Below are positions 1 through 64,000 of a DNA stretch of 64,000 nt, piece after piece (within the stretch, counting starts at the first letter, position 1; every line of letters starts with the position of its first letter). The translations under genes were made by a program, and so were the position numbers. Origin of the DNA: a bacterium (GTDB taxonomy: Bacteria > Patescibacteriota > Minisyncoccia > Phycocordibacterales > UBA5272); assembly GCA_023267635.1 (NCBI GenBank), contig JAHFMX010000001.1, positions 3,800 through 67,799 on the forward strand, in the 5' to 3' direction. The notes under the pieces are model-generated. The model was not told where the DNA came from, did no database searches, and worked only from the letters and a program-made list of their open reading frames with translations.

Positions 1-834
1 TCCTATGATAATTGCCCAATGTAGAAAACGCTGTGAAGTAATAAACCTTGAAATATAGACCAAGAGTGCAACGCTTACAAAGAATACAACTTGAAGTGCT
101 GTAACAATTTCTGTATCAAGCGGGTGAGGGGTTAAGTACGGAGGAAGTGCTCTGTATGAAATGAAGGCCCCATAGAGAGCAATGAGGATTAGAAATCCAT
201 AGTCATAGAGTTTTAGTCTTAATGAAGAATACGCTGTTGTCATTACTAGCATAAGAGTCATACCGAAAAGGAAATAAGAAGCGTGACGCACAAGGAGTGT
301 TTTTGCTATGAAGGTGTTTTCTACATTCAAGAAATATGCAGCAATACTTACTATAAACCAAAGAGCTGTAAACCAACGTACATGTTTCCATGAAAAGAGG
401 TAGACGAATAATCCAATAGCGACATAGAAAATAAGTTCTATTACAAGAGACCAGTACGCGGCATCTACGAGCCGTGTGTACCCGAAGAGATTTCCCAGAT
501 TTTCACCAAGCATGGTCATACTAATAAGGTACTCAGGGAATTGCACTGGATTACCATTTGGTACAAGAAGCGTGAGAATATATGTGAGCGTACAAATAAT
601 CCAAAAGAGCGGGAAGAGACGAATGAATCGACCAAGAGCAAAAGCTTTTGTTGAAGCATTGGCTACTGATTGAGAAATAACAAACCCACTAATGATGAAG
701 AAAAGAGGGACTCCAAGATTTCCGTACCTATACCAAGAGAGTTCACCGGAGTAGCCTAAGAAGTAATGAAAACTCATTACCCAAAATGCTGCAAAAAACC
801 TAAGGATGTCTAGGAGAGGGAAATAGGATTTCAT
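1..834 (-). CDS. Acyltransferase family 3 (OafA/YrhL-like) integral membrane protein, N-terminal part; the gene runs off the window start
   Basis: Hand translation of the minus strand from ATG at 834..832 is stop-free to base 1: MKSYFPLLDILRFFAAFWVMSFHY..., the typical Acyl_transf_3 N-terminus, followed by many TM helices. It is absent from the ORF track because it has no in-window stop. Confidence 0.55.
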   Translation of the reverse strand, partial: MKSYFPLLDILRFFAAFWVMSFHYFLGYSGELSWYRYGNLGVPLFFIISGFVISQSVANASTKAFALGRFIRLFPLFWIICTLTYILTLLVPNGNPVQFPEYLISMTMLGENLGNLFGYTRLVDAAYWSLVIELIFYVAIGLFVYLFSWKHVRWFTALWFIVSIAAYFLNVENTFIAKTLLVRHASYFLFGMTLMLVMTTAYSSLRLKLYDYGFLILIALYGAFISYRALPPYLTPHPLDTEIVTALQVVFFVSVALLVYISRFITSQRFLHWAIIIG

Positions 835-1639
835 GAGTGTTCGTCTAAGTATACTGGTATGGTACAATAGTTCAATGAAAGACGCTTTTAAAACAGTTTT
901 AGGTCTTAATGCTGTATCTTTATTAGTACTTCTAAACTCTGGATTACGTGCATTTTTGCTTGCATCAAAATCAGCTTTTACAGCTGCTCATGTTTACGAT
1001 TCCAAGAATCTATTGTCTATACCTGAAGTGAAACTTGAAACCATTCTTAATGGAATTGAACCGGTGGTCGCGCTTTCGGTTGCAAAAAATGAAAGCGGAA
1101 GAATGCCTTTAGACCAAGCGATTTCACTCTTGTCGGTTCTCGTAAAAGAGCAGCCAAAAGAAGTTCTTGAGATTGGTACATTTAACGGACATACTACCAG
1201 CCTTATGGCACAAAACTTAGAAAATGCCATTATTCACACAGTAGATTTGCCAGAAGATTTTTCGTCAGAAGTTGACACGCTGAAAGATATTCCGAAAGAT
1301 GATTTTCATCTCATAAGCAAAAGAGAAGTGGGGAAAGAATATAAGAATAAGAGGTTCTCACATCGCGTTGTGCAGCACTTCGGAGACTCTGCAGTGTGGG
1401 ACTTTAAGGAGGCAGGAAATCCAACGTTCTTTTTTATTGACGGATCTCATACATATGAGTATTGTAAAAGTGATACTGAAAAATGTCTGGAGTTATGTAA
1501 AGGTAAAGGTACTTTTTTATGGCATGATTGTGACTTTGGACACCCTGGAGTGGTAAAATTTTTAGCTGAGTTTCGTAAGGGTGGATATGATGTAATGAGA
1601 ATACAGGGCACTCCACTTGCTTACTTAAGTATTAAGTAA
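833..1639 (+). CDS. Class I SAM-dependent methyltransferase (Methyltransf_24 / TylF-MycF-like O-methyltransferase)
   Basis: 268 aa; LEIGTFNGHTTSLMAQNL matches SAM-binding motif I, and FFIDGSHTYEY matches the family's acidic/aromatic motifs. The likely true start is the internal M (MKDAFK..., about 875). The listed start shares CATG with the divergent acyltransferase start. Confidence 0.55.
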   Translation: MSVRLSILVWYNSSMKDAFKTVLGLNAVSLLVLLNSGLRAFLLASKSAFTAAHVYDSKNLLSIPEVKLETILNGIEPVVALSVAKNESGRMPLDQAISLLSVLVKEQPKEVLEIGTFNGHTTSLMAQNLENAIIHTVDLPEDFSSEVDTLKDIPKDDFHLISKREVGKEYKNKRFSHRVVQHFGDSAVWDFKEAGNPTFFFIDGSHTYEYCKSDTEKCLELCKGKGTFLWHDCDFGHPGVVKFLAEFRKGGYDVMRIQGTPLAYLSIK

Positions 1640-1818
1640 TAAAGTATCATCCCTATAAATTGTTAAATTCAAATCTACTGTACTTATATTGCAAAGAAAT
1701 GAAACATCAGATTGAAGTTGGGGGGTGCAAGGAGGGAAGTATCTTCAGTAATGTTTATTTGCCACGTATCGTGTAGCTGTTGAAGGTAGGAGCTGGCGCG
1801 TGACGCTTCAAGAAAAGC

Positions 1819-2286
1819 TTGGCACGAGTAGTTAATTGCATGTATTTAACTAGTATAGCGCATGTTACAATAGTCAGTATGTATCGGAAATATGCTTTAA
1901 AACATGGTGCTAATTTTCTTCAATTTAGTAAATATTTTATTGTCGGAGGGGTAGCTTTTATTTTTGATTTCTCGGTACTTTTTGTTCTTACTGAATATTA
2001 CGCTGTCTCTTATTTAACATCCGCTGCGGTTGGGTTCATTGTTGGACTCAATGTTAATTACTTTCTTGCCAAGTATTTTGTTTTTAAAGAATCAAAAATT
2101 AAGAATCAAAAAAAAGAGTACATGCTTGTGGCAGCGGTAAGTTTCTTCGGGTTGGCACTTAATCAAGGACTTATTTGGGGTTTGACAGAATTACTTGGCG
2201 TGTACTATCTTTTTTCTAAAATAATTTCAACAGTAATTATTTTTGTTTATAATTTTATAGTCCGTAAGATTTATATTTTCACATAA
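1819..2286 (+). CDS. GtrA family protein (polysaccharide synthesis membrane protein)
   Basis: 155 aa with four predicted TM helices; size and FLAKYFVFKE-type motif are typical of GtrA-like proteins; located in a glycan cluster. Confidence 0.55.
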   Translation: MARVVNCMYLTSIAHVTIVSMYRKYALKHGANFLQFSKYFIVGGVAFIFDFSVLFVLTEYYAVSYLTSAAVGFIVGLNVNYFLAKYFVFKESKIKNQKKEYMLVAAVSFFGLALNQGLIWGLTELLGVYYLFSKIISTVIIFVYNFIVRKIYIFT

Positions 2287-2299
2287 TTAAAACATTCCT

Positions 2300-3415
2300 A
2301 TGAGTATCTCTATCAAGAACTTAATCCTACCTCTCATTATTGGATGCGTCGCTTTAACTTTTGTTTTCTCTCAGAATGGTTTTCTTAATGTTCAGACTGA
2401 TACACCTGTATACACTGATCAAATACGGTATTTTGACGGAGAGATTCAGCCAACTGAAAATACAAAACTTCGATCTTTTAAACCGTTTTACGGCATCGTC
2501 GGGTCATTTTTAACACCATTTTTAAGTCCAAGTGAGGCTATTTTAGCTATTAATATAATTTTTTATTTTGGTCTCATTATTTCTACATTCTTTTTTCTTA
2601 AGTTGCTTGGATTTAGTGAATTCTACTCATCGATTGGCGCTTCGTGGGTTGCCACTGGGTATCCTGTTTTAAAATACGGACTAGCGTTACTTACTGATAT
2701 TTCTGGATGGTTTTTTGCAGGTGCTTCTTTGGTAATTTTTCTACTGGCTATTAAACAAGAAAAAATAAAATTATTTATCTTGGCATCAGTGGTAGCCTTT
2801 GTAGGCTCTTTGTGTAAAGAAACAGGAATACTGGGCTTACTTTTTGCGGGGATGTATTTAACAACCCTATTTCTTTTTGAAAGGAAAGTATTGTACATTA
2901 AGCAGCTTTGTGCCGTCGCCATTCCGTTTATTATATTGCAGGGTCTACTTATATACATACTATTTACTACGCAAGCAAATGGAGTATCTTTTTTTGATTG
3001 GTTTTTGTTTAATAAAAATGGGGTAGGGTACGGGCTCCACACTTTGTATTATTTCTCCTTTACAGAAATGGCAACTTTCAGTGTGTTGTGGGTATACGGA
3101 CTGTATTCAGTATATGTTGTTGGTAAAAATCTTAGTTCTTTTCCAAAAAAGAAAGTTATCACTGGAGTTTGTCTTTTCTTAGCCGTCCTTCCTCCTCTGA
3201 TTTGGCCAGTTTTTCTAACACGAGTATTATATATTGGCTATTTATTCATAATTCCTGCAGCACTCCTAGGCCTCTCTTTTTGGGAAGAAAATAATAAAGA
3301 AAAGAAAGTTTTATATAAAACTTTCTTAGTTCTTCCTATTATTGTTTCAGTCTCACTACTTCTTGTCGCTAATGGAGGATCTTTATTTTCTTTAATTAAC
3401 CAAAACGGTTATTAA
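2300..3415 (+). CDS. Polytopic integral membrane protein (possible glycosyltransferase-like or polymerase-like membrane protein)
   Basis: 371 aa, more than 9 hydrophobic segments, no recognisable catalytic motif; context is a glycan biosynthesis cluster. Confidence 0.35.
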   Translation: MSISIKNLILPLIIGCVALTFVFSQNGFLNVQTDTPVYTDQIRYFDGEIQPTENTKLRSFKPFYGIVGSFLTPFLSPSEAILAINIIFYFGLIISTFFFLKLLGFSEFYSSIGASWVATGYPVLKYGLALLTDISGWFFAGASLVIFLLAIKQEKIKLFILASVVAFVGSLCKETGILGLLFAGMYLTTLFLFERKVLYIKQLCAVAIPFIILQGLLIYILFTTQANGVSFFDWFLFNKNGVGYGLHTLYYFSFTEMATFSVLWVYGLYSVYVVGKNLSSFPKKKVITGVCLFLAVLPPLIWPVFLTRVLYIGYLFIIPAALLGLSFWEENNKEKKVLYKTFLVLPIIVSVSLLLVANGGSLFSLINQNGY

Positions 3416-4842
3416 TAACTTACCGCCTTTATTTTGTATTCGTAGACCGAATTTTTACCACCTTCTTTCAGAAACTCCTCCGCGAGAGCAAAACCTGATT
3501 CTATAGAGTTGTCAGAATTATTGTATTTAAACATTCCTGTTCTTCCTAATAAAGCTGTATTGTTATGCTCTAAGTGGTTAACTATAATATCCAATTTTCG
3601 TTTGTAATCAAGATCATAAAAAGGATATGCGTATTTTACGCGAACCACTAGAGAGGATTCCACGTCGCTGCGCTCTAGATAGTTAACCTTAATTGAGTCA
3701 GATATTGTTTTTTCTACCAGCTCAGCATCTGTCATTTGCCATTCTTTTGTATCTTGGAACGCCGTTATGTCAAAGCATACAGATGTTTTACCCTCTGGAC
3801 ACATAAGAGGTGACCAATTGCTAAATTCAACCGCGCGGTTGTAGATAATATCTTTGTCAGGAAAGTAAAGCCAATGATCATTTGAAAGCTGGGGTTTGTT
3901 AATGAAAAGGTAGACAAAAATAATGTCCATATATTTTATTTCACTAAGAGATTTTTCAACTTCTAAATTTTTTCTTTCTTGAAGATTATAGTATGTCTGA
4001 AGAGGGATAGTTGAAACTAGACCTCCATAGGTTACAGTTTGTTCTTGCCCATTAAGACTGTATGTAACAATCTTATTTTCTGTGTTTACAGATAATACGT
4101 TTGCCTCTATTTCTATCTTGGCTCCATTGTTAGTTGCCGCCCGCGCTAGTGCGTCACACATTTCTTGAATACCGCGCATGGGGTAGTAAAACGGCCCACC
4201 GTCTGGTGCCAAGCTGTCATCTTTAAGATTGTAGCTTGAGAAATCAAGAGTAAGAATTTTTTTAATAACTCGTTTAATAAGCTTCCTCATATTTTCTCCT
4301 TGGAAGCGTTGGTCTGCCCAGTCGGCTGAAAGATTTTTTGGATCTGTACGCCAAATTTTAGATGTGTATGGATAACACATAACATTGTATAGTTGTTTTC
4401 CGTAGAGATGAATGAACCATTCTTTATACGACTGAAGCTTGTTGGTTTTTCGATATCGTTTCGCTACTTGATTCCAGAGAAACGAAAATCCACTTGCAAT
4501 GCTTTGGTGAAGCGGCATTGCTGCCAAAAGTTGTTGGATTTCAAAAGGATATTTGAGGTATCGATTAAACATATAGATACGACTCTTTTTGATGTGTTTC
4601 TTCATCTCAAGACCAGGGAGGTTCATTACTTCATTGAGAAGTTCTTTGTTATTTGTGTGAAATCTGTGTGCGCAATAATCTAGATAAAAACCATTATGTT
4701 CAATTGATCGAGAAAGTCCACCAATAAAATCTTCCTTTTCGAGGATGAGTACTGATTTTCCGTGGTCAGTAATTCTTTTGGCAAAACCTAGTCCAGAAAC
4801 TCCTCCGCCTAATACCACGTAATCATAATGTTTTATTTCCAT
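3412..4842 (-). CDS. FAD/NAD(P)-binding oxidoreductase (amine-oxidase / UDP-galactopyranose-mutase-like)
   Basis: N-terminal Rossmann dinucleotide motif YDYVVLGGGVSGLGFAKRI; 476 aa. Confidence 0.5.
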   Translation of the reverse strand: MEIKHYDYVVLGGGVSGLGFAKRITDHGKSVLILEKEDFIGGLSRSIEHNGFYLDYCAHRFHTNNKELLNEVMNLPGLEMKKHIKKSRIYMFNRYLKYPFEIQQLLAAMPLHQSIASGFSFLWNQVAKRYRKTNKLQSYKEWFIHLYGKQLYNVMCYPYTSKIWRTDPKNLSADWADQRFQGENMRKLIKRVIKKILTLDFSSYNLKDDSLAPDGGPFYYPMRGIQEMCDALARAATNNGAKIEIEANVLSVNTENKIVTYSLNGQEQTVTYGGLVSTIPLQTYYNLQERKNLEVEKSLSEIKYMDIIFVYLFINKPQLSNDHWLYFPDKDIIYNRAVEFSNWSPLMCPEGKTSVCFDITAFQDTKEWQMTDAELVEKTISDSIKVNYLERSDVESSLVVRVKYAYPFYDLDYKRKLDIIVNHLEHNNTALLGRTGMFKYNNSDNSIESGFALAEEFLKEGGKNSVYEYKIKAVSY

Positions 4843-4845
4843 AAT

Positions 4846-5757
4846 TTAGAGTTCGTTTTTAAATTCCTGACTATATTCTGATAAGCACACCTTCCAGTTG
4901 CGCATATGGTTAATACCACGAAGTGTGAGTTTTGTGTTGAGTAATTTTTCAGAAGCTGGTCGTGGGGCAAAGTATTCATTTTTGAAGTAATCAGAGTTCA
5001 CTCGGGTAACTTTAATGGAATCTGATAATCCTAGTAATGAAATAAATTCTACAGCAACATCATAACGACTGCAGCTTCCTTCACATACCTGATTGTATAA
5101 ACCATAGTATCCACTATCTATAACCTTTAAAATGGAGTCCGCAAAGTCTACAGTGTAGGTGGGGGTGCCTAGTTTATCGTCCACCACAAAAAGCTCTTTT
5201 GAGCCAGATTTAATCTGTTTATAAATTTTGTTTATAAATTTTTTATCTTTTTCTTTTCCTCCGCCCATCATCCAACCTGCGCGGAAAATATAGTAATCAC
5301 TAAGATATTTTTCTATGAACTGTTCACCGTAATATTTTGATTTTGCATAGTAACTTAGCGGATTAGGGGTATCAAAATCTGTATACTCATCTTTTTCTCC
5401 ACCAAATATACCTGCTGTAGAGATGTACACAAGAAGTGCATTATGTTTCTTTGAAAGGACTGCCGCATTTTCTGCCCCAAGAGCATTTGTGGCCCAAGCA
5501 TTTTCTATGTTTTTTTCGCAATATTCAAGATCTGTGAGGGCAGCTAAGTGAAAAACTATAGTTGGTTTCCATTCAATAAAAACCTGCTCGTATTCTTGTA
5601 TGCTTCTTACATCAAGCTTGCTAAGCCAAGGTTCATTAAGATCAATATCAGTTGCACGCACATTCTCTAACCCATATTTTTCAATGGATTTTTGATAAAA
5701 AGCTTTTCCCAGCATCCCGCCGCAACCAGCGATAAGGACGCGATTATGAGGAGTCAT
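4846..5757 (-). CDS. NAD-dependent epimerase/dehydratase family protein (nucleotide-sugar reductase, RmlD-like)
   Basis: N-terminal VLIAGCGGMLGKAF glycine-rich NAD-binding motif and YAKSKYYGE (YxxxK catalytic dyad of SDR-like sugar enzymes); 303 aa. Confidence 0.55.
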   Translation of the reverse strand: MTPHNRVLIAGCGGMLGKAFYQKSIEKYGLENVRATDIDLNEPWLSKLDVRSIQEYEQVFIEWKPTIVFHLAALTDLEYCEKNIENAWATNALGAENAAVLSKKHNALLVYISTAGIFGGEKDEYTDFDTPNPLSYYAKSKYYGEQFIEKYLSDYYIFRAGWMMGGGKEKDKKFINKIYKQIKSGSKELFVVDDKLGTPTYTVDFADSILKVIDSGYYGLYNQVCEGSCSRYDVAVEFISLLGLSDSIKVTRVNSDYFKNEYFAPRPASEKLLNTKLTLRGINHMRNWKVCLSEYSQEFKNEL

Positions 5758-5833
5758 GGTGGAAAGTATAGCATAGCCAGCAAGGTTTTATATAAATATT
5801 CCCATCAGTAATGACACAGTCCAATATTAATTT

Positions 5834-6952
5834 GTGCATGGTACACTGTGTTACATAATGAAGGATAAAAAAGTGCATTTTTTCAAAGAATTCGTATTTT
5901 TTTCTGCTGGTCCAGTTGGCGATCATGCCCTAATCGTAGATTATGCTAATCGTTTTTTTGAGTCTACAAAAAAAGCTTCAGTTATTTTAATGAAGCACCC
6001 CAGCGCTTTTCTTCAGGATATGGCAATTCCATATTTTGATCACATTTCTTATATTGGTTTCTCAGGTTTATTGGGAAAATTGAAAATGATTTCTTTTGCA
6101 GTTTCTAGTATATGGATTCCAAGATGCTATGTGCTAGTGCTCCCGATACCGCCTCCCACTTACTTAAAAGTATTTTCATTTTTTATACGGTTTTTTACAC
6201 GAAGCAGAATGGTAGCCCTTGATTCCTTGTGTGGGTTTTCTATTCCAGGTGGGCCAGTTCCTTCAGGTCAGTTTGTTGGCAAAGGAAATTATATTCCAGC
6301 GAACGTCTCCACAGAACTTTATTATGAGGGGGCGAATCGTATGCTTGTATTCTTGGGCTATGAACCTGTTGCGCAAGTTCCTAGACTGAATTACATAGAT
6401 ACTCCCGAAGTACTTTCACAGTTTAATCTAAAGGATAAAAAGTATATAGCGATGCATGTGCGCGCATCTGGTTTTGATAGATCACTTCCAGCAGACAGAT
6501 GGAATAAGATTATTAAGGAAGTATGCGAAAAGCTTCCTGAGGTGGTATTAGTTTTTACGGGAATAAAAGAAGATATTCCCTTTATCCAAGAATCACTGGA
6601 AGGGGTTCCTCAGGAAAGAATGAGACTTATCATTGGAGTGACTATGCAGAAACTTCTTACAGTGTACGCTCACGCCAAATTAAACATTACCGTCCATACA
6701 GGCAATGCTCACCTTATTAATATGCTTCATGTTCCGACAGTTACAGTTAATTTCAAAGGTGTCCACATGTTCAGATTTAGTTATAACGAGAAAGGAGTGG
6801 AATTGTTCTCTCCAGACGGGTGTATGTGTCACCCCCTTGAGCGGAAATGTTCTCTAGTTGAATATAAGGGTCAGGGATATATGGCATGTCTGTTTAACAT
6901 TAAAGATGAAGATGTAATTAAGGCAGTTATTCAAAAATATAATGAAAAATAA
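5834..6952 (+). CDS. Glycosyltransferase family 9-like (heptosyltransferase-like)
   Basis: C-terminal pattern LVFTG...TGNAHLINMLHVPTVTV resembles the GT9 donor-binding region (DTGxxHLAaAlgtPtVal). Confidence 0.4.
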   Translation: MHGTLCYIMKDKKVHFFKEFVFFSAGPVGDHALIVDYANRFFESTKKASVILMKHPSAFLQDMAIPYFDHISYIGFSGLLGKLKMISFAVSSIWIPRCYVLVLPIPPPTYLKVFSFFIRFFTRSRMVALDSLCGFSIPGGPVPSGQFVGKGNYIPANVSTELYYEGANRMLVFLGYEPVAQVPRLNYIDTPEVLSQFNLKDKKYIAMHVRASGFDRSLPADRWNKIIKEVCEKLPEVVLVFTGIKEDIPFIQESLEGVPQERMRLIIGVTMQKLLTVYAHAKLNITVHTGNAHLINMLHVPTVTVNFKGVHMFRFSYNEKGVELFSPDGCMCHPLERKCSLVEYKGQGYMACLFNIKDEDVIKAVIQKYNEK

Positions 6953-8189
6953 AATAAACAACGGAATAACGTGGCTTGGAGAAAAATTTGAATTTGATTC
7001 TCATTATTTTGTAAAGAACTCACTCTGGCTTTTAATGGGACAGGTGATGATGTCTCTTGCTGCGTTGCTTGCCACAGTTTTTTTGGCAAACTTTGTTTCA
7101 CAACAGAACTTAGGAGATTACCGTATGATTATTGCTATTTACGTAACTTTGACATTCTTTGCTCTTCCCGGTGTTGGACTAGCCCTTATGCGCTCTATAG
7201 CAAATGGTAATGATGGAGCGATGAAAGAAGCAATTAAAATAAAAACAAAGTTTTCAATCCTATCAATTGTTATTGGAATGTTACTCGCTCTCTATTTTGG
7301 TATTTATAGAGAAAATATTTATTTCGGTTTAAGTATATTAATTGCAACGCTATGTTTACCGTTTATAGAAAATTTTTCTCTATATACCTCCTTTCTCCTT
7401 GGAAAACATGATTTTAAATACAGTTCTTTTAATGCAGGTCTTGTTAAATTGTTTTCTGCTATATCAGTAATATTTGCTTCTTATTTTTACCCAACGGTTG
7501 TTATTTTAGTTGCCGCCTTTTATCTATCTCAGGTGATTGTAACTTTTTTGCAATATAAAATTTTACTTAAAAAATTCCCTATACAAAACAATAAAAAAGA
7601 TGAAGAAATGCTTCCTTATGCCAAGCACATAACGTATGCAGGGATTTTTAGTATGCTTTTTGGACAGGCGGATAAATTTATTCTGTATCATTTTTTTGGT
7701 CCTGTTGTTCTTGCTAAGTTTTGGATAGCGTCAACTATTCCACAAGAGATCAGTAGAGTGATTGGGACTGTCTCAAAAGTGGTTTTTCCTAAATTTGTTA
7801 AGATGGAACATAATCATACAACCAAAAAAATATTATTTAAAAAATTTTGGTTACTAACTATTTTTCTTATTTTATTGTCGTTAATGTATTCTTTAATCGC
7901 TTATCCATTTTTTGATCTCTTTTTTCCTCAATATATAGACGAAGTTCCAAAGTCAATGGTACTTATGTTTGCTTTTGCCGTCACCCCAAGTATGCTTGTT
8001 TGGCACTATTACACAGCAAAAAATAATATTAAAGTTATATACATCAATAGTATGGTTGACCCTGTACTTCAAGTGACTTTATATATTATTTTAATTCCAT
8101 TCTTAGGTGTTTGGGGTTTGGTATATGGTATTTTTATAAAAACAGTAATAATGAACGTATTAGCTTGGCACGTGTTCAGTAAGTACTAA
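6942..8189 (+). CDS. Oligosaccharide flippase (Wzx-like, MOP superfamily) / polysaccharide biosynthesis protein
   Basis: 415 aa, 12-14 predicted TM helices, typical Wzx size and topology, within a glycan cluster. Confidence 0.6.
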   Translation: MKNKINNGITWLGEKFEFDSHYFVKNSLWLLMGQVMMSLAALLATVFLANFVSQQNLGDYRMIIAIYVTLTFFALPGVGLALMRSIANGNDGAMKEAIKIKTKFSILSIVIGMLLALYFGIYRENIYFGLSILIATLCLPFIENFSLYTSFLLGKHDFKYSSFNAGLVKLFSAISVIFASYFYPTVVILVAAFYLSQVIVTFLQYKILLKKFPIQNNKKDEEMLPYAKHITYAGIFSMLFGQADKFILYHFFGPVVLAKFWIASTIPQEISRVIGTVSKVVFPKFVKMEHNHTTKKILFKKFWLLTIFLILLSLMYSLIAYPFFDLFFPQYIDEVPKSMVLMFAFAVTPSMLVWHYYTAKNNIKVIYINSMVDPVLQVTLYIILIPFLGVWGLVYGIFIKTVIMNVLAWHVFSKY

Positions 8190-8191
8190 TT

Positions 8192-9298
8192 TTATTTTTG
8201 TTTTTTAGAATCTAAAAAATTTATAACTATTTTTTTTATTTTTTGTGAGGCTTTACCGTCTCCATAAGGGGATACACCTTTAGCTACTGACTTGTAGTAC
8301 TCTTTATTGTCTAGTAATTTATATATTTCCTTTTTTATTTTATTTTTATTATGTCCAACTATTTTTGCGACTCCGCAAGACACAGCCTCTGGTCTTTCCG
8401 TGTTTTCTCTTAAAATCAACACAGGCTTTCCTAACGCTGGTGCTTCTTCCTGTACTCCACCACTGTCAGTAAGTATGATATAGCTATCCTTCATTGCCTT
8501 TACAAAATCAAGATAGTCTAGCGGTTCTATTAATTTTATGTTTTCTACATTAGATAATTTCTCTTTTGCTAAATTTTTTACGTTAGGATTTGGGTGAACA
8601 GGATAAATAAAGTTTACGTCTTTTCTCTCCTTTGCGATTTCTAAGATGGTATCAAATATTTCCTCTATTGATTTACCGAAATTCTCCCTTCTATGACATG
8701 TTAGTAGTATATTTTTTGTGAGGCCGCTAGGTTTATTTTTTATAGTTTTTGATAATATAAGTAAACTATCTATAACAGTATTTCCTGTGATAAATGTATT
8801 TTTCTTTATGTTTTCTTTTCCTAGATTATCTTTTGATAATTTTGTAGGGCAAAAGTGTAAAGTGGCAAGACCAGACACCAGTAGTCTGTTCATTTCTTCA
8901 GGAAAAGGGTCATAGATGTCATTCGTTCTAAGCCCTGCCTCCACATGCCCTATGGGAATTTTTAAGTAAAAGGCCGCAAGAGAGGAGGCTAGTACTGTAC
9001 TAGTATCACCTTGTACCAACAATAAATCTGGTCTTATTTCACTCAGCTCTTTATACGTTTTAGTTAAAACATTATTTTGAATATCCACTAATGATTGGTT
9101 TTCTTTCATTATATCCAATTCAATGTCTGGTTTTATTTTAAAAAGTTTGAAGATAGGTTTTAATAGTTCCTTGTGTTGCCCAGTAGAAATTGTAATTAAC
9201 TGTATATTTTTATCTTTTTTAAATAAAGATATTATGGGTGCCATTTTTATCGCCTCAGGTCTGGTTCCAATTATTGCAACTATTTTATATTTACCCAT
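8192..9298 (-). CDS. wecB: UDP-N-acetylglucosamine 2-epimerase (non-hydrolysing)
   Basis: N-terminus KIVAIIGTRPEAIKMAPI plus HVEAGLRT and the DSGGVQEEAP motif are diagnostic of WecB/MnaA; 368 aa. Confidence 0.85.
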   Translation of the reverse strand: MGKYKIVAIIGTRPEAIKMAPIISLFKKDKNIQLITISTGQHKELLKPIFKLFKIKPDIELDIMKENQSLVDIQNNVLTKTYKELSEIRPDLLLVQGDTSTVLASSLAAFYLKIPIGHVEAGLRTNDIYDPFPEEMNRLLVSGLATLHFCPTKLSKDNLGKENIKKNTFITGNTVIDSLLILSKTIKNKPSGLTKNILLTCHRRENFGKSIEEIFDTILEIAKERKDVNFIYPVHPNPNVKNLAKEKLSNVENIKLIEPLDYLDFVKAMKDSYIILTDSGGVQEEAPALGKPVLILRENTERPEAVSCGVAKIVGHNKNKIKKEIYKLLDNKEYYKSVAKGVSPYGDGKASQKIKKIVINFLDSKKQK

Positions 9299-9300
9299 AT

Positions 9301-10056
9301 TTATTTTAATTTATTGTGATACTTTATTTTGTACAAAACTTTATTATATAGTTTTTTCCAATCAAACAAAACGTAGTAGGCGGCTTTTAAAAGCATAAGA
9401 AAGTATCTTTTTGGTTTATATTTTAAAGGTTCCCATGTTGCATTAAAATGATGCCTTGTGTAACACCCTTCGGGTATTTTATATCCATATACGGTGGCGT
9501 TTGCGCAAAATACATTATCTGGATATACGTGTAGGTCTTCTTTTCCTATTTGGTATAGATTATTTCTTTTTATACCGTATTTATTGCACATAATATCCGA
9601 AATGGGGTGTACATTTGCAGTGTAGTCTATTACACCATCTTTTATAAAATGTTTAGTGTCGTACCATTTAAGTAGATCATTAATCCAAGGGTGATTTTTA
9701 GTTGCTCCCATTATAGCTGTTATGGGAAACATTGGGCTCTCAAATCCCGTAAAAGCAGAATGCTCTAAAAAAATATCGATAGGTTTATATATCTCCAAAT
9801 CAGAATCAACATAAACACCCCCATATTCTTTTAATGCGTATAGGCGAATGTAATCAGAAACAAACGCCCATTTTTTTAAACTATATGCCTCTTTTACATA
9901 TTGGTGAGATTCTATATCAAAATTTTCTTCATTCCATTCAATTATTTTATAATCAGGGCAGTATTTTTTCCAACTATCAATACACCTTAAAACTAGAGCT
10001 GGTTTTGGATTTTTTCCAACCCAGACAAAGTGTAAAATTTTTGGTATTTGTTGCAT
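9301..10056 (-). CDS. Glycosyltransferase with DXD motif (Gly_transf_sug / GT32-like)
   Basis: IPKILHFVWVG...YKIIEWNEENFD is typical of this GT family. The start is trimmed to M42 (ATG at 10056) to avoid overlapping the upstream GT2 gene; the track lists 9301..10179. Confidence 0.6.
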   Translation of the reverse strand: MQQIPKILHFVWVGKNPKPALVLRCIDSWKKYCPDYKIIEWNEENFDIESHQYVKEAYSLKKWAFVSDYIRLYALKEYGGVYVDSDLEIYKPIDIFLEHSAFTGFESPMFPITAIMGATKNHPWINDLLKWYDTKHFIKDGVIDYTANVHPISDIMCNKYGIKRNNLYQIGKEDLHVYPDNVFCANATVYGYKIPEGCYTRHHFNATWEPLKYKPKRYFLMLLKAAYYVLFDWKKLYNKVLYKIKYHNKLK

Positions 10057-10060
10057 ATTA

Positions 10061-10825
10061 TTAGTAGAGTATACGCAAGATACGGATAAATACATAGAGA
10101 AGGAACGTTGGATGGTAAGCGATACCGAGACGCACGCCTTCATAGAATAAAATGGAAAGTGTTTCAAACTTTTCTCCACGGGTTCGCTTTCTGAAGTTTA
10201 ATCCGTTACGTGCATCGTATCCGTCAGTGAGTGTGCTGTTGTGATTGTGGTAGAACATTTTCTCCGTGAGTCCTAATTGATAGAAGAAGAGCCACTCTTC
10301 TCCTTGCTTCACATGTATAGGAAAACGAATAAGATGAATAGCTGAAGTATTAATGGTATGAGTTACGTCACCCTTACATCTTTTCAAGAGAAGGTAGTCT
10401 CGTATGTATGAATATGAAGTATCAGACTTTTTGATCTGAGTGAGAGATGTACCGTCTTTGTCAGCTCGATTAGTGATAAACCAGCTTTTGTGAGGGTGAG
10501 ACAATATAAGTTCATGCAGAGAGGAAAGAGTGTCGGATGCAAAGTAATCATCATCGTCTAAAAAGATAATCCAGTTAGATTCTGATGAGACCTTATCAAG
10601 GGCTGTGTTACGTGTAAAATTTACACCGCTGTTGGTTCGGTTGGTGTGGTAGTGGATTCTAGAATCATTAATTGATGAAGCAAACGTTCTATACGTTTCG
10701 TCGGTTGGTGAATCATTAACGATAATCATTTCCCAATCTTGATATGTTTGTGCAAGCACTGATTGCACAGCTCGAACAAGCAAATCCTTCCGTTTATATG
10801 TTGGGGTTATGATACTGAATCGCAT
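10061..10825 (-). CDS. Glycosyltransferase family 2
   Basis: Canonical GT2 N-terminus FSIITPTYKRKDLLVRAVQSVLAQTYQDWEMIIVNDSPTD and a DDDD motif. Confidence 0.8.
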   Translation of the reverse strand: MRFSIITPTYKRKDLLVRAVQSVLAQTYQDWEMIIVNDSPTDETYRTFASSINDSRIHYHTNRTNSGVNFTRNTALDKVSSESNWIIFLDDDDYFASDTLSSLHELILSHPHKSWFITNRADKDGTSLTQIKKSDTSYSYIRDYLLLKRCKGDVTHTINTSAIHLIRFPIHVKQGEEWLFFYQLGLTEKMFYHNHNSTLTDGYDARNGLNFRKRTRGEKFETLSILFYEGVRLGIAYHPTFLLYVFIRILRILY

Positions 10826-10830
10826 AGAGA

Positions 10831-11529
10831 TTAAATGAACCCTAGAAGTTTTTTAAGGATTGGTTTAATACCAAGAAATTCAACTACTTTTTTCCCAATT
10901 CCGTAGATTCCAATTTTCTTAAAAAACTTATTAAGTGGATGACCCCAGGAGTAATGCCATAAGTGAACCCCGATAACTTCAGGCCCAAGATCTTGTCCTT
11001 TGTATTCATTAATGTGTTCACTATCGAATGGGTAGAAAACTTTTGGAGGATACACGACGAGCGCACTCTTATCTGCATAGTTTTCGTATATTTGAGAAAG
11101 AACACGAGGGATGGTGATTGATTCTTCGACGTGTGTATCATAAAAATCGCGACACTGTGTGATAAAAGGATGGCGAGGCACAGAGCCAATCATGCCTGCG
11201 CTAACAGTTCCAGGAGTTTCTTCTCCAAGTACACATGATGCTTCAGCAAGCGGAGAGAGAGATTGAAGCAGTAGCATGTCGGTGTCCAAATAAAATCCAC
11301 CCTCTGATTCTAGAATATGAAGACGAGCATAGTCTGCAACAAAGGCCCATCTTTTTTCATTGTACATACGAGAGGCAAACGGGAAATTTTCAAACGGAAA
11401 ATTAATCTCGTTCCATTCTTTTATTTCGAAGTCGGGGCATGTTTTTTTCCAACTTTCAATGCAGTCAATGATTGCATCGCTTTTTTCGTTATTACCAAAC
11501 CAGCAGTAGTGAATGACTTTTGGAATCAT
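10831..11529 (-). CDS. Glycosyltransferase with DXD motif (Gly_transf_sug / GT32-like), paralog of 9301..10056
   Basis: IPKVIHYCWFGNNEKS...FEIKEWNEINF. The start is trimmed to the internal M (ATG at 11529); the track lists up to 11601. Confidence 0.6.
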   Translation of the reverse strand: MIPKVIHYCWFGNNEKSDAIIDCIESWKKTCPDFEIKEWNEINFPFENFPFASRMYNEKRWAFVADYARLHILESEGGFYLDTDMLLLQSLSPLAEASCVLGEETPGTVSAGMIGSVPRHPFITQCRDFYDTHVEESITIPRVLSQIYENYADKSALVVYPPKVFYPFDSEHINEYKGQDLGPEVIGVHLWHYSWGHPLNKFFKKIGIYGIGKKVVEFLGIKPILKKLLGFI

Positions 11530-11575
11530 AGAGTTTATGCACCCATTATACCACCGTGGTATAATTTCCTTTACT

Positions 11576-12385
11576 ATGGGGAAAAGCCAACTTGAGCACA
11601 ATATTGCTGTTCATAATAAAATTGCCAAAAAGTACGAAGCGTTACATGGTGAGATTTATAATGAAGTAGAACAGACTCGTCTTAGACGGGGCTTGGAAAA
11701 AGCTTTGGCACACGTGGAAACAAAAAGTTCCACACTTGTTGCTCTTGATTTTGGGTGTGGCGCAGGAAACCTTACTTATCATTTAACGGAGCTTGGTTGT
11801 GAGGTGATTGCAGCAGATGTTTCAACTGGGTTTTTGAATCTAGTGGCGTCTCGAAGCTATAAAAAGAAAGTTACGACGATTCAATTAAATGGTACTGATT
11901 TGGAGGGGATTGCTAATGCGAGTGTGGACGTAGTTGCTATGTATTCTGTCCTTCACCACGTTCCTGACTATCTTTCTCTTATGAAAGAATTTGCACGTGT
12001 GCTGAAACCAGGAGGGGTTTTGTACATTGATCATGAGGCGTCCTCCTTTATGTGGAAAGGAAATGAGTATGAACATTTCCAATCAGAAATGAAGAGTAAG
12101 TCAGCTGTAGATTTTAAAAAATATTTTGTACTGACAAATTACATAGACAGAGGTATCAGAATGTTTGGTAATCCAAAGTATCAACGAGAAGGGGATATAC
12201 ATGTGTTTAAGGATGATCATATAGAATGGGGTGCTGTTCGGGATGAACTTGTAAAACATACAGTTATTTCAATTGAAGAAGAGGATTATCTTTTGTATAG
12301 AAGAAATTACAGTAAAGAGGTGTACGATCTTTGGAAGAACAAGATGGGGGACATGCATCTTTTGATCGGAAAGAAGGCTTTATAA
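11576..12385 (+). CDS. Class I SAM-dependent methyltransferase
   Basis: LDFGCGAGNLTYHLTELGCEVIAADVS (motif I) and VLHHVPDY...LKPGGVLYID (post-I/II). The track ORF begins at 11513; in-frame starts exist at 11513, 11537 and 11576. Confidence 0.7.
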   Translation: MGKSQLEHNIAVHNKIAKKYEALHGEIYNEVEQTRLRRGLEKALAHVETKSSTLVALDFGCGAGNLTYHLTELGCEVIAADVSTGFLNLVASRSYKKKVTTIQLNGTDLEGIANASVDVVAMYSVLHHVPDYLSLMKEFARVLKPGGVLYIDHEASSFMWKGNEYEHFQSEMKSKSAVDFKKYFVLTNYIDRGIRMFGNPKYQREGDIHVFKDDHIEWGAVRDELVKHTVISIEEEDYLLYRRNYSKEVYDLWKNKMGDMHLLIGKKAL

Positions 12386-12485
12386 GCAATACAAAACAGC
12401 TCGTGTCAACCAGAAGAGGAAGGCTTTTGTCGTGGTACACTTTACGTATTATTCAGATAGTACGTGAGTTTAATAATTATTTAGT

Positions 12486-14699
12486 ATGCAAAGTATTTTG
12501 AAGAAAGTGGTGTGGGGGTGTCTCTTACTCATTCCGTTTGTTGCGCTCTATGTAGCCAGCGGACATTCACTAGACCTCCTTAATCGGGGAACGTCTGGCA
12601 TGTATTTCCCATTCATTTCCGGTAAGAACATGGTGTTTAGACTGCTTATTGAGATTGCCTTCTTCGGGTGGGTAATCCTTGCTCTTAAAGATGCGAGCTA
12701 TCGTTTAAACATTCGGAAGTCGCCACTTCTTATTGCGTATTCTGTTTTTATGGTAATTATTCTTCTTGCTGATATCTTTGGGCTCGATCCATTTAAGAGT
12801 ATTTGGAGTAACTTTGAACGAATGGAAGGGTTCGTTGGGCACCTTCATCTCTTTGCATACTTTGTGGTGCTTTCAGCTATGCTTCGTACAGCTGCGGAGT
12901 ACGGAAAAATGTTTAAGGCGCTTATTGCTTCAAACATTGCAGTGCTTGTATTCGGATACGGGCAACTGCTTGGAGCAAATGGATACATCTTCTCGCAGCT
13001 CTTACCTTCCGTTGCTGCAAAGTTTTCAGCAGCGTTTCCAATTCACATGAGTGAGAATCGACTTGATGCCACGCTTGGAAACTCTGCGTACTTTGCTATT
13101 TACTGTCTCATGTTTATTTTCATCCTTGCTCTACGTTGGTCAGGGGAGAAAGAGGGAAAGAAAACATGGTTATATCCAACGCTTATCGCACTTAACCTCA
13201 TTGCGCTTTTCTACACAGGAACTCGAGGAACGCAAATCGGACTTCTTGTTGGAGGTTTTATGACGCTAGGGCTTATTGCTGTGGCTGAAAAAGGAAAGGC
13301 GAGAAAAGTTCTTGTTGGAGCCATCATTGCAGCTGTGGTTGTTATTGGTTCAGTGTTTGCATTTAAAGATTCTTCATTTGTTCAGTCATCTCCAACGCTT
13401 GCTCGTTTTGCAAGTATTTCCCCAACGGATTTAACAGGAATGAGTCGTTTGTCTATTTGGAAAATTAGTTACGAAGCATTTAAGGAAAAACCAGTACTTG
13501 GGTATGGACAGGATAACTTCAGCTATATCTACGCAAGCAAATTTCTTCCAGAGAAAATGTGGAATTTGGAGAGTTGGTATGACCGATCACACAATGTATT
13601 CTTTGACTGGCTTGTTGCTGCAGGAGCGCTTGGTCTAATCGCATATCTTTCTCTTTACGTCGTAGCACTTTGGCTTATGTGGAGAAAGAAGAATGATATG
13701 CCTTTCAGAGAGAGGGCCATTATCACAGGTGCGCTAGCTGGGTACTTTGTACACAATATATTTGTGTTCGATAACCTTGTAAGTTACATTTTGTTCTTCT
13801 TCTTACTTGCATACATTGCATTTAGAACAGGGACACAGGGTGAGGTATTGGGAGGAAAGGGGGTGAGTGATGATCAGATGAACATGTTGTACCTTCCTGT
13901 GGTTGGAATTTTGCTCGTAGCTACGTTATATGTTCTTGTATACCGTCCGTTTATGGTGAATAGACTTCTTGTGCGAGGTTTGGACATTAATCGACTTATC
14001 CAAACAATGCCGTTTGCAGATGCTGTAAAAGTACAGCAGGCAGCATTTGAGAAAGCTATTGCATTGCATACAGTGGGTTCTGAAGAAGCTCGTGAACAAT
14101 ATCTTCAGACAGCGGTAAGAATTGCACAGGTTACTATTCCAGAGGATGTTCCAGCTGAGGATAAACTAAAGTCAGTACAAGCAGTTAATTCTATGATTGA
14201 AGGGGCCCGTAAAGATATTGAGAATTCATATGAAGCTCATAAGAATGATGTACGCATGCTTTCTATCTATGGAATGTTCTACAACGGTATCGGAGATGGA
14301 GTTTCTGCAGAGAAGGTATTAACTCAAGCACATTTGGTTGCTCCTAAAAAGCAACTAGTGTCATTTGATCTTGTGCGAGCATATCTCCTTACCGGGAAAA
14401 CAAATGAAGCATACACACTTGCACGAGAGACGTTTGATAGTGCTCCAGCGTATGGTGATGCTGCAAAAATATACTTACTTTCTTCAGTGTATGTAAAGAA
14501 GTGGAGTGAGGCACGTGCCTACCTTACATCAAAAGGACAGACGGTGCCGTTTGACGCAGATATTCTAAGCGCTCTTGTAAGTACTAAACAAATAACACTT
14601 GCTATTCAGCTCTTGAATGAACTCAAGCAAACAAGCCCAGAATATACAGCTCAAGTGGATGCGTATATTAAACAACTTCTTGCAGCTCCTACAAAATAG
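12486..14699 (+). CDS. O-antigen ligase family (Wzy_C) membrane protein with large C-terminal soluble helical/TPR-like domain
   Basis: 737 aa; 10-12 TM helices in the N-terminal about 450 aa with a YTGTRGTQIGLLVG-type Wzy_C loop, followed by a hydrophilic C-terminal about 280 aa. Confidence 0.55.
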   Translation: MQSILKKVVWGCLLLIPFVALYVASGHSLDLLNRGTSGMYFPFISGKNMVFRLLIEIAFFGWVILALKDASYRLNIRKSPLLIAYSVFMVIILLADIFGLDPFKSIWSNFERMEGFVGHLHLFAYFVVLSAMLRTAAEYGKMFKALIASNIAVLVFGYGQLLGANGYIFSQLLPSVAAKFSAAFPIHMSENRLDATLGNSAYFAIYCLMFIFILALRWSGEKEGKKTWLYPTLIALNLIALFYTGTRGTQIGLLVGGFMTLGLIAVAEKGKARKVLVGAIIAAVVVIGSVFAFKDSSFVQSSPTLARFASISPTDLTGMSRLSIWKISYEAFKEKPVLGYGQDNFSYIYASKFLPEKMWNLESWYDRSHNVFFDWLVAAGALGLIAYLSLYVVALWLMWRKKNDMPFRERAIITGALAGYFVHNIFVFDNLVSYILFFFLLAYIAFRTGTQGEVLGGKGVSDDQMNMLYLPVVGILLVATLYVLVYRPFMVNRLLVRGLDINRLIQTMPFADAVKVQQAAFEKAIALHTVGSEEAREQYLQTAVRIAQVTIPEDVPAEDKLKSVQAVNSMIEGARKDIENSYEAHKNDVRMLSIYGMFYNGIGDGVSAEKVLTQAHLVAPKKQLVSFDLVRAYLLTGKTNEAYTLARETFDSAPAYGDAAKIYLLSSVYVKKWSEARAYLTSKGQTVPFDADILSALVSTKQITLAIQLLNELKQTSPEYTAQVDAYIKQLLAAPTK

Positions 14700-14994
14700 G
14701 GGTACAATTATGAGGTGAGCGCCAATTGGCGTGCCCACAAAATAAATGAATGCCTGCGCATTGGGTCATCTTCGGATGGCCCTTTACGTTTTTAAGATAA
14801 AATTACTTCATCTGCTTTGTTACGGAAGAATTTTTCGCCCGCGAAGTACTATCCGTACATCTTGGTTGAAAAATTCTTCCGTGCCTCGCATCTAAAGCAA
14901 TTTTATCTTAAAAATATTTGCAGACCTACCTAAAGGTGCTGTGATTTTTTGGAAACGTCCATTTTAAAGTGAGGAATAATGGTACACTTCTAAG

Positions 14995-15348
14995 ATGGAT
15001 ATCTGGAAACACGGAACGTATGTAGACATGTGGTCTATTGTTCACCTCTTATCAGGTTTTGTGCTCGCAGGACTTTTCTTTTTGTTTGGGTTTTCTTTTT
15101 CAGTTGCGATTATTGCGTCAGTGTTTCTTCTTCTGTTTTGGGAAGTTTTTGAGGCTGTTGTTAAAATTGTCGAACCATCTATCAACGTGATTGTCGACAT
15201 CATCATCGGGTTTGTTGGATTCTTGGTAGGAGCTCAGCTTTTCTACATCATGGGCTGGCCAGCATCACATGTACTGTATGGACTTGTTCTTACGATCGCC
15301 CTTGCAGTATGGGGATTTGTGGATTTCTTGAAGAGGGGATATAGGTAG
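14995..15348 (+). CDS. Small integral membrane protein (hypothetical)
   Basis: 117 aa, four hydrophobic helices; intergenic space lies on both sides. Confidence 0.4.
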   Translation: MDIWKHGTYVDMWSIVHLLSGFVLAGLFFLFGFSFSVAIIASVFLLLFWEVFEAVVKIVEPSINVIVDIIIGFVGFLVGAQLFYIMGWPASHVLYGLVLTIALAVWGFVDFLKRGYR

Positions 15349-15456
15349 GGTATACTAAGGAAGTGGAACTCATCGCAATTCGTTGCGGTGAGCGACCGCG
15401 CTCACATAAGGCACTTATTTTGGAGCATGCCACGCTCACCACCACGGTTTGCGAGG

Positions 15457-15496
15457 CAAAAGAAAAACGATATCGTAAGATATCGTTTTTCTTTTG
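15457..15496. terminator. Bidirectional rho-independent terminator between convergent genes
   Basis: Perfect 18-bp inverted repeat caaaagaaaaacgatatc/gatatcgtttttcttttg with a 4-nt loop (gtaa); the A/T runs are inside the stem, so it functions on both strands. Confidence 0.65.
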
Positions 15497-15503
15497 CTAC
15501 ACA

Positions 15504-16685
15504 TTAACAGTCCTCTATTGACCATGATCCATTCGCGATAATTTTTACTTTAGGTTTGGCGTCTGTAGCTATGTGAAGTAATCCAGTGGATGCAATCATG
15601 AGTCCATTGTCAGTTGAGAGTGCGTGGTCAGGTACAAAAAGAGTAAACCCATCACTCTCAGCTAGGTTTTTAAGAGCGTGTCTAATATGGGTGTTTGCAC
15701 TCACCCCACCACCAACAATAAGCGTCTTTGCACGAGTTTCATACATTGCCTGCTTTACTTTTGAAACCAACACGTCAGTCACTGCATTTTCAAATTCAAG
15801 AGCAAGCATTCTTTTCGTTATATCATCGATAGGTTTTCGCTTGTTTACACGAATAAGAACGGCAGTCTTTAGACCACTAAAAGAAAAAGCTAGATCGCCA
15901 CTATTAATCATAGGACGGGGGAGACGTAAATCCTCGTCTACTACTAGCCCTTCTTTGCGGGCATGCTCTGCAAGTTTTGAAATCTGAGGCCCTCCTGGAT
16001 ATGGGAGATCAAGCATTCTTGCTGCTTTATCAAAAGCTTCACCAACGGCGTCGTCTCGCGTTTTTCCTATAACTTTGTATGACCTCCATTTTGGAATACG
16101 AACAAGTTCTGTGTGTCCACCTGAAATAAGAAGAGCGACAGCTGGAACGTCCAGTTCAGGAATTTCGTAGTTTCCATCAGTATGTGAAAGTACACTTGCC
16201 ACAACGTGCCCTTCCATGTGATTGATAGGGTAGAGGGGGATATCCCACACCGTATGAAGAGCAAGAGCGCCACCAATACCCACCCACAACGCAGGCTCAA
16301 GTCCAGGTCCTGATGTTACAGCAATGGCATCGATAGCTGGTTTTTGTATACCTTCAAAGAGCACTTTCATTGCCGCTAGCATTTCAGGCTCTCGTTCTAG
16401 AAGCGTTTCTAATTTTTTACGTTCTGTGTTTGGAATGTGATGAGTGTTCGTACGCTCAATGAGGAGATCTGCTTCATCTAAACATTCAGCAATCAATTGA
16501 GTTAGCGCTTTAGCGTGTTCTCGTTTTGCAAGAGCTGGGAAAACGCCCCCGTATTGCGCATGAAGATCTACTTGGGAAAGAACCTTATGAGAAAGAACTT
16601 CAAAGCGCACCTGTTTGCCACGAAGTCGTTTTACAATCGATACTGCCGTTTCGTCACAACTTGTTTCAATCGCAAGGAGAATCAT
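15504..16685 (-). CDS. tsaD: tRNA N6-adenosine threonylcarbamoyltransferase
   Basis: MILLAIETSCDETAVSIV N-terminus and HMEGHV metal-binding motif (Kae1/TsaD signature); 393 aa, slightly long. Confidence 0.9.
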   Translation of the reverse strand: MILLAIETSCDETAVSIVKRLRGKQVRFEVLSHKVLSQVDLHAQYGGVFPALAKREHAKALTQLIAECLDEADLLIERTNTHHIPNTERKKLETLLEREPEMLAAMKVLFEGIQKPAIDAIAVTSGPGLEPALWVGIGGALALHTVWDIPLYPINHMEGHVVASVLSHTDGNYEIPELDVPAVALLISGGHTELVRIPKWRSYKVIGKTRDDAVGEAFDKAARMLDLPYPGGPQISKLAEHARKEGLVVDEDLRLPRPMINSGDLAFSFSGLKTAVLIRVNKRKPIDDITKRMLALEFENAVTDVLVSKVKQAMYETRAKTLIVGGGVSANTHIRHALKNLAESDGFTLFVPDHALSTDNGLMIASTGLLHIATDAKPKVKIIANGSWSIEDC

Positions 16686-16710
16686 AGAGTATGCAGTATA
16701 CCAGATTGAA

Positions 16711-17730
16711 TTAGTGGTCTGCTGGAAGTACGTTACTTATATTTTGAACCAGTCCTTGAGTTTCGTAATTACCCACAGTCAACCACGTAGGTAATCCAAG
16801 AGAACAAATTCCTTTTCCGTCTTTCGCTAACGCCATACCACCAGAATTACCACTATCAATTTTCGCAGATACGAAATAGTTCGGTTCCCCAGTTTGAGAT
16901 GTGTCATACCCAGAAATAATGCCGTTCGTTGCTGTTCTAAATACTGCAGGAACGGTTCCTATTGTTTCCAGAGTTACTGTTGAGTCTCTTTTTGCATAGG
17001 CTGGGTATCCGATAATAACAACAGGTGTTCCAATCGGAGTAGGAGAAGTACATTTTCTCACAGAAGATACAGAATAATTATAGTTCGCAATAGGAACACT
17101 TGTGCTTGAAAGAGATTCTCCAATAGCAAGAACTGCTTGATCAGTATGTACGTTGAATGTGTACACTGATGGGCTAAGTGAAAAGACTCCAGTCGTCGTG
17201 TTTGCATTACTTGTCATAACAACAACACATTTTTCAGCATCTTTCACAACATGGTAGTTGGTAAGTACTGCGCGCTCTAATTCTTTGAAAGTAAAAAGAG
17301 ACCCTGAACCACTTGTTATTCCTAGTGGTGTAGTACAGACGATTTGAACAACGCCTGTTACATACGGAGCAAGATCAGTAGAGGAAATAACAATTTCTTT
17401 TTGTATGTTTGATTGATCTTTCAGTGTTTGTGTTAGAGATTTTACTTGGGCATTTGTTTTTTCTGCTGCAGTCTTTGTTTTCTCAAGTTCGGTTTTAGCT
17501 TCAGTGAGTTCTACCTGTTGAGCTGATATAAGTTTATCTGCCTCTTCTTCCTTGCGAATACGTTCTTCTGTCTGTAGAGCCGCTAGTTCTTTCTGAATCT
17601 TTTCTGTGGTAACTACTTTTTGATAGAGCTTATACCCACCATAACTTACAGCAAGCATGGAAGCTAGAAAGAAAACGAATCCAATAAGAAGGATGTGCCA
17701 CGTGAGGGTAAGGGTAATTCGAGGCTTCAT
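16711..17730 (-). CDS. Membrane-anchored trypsin-like serine protease (S1-like) with coiled-coil linker
   Basis: N-terminal TM helix, then a heptad-rich segment (TEERIRKEEEADKLISAQQVELTEAKTELEKTK); TNYHVV (His region) and GNSGG (Ser region) trypsin-fold motifs. Confidence 0.5.
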   Translation of the reverse strand: MKPRITLTLTWHILLIGFVFFLASMLAVSYGGYKLYQKVVTTEKIQKELAALQTEERIRKEEEADKLISAQQVELTEAKTELEKTKTAAEKTNAQVKSLTQTLKDQSNIQKEIVISSTDLAPYVTGVVQIVCTTPLGITSGSGSLFTFKELERAVLTNYHVVKDAEKCVVVMTSNANTTTGVFSLSPSVYTFNVHTDQAVLAIGESLSSTSVPIANYNYSVSSVRKCTSPTPIGTPVVIIGYPAYAKRDSTVTLETIGTVPAVFRTATNGIISGYDTSQTGEPNYFVSAKIDSGNSGGMALAKDGKGICSLGLPTWLTVGNYETQGLVQNISNVLPADH

Positions 17731-17744
17731 GGGGTTGTGGGGGA

Positions 17745-18218
17745 GTGCTTGATAGGTTAGAGTATATCATGATGAAACTCCTGATTTTAAGCATTGGTAA
17801 GGGCAAGGATGCTCTTACAGATGACCTTATAAAGCATTTTGAAACGCGTATTTTACGCTATGTACCTATTGAATGGGTGTATCTTGAACATGAAAGCACG
17901 AAAGTAAAAGAAGGGGAGAAGCTCCTTAGTCATATTAAAAAGGAGGACTATGTGGTGCTGCTCGACGAAAAGGGGAGAGACATGAAAAGTGAAGCTGTGG
18001 CAGAACTCATAGAAAACAGAATGCTTGATTCAGTTAAAAGAATGGTCTTTATTATTGGTGGGGCATACGGCGTGTCAGATGCTATACACGTACGTGCAAA
18101 CTATACATGGAAACTGTCTTCGCTCGTATTTCCTCATCTTCTTGTGCGAGTTATTCTTGTGGAGCAGTTGTATCGGGCAATGACGATTTTAAAAGGAGAA
18201 AAATATCATCACGAATAG
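17745..18218 (+). CDS. rlmH: 23S rRNA (pseudouridine1915-N3)-methyltransferase
   Basis: KLLILSIGKGK..., VVLLDEKGRDMKSE, FIIGGAYGVSD, ...YRAMTILKGEKYHHE are SPOUT RlmH hallmarks; the real start is probably the internal M near 17772. Confidence 0.8.
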   Translation: MLDRLEYIMMKLLILSIGKGKDALTDDLIKHFETRILRYVPIEWVYLEHESTKVKEGEKLLSHIKKEDYVVLLDEKGRDMKSEAVAELIENRMLDSVKRMVFIIGGAYGVSDAIHVRANYTWKLSSLVFPHLLVRVILVEQLYRAMTILKGEKYHHE

Positions 18219-19155
18219 TTCGTAGGCTTTCTTTGATATCATCAAAGGTTTTCTCTCTGCATACATTCATAAGTTCTTCTTTATCTGCCGCTGTTAACGC
18301 TAAGCTTTTCCCTTGGTTAACTGAATACATGATAGCTTCTTTATCCTCCACATGACCAAGAGCGAGTGCGTGCCCTAATTCATGAATAAGTACACGTTTA
18401 AGTGCCACGGTATTTCCATATTCGTAAATAGTAATCATACGAGTGTTTGGGTCATATGTTCCTTCTTCGAATTCCCGCAAAGTGTTTTGGTTTAAGGTAC
18501 TAATTTTTTCATTAAGCGTACTGACAACCTGATTGTGGTCTTTGTCATAATTTTTGATACGTTCTACTAAGACATTGAAGCGAGCAATATTTGCATTCAG
18601 AGAAAGACGCTCTGTTTCTAGCGATGCTGCAGCGCGCTCAAGTCTCTGGTAGTCCTCTCGTGGCGCTCCGCCTTGTGAGTTCCAGTATTCTATTTCTTCA
18701 TTATGTTTTGTCAGTCTAGCGTTATAGGCTTTTGTTTGAGCTGTAATAGTATTCTCGAGCGCATCGTATTCCTTTTTTAAAGAATCAATGGTTTCTTTAA
18801 TGGTGCTGAGTTCTCCTTTTTCTTCGTCTATCGTTCTCTGTAGACGCTCATTCTTAATCGTGGTTCTTTGTCGTTCATCGTATACGAACGTAATCTGTAT
18901 ATCTCCTCCTGTTTCGACGTGCGTTAGTAATTTATTTTCTTTGTATGAAGCATTCCAAATATTTGCGGCTTCTTCGCTGTAGAGTTTCACTGTCTCCTTT
19001 GAAATAGTAAATTGAGGATCGATAGGTCCAACGCTAAATGTCTTAGGTAGGGCGCAGGGGTTTCTAAAAAAAGACTGTACTCCAATATATCCCGCATAGA
19101 CTATGCAGCAGATAAGTATAAAACTGAAACCTTTTTGTATAAAAGCGCGAACCAT
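18151..19155 (-). CDS. Membrane-anchored zinc metalloprotease of the metzincin type (HExxHxxGxxH) with coiled-coil region
   Basis: N-terminal TM helix; long charged heptad region; C-terminal IHELGHALALGHVEDKEAIMY is an HExxHxxGxxH motif with a Met-turn. Its 3' end overlaps convergent rlmH by 68 nt. Confidence 0.6.
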   Translation of the reverse strand: MVRAFIQKGFSFILICCIVYAGYIGVQSFFRNPCALPKTFSVGPIDPQFTISKETVKLYSEEAANIWNASYKENKLLTHVETGGDIQITFVYDERQRTTIKNERLQRTIDEEKGELSTIKETIDSLKKEYDALENTITAQTKAYNARLTKHNEEIEYWNSQGGAPREDYQRLERAAASLETERLSLNANIARFNVLVERIKNYDKDHNQVVSTLNEKISTLNQNTLREFEEGTYDPNTRMITIYEYGNTVALKRVLIHELGHALALGHVEDKEAIMYSVNQGKSLALTAADKEELMNVCREKTFDDIKESLRTIRDDIFLLLKSSLPDTTAPQE

Positions 19156-19420
19156 ACTTCCATTGTCATCTGTTTTCGACAGTCTGTCCAGAGATATGGA
19201 GTTTTAAGATTACAGCCATTCTTCGGTGGACTACGGGCACGAATTTTGGAATCAAGTTGCTAAAGAAATAGAATATTTAGCGTGGGTATTAAAAGAATAA
19301 TGTGCTAAAAATAAAGGTTAAATTAAGCGAACTTGCATTTGTGGGTTCAAACCTGTAGAGTAAGCGTTCTGAGGAGGTCTTAGTTATACACTGTGCAATA
19401 TACACACAAGTAGATATACT

Positions 19421-19450
19421 AGAAATACAAAACACCCCCAAAGGGGTGTT
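19421..19450 (-). terminator. Rho-independent terminator downstream of the small Cys-rich ORF (minus strand)
   Basis: aacacccc-caaa-ggggtgtt hairpin followed on the minus strand by UUUUGUAUUUC. Confidence 0.5.
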
Positions 19451-19474
19451 AGGGCAAAAGGAGGTTCGAGCTCC

Positions 19475-19717
19475 TTAAGCAGAACGCTTAAGCATAAGTC
19501 CTGTCACAATTTGTGATGGGATTTTTGCTTTCTTGGCGTGAAGTGCACAAGAACGGGTGTCCTTGATAGGCCAGCACTTGTGGCCATATGTTGATGCATA
19601 GCGACGCTTGCCCTTGCGGGTTACGTAAGCCACACAAATGTCTGCACATGTGCAGACTGGGTTTGAATTAGACATAAGTCTGTGTTCAATTTCCCACGAG
19701 GGTTGTCCTGACAGCAT
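19475..19717 (-). CDS. Small cysteine-rich basic protein (hypothetical; possible Zn-ribbon)
   Basis: 80-aa ORF (66 aa from the internal M) with CxC...C...C...C and many K/R; no confident match to ribosomal L28/L31/L33/S14 recalled; may instead be part of a non-coding region. Confidence 0.25.
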   Translation of the reverse strand: MLSGQPSWEIEHRLMSNSNPVCTCADICVAYVTRKGKRRYASTYGHKCWPIKDTRSCALHAKKAKIPSQIVTGLMLKRSA

Positions 19718-19739
19718 CAGCTTGTGGACATCTGCACCC

Positions 19740-20107
19740 TGAACCGCTCACCTTTTATGTAGGAAAACGGCGGTTAAACAAAAACTGGGCAAGAATCTAT
19801 TGCTAGATTTTGCCCAGTTAAAACCCAACTATTGCGTTCGGTACTAACTACACAAAATCTAATCTGGCTACGTTTCGTAATTATGATGAAGATTAGATAA
19901 CAAAAAATCCCTTAGACCGACACTCTCACGGGAACGGCAGTATTGCTACTGTTGTTCCCATAACTAGTGGATTGCCAGCATGGAACATTTTATTGTTCCC
20001 GCTAGAATGCCCGTCTAAAGGATTTCGGTGCTACTTCGTGGTGTCGGTCGCTCTGTTGTGCTTAGTATCCCTACCAAGCGAGCTTCTGTATTCAGTTTTC
20101 AATCTCA
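19740..20107 (-). ncRNA. Candidate structured non-coding RNA (unclassified)
   Basis: On the minus strand there is a 13-bp closing stem GACCGACACCACG...CGUG(AGA)GUGUCGGUC enclosing nested hairpins GGGAAC..GUUCCC with a CAGUA-GCAA-UACUG GNRA tetraloop; no long ORF; the promoter is immediately upstream. Confidence 0.3.
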
Positions 20108-20114
20108 CTTGTAT

Positions 20115-20143
20115 ATTATAGCACATTCATTGAAAAAACACAA
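20115..20143 (-). promoter_or_regulatory. Sigma70-like promoter (TTGTGT-17-TATAAT) on the minus strand, reading into the structured region
   Basis: Minus-strand -35 ttgtgt (20143..20138), 17-nt spacer, -10 tataat (20120..20115). Confidence 0.4.
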
Positions 20144-20144
20144 G

Positions 20145-20300
20145 CTATTTTTGAGTTTTTTCGTTAAAATTTCCCTCAAGAAAAATTGTTTTACCATCTT
20201 TTTTTATAATTTTACCTTCACGCAAAAGTCTGTTGTGTATTTGTTGCAATACCTCTCCTAGTTCAGTTACAGCTTTTATTGTTTCTTCAGATAGTTTCAT
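20145..20300 (-). CDS. Small ORF (51 aa), hypothetical; translationally coupled to the upstream small ORF
   Basis: Hand translation: MKLSEETIKAVTELGEVLQQIHNRLLREGKIIKKDGKTIFLEGNFNEKTQK. Its ATG overlaps the stop of the upstream ORF in an ATGA; not in the ORF track (<60 aa). Confidence 0.3.
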   Translation of the reverse strand: MKLSEETIKAVTELGEVLQQIHNRLLREGKIIKKDGKTIFLEGNFNEKTQK

Positions 20301-20467
20301 TTTGTTTTTTGTTGTATTTTTAGTTTTAACCCCTCCGAAAGAACTGTCAGCAACAAATCGCCAATTTCATTTATTTCTTCGTCATTAAGTTGTTGTGAAA
20401 AACCTTCTCTATAAGAATTGTCCATTGCCGTCCTTAAATCCTTTATGGCTTTGGTAGAGAGTTGCAT
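20297..20467 (-). CDS. Small ORF (56 aa), hypothetical
   Basis: Hand translation: MQLSTKAIKDLRTAMDNSYREGFSQQLNDEEINEIGDLLLTVLSEGLKLKIQQKTK. ATGA overlap with the next ORF. Confidence 0.3.
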   Translation of the reverse strand: MQLSTKAIKDLRTAMDNSYREGFSQQLNDEEINEIGDLLLTVLSEGLKLKIQQKTK

Positions 20468-20668
20468 ATTTATTCTTTTTTATAGAGGTGAGGATTTTGT
20501 TCTCTGTCCGCTTTGAATAACCATTCAAAAATAGGTACAAGTCCTTTAATTTCTTCTTCAGTTAATTTTCTTTGCTTCTTATTTTTCATTTATTCTTGTT
20601 CTAGTAGTTCACGATGTTCACATGGTCACCATTATGTCTGATATATGAGATTTAATTATGTATAAGTA

Positions 20669-21730
20669 CTAAAACGTTGTAGGTAACATATCAAAAAGTC
20701 TCTTTGTTTCAATTCTTATTTGCTCTCTTAACTTAACATCCATAATAGCAGATTCAAGTAAGTCCATAGCAGTCTTAACATTTCCAAATTCTCCTGCCTT
20801 CACCATTCTTGCTAGGTTGAGGTACCCCACTAAAGCAAAACGAACATATTCTTTGTGTTTATAAAGTAAGTTGAAATCAGGGGTTGGGATATTGTTGTGT
20901 GCTTTAGGGCTGTCTTTAGCTATTTGTGCAAAAAAAGAACCGTGAACAAAGTCACACCTAGCTTTGTATAAATCTTTTTTAATTTCATCTTCAATAGTCG
21001 GAAACCTTTCAGAAAGAAGAACGGCGACTCTTTTTCTCAGGCGATAAACAACCTCTTGGTTTTGAGAGTCTCCTGCTGTAAATAATGCTTCAAGAATAGT
21101 AGCCATTTCAGCAGATTCTCTTTGCCAACCAAAAGATGTTTTAGAATTTTCATAATCCTTAAGACCGTAATAGAGGAACGATGCTGAAAACAATCTCCAA
21201 TCTTCTTTATCCCAATGTTGTATTCTATCCAAATTCCAAGAACCATATTTTGTCTGTACAAGTAACAATTTATAAAAATTAACAAAAGCCTCTGTTTGAA
21301 AAAACGAAGCAGTCTGTGTATGAAAATAATCAAAATAATTTTTTTCGTGTTCTGGTCTAGTAATACCCATATCATTAACATAACAGAGTGGGTACAAGAA
21401 GTTAGGAGAATAAAGGTTCAAAAGGAAAATAGTTTCTGCATAGTTAAAAATACCTTCTTCAATTGTGTCTGGAATAAGTAATCCCCACGAAACTTTTTCA
21501 AATTGTTTTTCTGTTATACCGAATAAATCTCTACTTTCGGCTAATTTATAATTTCTCTTAACTGTATCATTTATTGGAGGTATTTTTTGCTGTATTTTCT
21601 CTACAAATTCATCAAGAGTGAACTGTTTTAAATCCCAACATTCATAGCCATCTTTGATAGCTAAAACTTTATCCTTTTGTGTTATAGGGTTTCCTGTAAA
21701 GGCAAGAAATATGGTCTTTGTTCTATTCAT
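20669..21730 (-). CDS. Hypothetical protein with C-terminal HEPN-like Rx4HG motif (putative RNase/abortive-infection-type), third gene of a 3-gene operon
   Basis: 353 aa; ...YKARCDFVHGSF... gives R-x4-H-G, followed by an amphipathic or hydrophobic helix; its start overlaps the upstream gene's stop by 4 nt. Confidence 0.4.
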   Translation of the reverse strand: MNRTKTIFLAFTGNPITQKDKVLAIKDGYECWDLKQFTLDEFVEKIQQKIPPINDTVKRNYKLAESRDLFGITEKQFEKVSWGLLIPDTIEEGIFNYAETIFLLNLYSPNFLYPLCYVNDMGITRPEHEKNYFDYFHTQTASFFQTEAFVNFYKLLLVQTKYGSWNLDRIQHWDKEDWRLFSASFLYYGLKDYENSKTSFGWQRESAEMATILEALFTAGDSQNQEVVYRLRKRVAVLLSERFPTIEDEIKKDLYKARCDFVHGSFFAQIAKDSPKAHNNIPTPDFNLLYKHKEYVRFALVGYLNLARMVKAGEFGNVKTAMDLLESAIMDVKLREQIRIETKRLFDMLPTTF

Positions 21731-22857
21731 ATAATTTTTCTATTACCCGCACGTTTTAATAATTTATTAAACAGTCTTCGTGAAGAGCTTCTATAAACAA
21801 AAGCTTTAAGTTTTCTTGGTGTTGGGAAAGAAATATTATCAGTATACTCTTCCCACTTAATTTCATAGTCACAAAAATAACCTCTTCTACTTTTTTCAAA
21901 CTGCTTTTTTACTGCTAAGACAAAGAAGAGTAAAGCTATATCAATATGCGACTGCCACTTCTCAAAATTAAAATTGCTCAGTTTTACCTTATCACCGTGA
22001 ACTATACTATTTCTAAGTCGGTAAAACTTCTCTGCCCATATTCCTTTTTTACTCAGATATTCAAGGCTTTTAGGATTTGTCTTCTTATCCCAATAACTTA
22101 CATACTTTTTTTCTCCATCTAAATCGGAAATTGCTTGAATATTCCTTTTGAAGTGTTTTCTTTGTTGGGTTTCGGGAATAGAAAAGATAGCTTCAAAAGC
22201 AGACATAAATAAAAGGATACGTGCTTTATTACTTAAATGATTAGAGTTGTAATAGCCCTCCATACAGATTTGTGTTGAGTTAATTATTCTTCTGTATATT
22301 TTTGGTTTATGAGTTTTTAAATAAGTGAGTTCTGAAAAAATTTCGCCATCAAGAGTATAGTTGGAGGGGGTTGGAACAAAACTTGGTGTTAGAAAGCGAA
22401 TTTTATCTAGCGTATATCCAGCCTTACTGAATCTTACAATTTCACCAGAAGTCTCAGCTACGTGGTCGCTATCTAAAGTAAAGTTTTGGTAAATAACGTC
22501 AAAGTTTTCTGATGTTGCCATCCGATGCCCAGAATTAACATTAGAAATCCCAGTATTGTTGTTTGAAACGAAAGAAAGAAACAAGGTTGCTCTTGCCTCT
22601 TGAATTAGCTCAATTTCCTTTTGTGTAAAAGGTTGAAACTTGTTTCCTGTTATTTCTATAACGCCAATGTTTTTTACATTCCCGTGATGGGTTATGTGTG
22701 TAGCAAAGATTTTTTCAAGTTTTGTTTTTAAGACTTCATCTTTAATATAATCATCTTTTTTCTTATCAAAATTCCAAACCCTTAAGAAACCAAGATTAAT
22801 TTCGTCAAAACCATTCATAGATAAGTATGGGAAATATGCTACTTGGTAATAGTTCAT
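21727..22857 (-). CDS. Hypothetical protein with C-terminal HEPN-like Rx4HG motif, second gene of the operon
   Basis: 376 aa; ...YRLRNSIVHGDK... gives R-x4-H-G, followed by a hydrophobic helix (IDIALLFFVLAV). Confidence 0.4.
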   Translation of the reverse strand: MNYYQVAYFPYLSMNGFDEINLGFLRVWNFDKKKDDYIKDEVLKTKLEKIFATHITHHGNVKNIGVIEITGNKFQPFTQKEIELIQEARATLFLSFVSNNNTGISNVNSGHRMATSENFDVIYQNFTLDSDHVAETSGEIVRFSKAGYTLDKIRFLTPSFVPTPSNYTLDGEIFSELTYLKTHKPKIYRRIINSTQICMEGYYNSNHLSNKARILLFMSAFEAIFSIPETQQRKHFKRNIQAISDLDGEKKYVSYWDKKTNPKSLEYLSKKGIWAEKFYRLRNSIVHGDKVKLSNFNFEKWQSHIDIALLFFVLAVKKQFEKSRRGYFCDYEIKWEEYTDNISFPTPRKLKAFVYRSSSRRLFNKLLKRAGNRKII

Positions 22858-22859
22858 AC

Positions 22860-23840
22860 CTATACATTTTCAAACTTAACACCTACTCTTCCTGCCAAGA
22901 CAAGAAAGAAATATAAAATCAAGTTAGAGTTTGATAAGTTACACTCCTGAATACTTATTTGTCCGTGGGCAACCTTATGTCGTAGGGTGTAACCAAGAGG
23001 TTCAAATAAAACAAACTTTATCTGTTCACAAAAGTCCCGCCCCCATTTATTTTGAAATTTTTCAGAACTTAAATACTCAGAAGATAAAGTTTTTATTTGG
23101 GTAGAAATCTCTTTCCCTCTGTTCAAGGAAACGATATCTATTCCAAGCTTTTCTGAAATATATAGAAATACTCCTTCAAATTGAGGTATCAAAATATGAA
23201 TAGCAGAAACATAATCATTATTTAAATATTTATCGATGCCCACCTCTATAAGTTTCAAATTATTTTCTGGGAAAATACCAGAACTACGAAGATAACTTAT
23301 AAAATTTTCTTTATCTAATCCTTTTTCTTTTAAACTTGTAAAAATTCTAGAGAGAAAAAGTTCACTAATTATTCCCTGACATATGGAATACATTTGTATG
23401 GTCCAAGCAAGGTTTCCATCAGTTCCACCCTTTACAAGATGGCCAGATTCAGACCTAGTAGACAAGTTAGCTATTTGGTAAGAAATTGGCATATTCCCCT
23501 GAGCAGTTTTCTCAACATCAGCCATTACTGGATACAACACTAAGCTTGCTCCTATCTTCTTTAAGATTTCTTCAATCGTTCCCTCTAAGATTGGGTTAAT
23601 GGCCTTTTCTATGTCTTCGTTAGGAACTTGTTGCTCAACAGAAAGTTCTTTATATGCAGATTTTGATTTACGATTCATCTCGACAACTTTATTTTTGCAA
23701 AAAGTGACAGAAGTAGAGTCTCCTAAGTTGCGAGCAATTTCGGTTGCGTCGGTATATAAAAAAGAGGATGAGAAAAAGTCCCCACTTTCTTCTGCAGTCT
23801 TGGCTTCCTCTAGCTTCAATTCTAGGTCTTCTTTTTTCAT
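22860..23840 (-). CDS. Hypothetical protein with C-terminal HEPN-like Rx4HG motif, first gene of the operon
   Basis: 326 aa; ...TLRHKVAHGQIS... gives R-x4-H-G, followed by a hydrophobic helix (LILYFFLVLAG). Confidence 0.4.
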   Translation of the reverse strand: MKKEDLELKLEEAKTAEESGDFFSSSFLYTDATEIARNLGDSTSVTFCKNKVVEMNRKSKSAYKELSVEQQVPNEDIEKAINPILEGTIEEILKKIGASLVLYPVMADVEKTAQGNMPISYQIANLSTRSESGHLVKGGTDGNLAWTIQMYSICQGIISELFLSRIFTSLKEKGLDKENFISYLRSSGIFPENNLKLIEVGIDKYLNNDYVSAIHILIPQFEGVFLYISEKLGIDIVSLNRGKEISTQIKTLSSEYLSSEKFQNKWGRDFCEQIKFVLFEPLGYTLRHKVAHGQISIQECNLSNSNLILYFFLVLAGRVGVKFENV

Positions 23841-23929
23841 TTGAGTATTGCTTACTTGCTTAATATATCACAAATATAACAATTATGATTACCTCCTTAT
23901 TTTAAGGATTTTAATGGTATAATTACTAT

Positions 23930-24583
23930 ATGAGTTCAGGTGAATTACAAGTTAATACGCCAAACAAATCTATAATCGTGGAGACAAAAACTGCACTAAC
24001 TTTTGGTATCGCTAGTGCATTAAAAAAGAAGATACTTAACGGTGAAGCATTATTCAAAAAAGACTCTCCAGTTATGATTGAAGTTGAGGCAAATACAAAC
24101 GGAGAAATATCAAATAAAACCATTACAATTCCTGCAAATACTGTTATGTCTTGGATTAAAAGAGATATGGTTATACCAGACACAAAGAAGACACTAAGAG
24201 ATTATCTAAACGAAGCCAGAGAAGAGCGAGCTGATGCACTAACAAAAAGGCAAAAACAAGAGATTAAACACCTTGCAATGAGGGAATTGGTGAAGATGGT
24301 TGCTATGCCAACTGAAAGCAATAGGAAGGAGATTATCGTTAACTATGCTAAAGATAAAAGTGGTGATGATGTAGAGCAAGGCAAAGCCGTAAGAACAACC
24401 ATAGGAGATGATGCCGAGAAGATGAGACTTAAAGCAAAAAACCTTCACTATATTTTGGACCACCTCGATGATGACTTTAAGAAACAGAAAGAGAAGTTAA
24501 ACAGTACACCACATACCTTCTCATTCTTGGCTTTAGCTGAAAAAGAACAGGAGATGATTAGAGAAGGGAAAATAAAGGCTTAA
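23930..24583 (+). CDS. Hypothetical protein (highly charged, K/E-rich)
   Basis: 217 aa, no recognisable motif. Confidence 0.3.
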   Translation: MSSGELQVNTPNKSIIVETKTALTFGIASALKKKILNGEALFKKDSPVMIEVEANTNGEISNKTITIPANTVMSWIKRDMVIPDTKKTLRDYLNEAREERADALTKRQKQEIKHLAMRELVKMVAMPTESNRKEIIVNYAKDKSGDDVEQGKAVRTTIGDDAEKMRLKAKNLHYILDHLDDDFKKQKEKLNSTPHTFSFLALAEKEQEMIREGKIKA

Positions 24584-24595
24584 TAAAACTTTGTT

Positions 24596-25537
24596 TTAGT
24601 TTTCTTTTACAAACTTGTCGTAGGCTTGCTGGATTAAATAAATACCATACTCTAATTCTTTCTCACTACTAATTTCAACGGATGATATATCTTGTTTATA
24701 GTATTTAATACTGTTCTCGTTATAATAGACTTTTTTCTCTGGGTCTTTAAAATCTTCTGGTTTGGTTCTAGTAAAATCAATACGTACTTTATTACTAGAA
24801 ATATGACAATAGAAAATGTTTCTCCAATTATTTGGTAATTGGAAAGATATGTAAGACTTTGTCGGATGTGCTACAACTTCTGAATCAATTATTGAAATCT
24901 TTTCTTTCAATTGTGAATAAAGTTTCTTACCATTCCCATCTGGTTTACTGGAAAGATAGTCATCTTCTGAATAATTCTTTACTTCTTTAGAAACTTTATT
25001 AACCTCACTATTTGAAATACCTAATGTCTCTATAGAAGCTTTAGTGCCAGAGCTTTTAATTTGTAGATATTGCAGTACGTCTCCTTCATACCTAGTAACT
25101 TCCCACAATTCAATTGGTAAATCTCTAAAGTTAATAGCTTCAAGCTGGTGAACTGTGAAAGACCTCGTTAGAAACAAAACTCTCATTTGGGACCAATCAA
25201 AATCTGCTTTCCCTTTTTTCTCTTGAAACTTTTTGTTAAATTCTAAAACAAACTCTGCCTGATTATTTAAAATTAAAGAAAGGTATGCAAAACCTTGGTC
25301 AACAACACTAAAACTTTTTTCACGCTTATATTCAATTACAACAAAAGATTTTTTATAAGTATCGTATGCGAGAGTATCTATACGTAAATTATTATGCTGA
25401 AATTCACTAGCCACAAATTCGAGACCAAATATCTCGTTTAAATTTTTTTCGGTTACACTTTGTAACTCTCTTTCTAAAGAAAAAGGTTTTTCCTTTATTA
25501 GAGCTAACTTCTCCTTGCTGTTACGATAAAGTGACAT
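24596..25537 (-). CDS. Putative PD-(D/E)xK nuclease superfamily protein
   Basis: N-terminal block LRIDTLAYD...SFVVIEYKREK matches the D...(D/E)xK core of restriction-endonuclease-like folds (similar to DUF1016/YhcG-type proteins as recalled); 313 aa. Confidence 0.4.
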   Translation of the reverse strand: MSLYRNSKEKLALIKEKPFSLERELQSVTEKNLNEIFGLEFVASEFQHNNLRIDTLAYDTYKKSFVVIEYKREKSFSVVDQGFAYLSLILNNQAEFVLEFNKKFQEKKGKADFDWSQMRVLFLTRSFTVHQLEAINFRDLPIELWEVTRYEGDVLQYLQIKSSGTKASIETLGISNSEVNKVSKEVKNYSEDDYLSSKPDGNGKKLYSQLKEKISIIDSEVVAHPTKSYISFQLPNNWRNIFYCHISSNKVRIDFTRTKPEDFKDPEKKVYYNENSIKYYKQDISSVEISSEKELEYGIYLIQQAYDKFVKEN

Positions 25538-25690
25538 ATGTTTATATATTTCTATTATACACTCTTTAAAATGGTGTGCGAATGTCTTTGTTAGCTTTAG
25601 CTGAAAAAGAACAAGAGATGATTAGAGACGGAAAACTAAAGAGAATATAATAATATAGATGGCATAAGGTATAATTAAACCATTTCAATT

Positions 25691-28183
25691 ATGCAAATTC
25701 TTATTACCTTAGCACTCATAGCCTTAACTGTTACTTTATATAAAAAATATAACAAAGCGAAGGAACATAAACGAATTCTCAGTCTATTGCTTACACTTAA
25801 AGACTATGAGACTGAGTACCTAACAGCACTCAAAGAATTTTACGATTTTGAGGACACAAAGTGGTTCGTTAGTGACAGACAATATCAATTATGGAAAACG
25901 AAGTATCAATATCTAGCGGAAAAGTTCAATCCCATTTTCATCGATATTGAAACTAATGACCCTTTTAAAAAAATCATTACAGACTTTGCTGACCGTTTTT
26001 TTGATGGAAGAAAATTATTTATTGATAACTTTAACGAAAACTTTGTAAAAAAAGAATCGCCTACAATCGAAAGTATTTTGAATGATAAAAAAATAAACCA
26101 TAACAATGACCAAGTAACGGCAATAGCCTCCGATGAAGATAACACTCTATTGGTCGCTGGAGCTGGTACAGGGAAAACTACTACAATTTTAGGTAAATTA
26201 GCATATTTAATTGAAAGGGCTGGGGTAAAACCAGAAGAGATACTACTCTTATCATTCACTGGACGTGCTGTTGATGAATTAACAGAAAGAATACATAAAA
26301 CATTCCCTGATAAAAATATCAAAGCACTAACTTTTCATAGTTTTGGTCTATCTGTTATAGGTGAGTCTCTTGGAGAAAGGCCAGACCTAGCATTCCCCAC
26401 TACAGTTTCTCGACAAAAGTTTTTGGACGAACAGTTTGATTTACAACTAAAAAATCCAGAATTTTTACATAAAGCAGTTGAATACTTTGCATATTATTTT
26501 AAACCAGTTATTCTCGAACCAGCATTTCAAAATCTTGATGACTATTACAAGTATTCCAAGACGGAACAACATATGACTTTAAAAAAGGAATTTTTAAAAA
26601 GTCAGCAAGAGGTTATGATTGCAAATTTTTTGTATATGAATGGCATACGTTATGAGTATGAAAAGGCCTATAAACACAAGACCGCTGATAAAGATTACCA
26701 ACAGTACAAACCAGACTTTTACTTATCTGATTATGACATTTATATCGAACATTTTGGAATCGACCGTAATGGTAATACTCATTTTTCACAAAATGAATCA
26801 CAAAACCTTTCTAAGACAAGAAAATACAACACGGAGATGGAATGGAAAAGGAATTTACACAAACAACATCAAACCAAACTTCTCGAAACATTCAGCTATG
26901 AATTTACTGAAAGAGATTGGAAGGATAAGCTTACCAAAAATCTAAAGCTATATAACGTTGAGTTTACTTCCATCAATAAAGATGAAATTATGAAAGAGCT
27001 TCGGTCCAGTGGCAACGTAAAAGAAATTGCCCAGCTCTTTGGTGTCTTCTTGGGTTTAACAAAATCAAATGGCTACACTGTAGACAAATTACAAGATGTT
27101 ATTTTATCTAGAAACAATAATCGAGAATTAGCTTTTTTTGAAATCTTTTCCCCAATTTATCAAGCTTATGAAGAATATCTTATTCACCATAAACAAATTG
27201 ATTTTGATGATATGTTAATTAAGTCTTCGCGATTTGTGAATGATGGTCTCTACAAGCACCAGTTCAGATATATTATTATTGACGAATTTCAAGATTTTTC
27301 TGTTAGTAAATACTTACTAGTAAAAGCACTTTGTGACCAGAGTCCTACTACTAAACTTTTTTGTGTGGGAGACGACTGGCAATCAATATTTCGTTTTTCT
27401 GGTTCTGATATTTCTCTGATGACCAATTTTGAAGAATCTTATGGTTTTACAAGGAAAAATCAATTAGTACTCACAAACCGTTTTGCTAACGGACTTGCAG
27501 TAATATCAAATAAGTTCATTTTAAAAAACCCAAGCCAAATAAATAAAGAAGTTAAATCTGCAAAAATGGAGACTGGTAATCCAGTGGAAATTCGATACCA
27601 AAAAAAGAAAAGTGATGCGGAGGAGCTTATACATGAAATACTTTCAACAATTAATAAATCTACATCTGATAATAAAGATAAGATAAGTGTATTTTTGCTT
27701 GGACGCTACAACTATAATAAACCAGACAACTTTTCGGGTTATTCAAGAGAATACAAAAATTTATCAATTGAATTTTTAACTATCCACGCATCGAAGGGTG
27801 CCGAAGCAGATTATGTGATTATTCTAGATGTGGTTTCAGGAAAACACGGCTTTCCTTCTGAAATAACAGATGACCCATTATTAGAAATAGTTCTAAGTAA
27901 GAGCGACTCATACCCACATGCAGAGGAGAGAAGGCTTATGTATGTCGCAATGACGAGAGCTAAACATAAAGTTTATATTATTACTGAAGATAGAAAACAG
28001 TCTGTATTCATTTTAGAATTGGAAGGGTCAAATAGGTCCGAGATAGAACACAAACAGTGTAATGAGTGTGGAGGTGAGATGATTCAAAGAAAGAGTTCCT
28101 ATGGCCTATTTTGGGGCTGTAGCAACTTCCCTGATTGCTCATACACAATTAGCACAAAGAGAGGTTATCAGAACAACCGTTAG
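25691..28183 (+). CDS. UvrD/Rep-family (SF1) helicase with N-terminal TM helix and C-terminal C4 zinc ribbon
   Basis: Walker A AGAGTGKTTTI; UvrD motifs (IIIDEFQDFS, FCVGDDWQSIFRF, TIHASKGAEADYVII, YVAMTRAK); C-terminal CNECGG...CSNFPDC topoisomerase-type Zn ribbon; N-terminal hydrophobic MQILITLALIALTVTLY. Confidence 0.65.
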   Translation: MQILITLALIALTVTLYKKYNKAKEHKRILSLLLTLKDYETEYLTALKEFYDFEDTKWFVSDRQYQLWKTKYQYLAEKFNPIFIDIETNDPFKKIITDFADRFFDGRKLFIDNFNENFVKKESPTIESILNDKKINHNNDQVTAIASDEDNTLLVAGAGTGKTTTILGKLAYLIERAGVKPEEILLLSFTGRAVDELTERIHKTFPDKNIKALTFHSFGLSVIGESLGERPDLAFPTTVSRQKFLDEQFDLQLKNPEFLHKAVEYFAYYFKPVILEPAFQNLDDYYKYSKTEQHMTLKKEFLKSQQEVMIANFLYMNGIRYEYEKAYKHKTADKDYQQYKPDFYLSDYDIYIEHFGIDRNGNTHFSQNESQNLSKTRKYNTEMEWKRNLHKQHQTKLLETFSYEFTERDWKDKLTKNLKLYNVEFTSINKDEIMKELRSSGNVKEIAQLFGVFLGLTKSNGYTVDKLQDVILSRNNNRELAFFEIFSPIYQAYEEYLIHHKQIDFDDMLIKSSRFVNDGLYKHQFRYIIIDEFQDFSVSKYLLVKALCDQSPTTKLFCVGDDWQSIFRFSGSDISLMTNFEESYGFTRKNQLVLTNRFANGLAVISNKFILKNPSQINKEVKSAKMETGNPVEIRYQKKKSDAEELIHEILSTINKSTSDNKDKISVFLLGRYNYNKPDNFSGYSREYKNLSIEFLTIHASKGAEADYVIILDVVSGKHGFPSEITDDPLLEIVLSKSDSYPHAEERRLMYVAMTRAKHKVYIITEDRKQSVFILELEGSNRSEIEHKQCNECGGEMIQRKSSYGLFWGCSNFPDCSYTISTKRGYQNNR

Positions 28184-28217
28184 TATCAGGAATCATTCCA
28201 GATTCTTTTCCACAGAG

Positions 28218-30902
28218 TTACTTACCAAATAGTCTTACCAACTCATCAAAGTTTTTTGCAGGGTTCTTTTCGTACTCTTCTTGCTTCACGTAAAGGGCTT
28301 TATATATAACCTTGCTCTGTCTTGCGTTTACATCCTCACACCACTTTTGAAGTCTTTCAAATTTAATTTTATCGTCTTCTTCTTCGCGACCCTTAGTTTC
28401 AATAATAAAAACTTGTTTGTCGTCTACTTTTACGAAGAAATCTGGGTAATAGGTAGCAATAAAACCTTCACTGTTTTTATACTCAATACGAAGTGCGTTA
28501 GCTTCTTTATTTTGGAAATTTTTAGCATAAGAAATAATCCCGTCACATTTTTCTAGAAAAGCACAGAACTCAAGTTCAAAATTACTATCACCAACAATTT
28601 TATTGAATACTGATTTTTTAGGAATGAGAAATGATTTATCATTTACAACAAAAGGTCTTGCCTCACTAACTTTTATATAATTCTTTATTTCAGTATCACC
28701 TTTATCTTGGACCGTAAGTTCATTTATAGATTTTTTGAATGCCTCTTTTATAAGTTTTATATATTCAACCTCAGACAGATTTCGTAACACATTCAAATCA
28801 GTAAGCTCTACTTTATCTTCAAACATATTATTCTCAATAAAGTCTTTTACTTTTGCAAATAAAATATCATAACATCCAAATAGCCTCATCTCTCTCATAA
28901 CAGCTTGAGCAAAGAAACCTACAACACTTTGGTAGTTTGGCTCAATATTACCATCAAGAATGGTTGTATGGTGCTTTTCTTCAGCCACAACATCTTTGAA
29001 GACTATCTCTCTTTTCTCTTCTTCTGTAAATGATTTTATTTTTACTTTTTCATTACCAAAATTTGATACATCTAAATTAGAAAGATTTTTATATTCCCTC
29101 TGTATTCTTGCTGTCATTACAGGTATTTCAATATCAAGTTTCTCAATATCTTTATTCTCATTTTCTTTGTCCACTTCAATAACTGTCGGTGAAATTGGTT
29201 TTGAACCACCACCCATAAGTCTCTTTTCAAGAAGAACACCTTCTCCTTTTATGCTTTCAATGAAATCCATAAAAGCTGGAGTCCCAATAACACTCACATA
29301 TTCATCAATGTCATCTCTACCAAAATACATCCTTCTCAAACCTCTCCCCAATGTCTGTTCTGGTAAGATTTTACTATCGGAAGCAAACGGACGAAGTCCA
29401 ACGATAGTGGTCACATTCTTAACATCCCAGCCTTCTTTAAGCATCATAACTGAAATAATTACCTTGTAAGGACTTTCCCAACTATCAATCTTGTTTGACT
29501 GCTTACGAAGCTCATCTAACTCTTCCTTGTTCTTACCTGATATTGTTTCTGATATTTCACCACTTTTATTTGTGTGAATAGTTAGGACTGCACCTTTCAA
29601 ATATGCAAAACTACTTTCTATATACTCAGCAACTTCATCACAATTCTTTGTATCGTCAGTCATAATAAAAAGTATCGCTTTCTTTCCTGTCTTTTGATGC
29701 TCTTCATATACTTTCTTCCATTCCTCAATACCAAGGTTGATAAAATCTCTATACTTCTCACTAAATAAAGTACTTTGCTTTTCTATCAATTTCCCTCTAC
29801 TTGCTTCATCTGGTACAACAGGTTGCTTTACTACTCTTTGATGTATTGCTTCAACCAGAGGATAATCTGATATAGTTTGTACGAAGATAGAACCATCCTT
29901 TTTCTTTGGTGTTGCTGTAACGTCAATCTGCAAAGAAAGTGCTCCACCTTTTTGTTTGAGTTTATTATCTATGTCACGAATAGATTTTAACCAAGCGTTC
30001 TCTTCGTGAATATGATGTGCCTCATCATTGATAACAATTAGTTCATCTATGTCACGAATAATCATACCCAAATCAACAGTTGAGTCGTTTGTTTTCGTTA
30101 CTGGTTTATCACCAAGAAAATATCCAGTACTATCTTCATCATCAGAACTAAATTCTTTTATGTCACTTTCAAAAACTCTGTGTATGTTCGTAAGAAATAT
30201 ATTTCCAGTATCTGAAACATTTTTCAAATCATCTTGTAAATGCAGAGTGATTTGAAAATCATCTTGCCAGTTTTGACCCATATATCCATTATCTGGCAAC
30301 ACTGGGTCCAAGAAAAATATCTTATTACCCTCAAAGTCGGATTTTAGTCTTTCAAACACAATAACGTTCGGAGCAATCAATAAAAAGTTATTTGCAAGCT
30401 TTGAACCTTCTTCGTATAGCTTATGGAAATATGCCCACGCAATAAGTAAACTCATTACCTTTGTCTTACCTGCACCTGTAGCCATTTTTATAACAAGACG
30501 AAGCCATTCCTCGGTGAACATCTGTGGACTTAAAACACCAGTAGAGTTGTAGCGTATCAAATCATATTTATCTTTTACTTGAGCAACCTCATAGAGCCAT
30601 ATGACAGTTTCTAAAGCTTCTCTTTGAGAAAAATAATATCGGAAATTATATGAAGAGCCGTCGTTATTATAGAGAGTGTGCTCTTCTTTGAACCACCATG
30701 TAAGAAGTGACTTTGATGTCTCGCTGGCACCGTCATAATTATTATCTCGCCATTCTTTTACTTTCTTACGAAGCTCAGCAACGAGTGGAGGAATAAGTTT
30801 TTCAAAACCTTTCTCACGTAAAACTTCATCAGCAGGAAACCATCTGATTTCAGGGTTAAGAATTGCATATGGGTCTCTTGGAAAATCTTTGTGTAGTGCC
30901 AT
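28218..30902 (-). CDS. Type III restriction enzyme Res subunit (SF2 helicase + C-terminal PD-(D/E)xK endonuclease)
   Basis: Walker A MATGAGKT, DEAH box VINDEAHH, C-terminal YYPDFFVK...FIIETKG nuclease motif; directly downstream of the mod gene. Confidence 0.7.
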   Translation of the reverse strand: MALHKDFPRDPYAILNPEIRWFPADEVLREKGFEKLIPPLVAELRKKVKEWRDNNYDGASETSKSLLTWWFKEEHTLYNNDGSSYNFRYYFSQREALETVIWLYEVAQVKDKYDLIRYNSTGVLSPQMFTEEWLRLVIKMATGAGKTKVMSLLIAWAYFHKLYEEGSKLANNFLLIAPNVIVFERLKSDFEGNKIFFLDPVLPDNGYMGQNWQDDFQITLHLQDDLKNVSDTGNIFLTNIHRVFESDIKEFSSDDEDSTGYFLGDKPVTKTNDSTVDLGMIIRDIDELIVINDEAHHIHEENAWLKSIRDIDNKLKQKGGALSLQIDVTATPKKKDGSIFVQTISDYPLVEAIHQRVVKQPVVPDEASRGKLIEKQSTLFSEKYRDFINLGIEEWKKVYEEHQKTGKKAILFIMTDDTKNCDEVAEYIESSFAYLKGAVLTIHTNKSGEISETISGKNKEELDELRKQSNKIDSWESPYKVIISVMMLKEGWDVKNVTTIVGLRPFASDSKILPEQTLGRGLRRMYFGRDDIDEYVSVIGTPAFMDFIESIKGEGVLLEKRLMGGGSKPISPTVIEVDKENENKDIEKLDIEIPVMTARIQREYKNLSNLDVSNFGNEKVKIKSFTEEEKREIVFKDVVAEEKHHTTILDGNIEPNYQSVVGFFAQAVMREMRLFGCYDILFAKVKDFIENNMFEDKVELTDLNVLRNLSEVEYIKLIKEAFKKSINELTVQDKGDTEIKNYIKVSEARPFVVNDKSFLIPKKSVFNKIVGDSNFELEFCAFLEKCDGIISYAKNFQNKEANALRIEYKNSEGFIATYYPDFFVKVDDKQVFIIETKGREEEDDKIKFERLQKWCEDVNARQSKVIYKALYVKQEEYEKNPAKNFDELVRLFGK

Positions 30903-30904
30903 AT

Positions 30905-33013
30905 TTATATTTTTACATCAATCACCCTAGTAGTATCATTACCAAAAATGTCTACGATTTTTACTGCAACCTTATAGTCTCCTTTCGGTAATTCCTTTGG
31001 AGCTGAAACTAGCTCTAGACCTCTATTTTTCTTTGTACGGAAACTTTGCCATTCGTTATCAAAAATATAATCACCAGTCCAAACATCTTTTTCGTTATCA
31101 CCATCCATAACTTTAATAACTTCTTTTCTGTCTGCAAAATTATAATCAACAGCCCAGTAATCAATCCAGTCAGTCCATTTTTTAGTAAGAACCTCTCTTG
31201 AAACAATCTCAGTACTCTTATCTTTTGACACTTTTATCACTTGCCCATTCTCAACAATGACCTTTGACCTTCCTGCTTTTAACTCCTCATCAATAGCACC
31301 ATTGTCTTGATTGTAAAACACGGAAAAATCAGTAAGCTCAATAGAAAGCTCTTTCATATTTCCTCTACCTTTAATAATTGACTTAACATCAATATAAGCA
31401 ACATCATAGAAATTAACTTGACCTTTTTCTACTGCACGTTTATCAAATACTTCTCGTGGAATTATCTTGAATGCAATATCAACACCTTCTTTATGAAAAC
31501 CGTGTCTATCAATACCCATATCATAATCAAATGCTAAAATATCAATCTTTGTGAAATCTTTCCCTTTACATTCATCAATCACATCTTGAATAAATTGTTC
31601 TGATGTAGGCATATTTATTGGACCAACAGCCACAAGTCTGTCTCGTTTTTTACCAACTACATTTACAAAGCTATCAATTGGCTCCGCTTTATACGCAGAA
31701 AGAATAAGTTTAATAAACTCTTTTTCTTTTTTATCTGCTTGCTTAAATCTTTCTTCAGCACGCAAATCATCATTAGTGTTCAAGAAACTTTGCCTTTCAT
31801 ATCTACCCATATTAAGTATTTCAAAAGCACGAAAATCTTTCCCACTCTTCTTTAGTTCTCTTTGTGCACCAATCATTCTTTTTCGCGAAGTATGAATACC
31901 AAACTTACCTAAGTCTGTCCCAATCCATTTTCTTCCAAGTTTTTCAGCAACTGCTAATGTTGTTCCAGAACCACAAAAAAAGTCAGCAACTAGGTCATTA
32001 TTATTTGTTGATGCTTTTATTATTCTCTCGAGTAATTTTACAGGTTTTTGTGTTGGGTATCCAAGTAGTTCATCTCTTGATATTTGTCCACCAGCTGGAA
32101 TATCATCCCACCAATCCTGAGGAACTCTTCCTTGTTCATATTCTGAAACATCTTTCCCAGCAAAGGGTATACCTCCAACTTTTGACTCAGCGTATTTTCT
32201 TCTATTTAAAGTTGCTTCATCATAAGGAACTAAAATATCTTTAGCGTTGAAGATAGGATTTCTAGATTTTGAATAAAATAAAATAGTGTCATGCTTTTTA
32301 GGGAAGGCTGTCTTTACTGGTGAAGGACCTTTGTAAGCCCATATAATCTCATTCATAAAATTATTCACTCCAAATATTTCATCAAGTATCAAACGCATAT
32401 GAGCACTTAGTCTCCAGTCACAATGAACATAAATACTACCATCTTCAGCTAAAAGTTCGTGCATTAGTTTTAGTCTTTCATAAATCATTGCAATAAAACT
32501 ATCTGCTCCTTTACCCCAAGTATCTCGATACGCAATCTCTTCAATAACTGAAGGTTTTTTTGTAAAACTTTCTGTGTCATCGCCTTCACCAATTTCAATA
32601 TCCATCGAAAAATCAGCTCCCACATCAAAAGGAGGGTCAATATAGACAAGCTTTAGACCTCCTTGTGCTTCTATCTCCTTTCTCATTGGACCGTTCTTTA
32701 AAGAAGAAAGAATAAGTTTATTGTCACCCCATATAAGTTTATTGGTCCAACCAGCAACTTGCTTACCTGAAAAATCAAACAGAGTACCTCTACCATCACC
32801 AAACTCCTTACCTTCTCTTGGCTCATCAATCTGTTCGATTACTTGGAATGGTAAAACAACATTTGTCACTTCATTTGACTTACCATTCCAAACAAGCTCA
32901 ACTTCTCTGTCATCTTTGAAAAGCAAAAAACGATACTTTTCTGGAAGTTCTTTACCAGCTTCAAGATACTTCATAATATCTCTTTTTTCGTTCTCCGAAA
33001 GATTTAATGCCAT
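30905..33013 (-). CDS. Type III R-M system DNA methyltransferase (Mod), beta-class N6-adenine/N4-cytosine MTase
   Basis: Motif IV YIDPPFDVG precedes motif I DFFCGSGTTLAVAEKLGRKWIGTDL; 702 aa; 2-nt gap to res. Confidence 0.7.
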   Translation of the reverse strand: MALNLSENEKRDIMKYLEAGKELPEKYRFLLFKDDREVELVWNGKSNEVTNVVLPFQVIEQIDEPREGKEFGDGRGTLFDFSGKQVAGWTNKLIWGDNKLILSSLKNGPMRKEIEAQGGLKLVYIDPPFDVGADFSMDIEIGEGDDTESFTKKPSVIEEIAYRDTWGKGADSFIAMIYERLKLMHELLAEDGSIYVHCDWRLSAHMRLILDEIFGVNNFMNEIIWAYKGPSPVKTAFPKKHDTILFYSKSRNPIFNAKDILVPYDEATLNRRKYAESKVGGIPFAGKDVSEYEQGRVPQDWWDDIPAGGQISRDELLGYPTQKPVKLLERIIKASTNNNDLVADFFCGSGTTLAVAEKLGRKWIGTDLGKFGIHTSRKRMIGAQRELKKSGKDFRAFEILNMGRYERQSFLNTNDDLRAEERFKQADKKEKEFIKLILSAYKAEPIDSFVNVVGKKRDRLVAVGPINMPTSEQFIQDVIDECKGKDFTKIDILAFDYDMGIDRHGFHKEGVDIAFKIIPREVFDKRAVEKGQVNFYDVAYIDVKSIIKGRGNMKELSIELTDFSVFYNQDNGAIDEELKAGRSKVIVENGQVIKVSKDKSTEIVSREVLTKKWTDWIDYWAVDYNFADRKEVIKVMDGDNEKDVWTGDYIFDNEWQSFRTKKNRGLELVSAPKELPKGDYKVAVKIVDIFGNDTTRVIDVKI

Positions 33014-33350
33014 AGAGTAATAGTAATTTTAGGTATATTTAAGGGGGTGATACCTTAATGTGACAACTATATAATAACATGAAAAAAAAGAATTCTCGCC
33101 TTGTTCTACAAAAATAATTATTAGTTTACAAAACCTAATCTTTAGTATAGTTAAAGGAAATGACTTAACTTTAACTATAGATATTTTATAGTTAAAGTTA
33201 GGACTCTATTTTTTTCTTTTTACCCAATACTTTTTATAAACAATATCAAACAAAATCCCAAAAGCTTCATCTACTTTTTTCTGGTCTTCTGCAGAAGAAT
33301 TTTTGTCATAAACATATGTTACTTTTATTTCTTTTTCTTTCTTCATACAG

Positions 33351-33944
33351 TTAATAAGAAAATCCTTCAGAAACAAAAGAATAGGCATTCGTTCGATTAG
33401 AAAAACTTATTGATATTGGTATAGTGTCCCCAGTCTCATCATCAAAGGTATCAAAAATAGATATTAAACTAATGTATATTTTTTGTATTGGGTCGTGGTC
33501 TTCTTGTTCTTTATAAACTCCACACAAACAGTCGTGTATTGATTTTATATAATCCCATAATGCAGTCCATATATCTTCTAAGGAAAGATTATCACTCTCT
33601 GCAATTTCTTTTTTTCGTTCATCTGTAACATCTTCTAAATAACATTTAATATCTTCATAAGACAATCCTAGTTTATTGAAATCAATAGTTTTATCTGATG
33701 ATACTTCAGTAAAAAAATCATTATGAATTCTGTTAGTAAAGTTTGTAACTATAAAAGAAGATGCAACTGCATATATAAACACTCTTCCTTTTTTGGTATC
33801 TCCGTCCGTTACAAGAAAACGATTATTTTTTTCAAATAATTTATAAGCATCTAACCCCCAATTGGACTCTTTTATATTATCACCCGTGTAGTCAGAGAGT
33901 TGATTAAAGGTGTCTACAAATATCTCTTTTGTTTCTTTTTCCAT
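33351..33944 (-). CDS. Hypothetical protein
   Basis: 197 aa, acidic, no motif recognised; stop/start adjacency with the upstream small membrane protein. Confidence 0.3.
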   Translation of the reverse strand: MEKETKEIFVDTFNQLSDYTGDNIKESNWGLDAYKLFEKNNRFLVTDGDTKKGRVFIYAVASSFIVTNFTNRIHNDFFTEVSSDKTIDFNKLGLSYEDIKCYLEDVTDERKKEIAESDNLSLEDIWTALWDYIKSIHDCLCGVYKEQEDHDPIQKIYISLISIFDTFDDETGDTIPISISFSNRTNAYSFVSEGFSY

Positions 33945-33947
33945 AAA

Positions 33948-34283
33948 CTATTTAATAACTTTCTTTGTGTTGCGAGCAGAGATTCTTCCAACTACAGCTT
34001 CACCTAAAGCAATTACCGCACCAATAAAAGCACTTATAGAGTAGCCGAAATTATATCGCACAAATGAAAAGTATATTATTCCCAAAAGACAAGCAACAAC
34101 ACTTATAAGTAAGACGAGATGTTTTGTCGTATTTTTATGGCTCGAATCAACTCCAAAATCTTTCAATACCTCTCTTACATCAGAAGATTTTAGTATTCTA
34201 ATCTTAAAGAAAATACCATCCCAGAGAGGCTTAAAAACACTATACGAAAAAAAGATAACGACCATCGCAATAATGAAAGTCAT
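33948..34283 (-). CDS. Small membrane protein (hypothetical)
   Basis: 111 aa, three hydrophobic helices. Confidence 0.3.
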   Translation of the reverse strand: MTFIIAMVVIFFSYSVFKPLWDGIFFKIRILKSSDVREVLKDFGVDSSHKNTTKHLVLLISVVACLLGIIYFSFVRYNFGYSISAFIGAVIALGEAVVGRISARNTKKVIK

Positions 34284-34521
34284 AAGAGGTTGTGTCTACT
34301 TGATAAACCCTCTAGGTAACTTATAAAACAAAATAGGCCCCCTAGTGGTGCTCACAAGAAGATGACCGAAGTCACGCATCCTGTTTCCACATAGAGAGCC
34401 TATGCTATACACGATGCGTAACAACCAACCCCCTTATAAGGGGTGTTTCGATATCTTCTTGTGAGCAAATGTATTATAGCACTTTCATGAAAAGATATTA
34501 AGTAAGTGATAGAATGATAAA

Positions 34522-35409
34522 ATGAATAAAGTAGACCATAAATTAAGCAATGAGTATTTGGAAGGTCTATTCAAAAACTGGTTTAATTTCAAGATAATAA
34601 AAATTTTAGCAGATGTCATAGAAGAAAACTTTAGCAAACAACAAATTACAGATATTTTAGAACCATTAGATGTTAAAGGTCTATCTATAAATAAAAATGA
34701 ATCCGAAAAAAATTCTATTCTAAAAATTTTTATTGACCTAAAAGAATACACTAAAACAAAAACATCCACAGAATACGAATACTATAGGGACACTATACTT
34801 GGAGTCCCTAATGGTGATGAAATGATAGTTTTCATCATAGAAGAGTTTATGGATTTATTTAATCATAAAATAAACAAAGTCCGTAGAAAGGCTTTTGCAG
34901 AATGGATAGGAGACATAGTTGCCCTCTGTAATTTAATTTTAGAAATTGATTCAGGTGATGACTACATAATATTAACACCAGATGAGTACAGAGACTTTTT
35001 ATATGAGAAAAAAGAAAAAGAACTCATTCAAAATAACCCTAATTATTTTGAAGAAATGTACGGTGGGACACCCACTAAAGACAATAGGCAAGTGATACAT
35101 ACTCTTGAAATACAAAAACTAGAAAATGAGTACGCAAAATTAACTGTTTTTATAAATAAAGAGTACGAAAAACCTATGACATTCAAAAGAGGTAAGAATT
35201 GGAGTTACATGTATAGCCTTGCACAAAATGAAGGAGTCTATGACCAGAAAGACTTTATGGATTATTTTAATTCTAATCAAACAAATCCTTTGTATAAAAG
35301 GTATGGGTTTGAGGTATCTAAAATTCTTAGACAAGAAAGTGGACAAATACTACCTAATATAAAAATTGAGATGATAACAAAGAAGAAAGTTACTCAAAAT
35401 AAAACTTAA
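34522..35409 (+). CDS. Hypothetical protein
   Basis: 295 aa; no motif recognised; followed by the terminator hairpin at 35447..35479. Confidence 0.35.
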   Translation: MNKVDHKLSNEYLEGLFKNWFNFKIIKILADVIEENFSKQQITDILEPLDVKGLSINKNESEKNSILKIFIDLKEYTKTKTSTEYEYYRDTILGVPNGDEMIVFIIEEFMDLFNHKINKVRRKAFAEWIGDIVALCNLILEIDSGDDYIILTPDEYRDFLYEKKEKELIQNNPNYFEEMYGGTPTKDNRQVIHTLEIQKLENEYAKLTVFINKEYEKPMTFKRGKNWSYMYSLAQNEGVYDQKDFMDYFNSNQTNPLYKRYGFEVSKILRQESGQILPNIKIEMITKKKVTQNKT

Positions 35410-35446
35410 GAAAAGGTAAAAAAACTTAAGGCTGTGGATAACTATG

Positions 35447-35479
35447 AAAAACACCACCGATGAGGTGTTTTTGTTTTGG
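35447..35479 (+). terminator. Rho-independent terminator
   Basis: aaaaacacc-accgatga-ggtgttttt hairpin followed by gttttgg. Confidence 0.55.
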
Positions 35480-35586
35480 TTAAAAAGATGGTCTTCCGCG
35501 TATTTTAAGCATAAATTAAATTCTAAAATTTACAAAGGCAAACAGAAAAGTAAATTGTTTGCACTTAATAATTAAATAGATAAATT

Positions 35587-37722
35587 ATGTTAGAAAACAT
35601 TATGTTAGTTGAGGCATTGAAGCTTCAAGAAATTGGCTGGAGTATTATTCCAGTTGGACAGGATAAAAAGCCGTTAATAAGCTGGGCTGAGTTCCAAGAA
35701 AGAAGGGCTAGTAAAGATGAGATAAAAGCATGGTTCAAGAAATTTCCTAAAGCAAATATAGGAGTTGTTACTGGACCAATATCTAATCTATTAGTTTTTG
35801 ATATTGACGCTAAACACGGGAGGACATCTGGAGAGTTCCAGTTCCCTGTAACAGTATGCTCAAATACTGGGGGTGGAGGAGAACATTACTTTTTTAAGTA
35901 TCCAAAGTTTGAAGTTCATAATTCAGCAGGATTACTTTTTGGCGAAGGGGTTGATATAAGAGGTAAAGGTGGTTACATTGTTTTACCACCATCTTTACAT
36001 TTATCTAGTAAGTATTATGAATGGAAAGAGTTTTGTTCTCCATTTGATTTAGAACTTGCTGATATACCCGAATGGTTAGAAACTGCGTTATCAAAACAAA
36101 GTAAAAAAGAAAGTCCAAAAATGTATGAAAAGGACTCATCTGAAATAATAGAAGGAACAAGAAATGATACCGCTGTATCTGTTGCTGGGAAGATTATAAG
36201 TGAGACATCAAAAGAATTAAGGAGTTCTGTTGGTTATAAAAAATTTATAAAATGGAATTCCTTGTTAAGTTCTCCTCTTTCAGAAGAAGAGTTAAAAGCT
36301 GTTTGGAAAAGTGTTTGTAAATATGACAATAAAGACGTATCTAATCTACTAAAAAACAAAGAAGCAAAAGAAGAAAAGAAAGTATATAAAACTTCATACT
36401 TTGATGGTAATTATCTTTATGAAATGGTTCATAATAAGGAATTAGACAAAACATTCTTTATTCGTTGTGACAGTAAAAATAATATAGACACTGTTGATAA
36501 AATAGCGTCAGGTGAAAGAGTGTATTTCCCATTACCTCCAACACATATGTTTGTTGATAAATCTGTCGTTCTATTCCCATCTGAAGTTGCACCATATCTC
36601 AATGAAAAAGAATTATTAAGTGAGATTCGTGCATTCATACATAAATATGTAGACATTAGTGAAGAGTTCGAAGAAATATCTACATATTATGTTTTACTAA
36701 CTTGGTTGTACGATAAGTTTTATGAACTTCCGTACCTTCGTGCTAGAGGTGACTATGGTAGTGGAAAATCTCGTTATTTAAAAACTGTTGGCTCAATATC
36801 ATACACACCAATATTTACAGCTGGAGCAACAACAGCAAGTCCTATATTTAGAATTATTGATGAAGTTAAAGGAACTCTAATACTAGATGAGGCTGACTTT
36901 GCGAAGAGTGATATGACTTCTGATATAGTAAAGATACTTAACACTGGATATCAGAAAGGTGTATCAGTTTTACGTGCTGAAGGTAAAGGAACTTTTGAGA
37001 TTAAAGCATATGAAGTCTTTGGTCCAAAAATTATTGCAACCAGAGAAAGTTTTTCTGATAGTGCTCTTGAGAGTCGCTTTCTTGTTGAGGAAATGGGGAA
37101 GAGTGATTTACGTGCAGATATACCGAGAGAAACTCGTAAAGGGTTTGATGAAGAAGCAAGAAATATCCGTAATAAACTTTTGAAGTGGAGGTTTGATAAT
37201 TACTTCCTTGAAGTAACAGCCAATACTGAAGTAATAAAAGGTATACATCCAAGGTTAAACCAAATAGTCCTACCTTTGTTATCAATCATTAAAAATGATG
37301 ATGCTAAAGAAAGTCTGAAAGAATTTATTGTTAAATATAATGATGACCTTATTGCCGATAGAGGACTCACCAAAGAAAGCGATATCATTTTCGCAATTCT
37401 AAAGTTAGAGCACAATGGATTTAATGAAAATCTATTTACTGTAAAACAGATATCAAATGAAGTAAATAAACTCATTGATGAAGAAATTGACCAGATAAGC
37501 CCACGCAAAATGGGGTGGTATTTGCGAAAAAAACTACAGCTGAAAACTGGCAAAACTCGTGCTGGTTATGTTCTTAATCTGGAGCAAAACAGAGATAGAG
37601 TTAACTTTTTAAAAGATAGGTATGGTATAGCAGACGAAGAAGTGTACGGTGAACAAGTGAACAATGTGAATGTCGTAAGCATTGCTGAGAGCATAATGGA
37701 GAATAATAAAAATATTCTCTAG
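35587..37722 (+). CDS. Bifunctional DNA primase/polymerase (Prim-Pol) N-terminal domain protein with C-terminal helicase-like/DUF region
   Basis: N-terminus GWSIIPVGQDKKPLISWAEFQ...NIGVVTGPISNLLVFDIDAKHG matches the Prim-Pol (bifunctional DNA primase/polymerase N-terminal) family and its catalytic DxD; 711 aa; adjacent to the recombinase. Confidence 0.6.
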   Translation: MLENIMLVEALKLQEIGWSIIPVGQDKKPLISWAEFQERRASKDEIKAWFKKFPKANIGVVTGPISNLLVFDIDAKHGRTSGEFQFPVTVCSNTGGGGEHYFFKYPKFEVHNSAGLLFGEGVDIRGKGGYIVLPPSLHLSSKYYEWKEFCSPFDLELADIPEWLETALSKQSKKESPKMYEKDSSEIIEGTRNDTAVSVAGKIISETSKELRSSVGYKKFIKWNSLLSSPLSEEELKAVWKSVCKYDNKDVSNLLKNKEAKEEKKVYKTSYFDGNYLYEMVHNKELDKTFFIRCDSKNNIDTVDKIASGERVYFPLPPTHMFVDKSVVLFPSEVAPYLNEKELLSEIRAFIHKYVDISEEFEEISTYYVLLTWLYDKFYELPYLRARGDYGSGKSRYLKTVGSISYTPIFTAGATTASPIFRIIDEVKGTLILDEADFAKSDMTSDIVKILNTGYQKGVSVLRAEGKGTFEIKAYEVFGPKIIATRESFSDSALESRFLVEEMGKSDLRADIPRETRKGFDEEARNIRNKLLKWRFDNYFLEVTANTEVIKGIHPRLNQIVLPLLSIIKNDDAKESLKEFIVKYNDDLIADRGLTKESDIIFAILKLEHNGFNENLFTVKQISNEVNKLIDEEIDQISPRKMGWYLRKKLQLKTGKTRAGYVLNLEQNRDRVNFLKDRYGIADEEVYGEQVNNVNVVSIAESIMENNKNIL

Positions 37723-37953
37723 TAGTTTTGAAAGTGGTACAATGGAAGAGCTACACAGACAAGACGAATATGACAGAAGATTGAATCCTGAAGGGGGTCT
37801 ACAATCGTCTTTGTGTAGCAACAATGTACTGTCTTGTAGTTCCCCTTCAGGTTTCTTTGATTCTAATCTCATTTCCGAAGAAGATGCTCTTGATTACCTT
37901 GCTGAGGTATATGTAGACATCTACTTCGATTATATTAAAAAACAAAAATAACC

Positions 37954-39492
37954 ATGCAACCTAATTTAAAAAGAGCTGTTGGATATTATCGTGTATCCAC
38001 AAAAGAACAAGTTGAGGAAGGGAACAGTCTTTCTACTCAAGAGAAAATTTGTAAAGAATGGTCTCGTAAAAATAATTACGAAATAGTAGAACAGTTTATT
38101 GAACAAGGAGAGAGTGCGAAAACTGCGGATAGAACAGAGTTACAAAAACTTTTTATTTATTGTGCTAATAAAAAGAATAACATTGAAGCTGTTATCATCT
38201 ACAAACTAGACCGTATAAGCCGTAACACTGATGACTACAGTCAAATTCGTCTTCTGTTAAAGAAATATGGGGTAGAAATAAAATCTACCACAGAGTTCTT
38301 TGAGGATACTCCTGTGGGTCGTTTTATGGAGAATACAATGGCTAACATTGCACAGTTTGATAACGATATACGCTCTGAGCGTTCAGGTGGCGGTATGCGA
38401 GAAGCTGTTCGTGATGGTCGTTATGTGTGGATGGCACCTGTTGGATATATCAATACTAAAGTAAATGGTAAAGCTACCATTGCTCAAGACCCACTAATGG
38501 CTTCACTTGTTCGTGAAACTTTTGAACTTATTTTAAAAGGCACTCGCACAGTAGAAGAGGTTCGAGTAATTATGGAAGAACGAGGTCTTACTCTTAAAAA
38601 TGGTAAACCACTTGGAAAGTCATACTTCTATAAAGTATTTAAGAATAAGCTATATATGGGGATAATTGAAAAGTTTAATGAAACCCACAAAGGTCTATTT
38701 GAACCAATCATCTCTGAGGATGTATTTAATCAAGTCCAACGTATTCTAAGTGGGAAAGGACGTAAGGAGGTTCAGTATAAAAAAGATAGTGATGATTTTC
38801 CTCTTCGTCGTTTTGTGATAGACAAAGAGAGTAGAAAAATTACTGGAAGTTTTTCAAAAGGAAGAAAAGGTATCAGATATCCATTCTATCGCTTTGGTGG
38901 GAACGGCTCGAATTATAACCGAGATAAATTTGAAGAGCGGTATCAATTATACGTAGATAAATTTTCTTTTACAGAAGAACAGAAGGAAAAATTAGCATCT
39001 AAGATACGAGAACATTTCGGTGTGGCAGTAGAGAAAGAAAAGAAGGATGTTAAAAAACTTTCTTTACGCATCTCTGAACTTCAAACACAACAAACCTCAC
39101 TTATAGATAAAAATCTTAAAGGCATTATTAGTGACGAATTACTCACAAGGCAACTTAGCACCATTGAAGAAGAGTTAATCAGTACAAAACTTAATCTCAC
39201 AAATGCAGAGCAAGTTACTTTTGATGTTGATAAGGCGATGAGTATAATTTCACCATTCCTGAAGACACCTAGTGAGGTGTGGGAGATGGCAGAAATTGAT
39301 AATAAACTCAAATTACAGTGGTTCCAATTCCCATCTGGAGTGTTCTTTGATGGAGAAATATTTGGAACCACTAAAGTAGCTAGTATTTACAATGTAAAAT
39401 CCACGTTTTTGGACGTGGATTCTACTGCTGTGGGCGATAGAGGAGTCGAACCTCTGACATCCACAACGTCAATGTGGCGCTCTACCAACTGA
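37954..39492 (+). CDS. Large serine recombinase (resolvase/invertase N-terminal domain + recombinase domain + zinc ribbon)
   Basis: N-terminus AVGYYRVSTKEQ (catalytic Ser motif) ...IYKLDRISRN; 512 aa; the last 62 nt (about 20 codons) overlap tRNA-Val on the opposite strand. Confidence 0.85.
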   Translation: MQPNLKRAVGYYRVSTKEQVEEGNSLSTQEKICKEWSRKNNYEIVEQFIEQGESAKTADRTELQKLFIYCANKKNNIEAVIIYKLDRISRNTDDYSQIRLLLKKYGVEIKSTTEFFEDTPVGRFMENTMANIAQFDNDIRSERSGGGMREAVRDGRYVWMAPVGYINTKVNGKATIAQDPLMASLVRETFELILKGTRTVEEVRVIMEERGLTLKNGKPLGKSYFYKVFKNKLYMGIIEKFNETHKGLFEPIISEDVFNQVQRILSGKGRKEVQYKKDSDDFPLRRFVIDKESRKITGSFSKGRKGIRYPFYRFGGNGSNYNRDKFEERYQLYVDKFSFTEEQKEKLASKIREHFGVAVEKEKKDVKKLSLRISELQTQQTSLIDKNLKGIISDELLTRQLSTIEEELISTKLNLTNAEQVTFDVDKAMSIISPFLKTPSEVWEMAEIDNKLKLQWFQFPSGVFFDGEIFGTTKVASIYNVKSTFLDVDSTAVGDRGVEPLTSTTSMWRSTN

Positions 39493-39503
39493 GCTAACCG
39501 CCC
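39431..39503 (-). tRNA. tRNA-Val (anticodon GAC)
   Basis: Hand-folded cloverleaf: acceptor GGGCGGT/ATCGCCC, D-arm GCTC-AGTTGGTA-GAGC, anticodon stem CCACA/TGTGG with loop TTGACGT, T-arm AGAGG-TTCGACT-CCTCT, discriminator A; no encoded CCA. Confidence 0.8.
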
Positions 39504-39544
39504 GAATGTCTTAAATATACCATATCAAATAGACCTCTCCCAAG

Positions 39545-39573
39545 TTGAAAGAAGTGTCATTTCGTGGTAGTAT
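39545..39573 (+). promoter_or_regulatory. Sigma70-like promoter upstream of tRNA-Glu (TTGAAA-17-TAGTAT)
   Basis: -35 ttgaaa at 39545..39550, 17-nt spacer, -10 tagtat at 39568..39573, about 45 nt upstream of the tRNA. Confidence 0.4.
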
Positions 39574-39620
39574 ATTTTTTACTTGGCTGTACTATTGTTA
39601 CCTGGTACAGACATATTGAC

Positions 39621-39692
39621 GGCCCCATCGTCTATCGGTTAGGACACCGGCTTTTCATGCCGGTAAGCGGAGTTCGACTCTCCGTGGGGTCA
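39621..39692 (+). tRNA. tRNA-Glu (anticodon TTC)
   Basis: Acceptor GGCCCCA/TGGGGTC, anticodon stem CCGGC/GCCGG with loop TTTTCAT, T-arm CGGAG-TTCGACT-CTCCG, discriminator A. Confidence 0.8.
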
Positions 39693-39798
39693 CCGAGTCG
39701 AGTGCTAGTTCGAGCACTCGAGAAGGGTCGTCACAGACCCTAAAAACAAAAAGAGCTAACGAATATTTCGTTAGCTCTTTTTGTTAGAAAAGTTACTT

Positions 39799-41082
39799 TT
39801 ACACTTGAATAGAAATAGTTTTATTTTTCAAAACTAAGTTACTTTTTATACAATCAAGAACCGACCTTTTTTCTAAAACTGTCCCATCCCTCAAAACAAA
39901 TTTCATATAATTTCTCAAGTCTACTTTTTGTATATCTGCTGTATTATCTTTTCCCAAAAACATTGCTTGCAGTTTCTTAAATTTCTTGATTTCAAGATTT
40001 AACTTCTCGTTGAGTTGTACCTCGTTAAGATCTAGAGTGCTTGCCATTTTCTGAAATTCTTTCAGCAGATCATCTTCGTTTATAGCAGAATTTGTACACT
40101 TTCTGTCTTTGGATTTCGTACATCGATAATATACATGTCTGTTTACTCCGCCACTTTTTAATTTCTTAAATTTCTCATCTGCTGTAATTCCAGATCCACA
40201 TGCTCCGCATTTAACTATTCGAGTAAAGGCAAATTCCTTTCCGTGACTTTTAATAACCTGTGTCTTAATAGAAGCACGAACATCATCGAAGAGTTCTTTT
40301 GTTATTATCGGCTCATGTTTACCCTCGTACCAATTTCCACTTCCCTGTGGGAATTCAAATCTACCGTAATAGAAAGTATTATTGATAATTTTAAAGATGT
40401 TTCCGATACTTAAATAAAACCCTCGATGTGTCTTAAAGTTAATTTCATATCTTAGCCATGAATATACTCTCATGCCACTCCATCTTTCATATGCAATCTT
40501 CTCAAATATCTGCTTAATAATCGGTGCGCGATCCGGATCAATTTCAACCTCACATTTTGCTAGTCTTTCATTTGGTTTTCTGTATCCAGTTGGTGGTTGT
40601 ACTGGCCATAGTCCCATTTCGCACCTTGCTCTCATTCCTCTTTTAACATTAATACTTTTATTATCATTCTCCAACTTCGCTTGAGAACAAAGAATCATTA
40701 AAAGAAACTTATCACTCGGAGAGTTAGTAAATGTCTGACCAAATGTTTTAATTTGAGCTAGTTTCTTTTGATCTATTCTATCTACAAGCTTCCCCAGATC
40801 TCCTGCATTTCTCGAAAGTCTATCGGGTGCCCAAGTAATTATTGCGTTAAAGATACCATCATCAATATCTTTTAAAATCTCTTCAAACACGGGCCGTTGC
40901 CCCGACTCTTTCGCCGAGTGAGATTCTTTTCTTATTTCTGTAACATTCAAACCTTCACGCTCGGCTATTTGCCTCATCTCTTTAATTTGAGAATCAATAG
41001 AAAGAGCTTGTTTTTCTTCAGCTTCGGTTGATTTACGAGCATATAAACAATACTTTAAGTTATCTTTTGTTGTTTCTATCAT
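39799..41082 (-). CDS. Large serine recombinase (paralog of 60687..62006)
   Basis: KYCLYARKSTE (catalytic Ser), SIDSQ, TWAPDRLSRNAGDLG, C-terminal CGACGSG zinc ribbon; 427 aa. Confidence 0.85.
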   Translation of the reverse strand: MIETTKDNLKYCLYARKSTEAEEKQALSIDSQIKEMRQIAEREGLNVTEIRKESHSAKESGQRPVFEEILKDIDDGIFNAIITWAPDRLSRNAGDLGKLVDRIDQKKLAQIKTFGQTFTNSPSDKFLLMILCSQAKLENDNKSINVKRGMRARCEMGLWPVQPPTGYRKPNERLAKCEVEIDPDRAPIIKQIFEKIAYERWSGMRVYSWLRYEINFKTHRGFYLSIGNIFKIINNTFYYGRFEFPQGSGNWYEGKHEPIITKELFDDVRASIKTQVIKSHGKEFAFTRIVKCGACGSGITADEKFKKLKSGGVNRHVYYRCTKSKDRKCTNSAINEDDLLKEFQKMASTLDLNEVQLNEKLNLEIKKFKKLQAMFLGKDNTADIQKVDLRNYMKFVLRDGTVLEKRSVLDCIKSNLVLKNKTISIQV

Positions 41083-41390
41083 ATATACATTAATGACAGA
41101 ACCATAATCCCTGCATAGTCTATGCAGAACTAAAAATGCGTAGCATGGTCGCGATACCTCCTTTATTTATGGGTCCTTTTGTGATAAAATTTGAATTGTA
41201 CCCCATAGTGTTTTTTATATTTAGTGCTTTGTCCCCGAAAGGACTGTTTTCTCTCACCTGTTATAGGCAAAGAGGGGCAGTCCGAGTTCCATAACAGGAA
41301 CCTTTCGGGGTAGCACCGCTATGGGGTACGGCTCGGCTGTCCCTTTTTGTCTTTTTAATTAGCGACAGCCGAGACATAGATCCGTACCCT

Positions 41391-43097
41391 ATGTCTCACA
41401 ACAACTCTGAAAAAGAGCTTTTAGCTCATATAAGTGATCTCGAAAAACAAGTTAAGGTCTTGAAAGACCGGAAGAAATTTGGACTGGTTTGGGAGGATAA
41501 ACCGGAAGATGTCGTTTTACAATGCGAAACAAATGTTCCAATTCTGAGAGAGATTAAAAATAGAAAGTTAGTTTCTGATAATCATATACATTCCAATATT
41601 TTAGTCGAAGGAGATAATTATCACTCACTTTCTGTTTTGAACTATACACATAAGAGTAAGATCGATTTAATTTATATTGATCCACCGTATAACACAGGCG
41701 CAACAGATTGGAGATATAACAATGATTATGTTGATAGCAATGATCAATGGCGACACAGCAAGTGGATTTCTTTAATGAGAAATCGACTATCTTTAGCAAA
41801 AAATCTTCTATCAGAAAGAGGAATAATTTATTGTGCTATCGATCACTATGAATTGTTCACACTAGGATTGCTGTGTGATGAAATTTTTGGTGAATCAAAC
41901 AGACTTGGCGTTATAACGGTTATTCATAAACCTGAAGGAAGACAATTTGCTAACTTCTTTAGCCCATCGAATGAGTTTATGTTGGTATATGCAAAAAATA
42001 AGGCGTATGCTTCTTTAAACCAAGTAATTTTAGATGATGAACAGAAGGAACGTTTTTCTGAGTTTGATGATAAGGGATCGTATTATCTAAAAAACTTTAT
42101 AAGATTGACTGATGGTAAATATAGTCTGAGAGAAAATGCTCCTGATGGTTTTTATCCAATATACGTCAGTGAAGATCTAGGCTCATTTAGTTTAGAAAAT
42201 AAGAAAGGTTACCTCGAAGTATACCCAATTACAGACAGAGGTGTAGAAAGAACATGGAAAACCTATGGGGACACTTTTATGAAGAAAGTGGATGAAGGAA
42301 ACATTATTGCAAAATCAGAAAATGGAAAGATAAATATATACGAAAAGCTTCGTGAAGATCAGGTTATTAAAACCCATTGGAATAAAAAAGAATATCACGC
42401 ATATCATTACGGGACAAAGATTATTGAAGAAATACTAGGAGTCAAAAAGTTTGACTTCCCAAAGTCATTAAACCTTCTCATTGATGTTTTAAAACTAAGC
42501 ACACAAAAAGATTCAACAGTTTTAGACTTCTTTGCGGGATCAGGAACAACTGGACATGCAGTTTTGGAGCTCAACAAACAAGATGGCGGAAATAGAAGGT
42601 TCATCCTCTGTACCAATAATGAAAACCAGATTGCTGAGGAAGTTACTTACGAACGCATCAAGCGTGTAATCAAAGGATACAAGAATAAGAAAGGAGAAAA
42701 AGTTGAAGGACTTGGAGGTAATTTGTCGTACTACAAAACTGATGTCGTAGATATTGAAAGACTGCAGAGGATTTCAGACGAATCAAAGATCAAGATCACG
42801 TATCAAGCAGGAGAAATGATTGCTATTCGTGAGAATACTTTAAATGAATACGACAAAAACGATTGGTGGCAGATTTTTGAAAACGAAGAAAAGAAAACTG
42901 CTATTTATTTCAAGGAAGATAAATCAAAACTTCCTGAGCTGGTAAAACTTCTTGAAAAAGAAAACAAGCCGACCGTTCTTTATATCTTTGGCTGGGGTAA
43001 GAACGAATACAAAAACGAGTATTCGACCAAGAATATAAAAGTCGAAGATATTCCAGAACCAATTATTGAGGTCTATAAAGAAATAAATAGAATTTAA
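41391..43097 (+). CDS. Type III R-M system DNA methyltransferase (Mod), beta-class
   Basis: Motif IV IYIDPPYNTG precedes motif I DFFAGSGTTGHAV; 568 aa; 4-nt gap to the downstream helicase-nuclease. Confidence 0.7.
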   Translation: MSHNNSEKELLAHISDLEKQVKVLKDRKKFGLVWEDKPEDVVLQCETNVPILREIKNRKLVSDNHIHSNILVEGDNYHSLSVLNYTHKSKIDLIYIDPPYNTGATDWRYNNDYVDSNDQWRHSKWISLMRNRLSLAKNLLSERGIIYCAIDHYELFTLGLLCDEIFGESNRLGVITVIHKPEGRQFANFFSPSNEFMLVYAKNKAYASLNQVILDDEQKERFSEFDDKGSYYLKNFIRLTDGKYSLRENAPDGFYPIYVSEDLGSFSLENKKGYLEVYPITDRGVERTWKTYGDTFMKKVDEGNIIAKSENGKINIYEKLREDQVIKTHWNKKEYHAYHYGTKIIEEILGVKKFDFPKSLNLLIDVLKLSTQKDSTVLDFFAGSGTTGHAVLELNKQDGGNRRFILCTNNENQIAEEVTYERIKRVIKGYKNKKGEKVEGLGGNLSYYKTDVVDIERLQRISDESKIKITYQAGEMIAIRENTLNEYDKNDWWQIFENEEKKTAIYFKEDKSKLPELVKLLEKENKPTVLYIFGWGKNEYKNEYSTKNIKVEDIPEPIIEVYKEINRI

Positions 43098-43101
43098 TCA
43101 T

Positions 43102-45429
43102 ATGTTTGCACTTAAACCATTCCAAGAAACAGCGATAGCTAAACTGAAGGATCAGTTTCTTTCATTATGGAAATCGCCACACGATAACATACCTCTTATC
43201 TTTAAATCTCCAACCGGATCAGGGAAAACGATCATGCTAGCCCAATTTCTCCGTGATCTTATAGGAGATCCTCGATTTTATGGAAACGATGTTGCCTTTG
43301 TATGGCTTACTTTTAACGAAGAATCGTATGTACAAAGTAAAAACAAACTCTTTTCATACTATGGTGGTGCTTCCGAACTAGACCTTTTGGATCTTAACGA
43401 CCTCACCAGAGGAAAATTGAATAAAAATTCTGTTTTCTTTATCAACTGGCAAAAAGTCAAAGGAAAATCAAAAGAAAGTAGAAAACTCCGAAAAGATAAT
43501 GAGTGGGGTTTAACCTTTGATAGTTTTATAGAAAAAACAAAAAATGACGGTCGCAAGTTTGTAGTAATAATCGACGAAGAACATATTGGATCCGATACAG
43601 AGCTTGCACAGGAAATCATTGATGGCCTTATTCAGCCGAAAATAACTATCCGTGTTTCTGCTACACCTAAATATCTCCCAAACGCAGAAGATATCGCTGA
43701 ACAAAAAGGTGGATTTGTGCAAGCAAAGCGAGAAGATGTTATTGAAGCAGGACTGATTAAGGAAAAGATTATTTTCCAGACGGAAGAAGATCTCAATCGA
43801 AAGGACTTCAAAGGAATGGATCAGGACGAAATTCTTCTTGAACTTGCATACCAAAAGCGATTAGATCTCATTGAATACTATAAAGAGGTCGGTGTCGAAG
43901 TGAATCCTCTTGTAATGATCCAGCTCCCCAATGACGATCAAGCAAGCAAAGATATAACTACAACTAATAAACAATCTATAGTTCTTAGCTATTTTAAAGA
44001 AAAAGGAGTGTTGGAAGATGAAATTGCTATTTGGCTTTCTCAGGAAAAAATAAACTTAGAATCCATCGAGGATAATAAGTCACCAATATCATTCTTACTC
44101 TTTAAACAAGCCGCTGCTACTGGCTGGGATTGCCCCAGAGCGAGTGTTTTAGTTATGTTCAGAGAGATCAGAAACCCAACATTCGCTATTCAAACTGTTG
44201 GTCGTATTTTGCGTATGCCTTTTGGTATACATTTTGCAATACCAGAATTGAATCTTGGTTATCTATACACGAACTACAAGCGAAATGAGGTGTTAGCAGA
44301 ATATGGAAAGAATAAGACCGACAATCGTCCTGCTATTTATGGAAGTTATAGAAAACCAGAGATTGAATCAATAACAGTTGAATCGGTATTTATGAGCCGA
44401 ACTGATTATAATGACCTCGGAGACTCTTTCCAAGAGACATTTAATGAAGTGGCAAACAAATACTTTGGAATTGGAAAGGATAATCCTGCTCAGGTAATCA
44501 AGAAACTAGAAGCAAAGAGTTTAGAAACTAAACCAAGTGTCACTAATGGTCTTATCGTAGGAGTTGAAATTGACGACTATGATAATTTCACCAAAGAACT
44601 AATTACTGAAGGAGGAAGCCATGACCAAGAAATATCTCAGCATGATCTTGAGCGACTTTATAATTTGCTTTGTTTTAAATTTGTCTCTCATCAAGCTGAT
44701 GAAAACAAAAAGTTTGCTCCTGAACGATCTTGGGGCAAGTTAAAGACAGCACTTAATGTGTGGCTCTTAAAAGTAACTGGAGAAAATCGTCAGAATATCT
44801 ACAAGATTGTAGTAAACGATCTGCTCAGCCCGACAAGCATATTTGCTCCTATTATTGGTATGGCTCTTGAGCAATATCGTCCAATTCGTGAGAAAGAAGT
44901 AAACAAAAAATCTGAACGTTCAAAGCGAGTTGAAACTATCGAGATTCCACGAGAGACACTTTTCTTCACGGATCAGTATGAAGAGATAGAAGTTAAAAAG
45001 TGTGCTATGCAACCTTTTTATATCGAGAAAGATTATAAAGGGGAAGACAATGAAAAAGAGTTTATTAAATTCCTTGAATCAAGCAAAGACGTAGTTTGGT
45101 GGTATAAAAATGGAGATTCAGGAAGTGAGTTCTTTTCGATTTCTTATTATAATCAAGACGAAAATAAGGAAAAACTTTTTTACCCCGATTGGATATTTAG
45201 GACAAAAGATACCGTTTATATCGTAGACACAAAGAAAGGATCTACTGCTGAAATATCCGATACTAAATACAAAGCAGAAGCATTGCAAGAATGGCTTAAA
45301 AGCAAGAAAAACTTTGCAGGAGGTATTGTTGTTCAAGACGGCCCAAACGGCTGGAAGATCAACCAGAATGACAAATACTCTTACACTCCCTCTTTTGATA
45401 AATGGAACAACTTGAAAGATGTTCTATGA
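43102..45429 (+). CDS. Type III restriction enzyme Res subunit (helicase + C-terminal PD-(D/E)xK)
   Basis: Walker A SPTGSGKT, DEEH box IIDEEH, C-terminal YPDWIFRTKDTVYIVDTKKG nuclease motif. Confidence 0.65.
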   Translation: MFALKPFQETAIAKLKDQFLSLWKSPHDNIPLIFKSPTGSGKTIMLAQFLRDLIGDPRFYGNDVAFVWLTFNEESYVQSKNKLFSYYGGASELDLLDLNDLTRGKLNKNSVFFINWQKVKGKSKESRKLRKDNEWGLTFDSFIEKTKNDGRKFVVIIDEEHIGSDTELAQEIIDGLIQPKITIRVSATPKYLPNAEDIAEQKGGFVQAKREDVIEAGLIKEKIIFQTEEDLNRKDFKGMDQDEILLELAYQKRLDLIEYYKEVGVEVNPLVMIQLPNDDQASKDITTTNKQSIVLSYFKEKGVLEDEIAIWLSQEKINLESIEDNKSPISFLLFKQAAATGWDCPRASVLVMFREIRNPTFAIQTVGRILRMPFGIHFAIPELNLGYLYTNYKRNEVLAEYGKNKTDNRPAIYGSYRKPEIESITVESVFMSRTDYNDLGDSFQETFNEVANKYFGIGKDNPAQVIKKLEAKSLETKPSVTNGLIVGVEIDDYDNFTKELITEGGSHDQEISQHDLERLYNLLCFKFVSHQADENKKFAPERSWGKLKTALNVWLLKVTGENRQNIYKIVVNDLLSPTSIFAPIIGMALEQYRPIREKEVNKKSERSKRVETIEIPRETLFFTDQYEEIEVKKCAMQPFYIEKDYKGEDNEKEFIKFLESSKDVVWWYKNGDSGSEFFSISYYNQDENKEKLFYPDWIFRTKDTVYIVDTKKGSTAEISDTKYKAEALQEWLKSKKNFAGGIVVQDGPNGWKINQNDKYSYTPSFDKWNNLKDVL

Positions 45430-45489
45430 GACAAGTGCAAACTATCTTCAACGATAAATAATTATGACTATGAAACCTAGTCGAATTTT

Positions 45490-46545
45490 TTAGTCAGTAT
45501 TACTCATGGTAAAGAAATAATTATTCTTTAACCTCTCAGAAAATCTGTAAGTATCAGCATGAGAAAGAACGCCGAGATAGGACATTAAAGTTGCATGTAC
45601 TTTGTCTTTTGGGATTTCTTCTCGCTTATAGAGTAATATCTTTTCATTTATTTTCCGCAAAGCACGTTTCTGTGTACGCTTACGAACCAAAGTAAAATGT
45701 GGGAATAATACATATCCAAGATAATCAATACCACGATTAAATTTAGTAATCGAGATTTTCTTCGGGTGTATTTGGATCTTCATTTTTTCTTTTAGAAAAG
45801 AACGTATCTGAGACAATAAATGTATGAGATATTCTTTATTCTCGCTTACTACAACAAAGTCATCAGTATATCGTGCATAATGTTTCACCTTGAGTTCGTG
45901 CTTCATAAATTGATCAAAAACATCCATATACACATTCGCAAAAAGTTGAGACGTTAAGTTACCAATTGGTAAACCGCATCTCTCAAAGAGAGTAGATCTA
46001 CTACTTGTAAAACTTTCCACCACTTCTGTCAGGAGGTCCATCAGTTCCTGGTCCTTGATCCGGGAATCAAGCATGGAAAGTAAAATCTCGTGATTAATTG
46101 AATCGAAAAACTTCTCTATATCGCACTTCAAAATATATACATTTCTTGTGTTATTTTTACTTGCTTTGTAGAGCATGGAACGTAGCGCGCTAACTCCTTT
46201 ATGAGTACCTTTACCAATACGACACGAGAAAGAATTATAAATAAAAGTCTTCTCATAGAGTGGGTATAAAGTACTCATGATTGCATGATGAAGTACTCTG
46301 TCTCTCACTTGCGCTTTATGTATATGGCGACGTTTAGGATCTGAAATATAGAACCCGGTATACCCACTGTGGCGATAGGTATGAGATTTTAGTTCTCTGT
46401 GAAGCGAGAATATTTCTCGTTCAAGACTTTTCTCAAAAAGAAGTACATCCGCTTTCTTTTTCTTGTCACGCCTGAACTCTTCCCAAGCGAAAAACAGATT
46501 TTCTGGAGTAATAAGCTTATTAAATAAATTCGTATAGATTCTCAT
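45490..46545 (-). CDS. Diversity-generating retroelement (DGR) reverse transcriptase
   Basis: RT motifs; YARYTDDFVVV (YxDD catalytic box); LPIGNLTSQLFANVYM (the IGxxxSQ motif characteristic of DGR RTs); lies next to Avd, TR and VR. The track lists 45490..46605; the likely start is MRIYTNLF... at 46545. Confidence 0.8.
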   Translation of the reverse strand: MRIYTNLFNKLITPENLFFAWEEFRRDKKKKADVLLFEKSLEREIFSLHRELKSHTYRHSGYTGFYISDPKRRHIHKAQVRDRVLHHAIMSTLYPLYEKTFIYNSFSCRIGKGTHKGVSALRSMLYKASKNNTRNVYILKCDIEKFFDSINHEILLSMLDSRIKDQELMDLLTEVVESFTSSRSTLFERCGLPIGNLTSQLFANVYMDVFDQFMKHELKVKHYARYTDDFVVVSENKEYLIHLLSQIRSFLKEKMKIQIHPKKISITKFNRGIDYLGYVLFPHFTLVRKRTQKRALRKINEKILLYKREEIPKDKVHATLMSYLGVLSHADTYRFSERLKNNYFFTMSNTD

Positions 46546-46890
46546 ATGAATGATAATGATGTTCCAATATTGCGTAAAATTCATGAGTTGTATAAGACAT
46601 TCCATGAATACAGAAATCTAGTTCCCAAACAAGAACGATTCTCTGTGTACGAACGTACAGAAAATATCATCATTGATATCCTTGAGCTTGTGCTTGAGGC
46701 AAGTTATATTCCCAAAGAAAGAAAAGTAATTCTTCTAGAAAAGACGAGCGTAAAACTCAATATCGTGAGATTTTTTATTCGTCTTATGAAAGAAAGTAAA
46801 AGTCTTGATCTGAAGAAATATACACTCCTGCAAGGAATCATTGATGAGGTTGGTCGTATGCTTGGTGGCTGGATAAAGTCTAGTAAGTAA
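46546..46890 (+). CDS. Accessory variability determinant (Avd) of the DGR
   Basis: 114 aa, helical, C-terminal ...DEVGRMLGGWIKSSK resembles the Bordetella phage bAvd C-terminus (EVGRxLGxW) as recalled. On the opposite strand to the RT; the two start codons abut in CATATG. Confidence 0.55.
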   Translation: MNDNDVPILRKIHELYKTFHEYRNLVPKQERFSVYERTENIIIDILELVLEASYIPKERKVILLEKTSVKLNIVRFFIRLMKESKSLDLKKYTLLQGIIDEVGRMLGGWIKSSK

Positions 46891-46939
46891 TAACAAAAGG
46901 TATCCGCTACGGATACCTTTTGCGCTTAATTGATACTTC

Positions 46940-47059
46940 GGAACGAAGGCGGACACCGAGCCATAGTTGTCATTGGCATTCGACACGTTGTTGGTGTTGA
47001 ACTTGAGCTTGTCGTCGTTGAAGTTGAAGAGCGGAGACCCCGAGAAGTCGCCATCCGCA
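46940..47059 (-). repeat. DGR template repeat (TR)
   Basis: 120-nt match to 47441..47560 with 18 mismatches, every one at a TR adenine in the minus (coding-sense) orientation; AAC-rich when read in frame (NFNDDKLKFNTNNVSNANDNY). Confidence 0.8.
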
Positions 47060-47345
47060 ACCGGAGCTTTTACCACTTTCTGCCCATTCCACAAATCACG
47101 AAGTATGATATTTCGCATAAGTCACGATTCTGTATTTAATCTGACAACACAATTGCTTGTTTGTCTTAGAAAGCAGTAAGCAGTATCTCTAGAGCAACAA
47201 CACTGTCACAAAAACCGTAATCGTTGTGATCCTGATTGCATTTTCTCACAGGAGAAAGAGTTCGGTGATAGTAATCCGTGAACTACTATGCACTAACCTA
47301 GACTCACTAGGTAGTATATCAAAAATATAAAAATTGCCTTCGGCA

Positions 47346-47374
47346 AAAGAAAAAATGGCCTCGCAAGCGAGGCC
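47346..47374 (-). terminator. Rho-independent terminator after the DGR target gene
   Basis: GGCCTCGC-aagc-GCGAGGCC hairpin followed on the minus strand by AUUUUUUCUUUU. Confidence 0.55.
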
Positions 47375-47430
47375 ATTCAAGGGTTCAAGGATCAAGGAGC
47401 CAGAAGACTCAAGACCCCAAGGTGGAAGGA

Positions 47431-48366
47431 TCAACCCTGTGGAACGAAGGCGGACACCGAGCCATAGTAGTCATCGGCATCCGACACGCGGTCGGTGACG
47501 AACTCGAGCCCGCCGCCGCCGAAGTAGAAGAGCGGAGACCCCGAGAAGCCGCCAACCGCATACGGAGCGTACTCGTCGCCGGCGCAGTCGGTGTGCAACT
47601 GCTCCCAGCGGACGTAGCGTTCCGGGTGGACGAGTGCCATGCAGCCGAGCGCGAACGCGCCGAGACCGAATTCGTTCGCCGTGAAGCACTCGCGTGCGCG
47701 ACGGACGGAACGGCCACGGTGGCGCATGCCGTACTGGACGGGGACGATCAGGATGTCGCCATTCTGCCCTTCGGCGATCAGGTCGAGCGCGTGGAGCGTG
47801 CGAGCCGATTGCTTCAGGTAGCGGTTCCCCGTTTCGCCTTCGCGGTAGTTGTAGAAGTTCCGCGACTTGCCGAGCTTCTCGAGAACGAGGTCGATGGCGC
47901 GACAGTACTTCTCGGCGGGGTCGGTGACCTCGGGGAAGAAGCGCTTGGCGACGGCATCCACCGACGGGATCGCGAACCAGCCTTCGGCGCCTTGCGGCAG
48001 CTTCATGGTGGGTAGCGTCTTCTCGATGAACTCGCTCACGTAGCCGAGCGACAGGCCGAACTCCTTCGCGAGGATGTCGACTTGCGCGCCGATCGGCTTC
48101 GGACCGCGGTACTCCTTCGGGTACGTGTAGCTGGATTCCACCTCCTCGCTCGCGAACTGGTCGGTGACCGACAGGTTCTTGATGAGTTGGATGGCCGCTT
48201 CACGGATGCCCGCGGAGAACTCGTTGCCGTGTTCGATCACGCGCTGGGCGCCGGGGTTGTCGAGGCCGACCTCTTCGAGGACCTTGTCGATCGCATCGGA
48301 GCCGAAGCGGTTGATCTGCTTCAGTTGGCCGGGGGTGGCTTGGGACTGCTGAGTAATCGCATTCAT
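47431..48366 (-). CDS. DGR target (variable) protein with C-terminal VR; function unknown
   Basis: 311 aa; VR at the C-terminus; the gene is about 65% GC in a roughly 33% GC background; no signal peptide is obvious. Confidence 0.7.
   Translation of the reverse strand: MNAITQQSQATPGQLKQINRFGSDAIDKVLEEVGLDNPGAQRVIEHGNEFSAGIREAAIQLIKNLSVTDQFASEEVESSYTYPKEYRGPKPIGAQVDILAKEFGLSLGYVSEFIEKTLPTMKLPQGAEGWFAIPSVDAVAKRFFPEVTDPAEKYCRAIDLVLEKLGKSRNFYNYREGETGNRYLKQSARTLHALDLIAEGQNGDILIVPVQYGMRHRGRSVRRARECFTANEFGLGAFALGCMALVHPERYVRWEQLHTDCAGDEYAPYAVGGFSGSPLFYFGGGGLEFVTDRVSDADDYYGSVSAFVPQG
47441..47560 (-). repeat. DGR variable repeat (VR) at the 3' end of the target gene
   Basis: Counterpart of the TR; encodes the last about 40 aa (...PLFYFGGGGLEFVTDRVSDADDYYGSVSAFVPQG); the 3'-most 27 nt are identical to the TR (IMH-like GC-rich segment). 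Confidence 0.8.
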
Positions 48367-48506
48367 TGCGTTATCTCCATGGAAAGGTACTACTTTTCGG
48401 TTTGGACTGTCGAAACAGGTACCAGGAATCTGGTCTATATACTATATCACAAAATACACTAAAAGTCAATAGATTGAAATTGCTTAACACTAAAGGATTT
48501 TTAGTG

Positions 48507-50063
48507 TTATTCCACGTCAACGTAATCTGGATGATACAGAATGCTGTCGTCGCTATCACCTAACCAGAACATGATAATTGTTCCCTCGCTTGCATGCTTC
48601 TCCGTTGTTGCATTGATGAGAAGCGAGAATGCATCAGCTAAGTCATCGTGTTTTTCCACTCCAAACCCAACTAGTTGCTCAATGAGGTTCTCACAGCCTT
48701 GTCGTGGAAATTTAATGATTCCAGACTTTATGGATGTGGATGTAAGCGATAGTCGTGTTCGTTTGTCTCCTTTTGGTTTTATTGCCTCTGCTTTAATGCC
48801 ATGCATGTCTAGCATTTGAGGTAATGCTTCTTGGTAAGAAACACTTTCCACAAAGATGGTATCTCTATGGTCACTCAGCATGGTACTTTTGACATTTTTC
48901 ATCAACTCAACTTGCGCTGGGAAATTAAGCTTTTTCGCGATCGGATTAGGGAGAATGTAAATTCTCATTTTTTCTCTACGGCTATACACGTGCGCAAATA
49001 CAAGAGCGGTAAAGTCTGCAGAATCTTTTTCAGAAATTGCTAAGTCAATGCCGACATAGGTACCTCGATATCCTTTATGTCTTGTTCCAGGCAGTTCATC
49101 ATAGTACTGGATCCATTCTGGATAGATGACTTGGTCATCACTTGGAATGATACGAAGAAGGTATTCTCGTTGCCACGATGCTTCGCTAGCAACTTTAAGC
49201 TTCTCGTCTTCAACATCTTTCGCTGTTGGGTATTTACCAGGCCACAAGCAAACATCTTTCTCATCAAGTAGCGGGTATTCCTTGAATACTCCTTTTGTCC
49301 TACCTTGAGCAATCTCTTCTTTGATTCGCATAAGTAGTGAATCTTCGTGAAGCAGGTTACCAACAATGATAAGGCGAGTCTTTCTGTCTCCTGACGGAAT
49401 GACTTCGCTATAGAGCCAGTTGTATGTTCCATTGCGACCTTCTCTTGTTTTAGTAGATTGCACATCCTCCACGTCGTCGCAGATTATCAAGTCTGGACGA
49501 TGTTGGTTGTGGCGTATGCCTCGGATACTCTGTTCAGTTGACGCAACGGTAATTCTTGCACCATGCTTTTTGAAGACGATAGAGAATGAACCCCACTCGT
49601 CACTTTCTTCCTGGAAAGGACCCAGATCTTTCTTTAAAACATCGTTACCCTCAAGTTCGGTGCGAATGTTCATCATGTGCTGTTTTGCTTGCGCTCTAGT
49701 CTGACAAAAGATCACGCAAAACTTCTTTTGCTGTTTTCCAAGAATCGCCCAGATTGGGTATGCAGTTGTAATCATGGTTGATTTACCAGATCCACGGAAC
49801 GCTACCACGTACAGATTTTCTGTTGGACTATGTTCAAGATAGTGAATTACTTCTTTCTGAAAATCTGCCGTTTCATACTTTACATAGTGGGCGTAGTAGA
49901 AATGAAAGAAATATAAGAAGCTATCTTTGGTAATGGATGTTCTCACTAACCTATCTTTCATCATCTTATTCACCAACTTTGTTTCTATGATTTTATTCAT
50001 GACTTTTGGTATTAATCTTTTTAATGGATTTCGATTTGGTGATGGACGCAAGTTTAAGCGCAT
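48507..50063 (-). CDS. Phage terminase large subunit-like protein (ATPase + RNase-H-like nuclease)
   Basis: Walker A AFRGSGKST, Walker B LIICDDVED, C-terminal nuclease-like VGIDLAISEKDSADFTALV...; 518 aa. Confidence 0.65.
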   Translation of the reverse strand: MRLNLRPSPNRNPLKRLIPKVMNKIIETKLVNKMMKDRLVRTSITKDSFLYFFHFYYAHYVKYETADFQKEVIHYLEHSPTENLYVVAFRGSGKSTMITTAYPIWAILGKQQKKFCVIFCQTRAQAKQHMMNIRTELEGNDVLKKDLGPFQEESDEWGSFSIVFKKHGARITVASTEQSIRGIRHNQHRPDLIICDDVEDVQSTKTREGRNGTYNWLYSEVIPSGDRKTRLIIVGNLLHEDSLLMRIKEEIAQGRTKGVFKEYPLLDEKDVCLWPGKYPTAKDVEDEKLKVASEASWQREYLLRIIPSDDQVIYPEWIQYYDELPGTRHKGYRGTYVGIDLAISEKDSADFTALVFAHVYSRREKMRIYILPNPIAKKLNFPAQVELMKNVKSTMLSDHRDTIFVESVSYQEALPQMLDMHGIKAEAIKPKGDKRTRLSLTSTSIKSGIIKFPRQGCENLIEQLVGFGVEKHDDLADAFSLLINATTEKHASEGTIIMFWLGDSDDSILYHPDYVDVE

Positions 50064-50490
50064 GTCGAACTATCTTTGCTTGATCTGGTGTTAGTTCTTC
50101 ATTGTCTTCAGCAGTGCTAATTTCAAGCTTGTTCTTGTAGTTGTCGTTTCGGTGCCTCAACCAAAAACTAATCGCAGGATAGTTTTTCTCTTTTATAAGT
50201 GTGAGTAATTGGCTTTCGCTCATGTCATTTACAAGCGCTACGCCATTTGCTAGCGATTCATCCATTTTCTTGGCGAACATTTTATCCTCACGTCGCCAAC
50301 GGTAGACACTGTTTCTTGATACTCCGGTTTTCTCGCAAGCAACTTGAATTATGGGAACCTTCTCGAGCTCTGCAAAGAATTGGTCTTGTAGCTTATTCTT
50401 TTTCATAGATTGCTTTGTTACCAGTAAGAGCCTCGTAACGCTTGATGATGAGGTCACAGAATCGGGGTTCCAAATCCATTCCGTACACAC
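49993..50490 (-). CDS. Helix-turn-helix protein, phage terminase small subunit-like
   Basis: 165 aa; IIQVACEKTGVSRNSVYRWRRED HTH; paralog of 63080..63490; located between the methylase and terminase large subunit. Confidence 0.45.
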   Translation of the reverse strand: MCTEWIWNPDSVTSSSSVTRLLLVTKQSMKKNKLQDQFFAELEKVPIIQVACEKTGVSRNSVYRWRREDKMFAKKMDESLANGVALVNDMSESQLLTLIKEKNYPAISFWLRHRNDNYKNKLEISTAEDNEELTPDQAKIVRHALKLASITKSKSIKKINTKSHE

Positions 50491-51739
50491 GGCGACCTAG
50501 CTGTTCACCCGCAAGTAAAGTACTACCTGATCCAAGGAAACTATCTAAAATGATGTCCCCGGGCTTTGTACAGCGTTTAATGGCCTTCTCATGCAGTGTT
50601 ATTGGCTTACTTGTGGCATGCTGGTATTCTTTTGATGGAAGTCGCTTTGCTGTCCAGATTTCAAGAAAGTTATCTACCTGAGCAATGAGATCATTACCTG
50701 TAGTAAATTCTTTATTCATGACCTCATTGAGATCTTGAATGGATTCAGCAAGGTGCGGTCGTCCGCGAGTGCCATATACCGCAGGTTCGTATGCTTTATT
50801 GCAATACACTTTCGGCACAGGATTTTGTGAGTTCTTGAGCCATAGACACACACGCTTGTTTGCAACACCAAGCAAACGGTAGATCTCTTGAATAAGACCG
50901 ATGTACACTTGGTCGCAGTAGTAGAAGACGTGAGTGTCTGGACTGGATACCGAGAGGGCGGCGCTAAGAGAATCTTTGATGAAGGCTTTGTATTCTTCGT
51001 ATGAGCGAGTATCATTTACACTTCCGCCGTAGTCTTTGTTGCCACCAATGCCACCGTTGTAGTCTATGGAAATGTTATACACGGGATCCGAATAGATCAT
51101 GCTTGCCTTCTCATCACCGAATAACCGAGCCAGATTCTTTGGATCGGTTGAATCGCCACAAAGGATCTTGTGTTTACCGAGGCGGATGAGATCTCCCAGT
51201 TTTGTCACTGGTTCTATGATTTTCTTTAATTCTTTGTCGACATCGAACGCGTCTTCCTTGGTTTCGTTATTCTCATCCCAGAATTTCGCAAGCTCAATCT
51301 GATCGAATCCTGCAAAGGAAAGCGTTTCCATGTCGAATGACTTAAGGAGGTCGTAATCCCAGTCACCACCGAGCTTGTTGGAGCCGATGAGGTATTCCTT
51401 GGCTTCTTGTTCAGTAAGCTTACGATTGGGGACTCTGATATCTATCTGCTCTTCACCACGTTCAAGGAGTTGTAACGCTCGAATGCGCTGATGACCTGCG
51501 AGAATTGTCCCGTCATAATCTACCGCCGGTATTTCTACGAGATTAAACTTCTTAAGACTTCGCTTGAGATCTGACATTTGCTTGTCAGTGATCTTGCGAG
51601 GATTGACCTCTTGGGGAATGAGATTGTTTACACGTTTTTGGACCGTCGTCCATGTGAGTTTTTTCATGCTGATTTTATTTATTAGTTGTAAATAAAATGC
51701 ATGGAACAGAAAATGCCTATCCCACGCACGAAATAACAA
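50393..51739 (-). CDS. ParB-like nuclease domain fused to DNA methyltransferase (beta-class N6/N4 MTase)
   Basis: N-terminal ParB/Srx motif (LVEIPAVDYDGTILAGHQRIRAL), DPPY-like SDPVYN, C-terminal motif I ILDSFLGSGSTLLAGEQLGRR. Confidence 0.65.
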   Translation of the reverse strand: MLFRAWDRHFLFHAFYLQLINKISMKKLTWTTVQKRVNNLIPQEVNPRKITDKQMSDLKRSLKKFNLVEIPAVDYDGTILAGHQRIRALQLLERGEEQIDIRVPNRKLTEQEAKEYLIGSNKLGGDWDYDLLKSFDMETLSFAGFDQIELAKFWDENNETKEDAFDVDKELKKIIEPVTKLGDLIRLGKHKILCGDSTDPKNLARLFGDEKASMIYSDPVYNISIDYNGGIGGNKDYGGSVNDTRSYEEYKAFIKDSLSAALSVSSPDTHVFYYCDQVYIGLIQEIYRLLGVANKRVCLWLKNSQNPVPKVYCNKAYEPAVYGTRGRPHLAESIQDLNEVMNKEFTTGNDLIAQVDNFLEIWTAKRLPSKEYQHATSKPITLHEKAIKRCTKPGDIILDSFLGSGSTLLAGEQLGRRVYGMDLEPRFCDLIIKRYEALTGNKAIYEKE

Positions 51740-51843
51740 AAGCCGATTGCTTATTATTATTTCTTGCGCGAAATAGGCATGTCCTCGTGGAGATACACTA
51801 TTCTACTTTTTACTACGCAGAAACTAACACTTATATTTTATTC

Positions 51844-52254
51844 CTAACCTTTTCCTTTTGCAAGACCGCGGATGATCCGTTTGCCATTCTTGCTGTTCAT
51901 AAACTCTATTGTATCCTTGCCTGGCACTACGGGTATTCCATCATTCGGGAGTGCAATTAAGACCTTGTACCCATTCGCTTCTTCTTTCTGAACCATTCTT
52001 ACGAAATCAGGATCTGTTTTTAGAAGGTTGAGAGTAAACGTCCGATTTTCAGAAAATGCAGACTTCTCAATATTTGAGTAAATACGATCAGGACTATCTG
52101 TCTCGAACGCCTTTTGTACTTTTTTACCAACCGAAGGAGTAGGTGCTCTTTTAGCAGTATGAAGTGCAATATCCGTAATGCGGATGATTTTATATTTCTG
52201 TCCGTTTTTCATGACAGCTGGCTTTAGTTCGAGTTTGTAGTCCATAAACCTCAT
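51844..52254 (-). CDS. Hypothetical protein
   Basis: 136 aa; its ATG overlaps the stop of the upstream 40-aa ORF (TAATG). Confidence 0.3.
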   Translation of the reverse strand: MRFMDYKLELKPAVMKNGQKYKIIRITDIALHTAKRAPTPSVGKKVQKAFETDSPDRIYSNIEKSAFSENRTFTLNLLKTDPDFVRMVQKEEANGYKVLIALPNDGIPVVPGKDTIEFMNSKNGKRIIRGLAKGKG

Positions 52255-52376
52255 TACTTCTTATTCTTTACCCACTCCACATTATCAGGATTGTTCTGTG
52301 CCTTTTTCTCAGTCACGAATCTACCTGTTTTTGCATCGTGAGGCTGCTCGTTGTTCCAATTATGCTTCTTGCTCAT
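52254..52376 (-). CDS. Small ORF (40 aa), hypothetical, translationally coupled
   Basis: Hand translation: MSKKHNWNNEQPHDAKTGRFVTEKKAQNNPDNVEWVKNKK. It lies between two co-directional genes; not in the ORF track (<60 aa). Confidence 0.25.
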   Translation of the reverse strand: MSKKHNWNNEQPHDAKTGRFVTEKKAQNNPDNVEWVKNKK

Positions 52377-52385
52377 ATGTTTATA

Positions 52386-52658
52386 TTATAGATTATTATG
52401 GATCCAATTTGATACATCTTGTGGAAGGTTAACCCAAGCAGCTGTATCTTTAGTAACAGTTACAACAAGAACCTTATCGTTCGCATCTGTATGCTTTTGA
52501 ATTTGGTTCCTAGTTTCTTCTGCGGTAAAGTTGTTCTTAATCAACCAAACTGATTCCAGCGGTTTCGCCCACACGGCGTATGACTTGAGAAAGGTGATCA
52601 AAGATGTGTAATCCTTGTTCGGTTTAATAAGGTCGTATGATACTAGGTGAGTGAACAT
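52386..52658 (-). CDS. Hypothetical protein
   Basis: 90 aa; first gene of a 3-gene minus-strand cluster. Confidence 0.3.
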   Translation of the reverse strand: MFTHLVSYDLIKPNKDYTSLITFLKSYAVWAKPLESVWLIKNNFTAEETRNQIQKHTDANDKVLVVTVTKDTAAWVNLPQDVSNWIHNNL

Positions 52659-52770
52659 TTGTTTATTATGGTTATGCTGTTAAGTTTGTCAGGGGTTATA
52701 CCTGATAAATCCAGTTTATCAGAATGAAAAGTATCTTGTCAAATCAAATTGAAAAGTATATAATATCAAC

Positions 52771-53100
52771 ATGAAAATACCAGAAAATAAAGGGGAATTT
52801 ATCGGCAAGCAGATCAAGAAAGCGCGTGAAGAGGAAGATATTTCACAGCTTGAACTGGCTAAGGCTGTGGATTTTGAGTCTGCAACAGCAATTTCCCTCA
52901 TAGAATCTGGCGAAAGGAAAATTACTGCAGAGAATCTTGAGAAAATAGCCATCGCCTTAAAAAAAGACATTAAGTACTTCCTGGGGACAGAAGACGAACC
53001 TGTAACTATCGAAGTTGCTTTGCGAGCAGAAAAAAATCTCTCCAAAGAAGACAAGGACGCATTGCTTCGATTCATTGAGCTAGCGAAGAAAAAGAAATAA
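52771..53100 (+). CDS. XRE-family helix-turn-helix transcriptional regulator
   Basis: GKQIKKAREEEDISQLELAKAVDFESATAISLIESGERKITAENLEKIAIAL is a classic HTH_3 (Cro/C1-type) domain. Confidence 0.75.
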   Translation: MKIPENKGEFIGKQIKKAREEEDISQLELAKAVDFESATAISLIESGERKITAENLEKIAIALKKDIKYFLGTEDEPVTIEVALRAEKNLSKEDKDALLRFIELAKKKK

Positions 53101-53598
53101 ATGGAATACACCGATACAGACCTTGGTCCTCGAAAAACTTCAGCAAAAAACCTTGCAAAGAAGCTGATAAAGGATTCTAAGATCAAAGAGGCTCCTGTAT
53201 CGTTAAGAATTGTTATAGAGTGCCTCCAAACGACGCACGATTTGCGCGTAATCGCTCACGGATTTAGCGACCATGTTTCTGGTCTACTTATGAGATGCAA
53301 GCAACTCGACGAAGAGTATTTCGTCATAGGATTCAATGAGAACCAACCTTGGTGCAGGCGTAGATTTACCATTGCCCACGAGATAGGACATCTTCTTTTT
53401 GGTCATACATGTAATCAAAGTGATGATAAGGATCACAACGAAAAGGAAGCAGATATATTTGCGGCGGAGTTGTTAATACCAAAGGAATTTTTGAAAAAGG
53501 ATTTTAAGATTACTCCAAAGATTCCAGATTTAGCCAAGAAATATCTCGTAAGCCAACAGGCAATGGGTATTAAGATCACGACGGACCGTCTTATCTAA
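53101..53598 (+). CDS. ImmA/IrrE family metallo-endopeptidase (DUF955)
   Basis: FTIAHEIGHLLFGH HExxH motif; its start abuts the XRE regulator's stop, giving the canonical XRE-ImmA pair of mobile elements. Confidence 0.75.
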   Translation: MEYTDTDLGPRKTSAKNLAKKLIKDSKIKEAPVSLRIVIECLQTTHDLRVIAHGFSDHVSGLLMRCKQLDEEYFVIGFNENQPWCRRRFTIAHEIGHLLFGHTCNQSDDKDHNEKEADIFAAELLIPKEFLKKDFKITPKIPDLAKKYLVSQQAMGIKITTDRLI

Positions 53599-53601
53599 AA
53601 C

Positions 53602-53976
53602 ATGGGAACAACAACGCCACTAGGACCAGAATTTGTCAGCCAAATGGTAACCATGCTGTTAAATGGCGTTCAGGAAGGTACCGTTAAGGCTTATCAAATG
53701 CTTTGGGGTATATTGATTACTTTTCTCAAAGCGCACTGGATTGGCGTTACAGAGATTCTTCTTGGTTTTCTTGTTATTGCTTTTCTAGTCTTCCTATTTA
53801 CTGGAAGGTGGGCAATGCTTGGGAGCGTGCTCAACCGTTATTTCTTCTTTGGATTCCTATTTATCATGGGCCTTATCTTTGGACCACAAGTGTTTGCAAA
53901 TACTTATTTCGAGATAGTTTGGGTTGTGCTTGGTTTGGTTGTCTTTATTGTCATTGGCAAAATCTTCAGGAAATAG
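53602..53976 (+). CDS. Small membrane protein (hypothetical)
   Basis: 124 aa, three hydrophobic helices. Confidence 0.3.
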   Translation: MGTTTPLGPEFVSQMVTMLLNGVQEGTVKAYQMLWGILITFLKAHWIGVTEILLGFLVIAFLVFLFTGRWAMLGSVLNRYFFFGFLFIMGLIFGPQVFANTYFEIVWVVLGLVVFIVIGKIFRK

Positions 53977-54172
53977 TTACAACTGCATGTAACTATTTAA
54001 GTCTTACCTATGTCACTTTTGTCACTTTTTAGTCGCTCGACAAGGGTCGATTTGATATACTAGAAACAATTGGAAAAGCCTTACGGGGTAAGGAACCTCA
54101 CGGTCGCACCTCGAGAAGGCTCACCTTCAACAGCTAGCACGAGAAGGTTCGTTTTCAAGGAGTTTTTAGTAT

Positions 54173-54754
54173 GTGAAAATTAAACACCCTTCCAAGAATC
54201 GAACCTCCTCTGCGGTGCGATTGTATGCTCTCGCAGTTAGAGAAATAGGAAGCAATGATGAACTTGATTATATTCATTTAGTATCAGCGATTGAAATACT
54301 TTCCAAGAATTATGTACTACCTGCGAATCATGAACCTCTTTTATCAGTGTTAGATCAAATAAGAGAATTATTAAGAGGTGCAGGTGCGGAAGCAAAAAGT
54401 GAATTAGGTAATCTTTTTGAACAAAGAAAATCAACAATGAAATTTGTCAGCTTTATCCAGAAGTATTCTGGAGACAGCGTGCCAGAAAGACCGACATTAG
54501 ACGCACTAGAAAATAAGGTCTATAAAGATAATTTACCGAACGCATTAAAGAGAATATATAGAGCAAGATCAAAGTTCCTCCACGAAGGAAGCTCGATGTA
54601 TATGAGTATTCCGGGCATGACAGTAGGTAATTGTGACTATGACAGCTCACTAGGCGGAACCATAGGTAATAGAGAGCTTGACCCAGAAGAAAAACTTCCA
54701 AGTATATCCTTCTTTGAAGGTTTAGTTGGGATCTGTTTACTAAATTATCTTTAA
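54173..54754 (+). CDS. Hypothetical protein with HEPN-like Rx4H(E)G motif
   Basis: 193 aa; ...YRARSKFLHEGS... has the same Y.aR....HxG pattern as the three tandem genes at 20.6-23.8 kb. Confidence 0.35.
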   Translation: MKIKHPSKNRTSSAVRLYALAVREIGSNDELDYIHLVSAIEILSKNYVLPANHEPLLSVLDQIRELLRGAGAEAKSELGNLFEQRKSTMKFVSFIQKYSGDSVPERPTLDALENKVYKDNLPNALKRIYRARSKFLHEGSSMYMSIPGMTVGNCDYDSSLGGTIGNRELDPEEKLPSISFFEGLVGICLLNYL

Positions 54755-54816
54755 TTCTTACATCTTAAATATAAAGACACTTGCATTTATTTATAAGGAT
54801 ATGCTAATATCCTTAT

Positions 54817-55113
54817 ATGACAGATTTATGTGAATCAATGAACAAGTTTGGCAAGGGCATTGGGAGTGCTCCGCGGTATCGTATCGTGGAAGCGTTGTTT
54901 TCCGGTCCAAAAACAGTCGGAGAACTTGCAAAAAAAACAAAGCAGTCTCAACCCCTCGTATCCCAGCACTTGCGTGTTCTTAAAGAAACAGGACTAGTGC
55001 AAGATGAACGGCGGGGACAAGAGGTCTTCTATACACTCAACAGTGAGCACACCATTCGCCTCCTCAAACGTCTTTCGGAGGAACTCAAGCCGAAGAAAAA
55101 TCGAAAGACGTAA
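54817..55113 (+). CDS. ArsR/SmtB-family metalloregulator
   Basis: LFSGPKTVGELAKKTKQSQPLVSQHLRVLKETGLVQDERRGQEVFYTL is a winged-helix ArsR signature. Confidence 0.75.
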   Translation: MTDLCESMNKFGKGIGSAPRYRIVEALFSGPKTVGELAKKTKQSQPLVSQHLRVLKETGLVQDERRGQEVFYTLNSEHTIRLLKRLSEELKPKKNRKT

Positions 55114-55149
55114 GATCGTTTATTTATTAAATTAACTTGTAACAAACTT

Positions 55150-55770
55150 ATGAAAACATCACAACAAAATATAAAAATTAAAGTTATTATCGGCAGTACA
55201 CGACAGAGTCGTTTTAGTGAGAAACCTGCAGGATGGATTTTTGAAGAAGCAAAAAAACTGGAAGGCGTGGAGGTCGAGCTTTTGGACTTGCGCGATTATC
55301 CGATGCCATTTTTTGATAGCCCTATTTCGCCTTCGATGGGGAAAGGTCAATACTCAGACGAGGCAGTAAAGAAGTGGGCAGAAAAAATAAACGATGGGGA
55401 CGCATTTATCATAGTCACGCCAGAATACAATCATGGCTATTCTGCCGTGCTTAAAAACGCTTTGGATGTTATCTACCCAGAGTGGAACAGAAAGCCGGTC
55501 GGTTTTGTCAGCTATGGCAGTGCGCTCGGCGCGCGTGCCGTAGAACAGCTTCGCCAAGTCGCGGTCGAACTTCAAATGGCGCCGATAAGAAATGCGATCC
55601 ATGTCCCTGTTGATATCTTTATGGCGGCAATGATGGGCAAGGGACCGACGGGCCCTGAAATGTTCAAACCAATCCGCGAGGGCATGATGGGAGATCGTGT
55701 ACAGATTTTCTTGGACGAACTTCTCTGGTGGGCAAAAGCCCTTAAAGTAGCGCGAACAAAAAGCGCGTAA
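55150..55770 (+). CDS. NADPH-dependent FMN reductase family protein
   Basis: IKVIIGSTRQSRFSEK...AFIIVTPEYNHGYSAVLKNALD matches the FMN_red family. Confidence 0.7.
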   Translation: MKTSQQNIKIKVIIGSTRQSRFSEKPAGWIFEEAKKLEGVEVELLDLRDYPMPFFDSPISPSMGKGQYSDEAVKKWAEKINDGDAFIIVTPEYNHGYSAVLKNALDVIYPEWNRKPVGFVSYGSALGARAVEQLRQVAVELQMAPIRNAIHVPVDIFMAAMMGKGPTGPEMFKPIREGMMGDRVQIFLDELLWWAKALKVARTKSA

Positions 55771-55786
55771 TATTTTTAACTCAACT

Positions 55787-56413
55787 ATGAAAATTGCAAT
55801 TTTTGGAGCCACAGGAGGAACCGGGCAAGCATTAGTCAAACAAGCTTTGGAAAAAGGTCATAGGGTAACCGTTCTTGTGCGTAACCCGGAAAAGGTTGAG
55901 ATAAAACATGCCAATCTATTGATCGTTAAGGGAGATGTCTTAGACGCGGTCTCTGTTGAGAAGGCGGTCGCGGGTCACGATGCGGTGCTCGTGGCGTTGG
56001 GTGTCAAGCCGCCTTCCAAAGCAAAAGTTGTTGGCCCGGGTACTAAAAATATTATTGAAGCCATGAAGAAACATGGCATAAAGCGATTGATAGTTGAGTC
56101 AGCAATGTTTATGGACGATACGGTGAGAAAAAATAGTTTTCTCATTTCTCTTTTAACAAAAACATTTATGAAGGGAATATATGCGGACAAGTTAGTGCAA
56201 GAGGTGGCGGTTAGAGAAAGTGGTTTGGAATGGGTCATCGTCCGCCCAGTAGGTTTAGCCAACGGCCCCAAAACAGAAATATACAGGTTTGGAGAAGGTC
56301 TAAAATTAAAAGGATTATTCCCGATGGTCTCACGCGCTGATGTAGCTGATTTTATGCTTAAGCAATTAAGCTCCAACACCAATCTTAATAAAGCTGTGTT
56401 GGTTACAAATTAA
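55787..56413 (+). CDS. NAD(P)H-binding (NmrA/SDR-like) oxidoreductase
   Basis: MKIAIFGATGGTGQALVKQALEKGHRVTVLVRNPEK. Confidence 0.7.
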   Translation: MKIAIFGATGGTGQALVKQALEKGHRVTVLVRNPEKVEIKHANLLIVKGDVLDAVSVEKAVAGHDAVLVALGVKPPSKAKVVGPGTKNIIEAMKKHGIKRLIVESAMFMDDTVRKNSFLISLLTKTFMKGIYADKLVQEVAVRESGLEWVIVRPVGLANGPKTEIYRFGEGLKLKGLFPMVSRADVADFMLKQLSSNTNLNKAVLVTN

Positions 56414-56423
56414 TTATAATTCT

Positions 56424-57041
56424 ATGAAACAAAAATTGAAATTATACTTCGCTCCTAGTGCTTGCTCCCTTGCTCCCCATATCGCTCTTCGCGAGGCGGT
56501 CATGGAATTTAATTTAGAGAAAGTTGATATTCGTGCAGGTAAGACTGCCTCGGGGGAAAACTATGGAGATATAAATCCTCTGGGGTATGTTCCCGCACTT
56601 CAGTTACCGGATGGTTCCATTCTTACTGAAGCCGTTGCGATTTTACTCTACATAGCCGACCAGAAACCTGAAATAGGTCTTGCGCCAGAGCCGAAAACTG
56701 CTACTAGGTATCAACTGTATCGTTGGCTTACATTTATATCATCAGAGATACATAAAGGATTTGGCCCTCTTTTCAACCCCGCGCTACCGGAAGAACAGAA
56801 AAACATGACGATTGAACGGCTCAAAAAACGCTTTGCTTTCATAGACAAGTATTTAGAGGGGCGTACGTGGCTTGTCGGTGATTCGTTTACTATTGCTGAC
56901 ATCTACATGTTCGTTTGTCTTAGTTGGACAAATCATATGCAGATAGATTTAAGCCCATGGAAAAATATACAATCATTCCTTACGCGCGTGGGAGAAAGGT
57001 CGGCAGTTAGAGAAGCGTTAGCGGCTGAACAACAACCATAA
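56424..57041 (+). CDS. Glutathione S-transferase
   Basis: N-terminal thioredoxin-like GST domain (LYFAPSACSLAPHIAL...LGYVPAL..DG..LTEAVAILLYIAD) and C-terminal GST helical domain. Confidence 0.75.
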   Translation: MKQKLKLYFAPSACSLAPHIALREAVMEFNLEKVDIRAGKTASGENYGDINPLGYVPALQLPDGSILTEAVAILLYIADQKPEIGLAPEPKTATRYQLYRWLTFISSEIHKGFGPLFNPALPEEQKNMTIERLKKRFAFIDKYLEGRTWLVGDSFTIADIYMFVCLSWTNHMQIDLSPWKNIQSFLTRVGERSAVREALAAEQQP

Positions 57042-57337
57042 TGTATTGGTATCTTCTTATAGGATTTCTGCTCGGCAACGGCATGCCACATTTTTTGTTC
57101 GGTTCTGCCGGCAAGATATTCAGGACGCCGTTTGGCAAAGAGTCCAGTCCTCGCTTGAATGTCGGTTGGGGTTTGTTTAACTTTATTCTGGCTACTTTAC
57201 TTGTCTGGTGGAGAGTATCTGCACAATCACCGGAAATATCCGACCTTGTTTTTCTTCTTGTCGGATTCTGGCTTGTGGTAATTATGTTCGGCGTCTCACT
57301 CCGTATGTTCATAAGTAATAAAACAAATGCAAATTAA
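57041..57337 (+). CDS. Small membrane protein (hypothetical)
   Basis: 98 aa, three hydrophobic helices. Confidence 0.3.
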   Translation: MYWYLLIGFLLGNGMPHFLFGSAGKIFRTPFGKESSPRLNVGWGLFNFILATLLVWWRVSAQSPEISDLVFLLVGFWLVVIMFGVSLRMFISNKTNAN

Positions 57338-57776
57338 AGAACTTGGACATGTCGTTTTATATGTAAGAAACCTTAAACAGTCGGCTGATTTTTATCGTGA
57401 TATATTAGGGTTTAAAGAATTATTTAGAGAAGGACCTACCGCCGCTTTTTCCTCGGGACGAACACATCATGAGCTTTTGCTTATCGAGGTTGGTGGAAAT
57501 CTAGAAACAGATACACAGGTTAGCCCCGGCCTGTACCATATTGGCTTTAAGATGGGTGACGGGCATGAGGCGATAGAAGAGGTCTGGAAAGAACTCAAGG
57601 AAAAAGAAGTTACCATCGTTGGCACGGGCGACCATACTATCACCCACAGTATTTACATTCTTGATCCGGATGGAAACGAGCTTGAGCTGTATGCAGATAT
57701 GGGTGATGAATGGAAAAAGAATCCTCAAGCTATAATGTCAAAAACAAAACCCCTTCATTTAAGAAACCATAATTAG
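57327..57776 (+). CDS. VOC family protein (glyoxalase/bleomycin-resistance/dioxygenase fold)
   Basis: LGHVVLYVRNLKQSADFYRDILGF and HIGFKM... metal-ligand motifs. Confidence 0.7.
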   Translation: MQIKELGHVVLYVRNLKQSADFYRDILGFKELFREGPTAAFSSGRTHHELLLIEVGGNLETDTQVSPGLYHIGFKMGDGHEAIEEVWKELKEKEVTIVGTGDHTITHSIYILDPDGNELELYADMGDEWKKNPQAIMSKTKPLHLRNHN

Positions 57777-57783
57777 AATTAAT

Positions 57784-59898
57784 ATGGAAAAAACACAAAA
57801 TCACAGCACACATTCATATAACTGCCCGATGCATCCAGAAATCGTGCAGGACAAGCCGGGCATGTGTCCGGAATGCGGCATGAATCTTGTGCCTACCAAA
57901 GCACCGGCAAAAAAGAATGAGCACATTGACCATGACAAACATGCCGGCCATAAAACGTCTTCTTTTCTGATGAAGTTTTGGATTTCGCTTGTTTTCACCA
58001 TCCCGATATTTTTCTACTCCGAAATGGCGATGATGGTGTTTGGCATTCGGGGACCGGAATTTCCCGGCTGGCAATATGCGCTCCTCGCGCTCGGCACCGT
58101 TGTCTATTTCTATTGCGGATGGATATTCCTCGTGGGCGCGTATCGCGAGCTTCGAGCGCGACTTCCCGGCATGATGACGCTTATCGCCATCGCCATCACC
58201 GCCGCGTATGCGTACAGTCTGTTCTCACTGTTGTTGGGCGACATACAGGAACTTATCTTCGAGCTCGCATCTCTTATCACCATCATGCTTCTTGGCCATT
58301 GGATCGAGATGCGGTCAGTGCAAGGCGCGCAAGGCGCATTAAAAGAATTGGCAAAACTCATGCCGGATCAGGCAGAGGTTATTCGAGGTGATAAGACCGA
58401 GATTGTCCCATTAAGCGAACTTAAAGTTGGTGATGTCGTATTAATCAAACCCGGAGCAAAAGTTCCAGCTGACGGAAAAATTATAGATGGTCTTTCGGAG
58501 ATGAATGAGTCTATCATTACAGGCGAATCTAAGCCAGTAGAAAAATCAAAAGGAGACATGGTCATTGCCGGTTCTATCAATGGCGATGGCAGTCTCAAAG
58601 TAGAAATAGAAAAGATCGGCGAGAGTACCTTTCTTGCCGGTATCATGCGACTCGTCGCGGACGCGCAGGCTTCCAAGTCGCGCCTACAGATGCTCTCCGA
58701 TCGAGCCGCGCTGTATTTGACGTTCATCGCTATAGTCGGTGGTGGGATAACCTTTGTCGCATGGCTCATTGCGGGGGGAGGCATCATAACCGCTACCGAG
58801 CGGTTAGTGGCTGTGCTCATCATTACCTGTCCCCACGCACTCGGTCTCGCTGTTCCTCTGGTGGCATCGATCTCAACAACAATGGCGGCGCGCAATGGTC
58901 TATTGGTTCGTCAGCGCATGGCGCTTGAGTCGGCACGAAATATAAATATAGTCCTCTTTGATAAAACCGGCACTCTTACAAAGGGAGAGTTCGGCGTGGA
59001 CACTATTGTTGTAAGTGAGGGCGTGACCGAGAACGAGATTCTTAAGACAGCCGCATCGGTCAACAGTCATTCAGAGCACCCGTTGGCAAAGGCCACGGTT
59101 AAAGAAGCAGAGAAAAGAAAGGTTGCGCTTCTAGATGTCAAAGACTTTACCCGTGTTGCTGGCAAGGGAGCAAAAGGTCAAATTGAAAATAGTGAGGTCT
59201 ATGTCGGCAACGACGACTTTCTTAAGGAGAACAACATCAAACCCTCATTTGAATATAAAAATAAAATAGATGCGCTCTCCAAGCAAGGCAAAACCGTCAT
59301 CCACGTCGTCGTTGATAAAAAACTTATAGGAAGCATGGCCCTTGTTGATGTTATCCGAGAAGAATCACGAGAAGCGATCAAAACACTCAAAGCACACGGT
59401 GTTAAAACTGCCATGATCACCGGCGATTCCGAAGACGTTGCCACATGGGTATCAAAGGAACTCGGTATTGACGAGTATTTCGCCAAGGTCATGCCGGACC
59501 AGAAGGCCGAGAAAGTTAAACTGCTTCAGAGTAAAGGTCAAAAGGTTGCAATGGTTGGCGATGGCATTAATGACGCACCGGCTCTTACTCAAGCTGATCT
59601 CGGCATTGCCATTGGTGCGGGTACAAACGTGGCCATTGAATCGGCTGGTATTATCCTTGTGAGGAATGATCCGCGCGATATTCCGAAGATATTTAATCTC
59701 TCCCGCCTTACCTACAACAAGATGATCCAGAATCTTTTCTGGGCGACTGGCTATAACGTCGTCGCCATTCCGCTTGCGGCCGGAGTCTTAGCTTCTAAGG
59801 GCATCATCCTTCAGTCATGGCTCGCGGCGGTATTTATGTCGGTCAGTACCGTAATTGTCGCATTTAATGCGGTGCTTTTGAGAAGGCAAAAAATTTAA
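57784..59898 (+). CDS. Heavy-metal translocating P1B-type ATPase (CPH-type, copper-exporter-like) with N-terminal Cys-rich metal-binding domain
   Basis: CPH transmembrane motif (IITCPHALGLAVPL), DKTGTLT phosphorylation site, GDGINDAPAL hinge, N-terminal YNCPMHPEI...CPECGM. Confidence 0.85.
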   Translation: MEKTQNHSTHSYNCPMHPEIVQDKPGMCPECGMNLVPTKAPAKKNEHIDHDKHAGHKTSSFLMKFWISLVFTIPIFFYSEMAMMVFGIRGPEFPGWQYALLALGTVVYFYCGWIFLVGAYRELRARLPGMMTLIAIAITAAYAYSLFSLLLGDIQELIFELASLITIMLLGHWIEMRSVQGAQGALKELAKLMPDQAEVIRGDKTEIVPLSELKVGDVVLIKPGAKVPADGKIIDGLSEMNESIITGESKPVEKSKGDMVIAGSINGDGSLKVEIEKIGESTFLAGIMRLVADAQASKSRLQMLSDRAALYLTFIAIVGGGITFVAWLIAGGGIITATERLVAVLIITCPHALGLAVPLVASISTTMAARNGLLVRQRMALESARNINIVLFDKTGTLTKGEFGVDTIVVSEGVTENEILKTAASVNSHSEHPLAKATVKEAEKRKVALLDVKDFTRVAGKGAKGQIENSEVYVGNDDFLKENNIKPSFEYKNKIDALSKQGKTVIHVVVDKKLIGSMALVDVIREESREAIKTLKAHGVKTAMITGDSEDVATWVSKELGIDEYFAKVMPDQKAEKVKLLQSKGQKVAMVGDGINDAPALTQADLGIAIGAGTNVAIESAGIILVRNDPRDIPKIFNLSRLTYNKMIQNLFWATGYNVVAIPLAAGVLASKGIILQSWLAAVFMSVSTVIVAFNAVLLRRQKI

Positions 59899-59920
59899 TA
59901 TAATTTAACTAAAAACTAAT

Positions 59921-60304
59921 ATGGAAATACAAAACAAATACATTCCCGGGGTCTGTAATATAGGCGACGAGGAAATTAAAATGCGGAAACGATCGGGCTG
60001 GGGCGGTTTGATTGCCACGATAATTCTTTGGGGGATTTTCGTTTGGTTCAATATCCCACCAATATGGCGACTCACGCTTTTCTTTCCCACCATGATGTCG
60101 GCAACTGGTTTTCTGCAGGCATACATGCATTTCTGTGCTTACTTTGGCTTTGCATCACTGTTTAATTTTGGACCGAATGTTGGCAATACAGATAGCATAT
60201 CGCAAGCTGAATTCCGCGCAATGGACAAAAGAAAAGCTTGGCAGATTGTTACCTATTCTATTCTTATTGGTTTGGCAGTGGCTTTTCTCGCCTACATTTT
60301 TTAA
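59921..60304 (+). CDS. Small membrane protein (hypothetical)
   Basis: 127 aa, four hydrophobic helices. Confidence 0.3.
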   Translation: MEIQNKYIPGVCNIGDEEIKMRKRSGWGGLIATIILWGIFVWFNIPPIWRLTLFFPTMMSATGFLQAYMHFCAYFGFASLFNFGPNVGNTDSISQAEFRAMDKRKAWQIVTYSILIGLAVAFLAYIF

Positions 60305-60686
60305 TCTACAGATATTTTCGCACATGATTTTTGGGTGGGTCCGCATATAAAGCAGTTAATAAGAAAGCCGAAAAGCAATTTAATATAAAAATGGTCGCAT
60401 TTTGGGGAATATTTCACGATCTTTTTGCGTTAACCATTCCTTTTGTTTGACACTTTTGGAATATTTTTTTTGACGGCATGAGTTTAGCCGACATTCCCAG
60501 GTCTGACGCAATTGAATCTGCGCCACAGGAAACTTTGCCGATTTTTCATCTTACTTCAATGCTTTATACCGTGAGCCATAGCGCGATCGTGCTCCTTGTA
60601 AAATAAGTTTTTTTAAGTTGCTGAGTGAAGTACCGTTGGTAGGGTGATTGTCCAAATATATGATTAATTCATAATTTTTAAAGTCA

Positions 60687-62006
60687 TCACGAAATAGTGA
60701 TGACTTTGTTTTTTAGTGTGATTTTAGAATTTAAACATCTTAAGAATTCTCTTTTTTCTTCTGTACTTCCTTCAACTAAAATAAACTTTGCATAATTTCG
60801 TATATCAATATCTTTTACTGCTACTTGAACTTTAGTACCAAGTAGCATTTGTTGAAAAAGTTTAAATCTCCTTACTTCATTTGTAATTCTTTCTTTCATT
60901 GGAACCACTTGAATATTGAGATCATCAATGAGGTCTTTAAGTTGTTCCACTAGGTCTTCTTCATTGATAAATCCACAAGCGCAATTCTGATCTCTAGTTC
61001 TTGTGCATTTATAGTAGACATATCTATGAACATTACCATTCTGCTGATGTTTAAACTTTTCATCTGCTGTAATTCCTGAGCCACATAATCCACATATCAT
61101 GATTCTTGTAAAAGCAAATTCTTTTTGTTCTGATTTTGGTTCAAATATTTGACTCTTTATTTTCTCTTGCACTAAATCAAAGAGTTCTTTTGTGATGATT
61201 GGAGTATGTGATCCGTTATACCAATTTCCTGAGCTTTTAGGGAACTCAAATCTTCCATAGTAGAAGTGATTTTGTAGTAACCGATAGAAATTACCTAAAC
61301 TTAAATGTATATTGTTCTCGGTCTTAAAATCTTTATCATCTTTAAGCCAACCCCATACCTTTCTACCAGACCACCCATCATAGCCAACTTTTTCAAACAT
61401 CTGTTTAATAAGAGGTGCTCTATCTTTGTCTATAATAGACTCACACTTTTGATCCATTCTTTTAAACTTCGTATATCCAGTAGGAGGACGACATGGCCAT
61501 AATCCCATTTCAACTCTTGCTCTTAAACCTCTCTTAACATTGATACTCTTATTATCATTCTCTAACTTTGCCTGAGAACACAAAATCATTAACAAGAACT
61601 TTTCATTAGGTGAGTTAGAAAAAGTTTGTCCATATGTTTGTATGTGTATTAATTTTCTTTGATCCATTAAATCAACTAAACTACCTAAATCTCCAGCGTT
61701 ACGACTTAATCTATCAGGTGCCCACGTTAGTACTCCATTAAACTTTCCTTGGTCTATATCTTGTAATAGCTGTTTATATACTGGTCGCTGTCCTGAAGCT
61801 TTAGCGCTATGTGATTCTCGTTTAACTTCTACTACATACAGTCCTAAACGCTCTGCTATTGCCTGCATTTCTTTGATCTGTGAATCTATCGACAGTGCTT
61901 GCATTTCATCTGACTCAGTCGATTTTCTGGCATATAAGCAATATTTAACTCTTACTTCTGATAAAGTTACAGTACTATGTATCTTTCCAATTGTTCTTGT
62001 TTCCAT
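60687..62006 (-). CDS. Large serine recombinase (paralog of 39799..41082)
   Basis: KYCLYARKSTE, SIDSQIKEM, TWAPDRLSRNAGDLG, CGLCGSG zinc ribbon; 439 aa. Many identical blocks with the 39.8-kb copy, and the same upstream palindrome. Confidence 0.85.
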   Translation of the reverse strand: METRTIGKIHSTVTLSEVRVKYCLYARKSTESDEMQALSIDSQIKEMQAIAERLGLYVVEVKRESHSAKASGQRPVYKQLLQDIDQGKFNGVLTWAPDRLSRNAGDLGSLVDLMDQRKLIHIQTYGQTFSNSPNEKFLLMILCSQAKLENDNKSINVKRGLRARVEMGLWPCRPPTGYTKFKRMDQKCESIIDKDRAPLIKQMFEKVGYDGWSGRKVWGWLKDDKDFKTENNIHLSLGNFYRLLQNHFYYGRFEFPKSSGNWYNGSHTPIITKELFDLVQEKIKSQIFEPKSEQKEFAFTRIMICGLCGSGITADEKFKHQQNGNVHRYVYYKCTRTRDQNCACGFINEEDLVEQLKDLIDDLNIQVVPMKERITNEVRRFKLFQQMLLGTKVQVAVKDIDIRNYAKFILVEGSTEEKREFLRCLNSKITLKNKVITIS

Positions 62007-62274
62007 ATTATATTAATGACAGAGATCACTAGTCTTGCTAAGTCTATGCAGAACTAAAAAAGACGACATTATGAGAAGAATTATTGTCTACAAAAATGCC
62101 TTAGCAAAAGAGGTTATTTGCGATATAATCAATAGATTAATACAAGAGTATTAAGTGGAAAAATTTGCAGTAGCCTAGCCCTTTAAGCAATTAAAGATAT
62201 GGTGGAAAAGTCCTATCAGATCAAAAACCCCATCATGTGGGCTTTGCTCTGATAGGCCATATCTGGAAACGGAT

Positions 62275-63108
62275 ATGAAGGTCGTAAGACCTTACTCACG
62301 TGGTGGGATTTTTGCTACCCAACGAGAGATTACTAAGTCCTATCAGACATATATGAACCAATCAGTATCTCCTTTCGGAGATCATTTTAAATATTTAGTA
62401 GAAGAACGAATCAAAAACTTTTGGGGCTACGGTAACCTTAAAAGTGATATATGGTTTGTCGGAATGGAAGAAGGTCATAGTGGAGATATTGAAAGTTTAG
62501 TCAAAAGACTAGAAGCTACGAAAGATAAAGAGATGTTAGATATTTATGATGATATGAAGCATGATGTTGCTCATATGAAATGGTTTGAAGAAGGAGCAAA
62601 AACTCAAGCAACATATCGTCGATTAATTTACATATTACTCTATCTTAAGAATAAGGTAGAGCCAACAATAGAAGAGATACGACAATTTCAAATAAAAGAA
62701 TTTGGTAGAAAAACATCAAATCATACAGCATTAGAATTAATGCCACTTCCTGCAAAATCTATTAATGCTAAAGATTGGGTATACAAGGAAGCAAATGTTG
62801 AAGGACTACATACTCGAAAAGAATACTTAGCGACATATAGACCAAAACGAATAGCACGATTACGTGAATTAATTTCTAAGCATAAACCAAAGATTGTTAT
62901 TTTCTATTCCAGAGTATATTTACCAGAATGGAGAGAAACGATACCTGTACCTTTAGAAGAAATTAAGGATACTAAACTTCACATAGCAAAAGACCACAAC
63001 ACGTTATATGTTGTAGTCCCTCACTCAACCTCTTACGGCATATCACTTAGTGATTGGAAGAAGATTGCAGAAACCTTACTTAGTCACCATACTCATCGTC
63101 GTCATTAA
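62275..63108 (+). CDS. Hypothetical protein
   Basis: 277 aa, no motif recognised. Confidence 0.3.
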   Translation: MKVVRPYSRGGIFATQREITKSYQTYMNQSVSPFGDHFKYLVEERIKNFWGYGNLKSDIWFVGMEEGHSGDIESLVKRLEATKDKEMLDIYDDMKHDVAHMKWFEEGAKTQATYRRLIYILLYLKNKVEPTIEEIRQFQIKEFGRKTSNHTALELMPLPAKSINAKDWVYKEANVEGLHTRKEYLATYRPKRIARLRELISKHKPKIVIFYSRVYLPEWRETIPVPLEEIKDTKLHIAKDHNTLYVVVPHSTSYGISLSDWKKIAETLLSHHTHRRH

Positions 63109-63490
63109 TTTCACCGACTTGATCAGACGGCATATTTAATGGATCAATAGTATCGATAGTAATTGAAGTAATTGGTACAAATGGTTTCTTCCAAAAATCT
63201 TTTGGTCGTGGTCGCATGTACTCTTTTTTATGATTATCAAGATAATACTGGATAGCACGTAGACTTCCATTATTGATATGAGATACAAGCTTACTCTCTG
63301 CAAGATCTATAATGGACTCCACCCCACATGAAAGGGCAAGGTTAACACTTTCTTGAAACTCTTTGTCTTCCTTACACCAACGATAGATTGTATTCCTCGC
63401 TAATCCTACTTTCTCGCAGGCGACGGAAATATTTGGAACGGTGTTAAGTTGTTCAAGAAATGCTTGTACCTTTTTATCCTTTTTTGCCAT
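63080..63490 (-). CDS. Helix-turn-helix protein, phage terminase small subunit-like (paralog of 49993..50490)
   Basis: ISVACEKVGLARNTIYRWCKED HTH; same gene order as the 50-kb module. Confidence 0.45.
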   Translation of the reverse strand: MAKKDKKVQAFLEQLNTVPNISVACEKVGLARNTIYRWCKEDKEFQESVNLALSCGVESIIDLAESKLVSHINNGSLRAIQYYLDNHKKEYMRPRPKDFWKKPFVPITSITIDTIDPLNMPSDQVGEINDDDEYGD

Positions 63491-64000
63491 TTTGGATAAC
63501 CTTTGCTTTTTTGCCTGTTAACGTTTCATAGCGACGTATTGTTAGATCGCAAAATCTCGGCTCGATCTCTACCGCATACACCTTACGCTTGAGCTTTATT
63601 CCAGCCATGATAGTACTTCCTGAACCAGAGAAACTGTCGAGAATGATGTCGTTCATTCTTGTGCAACGACGGATCGCTTTCTCGTACACTTCGGGGGGCT
63701 TCATAGTGCTATGCTCGTACAGATTTGATGGAAGACGTTTTTCCATCCATACAGTGAGGTGATCGTGTGCTTGTTGTAATAATTCATTACCTGTTGTCAT
63801 GTCGTCATTCATGACTTCGTTTAAGTCATTCACACCTTTTGTGATATATGGCTTATTACGAGTACCGTAGGTGCACGGTTCATAGCTTTTATTGAAAGCT
63901 ATCTTAGGTGTACAATTTTGGCTGTTTTTTAGCCAGAGACATACACGACGGTTAGTGATACCAAGTTCACGATAGAGTACTTGTATCTGCCAAATATACG
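63474..64000 (-). CDS. DNA methyltransferase (paralog of 50393..51739), 3' portion; the gene continues beyond the window end
   Basis: Motif I ILDSFSGSGSTIMAGIKLKRK. Hand translation upstream of the track's GTG start is stop-free to base 64000 and matches the paralog (WLKNSQN...YEP..YGTR...DLNEVMN). Confidence 0.6.
   Translation of the reverse strand, partial: YIWQIQVLYRELGITNRRVCLWLKNSQNCTPKIAFNKSYEPCTYGTRNKPYITKGVNDLNEVMNDDMTTGNELLQQAHDHLTVWMEKRLPSNLYEHSTMKPPEVYEKAIRRCTRMNDIILDSFSGSGSTIMAGIKLKRKVYAVEIEPRFCDLTIRRYETLTGKKAKVIQNGKKG

Follow-up and report, generated by a model that had tools for sequence, protein, structure and literature searches.

The immune systems of the CPR/Patescibacteria, bacteria with tiny genomes, have been little explored. 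In the window (the whole stretch of 64,000 nucleotides that was analysed, from an uncultured bacterium of this type) there are three consecutive genes, A, B and C, each of which codes for a protein with a short R-x4-HG motif. What kind of system do they form? A sequence-only reading had described them as a paralog array of HEPN-like proteins and as a candidate new defence module. Their positions in the window, and those of the neighbours which we will mention, are the following:

22860–23840, minus strand: gene A, open reading frame of 326 aa
22962–22982, minus strand: predicted HEPN catalytic motif of A, RHKVAHG (translation; invariant family-wide)
21727–22857, minus strand: gene B, open reading frame of 376 aa
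21994–22014, minus strand: predicted HEPN catalytic motif of B, RNSIVHG (translation; R, H and G invariant, N in 43 of 44 family members)
20669–21730, minus strand: gene C, open reading frame of 353 aa
20939–20959, minus strand: predicted HEPN catalytic motif of C, RCDFVHG (translation and family alignment; family consensus RSAFVHG)
23841–23929, no strand: divergent intergenic stretch of 89 bp before gene A, presumed to contain the promoter of the A-B-C operon
24596–25537, minus strand: PDC-S18/DUF5655 neighbour gene, context outside the cassette (PADLOC PDC-S18 over its full length, E 3.3e-93; Pfam DUF5655)
28218–33013, minus strand: Type III R-M system, context (mod 30905–33013, res 28218–30902)
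37954–39492, plus strand: large serine recombinase (Pfam Resolvase and Recombinase), at the far end of the low-GC island

The list of open reading frames and the junction sequences agree with the layout given earlier, three genes of 326, 376 and 353 aa on the minus strand with a 2-nt gap and a 4-nt overlap. Read directly, A and B are joined by TAG-GT-ATG, while B and C share ATGA. The N-terminal residues of B are conserved in homologues, which speaks for its 376-aa start. We take the 89 bp upstream of A as the presumed promoter region because it is the sole non-coding gap upstream of the coupled genes. A promoter/terminator scan with consensus sequences was uninformative (7 promoter sites vs 15.5 expected), its result being no better than that of shuffled sequences.

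HEPN domains have two hallmarks (PMC3710099): one is an Rx4-6H motif in which R is followed by a polar residue, the other an acidic residue carried by helix 2. The first one is found as RH-KVA-H in A, RN-SIV-H in B and RC/S-DFV-H in C. Only three of the 52 open reading frames of at least 150 aa in the window contain R-x4-HG, and they are precisely A, B and C; about 0.017 such motifs are expected from composition per 350-aa protein, so a chance origin of the three is excluded. R, H and G never vary in the A family (n=47) or in the extended B family (n=44); in the C family (n=59) the same is true of R and G, and H is present in 58 of 59. As to the second hallmark, a glutamate in helix 2 is invariant, 44–65 residues ahead of the motif: E222 in A, E222 in B and E205/E214 in C. 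The invariant set in the A family is E222, R287, H288, H292 and G293; the R and H of the motif are R282 and H287 in B, R258 and H263 in C. In hhalign the helix-2 glutamate of A aligns with that of B, and motif falls on motif. The proteins had been read as HEPN from an R-x4-H-G in each of them. Translations and family conservation confirm the motifs; the HEPN reading is also supported, since the conserved Glu, R, H and G of the three families match both hallmarks, and A in addition matches Pfam DUF4209 and PADLOC PDC-S39.

The four-helix up-and-down bundle of HEPN proteins is also found in the models of B and C. There a helix (residues 270–286 in B, 246–262 in C) has the motif at its C-terminal end, as expected for the end of helix 3, and a long hydrophobic helix comes next (304–323 in B, 286–311 in C). 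The hydrophobic helix had been singled out beforehand; it does follow the motif, but it is not an extra feature: judging by where it lies, it is most probably H4, the final core helix of the HEPN bundle. A membrane anchor was considered and rejected, since the position fits a HEPN core helix.

In the case of A two profiles are matched: Pfam PF13910 (DUF4209), with E 1.2e-4 and 22.5 bits for a cutoff of 22.3, and PADLOC PDC-S39, with E 8.9e-17 over profile positions 261–565 of 595. Many of its 59 homologues have a precomputed PF13910 match. The motif region of A aligns with the DUF4209 domain. Judged from these matches, A is a short DUF4209 protein of the C6orf70/ERMARD-type HEPN class, which corresponds to the C-terminal part of PDC-S39. 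The full-length PDC-S39 architecture (about 600 aa, DUF7380 plus DUF4209) is not found in A, which has no N-terminal DUF7380 region. PDC-S39 is a computational PADLOC candidate, and in the literature we have found no paper that tests its function. The DUF4209 family (C6orf70-ERMARD HEPN) was found in R-M-related operons by Anantharaman et al. 2013 (PMC3710099), and A has the same R-M-linked setting here. However, the PADLOC entry is a single gene, whereas here it heads a coupled HEPN array of two or three genes; full-length PDC-S39 proteins are also found directly upstream of C-family genes at two loci (L005 and L010).

In the model of B a beta-rich domain at the N terminus precedes a HEPN four-helix core into which beta-hairpins are inserted, and a further beta-hairpin extension follows at the C terminus. 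The relationship of B to the Apea-like HEPN domains would at most be a distant one. The score of B against HEPN_Apea (PF18739) is E 0.27 and 12.1 bits, under the cutoff of 24.4, and this model is reached at E<=0.01 by 4 of the 44 B-family members. None of the 44 matches a PADLOC model, ApeA included, and a sequence search of solved structures with the B profile gave no match. The HEPN core of B is closest to HepT, as has been reported for the HEPN domain of ApeA, and both carry insertions in this domain. Membership of ApeA was nevertheless rejected, given the sub-threshold score and the different architecture. Ec2ApeA has an N-terminal domain (1–198), a Mid domain (199–309) and a HEPN_ApeA region (335–583), and its monomers are predominantly helical (10.64898/2026.01.26.701840). 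B differs in having 376 aa with a beta-rich N-terminal domain, and the plan of N-terminal, Mid and split-HEPN regions in a mainly helical monomer is not found in it.

The model of C has an alpha/beta N-terminal domain (about residues 1–170) and a C-terminal HEPN bundle. C matches no model of Pfam or PADLOC. Ten distant matches of its profile, which have 450–500 aa and align in the HEPN region alone, do not belong to any Pfam or PADLOC family. The C family is uncatalogued and widespread in CPR/Patescibacteria; it comprises about 250 clusters at 50% identity. Comparison of its fold with the BFVD viral structures gave nothing at E<=0.001. No match was obtained by tblastn of C against phage and plasmid collections, or of B against the plasmid collection. 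The best structural matches of the HEPN domains of both B and C are HepT proteins (5yep, 7ae2, 8xdj), and B shares with HepT a motif of the RNxxxH type.

Are the three proteins related to each other? Pairwise BLASTP among them shows no similarity. Profile–profile comparison gives weak matches centred on the motif (E 4e-4 to 0.03), with a probability of at most 3.4% at full length. Trimmed to the domain, hhalign gives E 3.9e-4 and 35% probability for A and B; for A and C the alignment is off the motif. We have thus rejected a recent paralogy, and the term paralog array has to be dropped, as no paralogy is detectable. The claim that the N-terminal regions are divergent was correct: neither BLASTP nor profile–profile comparison relates them to each other. 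As far as their sequences indicate, each of A, B and C belongs to a HEPN family of its own and has a different N-terminal domain. No recognisable sensor fold is apparent in these domains, and an NCBIfam search of the three proteins gave nothing. Sequence searches of the PDB with profiles A1, A3 and A4 produced artefacts only, which were discarded: designed repeat proteins with summed tiny scores, a Polycomb fragment and a de novo repeat.

The operon had been placed in a mobile, defence-rich island with Type III R-M and helicase genes, and Pfam/PADLOC annotation and low GC are in agreement with this. The GC profile is 0.28–0.38 from about 20 to 47 kb, compared with about 0.40–0.44 at 11–20 kb. 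The island contains two Type III R-M systems, a UvrD/GajB-like helicase, PDC-S18, a Prim-Pol, two large serine recombinases and an RT. One of the Type III R-M systems, at 28218–33013 (Pfam N6_N4_Mtase and ResIII; PADLOC MTase_III E 7e-119, REase_III E 3.7e-21), is a possible first-line partner of the cassette. The recombinase at 37954–39492 adjoins tRNA-Val and tRNA-Glu (tRNAs at 39430–39503 and 39621–39694) and is presumed to be the integrase of the element; a repeat search showed no convincing att-type direct repeats flanking the island. Downstream of C there is an ORF-poor region (19.2–20.6 kb), in which an Rfam scan found nothing. Three small ORFs lie directly downstream of C in the window.

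The A-B-C cassette is also present in at least four other contigs, beside differing R-M systems and recombinases. In L083, L084–86 and L090 gene order and overlaps are as in the window. Other triads adjoin MmeI-like/SNF2-PLD or Type III R-M plus RhuM systems, with recombinases close by. A small divergent HTH_17 gene accompanies A in the other triads; we do not count it in the cassette, since it has no homologue in the window. A-B-C is not an obligate trio, because each gene is also found alone or in other pairings. C occurs without A or B in 22 of 24 genome loci, B without A or C in all 58 metagenome loci and A on its own in L094 and L095; the partial sets are A-C, A-B and C'-B. The short form of A is paired with C in L087–89. 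Full-length PDC-S39 is coupled to C in L010 and in L005 it is fused in frame to C as one ORF, although this fusion, known from a single MAG, could be due to a lost stop codon or to an assembly error. Over five triads the identities of B and C are correlated (r=0.97), and A is discordant.

The proposed defence module is new in part: A already belongs to the PADLOC candidate PDC-S39, and R-M-linked HEPN genes of the DUF4209 and ApeA clades were described in 2013 (PMC3710099). The kind of system can be recognised; its arrangement is new, and one of its families is uncatalogued. By analogy with known systems, we think that A, B and C are probably co-expressed, sensor-coupled abortive-infection RNases carried on a defence island, where they would back the neighbouring R-M systems. 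ApeA is a single-protein HEPN abortive-infection tRNase, in which the pocket for the activating ligand lies outside the active site (10.64898/2026.01.26.701840). Its plan, with non-catalytic N-terminal domains and a C-terminal HEPN in a ligand-activated tRNase, offers by analogy the best working model for A, B and C.

The three proteins would be sensor-plus-HEPN endoribonucleases, co-transcribed, translationally coupled and carried as cargo of the integrative island, each with its N-terminal domain as its own sensor or regulator. HEPN active sites are usually composite across a dimer; here too the HEPN domains may dimerise and form a composite, metal-independent RNase site, as in HepT, PrrC/RloC, RnlA and ApeA. 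By the same analogy the enzymes would be inactive in uninfected cells. A phage cue, or the disabling of the adjacent R-M system, would induce them to cleave tRNA, mRNA or rRNA; translation would then halt and the infection would be aborted. The cassette would be a modular stack and not an obligate machine of three subunits: B and C would travel together, with A modules swapped, and each gene would also function by itself or with other partners. An A-C HEPN heterodimer is a real possibility, since the coupling of C to a DUF4209-type protein is unusually frequent and one fusion of the two is known. CPR bacteria are episymbionts, so the three RNases could act instead in inter-cellular or element-stabilising conflicts.

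Among known systems, PrrC-EcoprrI, RloC and Ymh-paraMORC are latent HEPN RNases of the anticodon-nuclease kind, found beside R-M genes and proposed as a second line upon restriction failure; PrrC is an anticodon nuclease restrained by a Type I R-M system (PMC3710099). R-M genes of Type III, Type IIG or Type I adjoin the cassette both in the window and in L083, L084, L090 and L097; they are absent from many solo loci. The cassette differs from these systems in that neither an ABC-ATPase nor a MORC regulatory domain is found in A, B or C. Pfam and NCBIfam searches found no ATPase domain in them, and the N-terminal ABC-ATPase fused to HEPN of PrrC and RloC is not present. The cassette has three HEPN genes where these systems have one, the type of the partner R-M system is variable and the association is known here from gene proximity. 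With Cas13 and Csm6-Csx1 the likeness is limited to the HEPN fold: the cassette has no CRISPR array, CARF domain or guide RNA.

It is also conceivable, although rather unlikely, that the three proteins are joined through HEPN–HEPN interfaces in an obligate hetero-oligomer, a single multi-subunit RNase similar to Cas13 with its two unlike HEPN domains, in which the N-terminal domains would be joint sensors and no protein would function separately. The translational coupling, the fixed A-B-C order in at least five independent contexts, the co-evolution of B and C and the association of PDC-S39 with C, coupled or fused, would fit such an assembly, as would the composite nature of HEPN sites. The numerous loci with single genes or pairs argue against it, and so does the exchange of A lineages relative to B-C. 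Furthermore all three proteins keep complete catalytic motifs, so no dedicated non-catalytic partner is apparent. We give low credence to a bolder version: a DUF4209-type A, an Apea-like B and C would heterodimerise via HEPN into a multi-sensor RNase with several active sites, specific to mobile elements of CPR/Patescibacteria and a protein-only analogue of Cas13; C would be the common HEPN partner of varied upstream sensors and the L005 fusion the single-chain form of the complex.

Two further explanations dispense with phage defence. The cassette might be an addiction module similar to toxin–antitoxin systems, with one or more HEPN toxins neutralised by a neighbouring cassette gene and serving to retain the element. 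Its presence in integrative elements with recombinases is in favour of this idea, and so are the small ORFs downstream of C. These ORFs are, however, not conserved in other triads, and no antitoxin or obvious inhibitor gene accompanies the cassette. In none of the loci examined is an MNT nucleotidyltransferase or another known antitoxin found next to the cassette; for MNT this covers the window and L083–L099, and membership of the HepT/MntA type VII systems was rejected on this basis. Proteins of 320–380 aa with large extra domains are also unlike the minimal HepT toxins of 130 aa, and R-M and other defence genes are consistent neighbours. We find this explanation improbable. Even less credible, and in our opinion very improbable, is an accidental cluster of housekeeping or regulatory RNA-processing proteins of CPR, or of non-catalytic HEPN proteins that bind RNA or ligands. 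The C family is indeed fairly widespread in CPR, but its distribution is patchy and its neighbourhood differs in every genome; the low-GC island, the R-M systems and recombinases as neighbours and the strictly conserved catalytic R, H and E also speak against it. Housekeeping neighbourhoods would have contradicted the defence reading; the relatives are patchily distributed and lie in mobile or R-M-linked settings instead.

The locus shows that mobile islands of CPR/Patescibacteria bear stacks of predicted HEPN RNases beside R-M systems. The C family, given its size and its absence from Pfam and PADLOC, is a sizeable addition to the HEPN families. The PDC-S39 candidate gains a recurrent partner gene, so tools which treat it as a single-gene system may miss a component. 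The modular design of A and B-C, together with the natural A-C fusion, provides a simple system to probe whether composite active sites are built by pairs of unlike HEPN proteins. If the three proteins are simply independent abortive-infection RNases, the cassette is a useful but incremental catalogue entry.

The partial sets have neighbours of their own. An A-C pair is preceded by SLFN_AlbA_2 and UvrD, an A-B pair adjoins an Mrr-like REase, B is preceded by PDC-S54 and A by a Type I HsdR. In 9 of 24 genomes C has large serine recombinases as neighbours; in L001 and L011 it adjoins Type I R-M genes.

We will start with the three cassette genes A, B and C, which are consecutive ORFs on the minus strand of the window:

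22860–23840, minus strand: gene A, ORF of 326 aa
22962–22982, minus strand: motif of A, RHKVAHG (from the translation)
21727–22857, minus strand: gene B, ORF of 376 aa
21994–22014, minus strand: motif of B, RNSIVHG (from the translation)
20669–21730, minus strand: gene C, ORF of 353 aa
20939–20959, minus strand: motif of C, RCDFVHG (from the translation)

When the junctions are read directly, A and B are separated by a 2-nt gap (TAG-GT-ATG), B and C overlap by 4 nt (ATGA). R-x4-HG is found in 3 of the 52 window ORFs of at least 150 aa, exactly A, B and C; composition alone predicts about 0.017 per protein. The observation is therefore real and chance is excluded, which confirms the three coupled genes with R-x4-H-G described in the sequence-only reading. 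Their description there as tandem paralogues is not borne out. Pairwise BLASTP found no similarity among A, B and C, and hhalign of the full-length profiles gives probabilities of at most 3.4%. Trimmed to the HEPN part, A and B align motif on motif (E 3.9e-4, 35% probability), B and C give E 0.028, and A and C show no alignment on the motif. The N-terminal domains are unlike: beta-rich in the model of B, alpha/beta in that of C. These comparisons give a paralogue array no support: A, B and C are three distinct HEPN families with only the superfamily fold in common. C is directly followed, on its own strand and at the edge of the low-GC island, by three small tandem ORFs (~39, 56 and 51 aa by eye, window ~20147–20589), which are not kept downstream of C in other triads.

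A passes the Pfam gathering threshold for DUF4209 (PF13910, aa 246–311) and matches PDC-S39, a computational phage-defence candidate of PADLOC, with E 8.9e-17 over profile positions 261–565 of 595 only. In Anantharaman et al. 2013 (PMC3710099) DUF4209 appears as the C6orf70/ERMARD HEPN family, with predicted catalytic activity and members in R-M-related operons. B and C have no significant family match in Pfam, PADLOC and NCBIfam profile searches. We built family alignments for the three proteins and predicted the structures of B (pLDDT 86.2, pTM 0.86) and C (pLDDT 88.9, pTM 0.89). Catalytic HEPN domains have two sequence hallmarks, Rx4-6H with a polar residue after R and an acidic residue in helix 2 (PMC3710099); all three families show both. 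The motif R, H and G are invariant in the A family (47 sequences) and in the extended B family (44); of the 59 C-family sequences all keep R and G, and 58 keep H. The polar residue is H in A, N in B and S or C in C, and an invariant Glu is found in the preceding helix (E222 in A, E222 in B, E205/E214 in C). In both models the motif lies at the C-terminal end of a helix. Hallmarks and, for B and C, placement in the models support the HEPN interpretation of all three proteins. The hydrophobic helix after the motif, noted in the sequence-only reading, is present in the models (B 304–323, C 286–311), but its position marks it, most probably, as the final core helix of the HEPN bundle, not a separate feature.

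The relatives of each protein differ in nature. B can be at most a distant ApeA-like relative; membership was rejected, as its match to HEPN_Apea (E 0.27) is below significance, it has no PADLOC match, and neither its size nor its N-terminal fold agrees with the architecture of the experimentally studied ApeA (10.64898/2026.01.26.701840). In the extended B family 4 of 44 sequences touch HEPN_Apea (best E 2.1e-5) and none matches any PADLOC model. The C family is large: 227 matches in a database clustered at 90%, and, with clustering at 50% identity, 249 representatives, of which 51 have E below 1e-30. Nearly all are CPR/Patescibacteria MAGs (Paceibacterota, Gracilibacteria, Falkowbacteria, Saccharibacteria and others). 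Neither C nor ten distant HEPN-only relatives of it match Pfam or PADLOC. The plasmid collection contains distant relatives of A, annotated as DUF4209 proteins, and none of B or C; the phage collection has none of C.

The triad recurs, with its order kept and overlapping junctions, in loci from Logan (L083), ENA (L084–86) and NCBI (L090, GCA_021733565.1). Every other triad is divergent from an adjoining 59-aa HTH_17 gene, which has no counterpart in the window, and adjoins an R-M system, either MmeI-like with SNF2/PLD or Type III with RhuM; a serine or tyrosine recombinase is close. Pairwise identities of B and C correlate with r=0.97 (five triads only), and A is of two types, 45–50% identical and discordant with B-C (five taxa only). 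These sequence comparisons suggest that B-C is inherited as a unit, with A exchanged or evolving faster.

Other combinations are found as well. A-C pairs lacking B are seen in L089 and, preceded by SLFN_AlbA_2 and UvrD genes, in L087/88; an A-B pair lacking C adjoins an Mrr-like REase in L098. In L092/93 a distant C-like HEPN protein (motif RSAWVH) precedes B, in L099 B follows the PADLOC candidate PDC-S54, and A is solo or with other partners in L094–L097. PDC-S54 in L099 (4737–5999) is full-length (E 3.8e-131) and ends 1 nt upstream of the B-family gene; a 1512-aa helicase that has a Top1 zinc ribbon precedes it. Of 24 genome loci with C, 22 have neither A nor B; C adjoins a large serine recombinase in nine of the 24, a Type I R-M system in others. 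B relatives (24–47% identity) lack A and C in all 58 metagenome loci. In two genomes a full-length PDC-S39 protein (~605 aa, DUF7380 plus DUF4209) is directly upstream of C. Its ORF overlaps the start of C in L010 and, in L005, continues into C in the same frame, uninterrupted by a stop codon. C has a further recurrent and uncharacterised partner, a conserved ~700–730-aa protein, directly upstream and overlapping or abutting in three CPR genomes; the L001 copy lies downstream of a Type I R-M system.

L005:5189–8086: PDC-S39–C fusion, a single 965-aa ORF (JAQTPY010000003.1, Candidatus Paceibacterota isolate STB_127)
L001:4840–6999, L002:925–3030, L003:4810–6996: ~700–730-aa partner of C, no Pfam or PADLOC match

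The PDC-S39-like part of the fusion carries LRNDFAHG, and the junction joins ...VKKREENN to MNRTRKMFFAF...; this may be a natural two-HEPN fusion, or one MAG may have lost a stop codon. HEPN RNases linked to R-M are an established theme and A is a member of an already listed candidate family (PDC-S39), so the cassette, proposed as a candidate new defence module, is not new in kind. Its novelty lies in a conserved array that couples three unlike HEPN families translationally on CPR mobile elements, in a C family that is uncatalogued, and in a PDC-S39–C pairing that recurs and is fused once.

GC is low from ~20 to 47 kb (0.28–0.38, versus ~0.40–0.44 over 11–20 kb), and the cassette occupies one end of this stretch. 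Other genes there encode a Prim-Pol, a Type III R-M system and a UvrD/GajB-like helicase that has a Top1 zinc ribbon. Next to tRNA-Val and tRNA-Glu there is a large serine recombinase gene, and past it follow another serine recombinase, another Type III R-M system and a reverse transcriptase. Another defence candidate of the island, PDC-S18, is two genes from the cassette.

24596–25537, minus strand: PDC-S18/DUF5655 gene, full-length PADLOC match (E 3.3e-93), Pfam DUF5655
45490–46605, minus strand: reverse transcriptase (371 aa, Pfam RVT_1), far end of the second Type III R-M block

Low GC, PDC-S18, Type III R-M, recombinases and tRNAs make a defence island on an integrative element well supported, and this context, with the DUF4209/PDC-S39 match of A and the invariant Glu, R, H and G, supports the HEPN/defence interpretation.

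The analysis shows an operon, HEPN folds whose catalytic signatures are intact, strong purifying conservation, mobility and a link to R-M; the mechanism is inferred by analogy with characterised HEPN enzymes. Each protein would dimerise via its HEPN domain and so build a composite RNase site that needs no metal, held inactive by the N-terminal domain until infection switches it on. In ApeA, deoxydinucleotides bind a pocket outside the active site and tRNA anticodon loops are cut (10.64898/2026.01.26.701840); PrrC is released once its partner R-M system is inhibited (PMC3710099). Three unlike N-terminal domains would widen the range of triggers. Given the frequent coupling of DUF4209-type proteins with C and the single fusion, unlike HEPN proteins may pair with each other. 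We lean, with some reserve, towards A, B and C acting as independent sensor-plus-HEPN RNases; that they work only as one obligate machine appears unlikely. An addiction element of the toxin–antitoxin type is less likely because there is no MNT or other antitoxin; a housekeeping role is also less likely, since neighbourhoods vary and the genes are island cargo.

Several minor features of the window may be mentioned. The tRNA-Val (minus) and tRNA-Glu (plus) genes lie in 39430–41082 between large serine recombinase genes at 37954–39492 (plus), which runs into tRNA-Val, and 39799–41082 (minus), with a perfect 19-nt hairpin at 39745–39785. This layout suggests two separate integrative elements back to back at the tRNA locus; a repeat search defined no att sites for the island. 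The ORF-poor ~0.9 kb at 19156–20100, of higher GC, between a matrixin-like peptidase gene and the island, holds hairpin-like segments and an 80-aa Cys/Lys-rich ORF (19475–19717, minus). It has no Rfam match and may contain the integration site or an RNA of undescribed type.

Two direct copies of a 57-nt repeat (24521–24577 and 25585–25641, 88% identical) code for ...LALAEKEQEMIR(E/D)GK(I/L)K. One of them forms the C-terminus of an unassigned 217-aa ORF (23930–24583), and the other lies shortly before the UvrD-like helicase gene. A similar peptide, ...LLREGKIIKK, closes the 51-aa small ORF downstream of C. Another 57-nt direct repeat, 89% identical (46940–46996 and 47441–47497, 501 nt apart), is in an unusually GC-rich segment (0.56 at 47–48 kb) just outside the island and probably reflects a domain repeated within a minus-strand coding region. 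The reverse transcriptase matches the PADLOC models of generic RT (E 7e-51), Cas1-associated RT and DRT UG17, and may be either a group II intron RT or one associated with defence. Finally, an RNA is found further on:

62172–62293, plus strand: LOOT RNA (Rfam RF03000), full-length model, 83 bits versus a gathering score of 46

Follow-up and report, generated by a model that had tools for sequence, protein, structure and literature searches.

SSV1-type archaeal integrases carry their attP inside int, and integration at a tRNA gene partitions int until excision restores it. In the mycobacteriophages BPs and Brujita and those of cluster P, which show integration-dependent immunity, the attP lies in the 3′ end of a gene (Broussard et al., 2013; PMC3694055); the split gene is that of the repressor, the enzyme is a tyrosine integrase and an ssrA-like degradation tag is lost (PMC3694055). 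Tyrosine chemistry is also used by the Islander/TIGER-type islands and prophages (Williams, 2002) and by 910 of 937 tycheposons of Prochlorococcus (cryptic elements included), which leave partial tRNA copies (Hackl et al.; bioRxiv 10.1101/2020.12.28.424599). Sites of serine integrases have been described as protein-coding or intergenic (PMC5357655, PMC10654092), and the term tRNA does not occur in a large survey of large serine recombinases (LSRs; PMC10083194).

Within the 64,000 nucleotides analysed here (the window), a divergent pair of tRNA genes stands between serine-recombinase elements, and comparison of sequences indicates that both outward-facing tRNA 3′ ends are chromosomal attachment sites used by LSR elements in a Patescibacteria-type genome. 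Unlike the serine integrases described, these LSRs target the extreme 3′ ends of tRNAs. Our full reading, to which we give a probability of about 0.85, is that LSR elements lie at both tRNAs, that the attP of the first lies within its own recombinase gene, LSR1, and that integration splits this gene. The target genes and elements are as follows.

39430..39503, minus strand: tRNA-Val(GAC), host gene, target of element 1 (ARAGORN, Rfam)
39621..39694, plus strand: tRNA-Glu(TTC), host gene, target of elements 2 and 3 (ARAGORN, Rfam)
19230..39429: element 1, integrated low-G+C serine-recombinase element, 20.2 kb (GTGG cores, G+C, relatives without the element)
~39,695-54,120: element 2, 14.4 kb (junction cores, conserved terminal segments)
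54126..64000: element 3, of the LSR2/3 type, in tandem with element 2 and leaving the window (match to contig L044, LSR3)

The tRNA genes score 67.7 bits (tRNA-Val) and 55.1 bits (tRNA-Glu) against an Rfam gathering score of 29. A sequence-only reading of this DNA had proposed a hotspot with the pair sandwiched between two such elements, and the proposal is borne out by the circular relatives, the unoccupied sites and the conserved termini of the elements described below; the tRNA-Val call, which it regarded as a point where it might fail, was accepted by both tools. Mobile elements do lie on both sides, but the borders it drew at 20.6 kb and 54.8 kb are really at 19,226-19,229 and ~54,120-54,125, and a third element sits in tandem on the tRNA-Glu side, beyond the two that it named.

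The junctions of element 1 and the features at its recombinase end are these.

19226..19229: distal junction (attL), core GTGG (match to 39430-39433; switch point in circular relative L039)
39430..39433: proximal junction (attR), core GTGG, equal to tRNA-Val C71-C72-A73 and the next base
37954..39492, plus strand: LSR1, large serine recombinase, integrated form, 512 aa (Resolvase and Recombinase domains)
19226..19300 (coding piece 19,226-19,297), plus strand: displaced LSR1 3′ end, encoding VDYGHEFWNQVAKEIEYLAWVLKE and a stop (tblastn with free-form tails)
37742..37951, plus strand: conserved 69-aa ORF directly 5′ of LSR1 (tblastn across the family)
39396..39420, minus (tRNA) strand: hairpin ATCCACG/CGTGGAT with a short T-run, inside the LSR1 coding sequence (inspection)

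G+C falls near 20 kb from ~0.41 to ~0.33, which leaves element 1 ~8 points below its left flank. The two GTGG cores lie 20,204 bp apart and are the sole sequence common to both junctions (19226 and 39430), and both junctions are identical in two independent assemblies of other samples, L028 (ERZ27279977) and L038 (SRR14366791). The GTGG of the element's own attP recombined with the last bases of tRNA-Val (...CCAC); the empty junction would then read CCATTCTTCGGTGGGCGATAGAGG and the circle junction TCTACTGCTGTGGACTACGGGCAC. A long attL/attR repeat of 40-60 nt had been expected at element 1 and is absent because the crossover falls in the last 4 nt of tRNA-Val (GTGG = tRNA ...CCAC). That no direct repeat of the tRNA-Val 3′ segment had been seen by eye agrees with our search, in which 39380-39800 matched the rest of the window over no more than 14 nt. 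Very short identity between attachment sites is normal for serine recombinases. Like Islander/TIGER-type islands, these elements insert at a tRNA gene on its 3′ side without destroying it, have the integrase gene next to the tRNA and stack up in tandem at a single tRNA; the serine enzymes here, however, are unrelated, no tRNA fragment is displaced and no long repeat is present, the identity amounts to 4-6 bp only, and the element supplies no tRNA 3′ half but, at the most, discriminator and trailer bases.

LSR1 has a full-length Resolvase domain (Pfam, E 1e-32) and a Recombinase domain; its zinc-ribbon region is without cysteines and did not match Pfam Zn_ribbon_recom. As had been noticed, its 3′ end lies inside tRNA-Val: the last 62-63 nt of 37954..39492, stop included, run antisense to the tRNA, so that the last 21 codons are antisense tRNA-Val and the stop, a TGA, is read from the strand opposite GCTCAGT in the D-arm. 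This overlap is an integration footprint, as the earlier reading held, but the element neither carries nor reconstitutes a 40-60 nt piece of the tRNA; the part of the tRNA that the ORF covers belongs to the host. Within LSR1 the attP falls on the codons for Val-Asp (GTG GAC), 24 codons upstream of the excised-form stop; therefore integration splits the gene and changes the protein end, and the chromosomal ORF continues through antisense tRNA-Val. Integration has placed the 24-codon piece for an amphipathic tail helix at the far end of the element, 20 kb away, and excision rebuilds the full gene, as in the circular relatives. An attP inside its own coding sequence sets LSR1 apart from phage serine integrases and recalls SSV1, in which a recombinase gene with its own attP is likewise split at tRNA integration. 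The SSV1-type enzymes are tyrosine recombinases of archaeal viruses, with large gene parts separated, whereas LSR1 loses only its last 24 codons and keeps its catalytic and DNA-binding domains on one ORF. BPs, Brujita and cluster P are alike in that integration at a tRNA site alters a protein C-terminus, so that the integrated and the free state differ biochemically (PMC3694055), but in element 1 it is the recombinase gene that is split and the tail is a conserved amphipathic helix; no degradation tag was identified.

The family of LSR1 repeats this arrangement. An antisense-tRNA peptide ends 84 of the best 120 database homologues by a pattern-based sort, and among 27 loci in other genomes 20 have a homologue whose 3′ end overlaps an antisense tRNA (Ala(TGC) 15 times; Ala(CGC), Ala(GGC), Leu, Tyr and Glu once each); therefore the LSR1/tRNA-Val overlap is not due to chance. 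The exact LSR1 protein is absent from the public collection. There are two kinds of tail: tRNA-fused and free forms are homologous up to the Val-Asp codons and diverge precisely there. Free-form tails match a single place in the window, 19226..19300 (tblastn, E 2e-11), and in nine family loci the severed tail is found on the same strand, 4.4-10 kb upstream. Each of the nine paired junctions analysed shows GTGG at either end, and GTGGAC is common to the eight at tRNA-Ala. Given this usual target, with a core of 6 bp rather than 4, the insertion at tRNA-Val could be off-target and poorly excised. Four homologues, on Bacteroidota-labelled contigs, keep the tail intact and are not near any tRNA.

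Three relatives are circular. One of them, L039 (7,006 bp), has contig ends that overlap by 30 nt and are bridged by an independent contig (L040); it matches window positions 37735-39433 (84%) and then directly 19225-19293 (85.5%). Two further free-form contigs, of 12,193 and 10,378 bp, are circular as well, the LSR gene is unbroken in all three (7.0, 10.4 and 12.2 kb), and none of them holds a tRNA gene. In the AlphaFold model of a free form 88% identical to LSR1, the top structural matches are full-length serine integrase-DNA complexes (9dxd, 9iu2 (Bxb1), 9rah (phiC31) and 4kis), and the order is catalytic domain, recombinase domain, zinc-ribbon-like region with a long coiled coil, linker and terminal helix (residues 496-517), the linker at the junction being of low confidence. 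The phage enzymes phiC31, Bxb1, A118/LI integrase and TP901-1 share the order of catalytic, recombinase and zinc-ribbon-type domain with coiled coil, and in them as in the LSRs here attachment sites are short with few bases in common.

Does the exchange of tails matter to the enzyme? Tail remnants of 10 integrated loci are free of in-frame stops, whereas the other frames contain 23 and 11; their pN/pS is 0.12-0.49, also for the part more than 27 bp from the core. An intact remnant under purifying selection across integrated copies requires frequent passage through an excised, translated state. The tail is probably important to the enzyme of the excised form, and its exchange would make the integrated and excised enzymes functionally different; if so, it could serve as a built-in state sensor or a means of directionality control. 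We consider it possible, if rather unlikely, that integration is real but the swap functionally meaningless, the tail being kept solely as an arm of DNA to which the recombinase binds. The first ~27 bp after the core (codons 1-9, with an invariant TTYTGGAA) lie where an attP arm is expected, and therefore part of the conservation could act as DNA; moreover, the model shows the tail as one helix attached by a flexible linker, with moderate confidence. Codons 10-23, however, lie beyond a typical arm and still show a pN/pS of ~0.47 (0.12-0.2 in the closest pairs), the frame is open in every remnant, and the pattern E-x-x-Y/x-L-x-x-I-L is retained in free forms at 50-55% identity, all of which speaks against that reading.

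That the 19-39 kb block is instead fixed, with a domesticated or decaying recombinase and tRNAs that merely mark variable gene content, we regard as improbable. The exact sequence is known in integrated form only: no sign of excision of this element was found in contigs or at read level, L028 and L038 both show it integrated, an exact search of viral contigs with the reconstructed attP gave no match, a same-strain empty site was not found, and a first metagenome scan with the flanking peptidase as query returned no match. Against fixation, LSR1 is an intact ORF whose catalytic domain is complete, the severed tail is intact and under purifying selection, three close or moderate relatives are circles of 7-12 kb, the block differs in G+C from its left flank, and relatives with an identical tRNA-Val are without it. 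The comparison with relatives lacking the insertion, which the sequence-only reading had suggested, thus yielded unoccupied tRNA-Val sites: the 3′ half of the gene is identical in 13 metagenome contigs, all without LSR1, although these are other strains with flanking proteins 58-78% identical. Two of them (L042 and L050) keep the left-flank order of SPOUT-methylase homologue, tRNA-Val and tRNA-Glu, and in L045 tRNA-Val is adjoined by a homologue of window gene 15504-16685.

Two smaller features accompany integrated LSR1. The 69-aa ORF occupies the same position before the recombinase in ~20 of 28 family loci, integrated and circular (tblastn), is 68-69% identical in L039 and L001, has no Pfam match and may be an accessory or directionality factor. 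The hairpin and T-run opposite the LSR1 3′ coding region are a candidate replacement for the displaced terminator of tRNA-Val. By inspection, such a hairpin lies ~12 nt beyond the tRNA end in ~13 of 20 family loci, with compensatory stem changes, and is weak or absent in ~7; reconstructed empty sites have native terminator hairpins at the same position, and a consensus terminator scan did not call the hairpin at 39396..39420.

Element 1 carries the following cargo.

22860..25537, minus strand: candidate defence genes, a PDC-S39 match (22860-23840; PADLOC E 9e-17) and a PDC-S18 match (24596-25537; PADLOC E 3e-93)
23930-24583, plus strand: unassigned ORF between these two matches
25691..28183, plus strand: UvrD/GajB-like helicase with a topoisomerase-type zinc ribbon (Pfam UvrD-helicase, E 1e-44; PADLOC GajB and RTasHel models, ~1e-45)
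28218..33013, minus strand: type III restriction-modification, Res 28218-30902 and Mod 30905-33013 (Pfam ResIII, N6_N4_Mtase; PADLOC REase_III E 4e-21, MTase_III E 7e-119)
35587..37722, plus strand: primase-polymerase, putative replication function (Pfam Prim-Pol, E 1e-30; also PHROG DNA primase and primase/polymerase families)

Tycheposons are similar in being modular cargo elements with a site-specific integrase and replication genes (primase-polymerase, helicase), inserted at few tRNA genes of a small genome and building islands by accretion; here the recombinases are serine enzymes, no tRNA fragment is left and the host belongs to the Patescibacteria.

On the other side of the pair lies element 2.

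39690..39694: proximal junction, core TCAC(C) (homology stop in unoccupied relatives)
39695..39798: terminal module, from tRNA-Glu to the LSR2 stop (conserved beside LSR2 homologues)
39799..41082, minus strand: LSR2, large serine recombinase, 427 aa (Resolvase, Recombinase and Zn_ribbon_recom domains)
41391..45429, plus strand: type III restriction-modification, Mod 41391-43097 and Res 43102-45429 (Pfam N6_N4_Mtase, ResIII)
45490..48366: diversity-generating retroelement (DGR; RVT_1, bAvd, repeat pair)
45490-46605, minus strand: DGR RT gene (RVT_1)
46546-46890, plus strand: DGR bAvd
46940-47067 and 47441-47568: DGR template repeat and variable repeat
47431-48366, minus strand: DGR target ORF, its 3′ end holding the variable repeat
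48507..51739, minus strand: phage-like genes (PHROG)
48507-50063, minus strand: large terminase (PHROG terminase large subunit, E 9e-79)
49993-50490, minus strand: small terminase (PHROG terminase small subunit, E 1e-8)
50393-51739, minus strand: ParB-methyltransferase (PHROG DNA methyltransferase/ParB-like families, E 3e-85)
53988..54125: distal terminal segment, end core TCAC(C) at 54121-54125 (conserved in relatives)

LSR2, correctly placed beyond tRNA-Glu by the earlier reading, ends 104 nt from that gene and is only 25% identical to LSR1; all 8000 candidates that were scored proved to be homologues, and the best 120 are 75-100% identical to LSR2. The recombination site of element 2 is outside the recombinase gene and downstream of it, unlike that of element 1. 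The element used TCAC(C) at the tRNA-Glu end, with an attP ~105 nt downstream of the LSR2 stop. In unoccupied relatives homology to the window ends at 39692-39694, and the terminal module, with a conserved hairpin (~39700-39722) and a terminator-like inverted repeat (39745-39785), is missing from unoccupied sites and kept in L030, L033 and L063-L068. At the far end, 53988..54125 is 79% identical to the far-end segment of 3.1-kb LSR2-type elements (L063-L067), and this homology stops directly after aggCTCAC, the flanks differing beyond. The DGR repeats are 84% identical, with 18 of 20 mismatches at template adenines, and bAvd and RVT_1 are recorded on the identical contig L028.

It is very improbable that the tRNAs are borne by a phage or plasmid, the locus being one composite element without a chromosomal hotspot. 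Mobile elements often have tRNA genes, the entire 19-64 kb looks mobile, and in L033 tRNA-Glu stands beside an LSR2 homologue with different neighbours on its other side; yet the pair occurs beside housekeeping-type neighbours in relatives that have none of these recombinases (L042, L045, L050), the circular free forms are without tRNA, and the LSR2 module, which adjoins tRNA-Glu in L033, is joined to tRNA-Arg at ...TCAC in L064-L066 and L068, so that the tRNA varies with the host while the module stays constant. The divergent pairing of tRNA-Val and tRNA-Glu is retained in L041-L047 and L050, and relatives have two unrelated LSRs (~25% identity) that overlap either this tRNA-Val (L052) or this tRNA-Glu (L051).

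That the LSR1 overlap merely reflects how the ORF was called, with the recombinase ending upstream, the frame open by chance and no tRNA connection, is scarcely credible: some frame of an antisense tRNA is often stop-free, and the last 21 LSR1 residues have no fold of their own, with low model confidence before the junction, but the idea is contradicted by recurrence in 20 of 27 independent loci at six tRNA species, by the exact Val-Asp break, by the missing tail at the far element end in the window and nine other loci, and by the joining of the two ends in a circular relative.

Element 3 follows element 2 directly, and its recombinase is of the same family.

60687-62006, minus strand: LSR3, serine recombinase of element 3 (domain matches)

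Window positions 54126-54143 match the sequence directly 3′ of tRNA-Glu in L044, a contig that carries an LSR 81% identical to LSR3, and the DNA beyond LSR3 on its right side is matched in L034 and L035 by the regions upstream of their LSRs. The cargo before LSR3 comprises ArsR, an FMN reductase, an NmrA-like protein, GST, a glyoxalase and a P-type metal ATPase.

ARAGORN calls two tRNA genes in the window, divergent and with their 3′ ends pointing outward, around which lie three elements, each with a large serine recombinase (LSR):

37954-39492, + strand: LSR1, 512 aa, with a full Resolvase domain and a Recombinase domain
39430-39503, - strand: tRNA-Val(GAC), found by ARAGORN and Rfam well above threshold
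39621-39694, + strand: tRNA-Glu(TTC), found by ARAGORN and Rfam well above threshold
39799-41082, - strand: LSR2, 427 aa, with Resolvase, Recombinase and Zn_ribbon_recom domains
60687-62006, - strand: LSR3, about 68% identical to LSR2 in nucleotide sequence

The sequence-only reading had one recombinase gene ending inside tRNA-Val and a second just beyond tRNA-Glu, and both statements hold: by ARAGORN, Rfam and the ORF coordinates the final 62-63 nt of LSR1 are antisense to tRNA-Val, and LSR2 ends 104 nt past tRNA-Glu. All three enzymes match PF00239 over its full length (LSR1, E 1e-32, motif YYRVSTKEQ; LSR2, E 2e-21; LSR3, E 8e-21), and the resolvase-type catalytic domain is present with its nucleophilic serine, S15 and the neighbouring residues being invariant in a 58-sequence alignment. 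LSR2 and LSR3 have both PF07508 and PF13408 and LSR1 has PF07508 only; its zinc-ribbon region has no cysteines, and in the model beta hairpins there lead into two long helices (residues 341-419). LSR1 and LSR2 are only 25% identical. The LSR1 model matches full-length integrase complexes with a Foldseek E of 7e-18 but a TM-score of only ~0.34. By domain content and fold the window enzymes are classed as large serine recombinases, LSR1 less certainly in its zinc-ribbon and coiled-coil part, and their elements behave like site-specific integrative elements.

How does an integrase gene come to end within a tRNA gene? The overlap had been taken for the classic footprint of an element that carries a repeat of the tRNA 3′ part, of which no second copy had been seen by eye, and none exists in the window: the longest match of 39380-39800 elsewhere in the window by blastn-short is 14 nt. 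A long attL/attR repeat is not to be expected because the enzyme is a serine recombinase, and with no match above 14 nt we dropped it as the footprint. What stands of that interpretation is the integration itself; its mechanism and boundaries had to be corrected, the core being GTGG only. A tRNA island of the Islander type, made by a tyrosine integrase, was rejected, as the subset of ORFs scanned between 19 and 54 kb held serine recombinases and no tyrosine recombinase, and there is no repeated tRNA fragment.

The junctions of element 1 were located through the C-termini of LSR1 homologues, which are common in Patescibacteria-type assemblies (1,439 of 8,000 scored candidates were significant). 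The best 120 homologues, 52-88% identical, fall into two classes that split exactly after a conserved Val-Asp. An antisense-tRNA tail of ~20 residues (e.g., VDPTGLEPATPSLQMRCSTR) was assigned to 84 of them by a pattern-based sort, and about 25 have another conserved tail, VD(Y/F/L)G..FWNQ..KE.EYL..(I/V)L, which we call the free form (12 by direct motif match and ~13 more assigned by eye), the remainder being short or unclassified. With tblastn this second tail has a single match in the window, at 19226-19297 (+), which reads VDYGHEFWNQVAKEIEYLAWVLKE and then a stop, and which is not translated there because an in-frame stop precedes it. The junction at 39430, from LSR1 into tRNA-Val, is ...TCTACTGCT GTGG GCGATAGAGG... 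and that at 19226, from the host flank into the tail, is ...CATTCTTCG GTGG ACTACGGGCAC...; they share GTGG and nothing more, and the crossover must therefore fall within these four bases, which in tRNA-Val are the two final bases of the acceptor stem, the discriminator and the base after it. An ORF ending ...DSTAVDYGHEFWNQVAKEIEYLAWVLKE, in agreement with the free-form homologues, results when the LSR1 side is put together with the tail side, and the host flank put together with the tRNA side gives an intact tRNA-Val ending ...GCCCACC. The attP so reconstructed is TCTACTGCTGTGGACTACGGGCAC and the empty attB is CCATTCTTCGGTGGGCGATAGAGG, which places the attP of LSR1 inside its own gene.

The reconstruction has natural counterparts. 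The LSR of contig L039 has 88% protein identity to LSR1, and the contig is a 7,006-bp circle by a 30-nt terminal overlap, its ends bridged by an independent contig (L040) from another run. It matches window positions 37735-39433 (84%) and then, without a break, 19225-19293 (85.5%), and is a natural attP uniting homologues of both window ends. Two more free-form contigs are circular (L070 and L071; 12,193 and 10,378 bp), and none of the three circles has a tRNA gene. The circular form with its two ends united is thus seen for these relatives, and the window copy is seen only integrated. PHROGs gave no informative match on the circular relatives' proteins to mark them as plasmid or virus, a scan of viral contigs found no LSR1 relatives, an exact search of viral contigs found no copy of the reconstructed attP, and no exact record of the LSR1 protein turned up in public assemblies.

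Among species-representative genomes the 3′ end of the homologue overlaps an antisense tRNA in 20 of 27 loci, the target being tRNA-Ala(TGC) in 15 and Ala(CGC), Ala(GGC), Leu(TAG), Tyr(GTA) and Glu(TTC) in one each. Nine loci keep the displaced tail piece, in the same orientation and 4.4-10 kb upstream, and all nine paired junctions analyzed have GTGG at both ends, with GTGGAC common to the eight at tRNA-Ala. The closest genomic relative (L001, 87% identity) is at tRNA-Ala(TGC), not tRNA-Val, and the tRNA-side arms of its site and that of the window have 17 of 26 bases in common. The family's usual target being tRNA-Ala, the insertion at tRNA-Val may have been off-target. Comparisons of dyad symmetry in the element 1 attP arms and of the P′ and B′ arms gave weak hints only (GAACC in both, at slightly different spacing). 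LSR1 homologues are also found on four contigs labeled Bacteroidota, including a 5.6-Mb chromosome, with best-segment identities of 51-57% (L007, L013 and L018) and 75% (L026); the ORF runs straight into the free-form tail in L007, L018 and L026, and none of the four loci has a tRNA within 10 kb.

Is the displaced tail of any consequence to the element? Not one in-frame stop occurs over 22 codons in the tail remnants from ten integrated loci, versus 23 and 11 in the other frames, and their pN/pS averages ~0.45 (0.12-0.22 for the three closest of the pairs compared, at most 0.49 for the other two). It is 0.47 for codons 10-23, which are outside the reach of a normal recombinase-binding arm. A coding signature in untranslated remnants suggests that the elements pass often through an excised state in which the tail is translated, and the pN/pS values and stop-free frame argue that the tail matters to the free-form protein and that the elements are active. 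Modeled with AlphaFold (mean pLDDT 83), the free form consists, in order, of the catalytic domain, the recombinase domain, the cysteine-less beta-hairpin region with its two long helices (341-419), further helices, a linker and a terminal helix. The linker (489-493) is of low confidence and falls right at the junction, the terminal helix spans 496-517, and the top structural matches of the model are full-length serine integrase-DNA complexes.

A more far-reaching reading, unlikely at a probability of roughly 0.2, is that the tail swap is a built-in directionality or state switch, combined with a replacement terminator for the tRNA and easy retargeting via features of tRNA 3′ ends. The full-length enzyme, with its amphipathic tail helix, would be made from the circle only and would perform integration, and the chromosomal enzyme, with its antisense-tRNA-encoded tail, would have another activity, stability or partner binding, for example with a 69-aa protein encoded upstream. 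The element's own topology would then govern integration and excision, with a separate directionality factor no longer the sole control. The tRNA terminator would come from the opposite strand of the LSR1 coding region, and the family might recognize features common to tRNA 3′ ends and so be easily retargeted; enzymes that are 87% identical do occupy tRNA-Val and tRNA-Ala. The narrower proposal, that the swap gives the integrated enzyme an activity, stability or partner binding unlike that of the excised one, we likewise rate as unlikely. The closest analogues of the intragenic attP are the SSV-type archaeal tyrosine integrases and the phages with integration-dependent immunity (PMC3694055), in which the repressor gene is split, whereas here it is the recombinase gene. 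We rejected an identity with the latter system because of that difference and because the free tails are varied and without an ssrA-like -AA end; the likeness is functional only.

The 69-aa ORF lies ahead of the recombinase at the same position in ~20 of 28 family loci, integrated and circular; we found no known domain in it and regard it as a candidate accessory factor. The cores of element 1 are 20,204 bp apart, and its G+C is ~0.33 compared to ~0.41 in the left flank. Besides this ORF and LSR1 it has two candidate defense genes (PDC-S39 and PDC-S18 by PADLOC), a UvrD/GajB-like helicase, a type III restriction-modification pair, a primase-polymerase and several unknown genes. Within the LSR1 coding region, on the tRNA strand and ~12 nt beyond the tRNA end, is a hairpin followed by a T-run (ATCCACG-loop-CGTGGAT-TTTAC, at 39396-39420). 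By inspection, like hairpins with compensatory stem changes are present in ~13 of 20 loci and some loci have none, and a simple terminator scan did not call the window copy. Reconstructed empty sites have native tRNA terminator hairpins at the same position, which suggests that element 1 probably supplies tRNA-Val with a replacement terminator. This likely second use of a recombinase coding region, as the terminator of a tRNA on the opposite strand, is unlike the described cases that we found. Rfam at a relaxed threshold gave nothing besides the tRNAs in 39000-42000 and 19200-20700, and a repeat search of 19200-20700 gave nothing notable.

The sequence-only reading regarded the tRNA pair as a double integration hotspot, which related genomes with the same gene content and no empty site would have contradicted. 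A metagenome scan for a same-species empty site with the left-flank peptidase found no relatives. When metagenome contigs were scanned for exact matches to the 3′ half of this tRNA-Val, 13 were found, none with LSR1, and most of them retain the divergent Val/Glu pair. In two of the related loci (L042 and L050) a homologue of the SPOUT methylase at window 17745-18218, with 73% protein identity in L050, is followed by ~178 nt, tRNA-Val and then tRNA-Glu, and in L045 a homologue of the window gene at 15504-16685 adjoins tRNA-Val; in all three, similarity to the window ends at the tRNA-Glu 3′ end (39692-39694). Unoccupied sites are thus found, in relatives that are not of the same strain. A different LSR (524 aa, ~25% identical) stands in L052 at the end of an insertion of ~7.8 kb and reaches 8 nt into the same tRNA-Val, and the LSR of L051 (575 aa), different again, has its 3′ end in antisense tRNA-Glu. 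Other LSRs at the same tRNAs, as in L052, mark the site as a true hotspot, and together with the unoccupied relatives they bear out the earlier claim. Unoccupied tRNA-Val sites also have a palindromic arrangement of ~70 nt, in which the 3′ acceptor strand and terminator hairpin combine with a copy of the tRNA 3′ end in inverted orientation (9-25 nt, e.g., ...GTTCGACTCCTCTATCGCCTCAC) 50-70 nt before the tRNA-Val 3′ end (L043, L044, L047, L048, L053 and L042, L046, L050, L051). It could be the scar of an earlier element, a convergent tRNA remnant or part of the target.

The LSR2 family is very widespread and very conserved, all 8,000 scored candidates being homologous and the best 120 being 75-100% identical. 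LSR2, a terminator-like repeat and the hairpin GAGTGCTAGTTCGAGCACTC form a module that adjoins tRNA-Glu in the window and the viral contig L033, tRNA-Arg(GCG) in L064-L066 and L068, and tRNA-Gln in L036 (a 57% homologue), always with the junction at ...TCAC of the tRNA. The distal boundary of element 2 was set from the loci L063-L067: a 138-nt segment at its far end (53988-54125) is 79% identical to the far end of their elements, and this homology ends right after aggCTCAC, where the flanks diverge. TCAC(C) occurs at 39690-39694 and 54121-54125, for an element of 14.4 kb with attP ...GAGAAGGCTCACCGAGTCGAGTGC and attB ...CCGTGGGGTCACCTTCAACAGC. The cores are short throughout, GTGG in element 1, GTGGAC at the tRNA-Ala loci and TCAC(C) in element 2, with no longer repeat. 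The attP of element 2 is ~105 nt downstream of the LSR2 stop and, being outside the gene, entails no tail swap.

The cargo of element 2 includes a second type III restriction-modification system, large and small terminase, a ParB-methylase and an M78 peptidase, with no recognizable capsid or tail genes, and a diversity-generating retroelement:

45490-48366: the retroelement as a whole
46546-46890: bAvd
46940-47067: template repeat
47441-47568: variable repeat, at the 3′ end of the ORF 47431-48366

The retroelement is complete, with an RVT_1 reverse transcriptase, bAvd and template and variable repeats that are 84% identical, 18 of the 20 mismatches being at template adenines. Its local G+C of 0.56 stands out. 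An ORF of 90 aa at 52386-52658 resembles a Cas2-like Pfam family weakly (E 2e-4, short of the curated cut-off) and matches phrog_1090, of unknown function, well. In L063-L066 the LSR2-type element is ~3.1 kb and its sole cargo is an Asn/Asp-tRNA-synthetase-like gene (tRNA_anti-codon and tRNA-synt_2; ~2433-3725 in L063-L065); in L064 the same frame as that of element 2, at 3.1 kb, holds this gene only. Here a gene of possibly essential type is carried by mobile DNA next to a tRNA gene. In L030-L032 the module is joined, past the LSR2 homologue, to a degenerate tRNA-Glu-like 3′ half, TCTCTGTAGGGTCAC, which is not a tRNA, and then comes unrelated sequence in which a 31-nt stretch is directly repeated; a free attP and a tandem junction are possible explanations.

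Element 3 follows in tandem, from 54,126 to beyond the window end, with genes for ArsR (54817-55113), an FMN reductase, an NmrA-like protein, a GST, a glyoxalase and a P-type metal ATPase (57784-59898). Immediately past tRNA-Glu in L044, a related locus that has an LSR 81% identical to LSR3 4.5 kb further on, the sequence (AACAACAGCTAGCACGAG) agrees with the 18 nt that follow the distal core of element 2 (TTCAACAGCTAGCACGAG). Element 2 has therefore arrived between tRNA-Glu and an older element 3. Serine-recombinase-borne DNA makes up at least 45 kb of the 64-kb window, built by accretion around just two tRNAs and carrying in all two type III restriction-modification systems, candidate defense genes, a diversity-generating retroelement and metal/redox stress genes.

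Surveys assign serine integrases to coding or intergenic targets and leave tRNAs to tyrosine integrases (PMC5357655, PMC10654092), and in a large LSR survey the term tRNA never occurs (PMC10083194), whereas the targets in the window are tRNA 3′ ends. Tycheposons have a similar lifestyle but mostly use tyrosine recombinases. In the limited literature covered we found no tRNA-targeting serine integrase whose attP is intragenic, although an earlier description is possible. The window locus and its relatives show at least four mutually distant lineages of Patescibacteria serine recombinases at the last few tRNA bases, among them one large family, with hundreds of database members, whose attP lies inside its own gene. 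Its excised and integrated enzymes are a natural isoform pair, the comparison of which could reveal how directionality is controlled. Serine integrases are major tools of genome engineering. Every genome has tRNA 3′ ends, which are short and conserved, and an enzyme that inserts at them without damage to the tRNA could be a useful landing-pad tool, including for Patescibacteria.

Two further features were noted near LSR3 and the start of element 3. A LOOT RNA (Rfam RF03000, 83 bits) at 62172-62293 lies upstream of LSR3, divergent from it, and overlaps the start of an ORF at 62275-63108; no LOOT match was found upstream of LSR2 and nothing useful on this RNA in the literature, and ~50-70 nt upstream of LSR2 and LSR3 are alike (41082-41152 versus 62009-62056). 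Just inside element 3, at 54185-54220, where ARAGORN calls no tRNA, the sequence ...CCAAGAATCGAACCTCCTCTGCGGTGCG resembles an antisense tRNA T-arm and may be a tRNA fragment from an older insertion.

Follow-up and report, generated by a model that had tools for sequence, protein, structure and literature searches.

The stretch of DNA analysed here (the window, 64,000 nucleotides from a bacterium of the Patescibacteriota) carries at 45490 to 48366 all the parts of a diversity-generating retroelement (DGR), namely a reverse transcriptase (RT), an accessory variability determinant (Avd), a template repeat (TR), a variable repeat (VR) and a target gene, and the RT, Avd and target ORFs are intact, as an earlier note on this DNA had claimed. 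The features are listed below; the promoters and transcript ends at the locus are matches to consensus only.

45490..46545, minus strand: DGR reverse transcriptase, 351 aa (RVT_1, E = 8e-29; IGNLTSQ and YTDD in the translation)
46546..46890, plus strand: avd, accessory variability determinant, 114 aa (PF22296 bAvd and NF033474 DivGenRetAVD)
46893..46923, no strand assigned: bidirectional terminator-like hairpin between the 3' end of avd and the TR, a 14-pair stem between an A-run and a T-run (terminator scan)
46932..46941, minus strand: post-TR motif CCGAAGTATC at the TR/VR divergence point, a candidate priming or IMH* region
46940..47069, minus strand: TR (core 46940-47059), with 29 adenines
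47070..47306, minus strand: structured 5' domain of the DGR RNA, helices P1-P5, ~235 nt (RNAalifold and covariation)
47168-47179 pairing with 47070-47081, minus strand: closing helix P3, abutting the 5' edge of the TR
47313..47321, minus strand: putative DGR RNA promoter, a promoter-like extended -10 element TGATATACT
47334..47378, minus strand: two terminator-like hairpins downstream of the target gene (terminator scan)
47431..48366, minus strand: target (variable protein) gene, 311 aa; its N-terminal part is predicted to be helical and its C-terminal part to have a C-type-lectin fold
47441..47570, minus strand: VR (core 47441-47560), encoding roughly target residues 266-308
48441..48469, minus strand: promoter-like site of the target gene, TTGACT-17-TATAGT with a TG extension, 10/12 consensus matches

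The RT was taken to start at the ATG at 46545 and not at 46605 because its homologues align from that residue and abut avd. The two motifs in its translation are those that had been pointed out before (the second as YxDD), and they are the ones expected of a DGR-type RT, [I/L]GxxxSQ replacing the retroviral QGxxxSP, plus YxDD. The best NCBIfam match was to a group II intron RT and it was below cut-off, the libraries used having no DGR-specific RT model. Homologues of this RT with 46-89% identity adjoin A-biased TR/VR pairs in dozens of loci, and the RT-seeded loci that have such pairs number 41. The 114-aa ORF had been proposed to be Avd and its scores agree with this, being 62.8 bits against PF22296 (curated cut-off 40) and 82.1 bits against NF033474 (curated cut-off 80). 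It was also correctly seen that the ATGs of avd and RT abut in the sequence CATATG: the two genes are divergent and their start codons stand back-to-back (CAT/ATG). What does not hold is the view of the earlier note that a divergent Avd is unusual or undocumented. In the related loci carrying both RT and Avd the order is target(+), Avd(-), RT(+) in 33 of 37, and across these 33 loci the gap between the two start codons is small and in 10 of them exactly 0. [quoted passage not shown] (2018, NAR 46:11, PMC5758913), and the divergent Avd layout seen here is Architecture B3 and is the documented norm for the CPR lineage. A DGR in itself is routine for Patescibacteria and the layout that had been flagged is the textbook one there.

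The TR and VR cores, each 120 nt, form a gap-free alignment, offset by 501 nt, and differ at 18 positions, all of which are T in the plus strand of the TR and thus A on the coding (minus) strand. Tabulated by base on the coding strand, these 18 mismatches were A to G in 13 cases, A to T in 4 and A to C in 1, and mismatches at bases other than adenine numbered 0, which bears out the claim that all differences in this repeat pair are at TR adenines. The homology reaches ~10 nt further 5', to about 47069/47570, with 3 extra mismatches, 1 at a TR adenine and 2 elsewhere, giving 19/21 mismatches at TR adenines in the 130-nt extended repeat. A 16-mer taken from the repeat occurs exactly 2 times in the window versus 0 expected. 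The 3'-most 27 nt (46940-46966 and 47441-47467) are identical between TR and VR and have 63% GC, also as previously described, and on inspection for IMH/IMH* the two repeats were found to part company directly past this block. The sole hairpin after the VR is a terminator-like stem ~60 nt downstream of the IMH-like block, and it resembles an ordinary terminator instead of a BPP-1-type cruciform; Wu et al. (2018, PMC5758913) found GC-rich inverted repeats downstream of the VR in just 34% of DGRs. A 127-aa ORF at 46735-47118 that overlaps the TR was rejected, as it is the TR read in frame and no gene.

The core VR covers roughly residues 269-308 of the 311-aa target, in keeping with the statement that it encodes the last ~40 residues, and it thus lies where the VR of a DGR target is expected, at the 3' end of the gene and in the predicted C-type-lectin fold. 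The helical region at the N-terminus, ~120 residues long, is peculiar to this target family. The target protein had no match in Pfam, NCBIfam or PHROGs, and a Foldseek comparison of its predicted structure with the PDB gave nothing significant. Among target-seeded loci, 38 have a repeat partner for the VR, most of them with almost purely adenine-specific mismatches, and when the mismatches of the 38 loci were pooled 636/724 were at adenines. The same target gene was found in another sample as allele P0001, which has 17 nt differences, all 17 of them in the 130-nt TR-homologous stretch, and 0 differences in the other 806 nt. Adenines of the TR in this window account for 13/17 of these differences and the other 4/17 lie elsewhere, the P0001 contig not including the TR of that strain. 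Since the differences are confined to the TR-homologous stretch, this one allele pair, which comes from different samples, indicates that the DGR is active or was so until recently. Phage structural genes are missing from the island, which has a degenerate look, and this would suit a decayed or domesticated remnant in which the TR/VR differences are historical and the TR is no longer mobilised by the RT. Such a remnant is very improbable given that no ORF is broken, the RT has its catalytic motifs, Avd scores above the curated cut-offs, the 120-nt core is free of non-adenine mismatches and the substitutions of P0001 are concentrated inside the VR region. We are highly confident that the element is an active DGR of the Patescibacteria (CPR) lineage, with the standard B3 layout, in a mobile island of a genome of roughly 37% GC.

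Directly 5' of the TR lies the structured domain, for which RNAalifold predicted 45 pairs, 39 of them with compensatory changes. In this domain 94.3% of cells are paired versus 74% in shuffles and ~47% when the partners were slid, and 0/500 shuffles reached the observed values. R1, a covariance model of part of the domain, matched 62/80 independent loci, none of which had been used in building it. All R1 matches share the strand of the RT, and at loci with a detected TR/VR pair they usually stop no more than a few nt from where TR homology begins, as at 7484/7485 in L113, 2799/2800 in L094 and 6328/6329 in L090 (match end/TR homology start). In 8 phage DGR loci R1 had no match. An Rfam cmscan of 45400-48500 at E <= 1, which included the RT-1 to RT-19 motifs (Weinberg 2017), matched no family to the domain; the sole match, a chance-level one to suhB, was on the target terminator. 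After the TR, a CCGAAGT-type motif was present, with few exceptions, in the 27 related loci examined, and at the same place after the TR in these 27 loci a strong hairpin is predicted whose stem sequence differs. We also considered pairing of AGTATC in the post-TR region with an invariant GATACT in the 5' domain and rejected it, as the variants AGTCTC and AGTCGC show no covariation by eye. Of two candidate promoters, the one that a sigma-70 scan gave at 47209-47182 was dropped and TGnTATAnT at 47321-47313, which is conserved in part, was preferred; when the spacers of 27 loci are aligned, a 'gaTATAnT' block with partial conservation comes after the target terminator. With the transcript boundaries that we infer, the TR would form part of a separate RNA of ~415 nt. 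Stem-loops just downstream of TRs, including those of CPR DGRs, have been described as Avd-binding (Handa et al. 2024), and by analogy the hairpin at 46893..46923 may be a stem-loop of this type.

A probable way in which the element works is the following. The target gene, read from 48366 to 47431 in the minus direction, would be one transcription unit and would have a promoter and terminators to itself, and the non-coding DGR RNA would be a second minus-strand unit, from about 47306 to 46893, in the order extended -10 promoter, 5' domain, 130-nt TR, CCGAAGTATC motif and hairpin. The plus-strand avd would form a third unit, convergent on the DGR RNA and sharing the bidirectional hairpin with it, and the RT, on the minus strand and divergent from avd with the start codons back-to-back, a fourth, whose expression presumably depends on a promoter located within avd or on transcription reading through the hairpin. 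RT and Avd would then bind the DGR RNA and reverse-transcribe the TR, with priming possibly at or near the post-TR motif, misincorporating opposite adenines, and helix P3 might act as the stop of cDNA synthesis, as an analogue of the Bordetella 'cPRT Stop'. Replacement of the VR by this cDNA would change codons for the C-type-lectin face of the target protein.

Nothing else at the locus is as anomalous as the base composition of the target gene, which is rich in GC and which the earlier note overlooked. Its ORF forms a sharply bounded GC island with 64% GC and a GC3 of 0.86 in a window of 37% GC, and the abrupt edges of the island coincide with the ORF. The excess is absent from the RT and avd of the same cassette, the GC3 of the RT being 0.34 and host-like. 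In homologous loci GC3 of the target was higher than that of the flanks in 81/81 independent cases, with a mean excess of +0.28, and in 71/81 it was above that of every long flanking ORF; hosts whose own GC3 is 0.6-0.78 show the excess too. Target GC3 rises with host GC3 with a slope of 0.71 and, on the logit scale, with a slope of 0.80 and a roughly constant offset of +1.2, which means that the odds of G/C at synonymous sites of the target are ~3.4x those of the host. The same excess was found in 14 CPR DGR targets without BLASTP similarity to this one, and it is seen in three target families that have no BLASTP similarity to each other (E < 1e-5). That it is a general property of DGRs is spoken against by 7 phage DGR targets, a small sample, which showed no excess, their GC3 being within -0.02 to +0.10 of their own genome. 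Dependence on an adjacent RT was ruled out, as targets that have an RT within 4 kb and targets that have none show the same GC3 excess, +0.29.

An abrupt compositional jump of this kind could come from an assembly chimera or a contaminant in an AT-rich contig. The probability of this is negligible, as two more assemblies (L005 and L006) have an identical gene beside the same AT-rich neighbours upstream, the VR is matched by a TR that lies 500 nt away within AT-rich DNA, and the pattern is repeated in 80 species-level MAGs from many studies. Another possibility is that the GC-rich target, together with the TR, was recently acquired from a high-GC donor and grafted on a resident AT-rich RT-Avd module, and is simply an un-ameliorated foreign gene. 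The sharp island edges that match the ORF would fit this, and Wu et al. (PMC5758913) read GC deviations of DGRs as horizontal transfer. It would also fit the discordant histories of the parts, as pairwise identities of RT and Avd are correlated with r = 0.79 and those of RT and target with r = 0.26 only, and this discordance indicates swapping of targets. Allele replacement likewise follows from the comparison with L022 and L025, in which the cassette DNA is 83-94% identical to that of this locus and the 5' two-thirds of the target are only 36-69% identical. However, the excess is universal and one-directional, and target GC3 tracks host GC3, which is not what a shared GC-rich donor pool would give. 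In homologues at 45-65% amino-acid identity synonymous sites should have been saturated, yet the excess is kept; it recurs in the two further target families; and the named homologues are from Patescibacteria, and no GC-rich reservoir was seen. A simple foreign origin does not fit the GC excess and we regard a recent high-GC donor as unlikely.

Several other causes of the excess were tried and rejected. At four-fold sites the target has A.10, C.40, G.29 and T.21 and the background A.24, C.25, G.22 and T.29, and in the VR part of the target gene family third-position A is 0.005. A-specific erosion of the whole gene by long cDNAs cannot be the sole cause, as GC3 is uniformly high with no clear gradient from the VR, T is depleted along with A, and C gains more than G. 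An overlapping antisense gene was also rejected, since antisense open stretches are not longer than in synonymous-codon shuffles; the 197-aa ORF at 47422-48015 owes its existence to the high GC content. Codon bias of highly expressed genes is unlikely, as ribosomal protein S20, examined in two loci, is just 0.07-0.10 above background and G-ending codons are preferred to A-ending ones. A more novel reading, to which we give somewhat less than an even chance, is that a persistent gene-specific force keeps the DGR targets of the CPR lineage at a gene-wide GC excess and that, separately, their DGR RNA has its scaffold 5' of the TR. Such a force might consist in selection that acts on diversified genes at the DNA or mRNA level, or in GC-biased conversion linked to the unusually frequent replacement of their alleles. 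The signature calls for an evolutionary explanation in terms of selection, biased conversion or recombination dynamics on hypermutated genes. It also marks CPR DGR targets, including orphan copies without a nearby RT, and could help to find them.

When compared with known systems, the element is closest to the CPR DGRs (Architecture B3, Wu et al. 2018, PMC5758913; clade 2, Roux et al. 2021, PMC8144416), with which it shares the core order with avd reversed, the adenine-specific TR/VR differences and the host lineage, the relatives of RT and target being from Patescibacteria MAGs; its gene layout does not differ from theirs in any way. The clade 2 targets are small and without recognisable domain, signal or transmembrane features (Roux et al. 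2021), and the same is true of the target here. Neither a whole-gene GC excess of the target nor an RNA domain of ~235 nt 5' of the TR was found in the literature covered, which did not extend to Paul et al. (2017, Nat Microbiol), the primary paper on CPR DGRs. The target has no detectable sequence similarity to TvpA of Treponema denticola or to other DGR variable proteins of C-type-lectin fold. With the DGR of Bordetella phage BPP-1 (mtd-avd-TR-brt) the element shares RT and Avd, adenine mutagenesis, a TR of ~130 nt, a target of C-type-lectin fold whose gene has the VR at its 3' end, a 3' block that is GC-rich and identical between TR and VR, and a stem-loop just downstream of the TR. In BPP-1, however, all genes are on one strand, whereas avd is on the opposite strand here, and in the phage DGRs checked the composition of the target is not deviant, unlike the GC island of this locus. 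In BPP-1 the RNA scaffold, 'Sp', is 140 nt long and lies 3' of the TR, between TR and brt, and upstream of the TR just 20 nt are needed (Handa et al. 2018, 2024), whereas here the large structured domain is 5' of the TR and only ~50 nt follow the TR. The helices at the TR edge differ too, as upstream sequence pairs with further-upstream sequence here and with downstream sequence in the BPP-1 duplex. The covariance-modelled domain that delimits the TR is a concrete DGR RNA of the CPR clade with testable boundaries. To our knowledge, the Bordetella DGR RNA is the only one with a solved structure. It is possible, though taken together with the GC excess we put it at somewhat less than an even chance, that DGR RNAs of the CPR have their protein-binding or stop scaffold 5' of the TR, a topology unlike the Bordetella paradigm, and a scaffold on the other side of the template from that of Bordetella offers a direct test of how general 'cis-priming plus stop' is.

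The template repeat (TR, 46940-47059) and the variable repeat (VR, 47441-47560) were compared without gaps at an offset of 501, and 18 mismatches were found, all 18 of which fall at a T of the TR on the plus strand, that is, at an A on the coding minus strand, where the changes from TR to VR are A>G in 13, A>T in four, and A>C in one. This base-by-base alignment, proposed as a check in the earlier note, bears out its claim that the differences in the 120-nt core are confined to TR adenines, and the 3'-terminal 27 nt of the two repeats are, as also claimed, identical and GC-rich (63% GC), the copies diverging directly after. The homology extends about 10 nt further 5' with three extra mismatches, one at an adenine and two elsewhere, and a repeat-derived 16-mer was present only in TR and VR (expectation 0). 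A 127-aa ORF at 46735-47118 (minus strand) is the TR read in the frame of the target and is probably not a gene. The reverse transcriptase (RT) ORF as listed begins at the ATG at 46605; in its homologues the alignment starts at the ATG at 46545, which is also where they meet avd, so the RT is 351 aa long. It matches RVT_1 (E = 8e-29) and its translation contains IGNLTSQ and YTDD, in agreement with the YxDD and IGNLTSQ motifs reported earlier, and the 114-aa ORF on the opposite strand is Avd, as had been proposed, and its scores exceed the curated cut-offs for both Pfam bAvd and NCBIfam DivGenRetAVD. The 311-aa target had no match in Pfam, NCBIfam or PHROGs; among its 2424 homologues the named ones are from Patescibacteria, and most of the length is conserved while the last ~40 residues are hypervariable. 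The nearest allele of the target, P0001, comes from a different sample and differs at 17 of 936 nt, and all 17 differences, of which 13 are at TR adenines, lie inside the 130-nt stretch homologous to the TR, the remaining 806 nt being identical. This is the footprint expected of recent mutagenic retrohoming, and the four non-adenine differences could be explained if the TR of that strain, which is not on the contig, differs slightly. The element in the window is a genuine, complete, and recently active diversity-generating retroelement (DGR).

The divergent placement of avd had been considered unusual. Related loci were gathered from 80 species-level genome loci that carry the target family, six further places, and 80 metagenome loci with the RT, and the order target(+), Avd(-), RT(+) was found in 33 of the 37 loci having both RT and Avd; in the remaining four the RT/avd pair sits upstream of the target and is oriented the opposite way. 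The divergent start codons lie close together in every case, and in 10 of the 33 the gap is exactly 0 (CAT|ATG). Because this 'TR-(avd)-RT' order is Architecture B3 by the definition of Wu et al. 2018 (PMC5758913) and recurs in these loci, the claim of novelty fails: the layout is the normal architecture of the lineage and the DGR belongs to the known B3 kind of the CPR (Patescibacteria), whose DGRs form their own clade with targets without recognisable domains (Roux et al. 2021, PMC8144416). The interest of the locus lies instead in its GC-island targets and in the structured 5' domain of its DGR RNA. Some variants of the layout were also seen. In nine loci (L017, L023, L077, L090, L101, L127, L147, L160, L162) the TR-(avd)-RT module is flipped with respect to the target, which puts TR and VR on opposite strands and shows target and core module to be separable units. 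In two distant relatives the short intergenic region between avd and RT contains 10-11 consecutive G (L067, ~11830-11867; L080, ~7420-7457), which could act as a slipped-strand switch for phase variation of RT/avd expression. At L008, L011, L029, L044, L049, and L080 the best repeat partner of the VR is ~1.1-1.4 kb away with non-adenine mismatches present, and we interpret it as the VR belonging to a second target paralogue in tandem; in several of the six loci the flanking ORF with the highest GC at third codon positions (GC3) is likewise unusually GC-rich.

The DGR lies on a mobile island beside two tRNA genes, and its neighbours encode a serine recombinase, a type III restriction-modification pair, both terminase subunits, a ParB-methyltransferase, and an M78 peptidase; genes for capsid, portal or tail are absent.

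Features of the island and nearby (window coordinates)
28218-30902 and 30905-33013, type III restriction-modification pair (Res, Mtase)
35587-37722, Prim-Pol
37954-39492 and 39799-41082, two serine recombinases
39430-39694, tRNA-Val and tRNA-Glu, flanked by Prim-Pol and the two serine recombinases
41391-43097 and 43102-45429, type III restriction-modification pair (Mtase, Res)
48507-50063, large terminase
49993-50490, small terminase
50393-51739, ParB-methyltransferase
53101-53598, M78 peptidase

The region 28218-45429 has the look of integrative elements arranged in tandem at a tRNA site, and for 48507-53598 a decayed prophage or a satellite-like island is possible. Four related loci (L001, L025, L028, L033) have the same neighbours, and three of them (L025, L028, L033) share the TerL-target-TR-avd-RT-Res-Mtase synteny; the phage association of CPR DGRs was described as essentially unknown (Wu et al. 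2018, PMC5758913). A third large serine recombinase (60687-62006, minus strand) adjoins a heavy-metal P-type ATPase (57784-59898, plus strand), where GC is raised (0.45-0.51), and the two may mark a further inserted element.

The target ORF is 64% GC with a GC3 of 0.86 in a window of 37% GC and exceeds the other 42 long ORFs by 7 SD, and the edges of this GC island coincide with the ORF; the GC3 of RT (0.34) and avd (0.31) is host-like. Across the related loci mean GC3 was 0.72 for the target, 0.40 for RT, 0.42 for avd, and 0.42 for flanking ORFs. The target had a higher GC than its flanks in every one of the 87 loci examined, and in the 81 non-redundant loci with usable flanking ORFs it was above each flanking ORF of 200 aa or more in 71 and the GC3 excess was positive in all 81 (mean 0.28). 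The excess is uniform along the gene and equal with or without an RT within 4 kb, and at four-fold sites A and, to a lesser degree, T are depleted, and C and, again less strongly, G are enriched. It also extends to two further families: 14 targets of RT-seeded loci without BLASTP similarity to the window target had a mean excess of +0.26. Seven phage DGR targets had no such excess (mean +0.03, only the VR-containing end being raised), and ribosomal protein S20 is only 0.07-0.10 over background GC3. A hidden antisense gene in the target was not supported; the 197-aa ORF at 47422-48015 (plus strand), the codon-aligned antisense frame of the GC-rich target, is no longer than codon usage predicts and is probably not a gene. 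At L041 a 358-aa ORF not homologous to the target (4981-6054, minus strand; GC3 0.83, locus median 0.46) is a possible further GC-island gene, from a different family. No mention of the target excess was found in the accessible literature; for whole DGRs, a departure of 5% GC or more from the host has been noted in about 20% and interpreted as horizontal transfer (Wu et al. 2018, PMC5758913).

Targets are also exchanged. Pairwise identities of RT and Avd are correlated (r = 0.79), those of RT and target only at r = 0.26. In L022 and L025, whose RTs are 89% identical to that of the window, DNA identity is 83-94% in RT, avd, TR, and spacer, 75-79% in the 3' third of the target, and 36-69% in its 5' two-thirds, which indicates that the N-terminal part was replaced and the TR-matched part kept. 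Either explanation of the GC excess, a pool of un-ameliorated alleles or GC-biased conversion, could draw on such frequent replacement of alleles. Target GC3 tracks host GC3 with a slope of 0.71 and a near-constant offset of +1.2 on the logit scale, and a one-directional, host-tracking excess argues for a maintained force.

In most loci VR and TR are ~500 nt apart and the spacer has conserved blocks. RNAalifold on a 24-locus alignment gave 45 pairs, with compensatory double changes in 39.

Elements of the DGR RNA region (window coordinates)
47321-47313, minus strand, partly conserved TGnTATAnT element after the target's terminators
~47306 to 47070, minus strand, structured RNA domain (RNAalifold)
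47168-47179 with 47070-47081, minus strand, closing helix P3 of 12 pairs, ending exactly at the start of TR homology

Standard pairs were formed in 94.3% of cells, compared to 74% after shuffling and ~47% when the 3' partners were slid, and both sides were changed in 245 cells, compared to 74 and ~45, respectively; in 500 shuffles the observed values were never reached. A covariance model of the P3-P5 helices matched 62 of 80 RT-seeded loci outside its training set, always on the RT strand and including loci with targets from other protein families, and where a TR/VR pair was detected the element usually ends a few nt from the start of TR homology. The model had a single match in the window and none in eight phage DGR loci, and Rfam 15 had no match for the region. 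A CCGAAGT-type motif lies 3' of the TR in nearly all of 27 loci examined, followed by a strong hairpin between A and T runs whose stem sequence varies among loci. From the structured 5' domain, the upstream TGnTATAnT, and the downstream motif and hairpin we infer that the TR is part of a stand-alone RNA, which would be ~415 nt long and convergent on avd, with a common bidirectional terminator. Handa et al. (2024 preprint) limited their survey to 40 nt on the upstream and 100 nt on the downstream side of the TR and described, CPR DGRs included, a stem-loop just past the TR and a 'cPRT Stop' duplex. The post-TR hairpin of the window fits their Avd-binding stem-loop. Their duplex pairs upstream with downstream sequence, whereas P3 pairs upstream sequence with sequence further upstream, and by this different topology P3 would act as the stop element.
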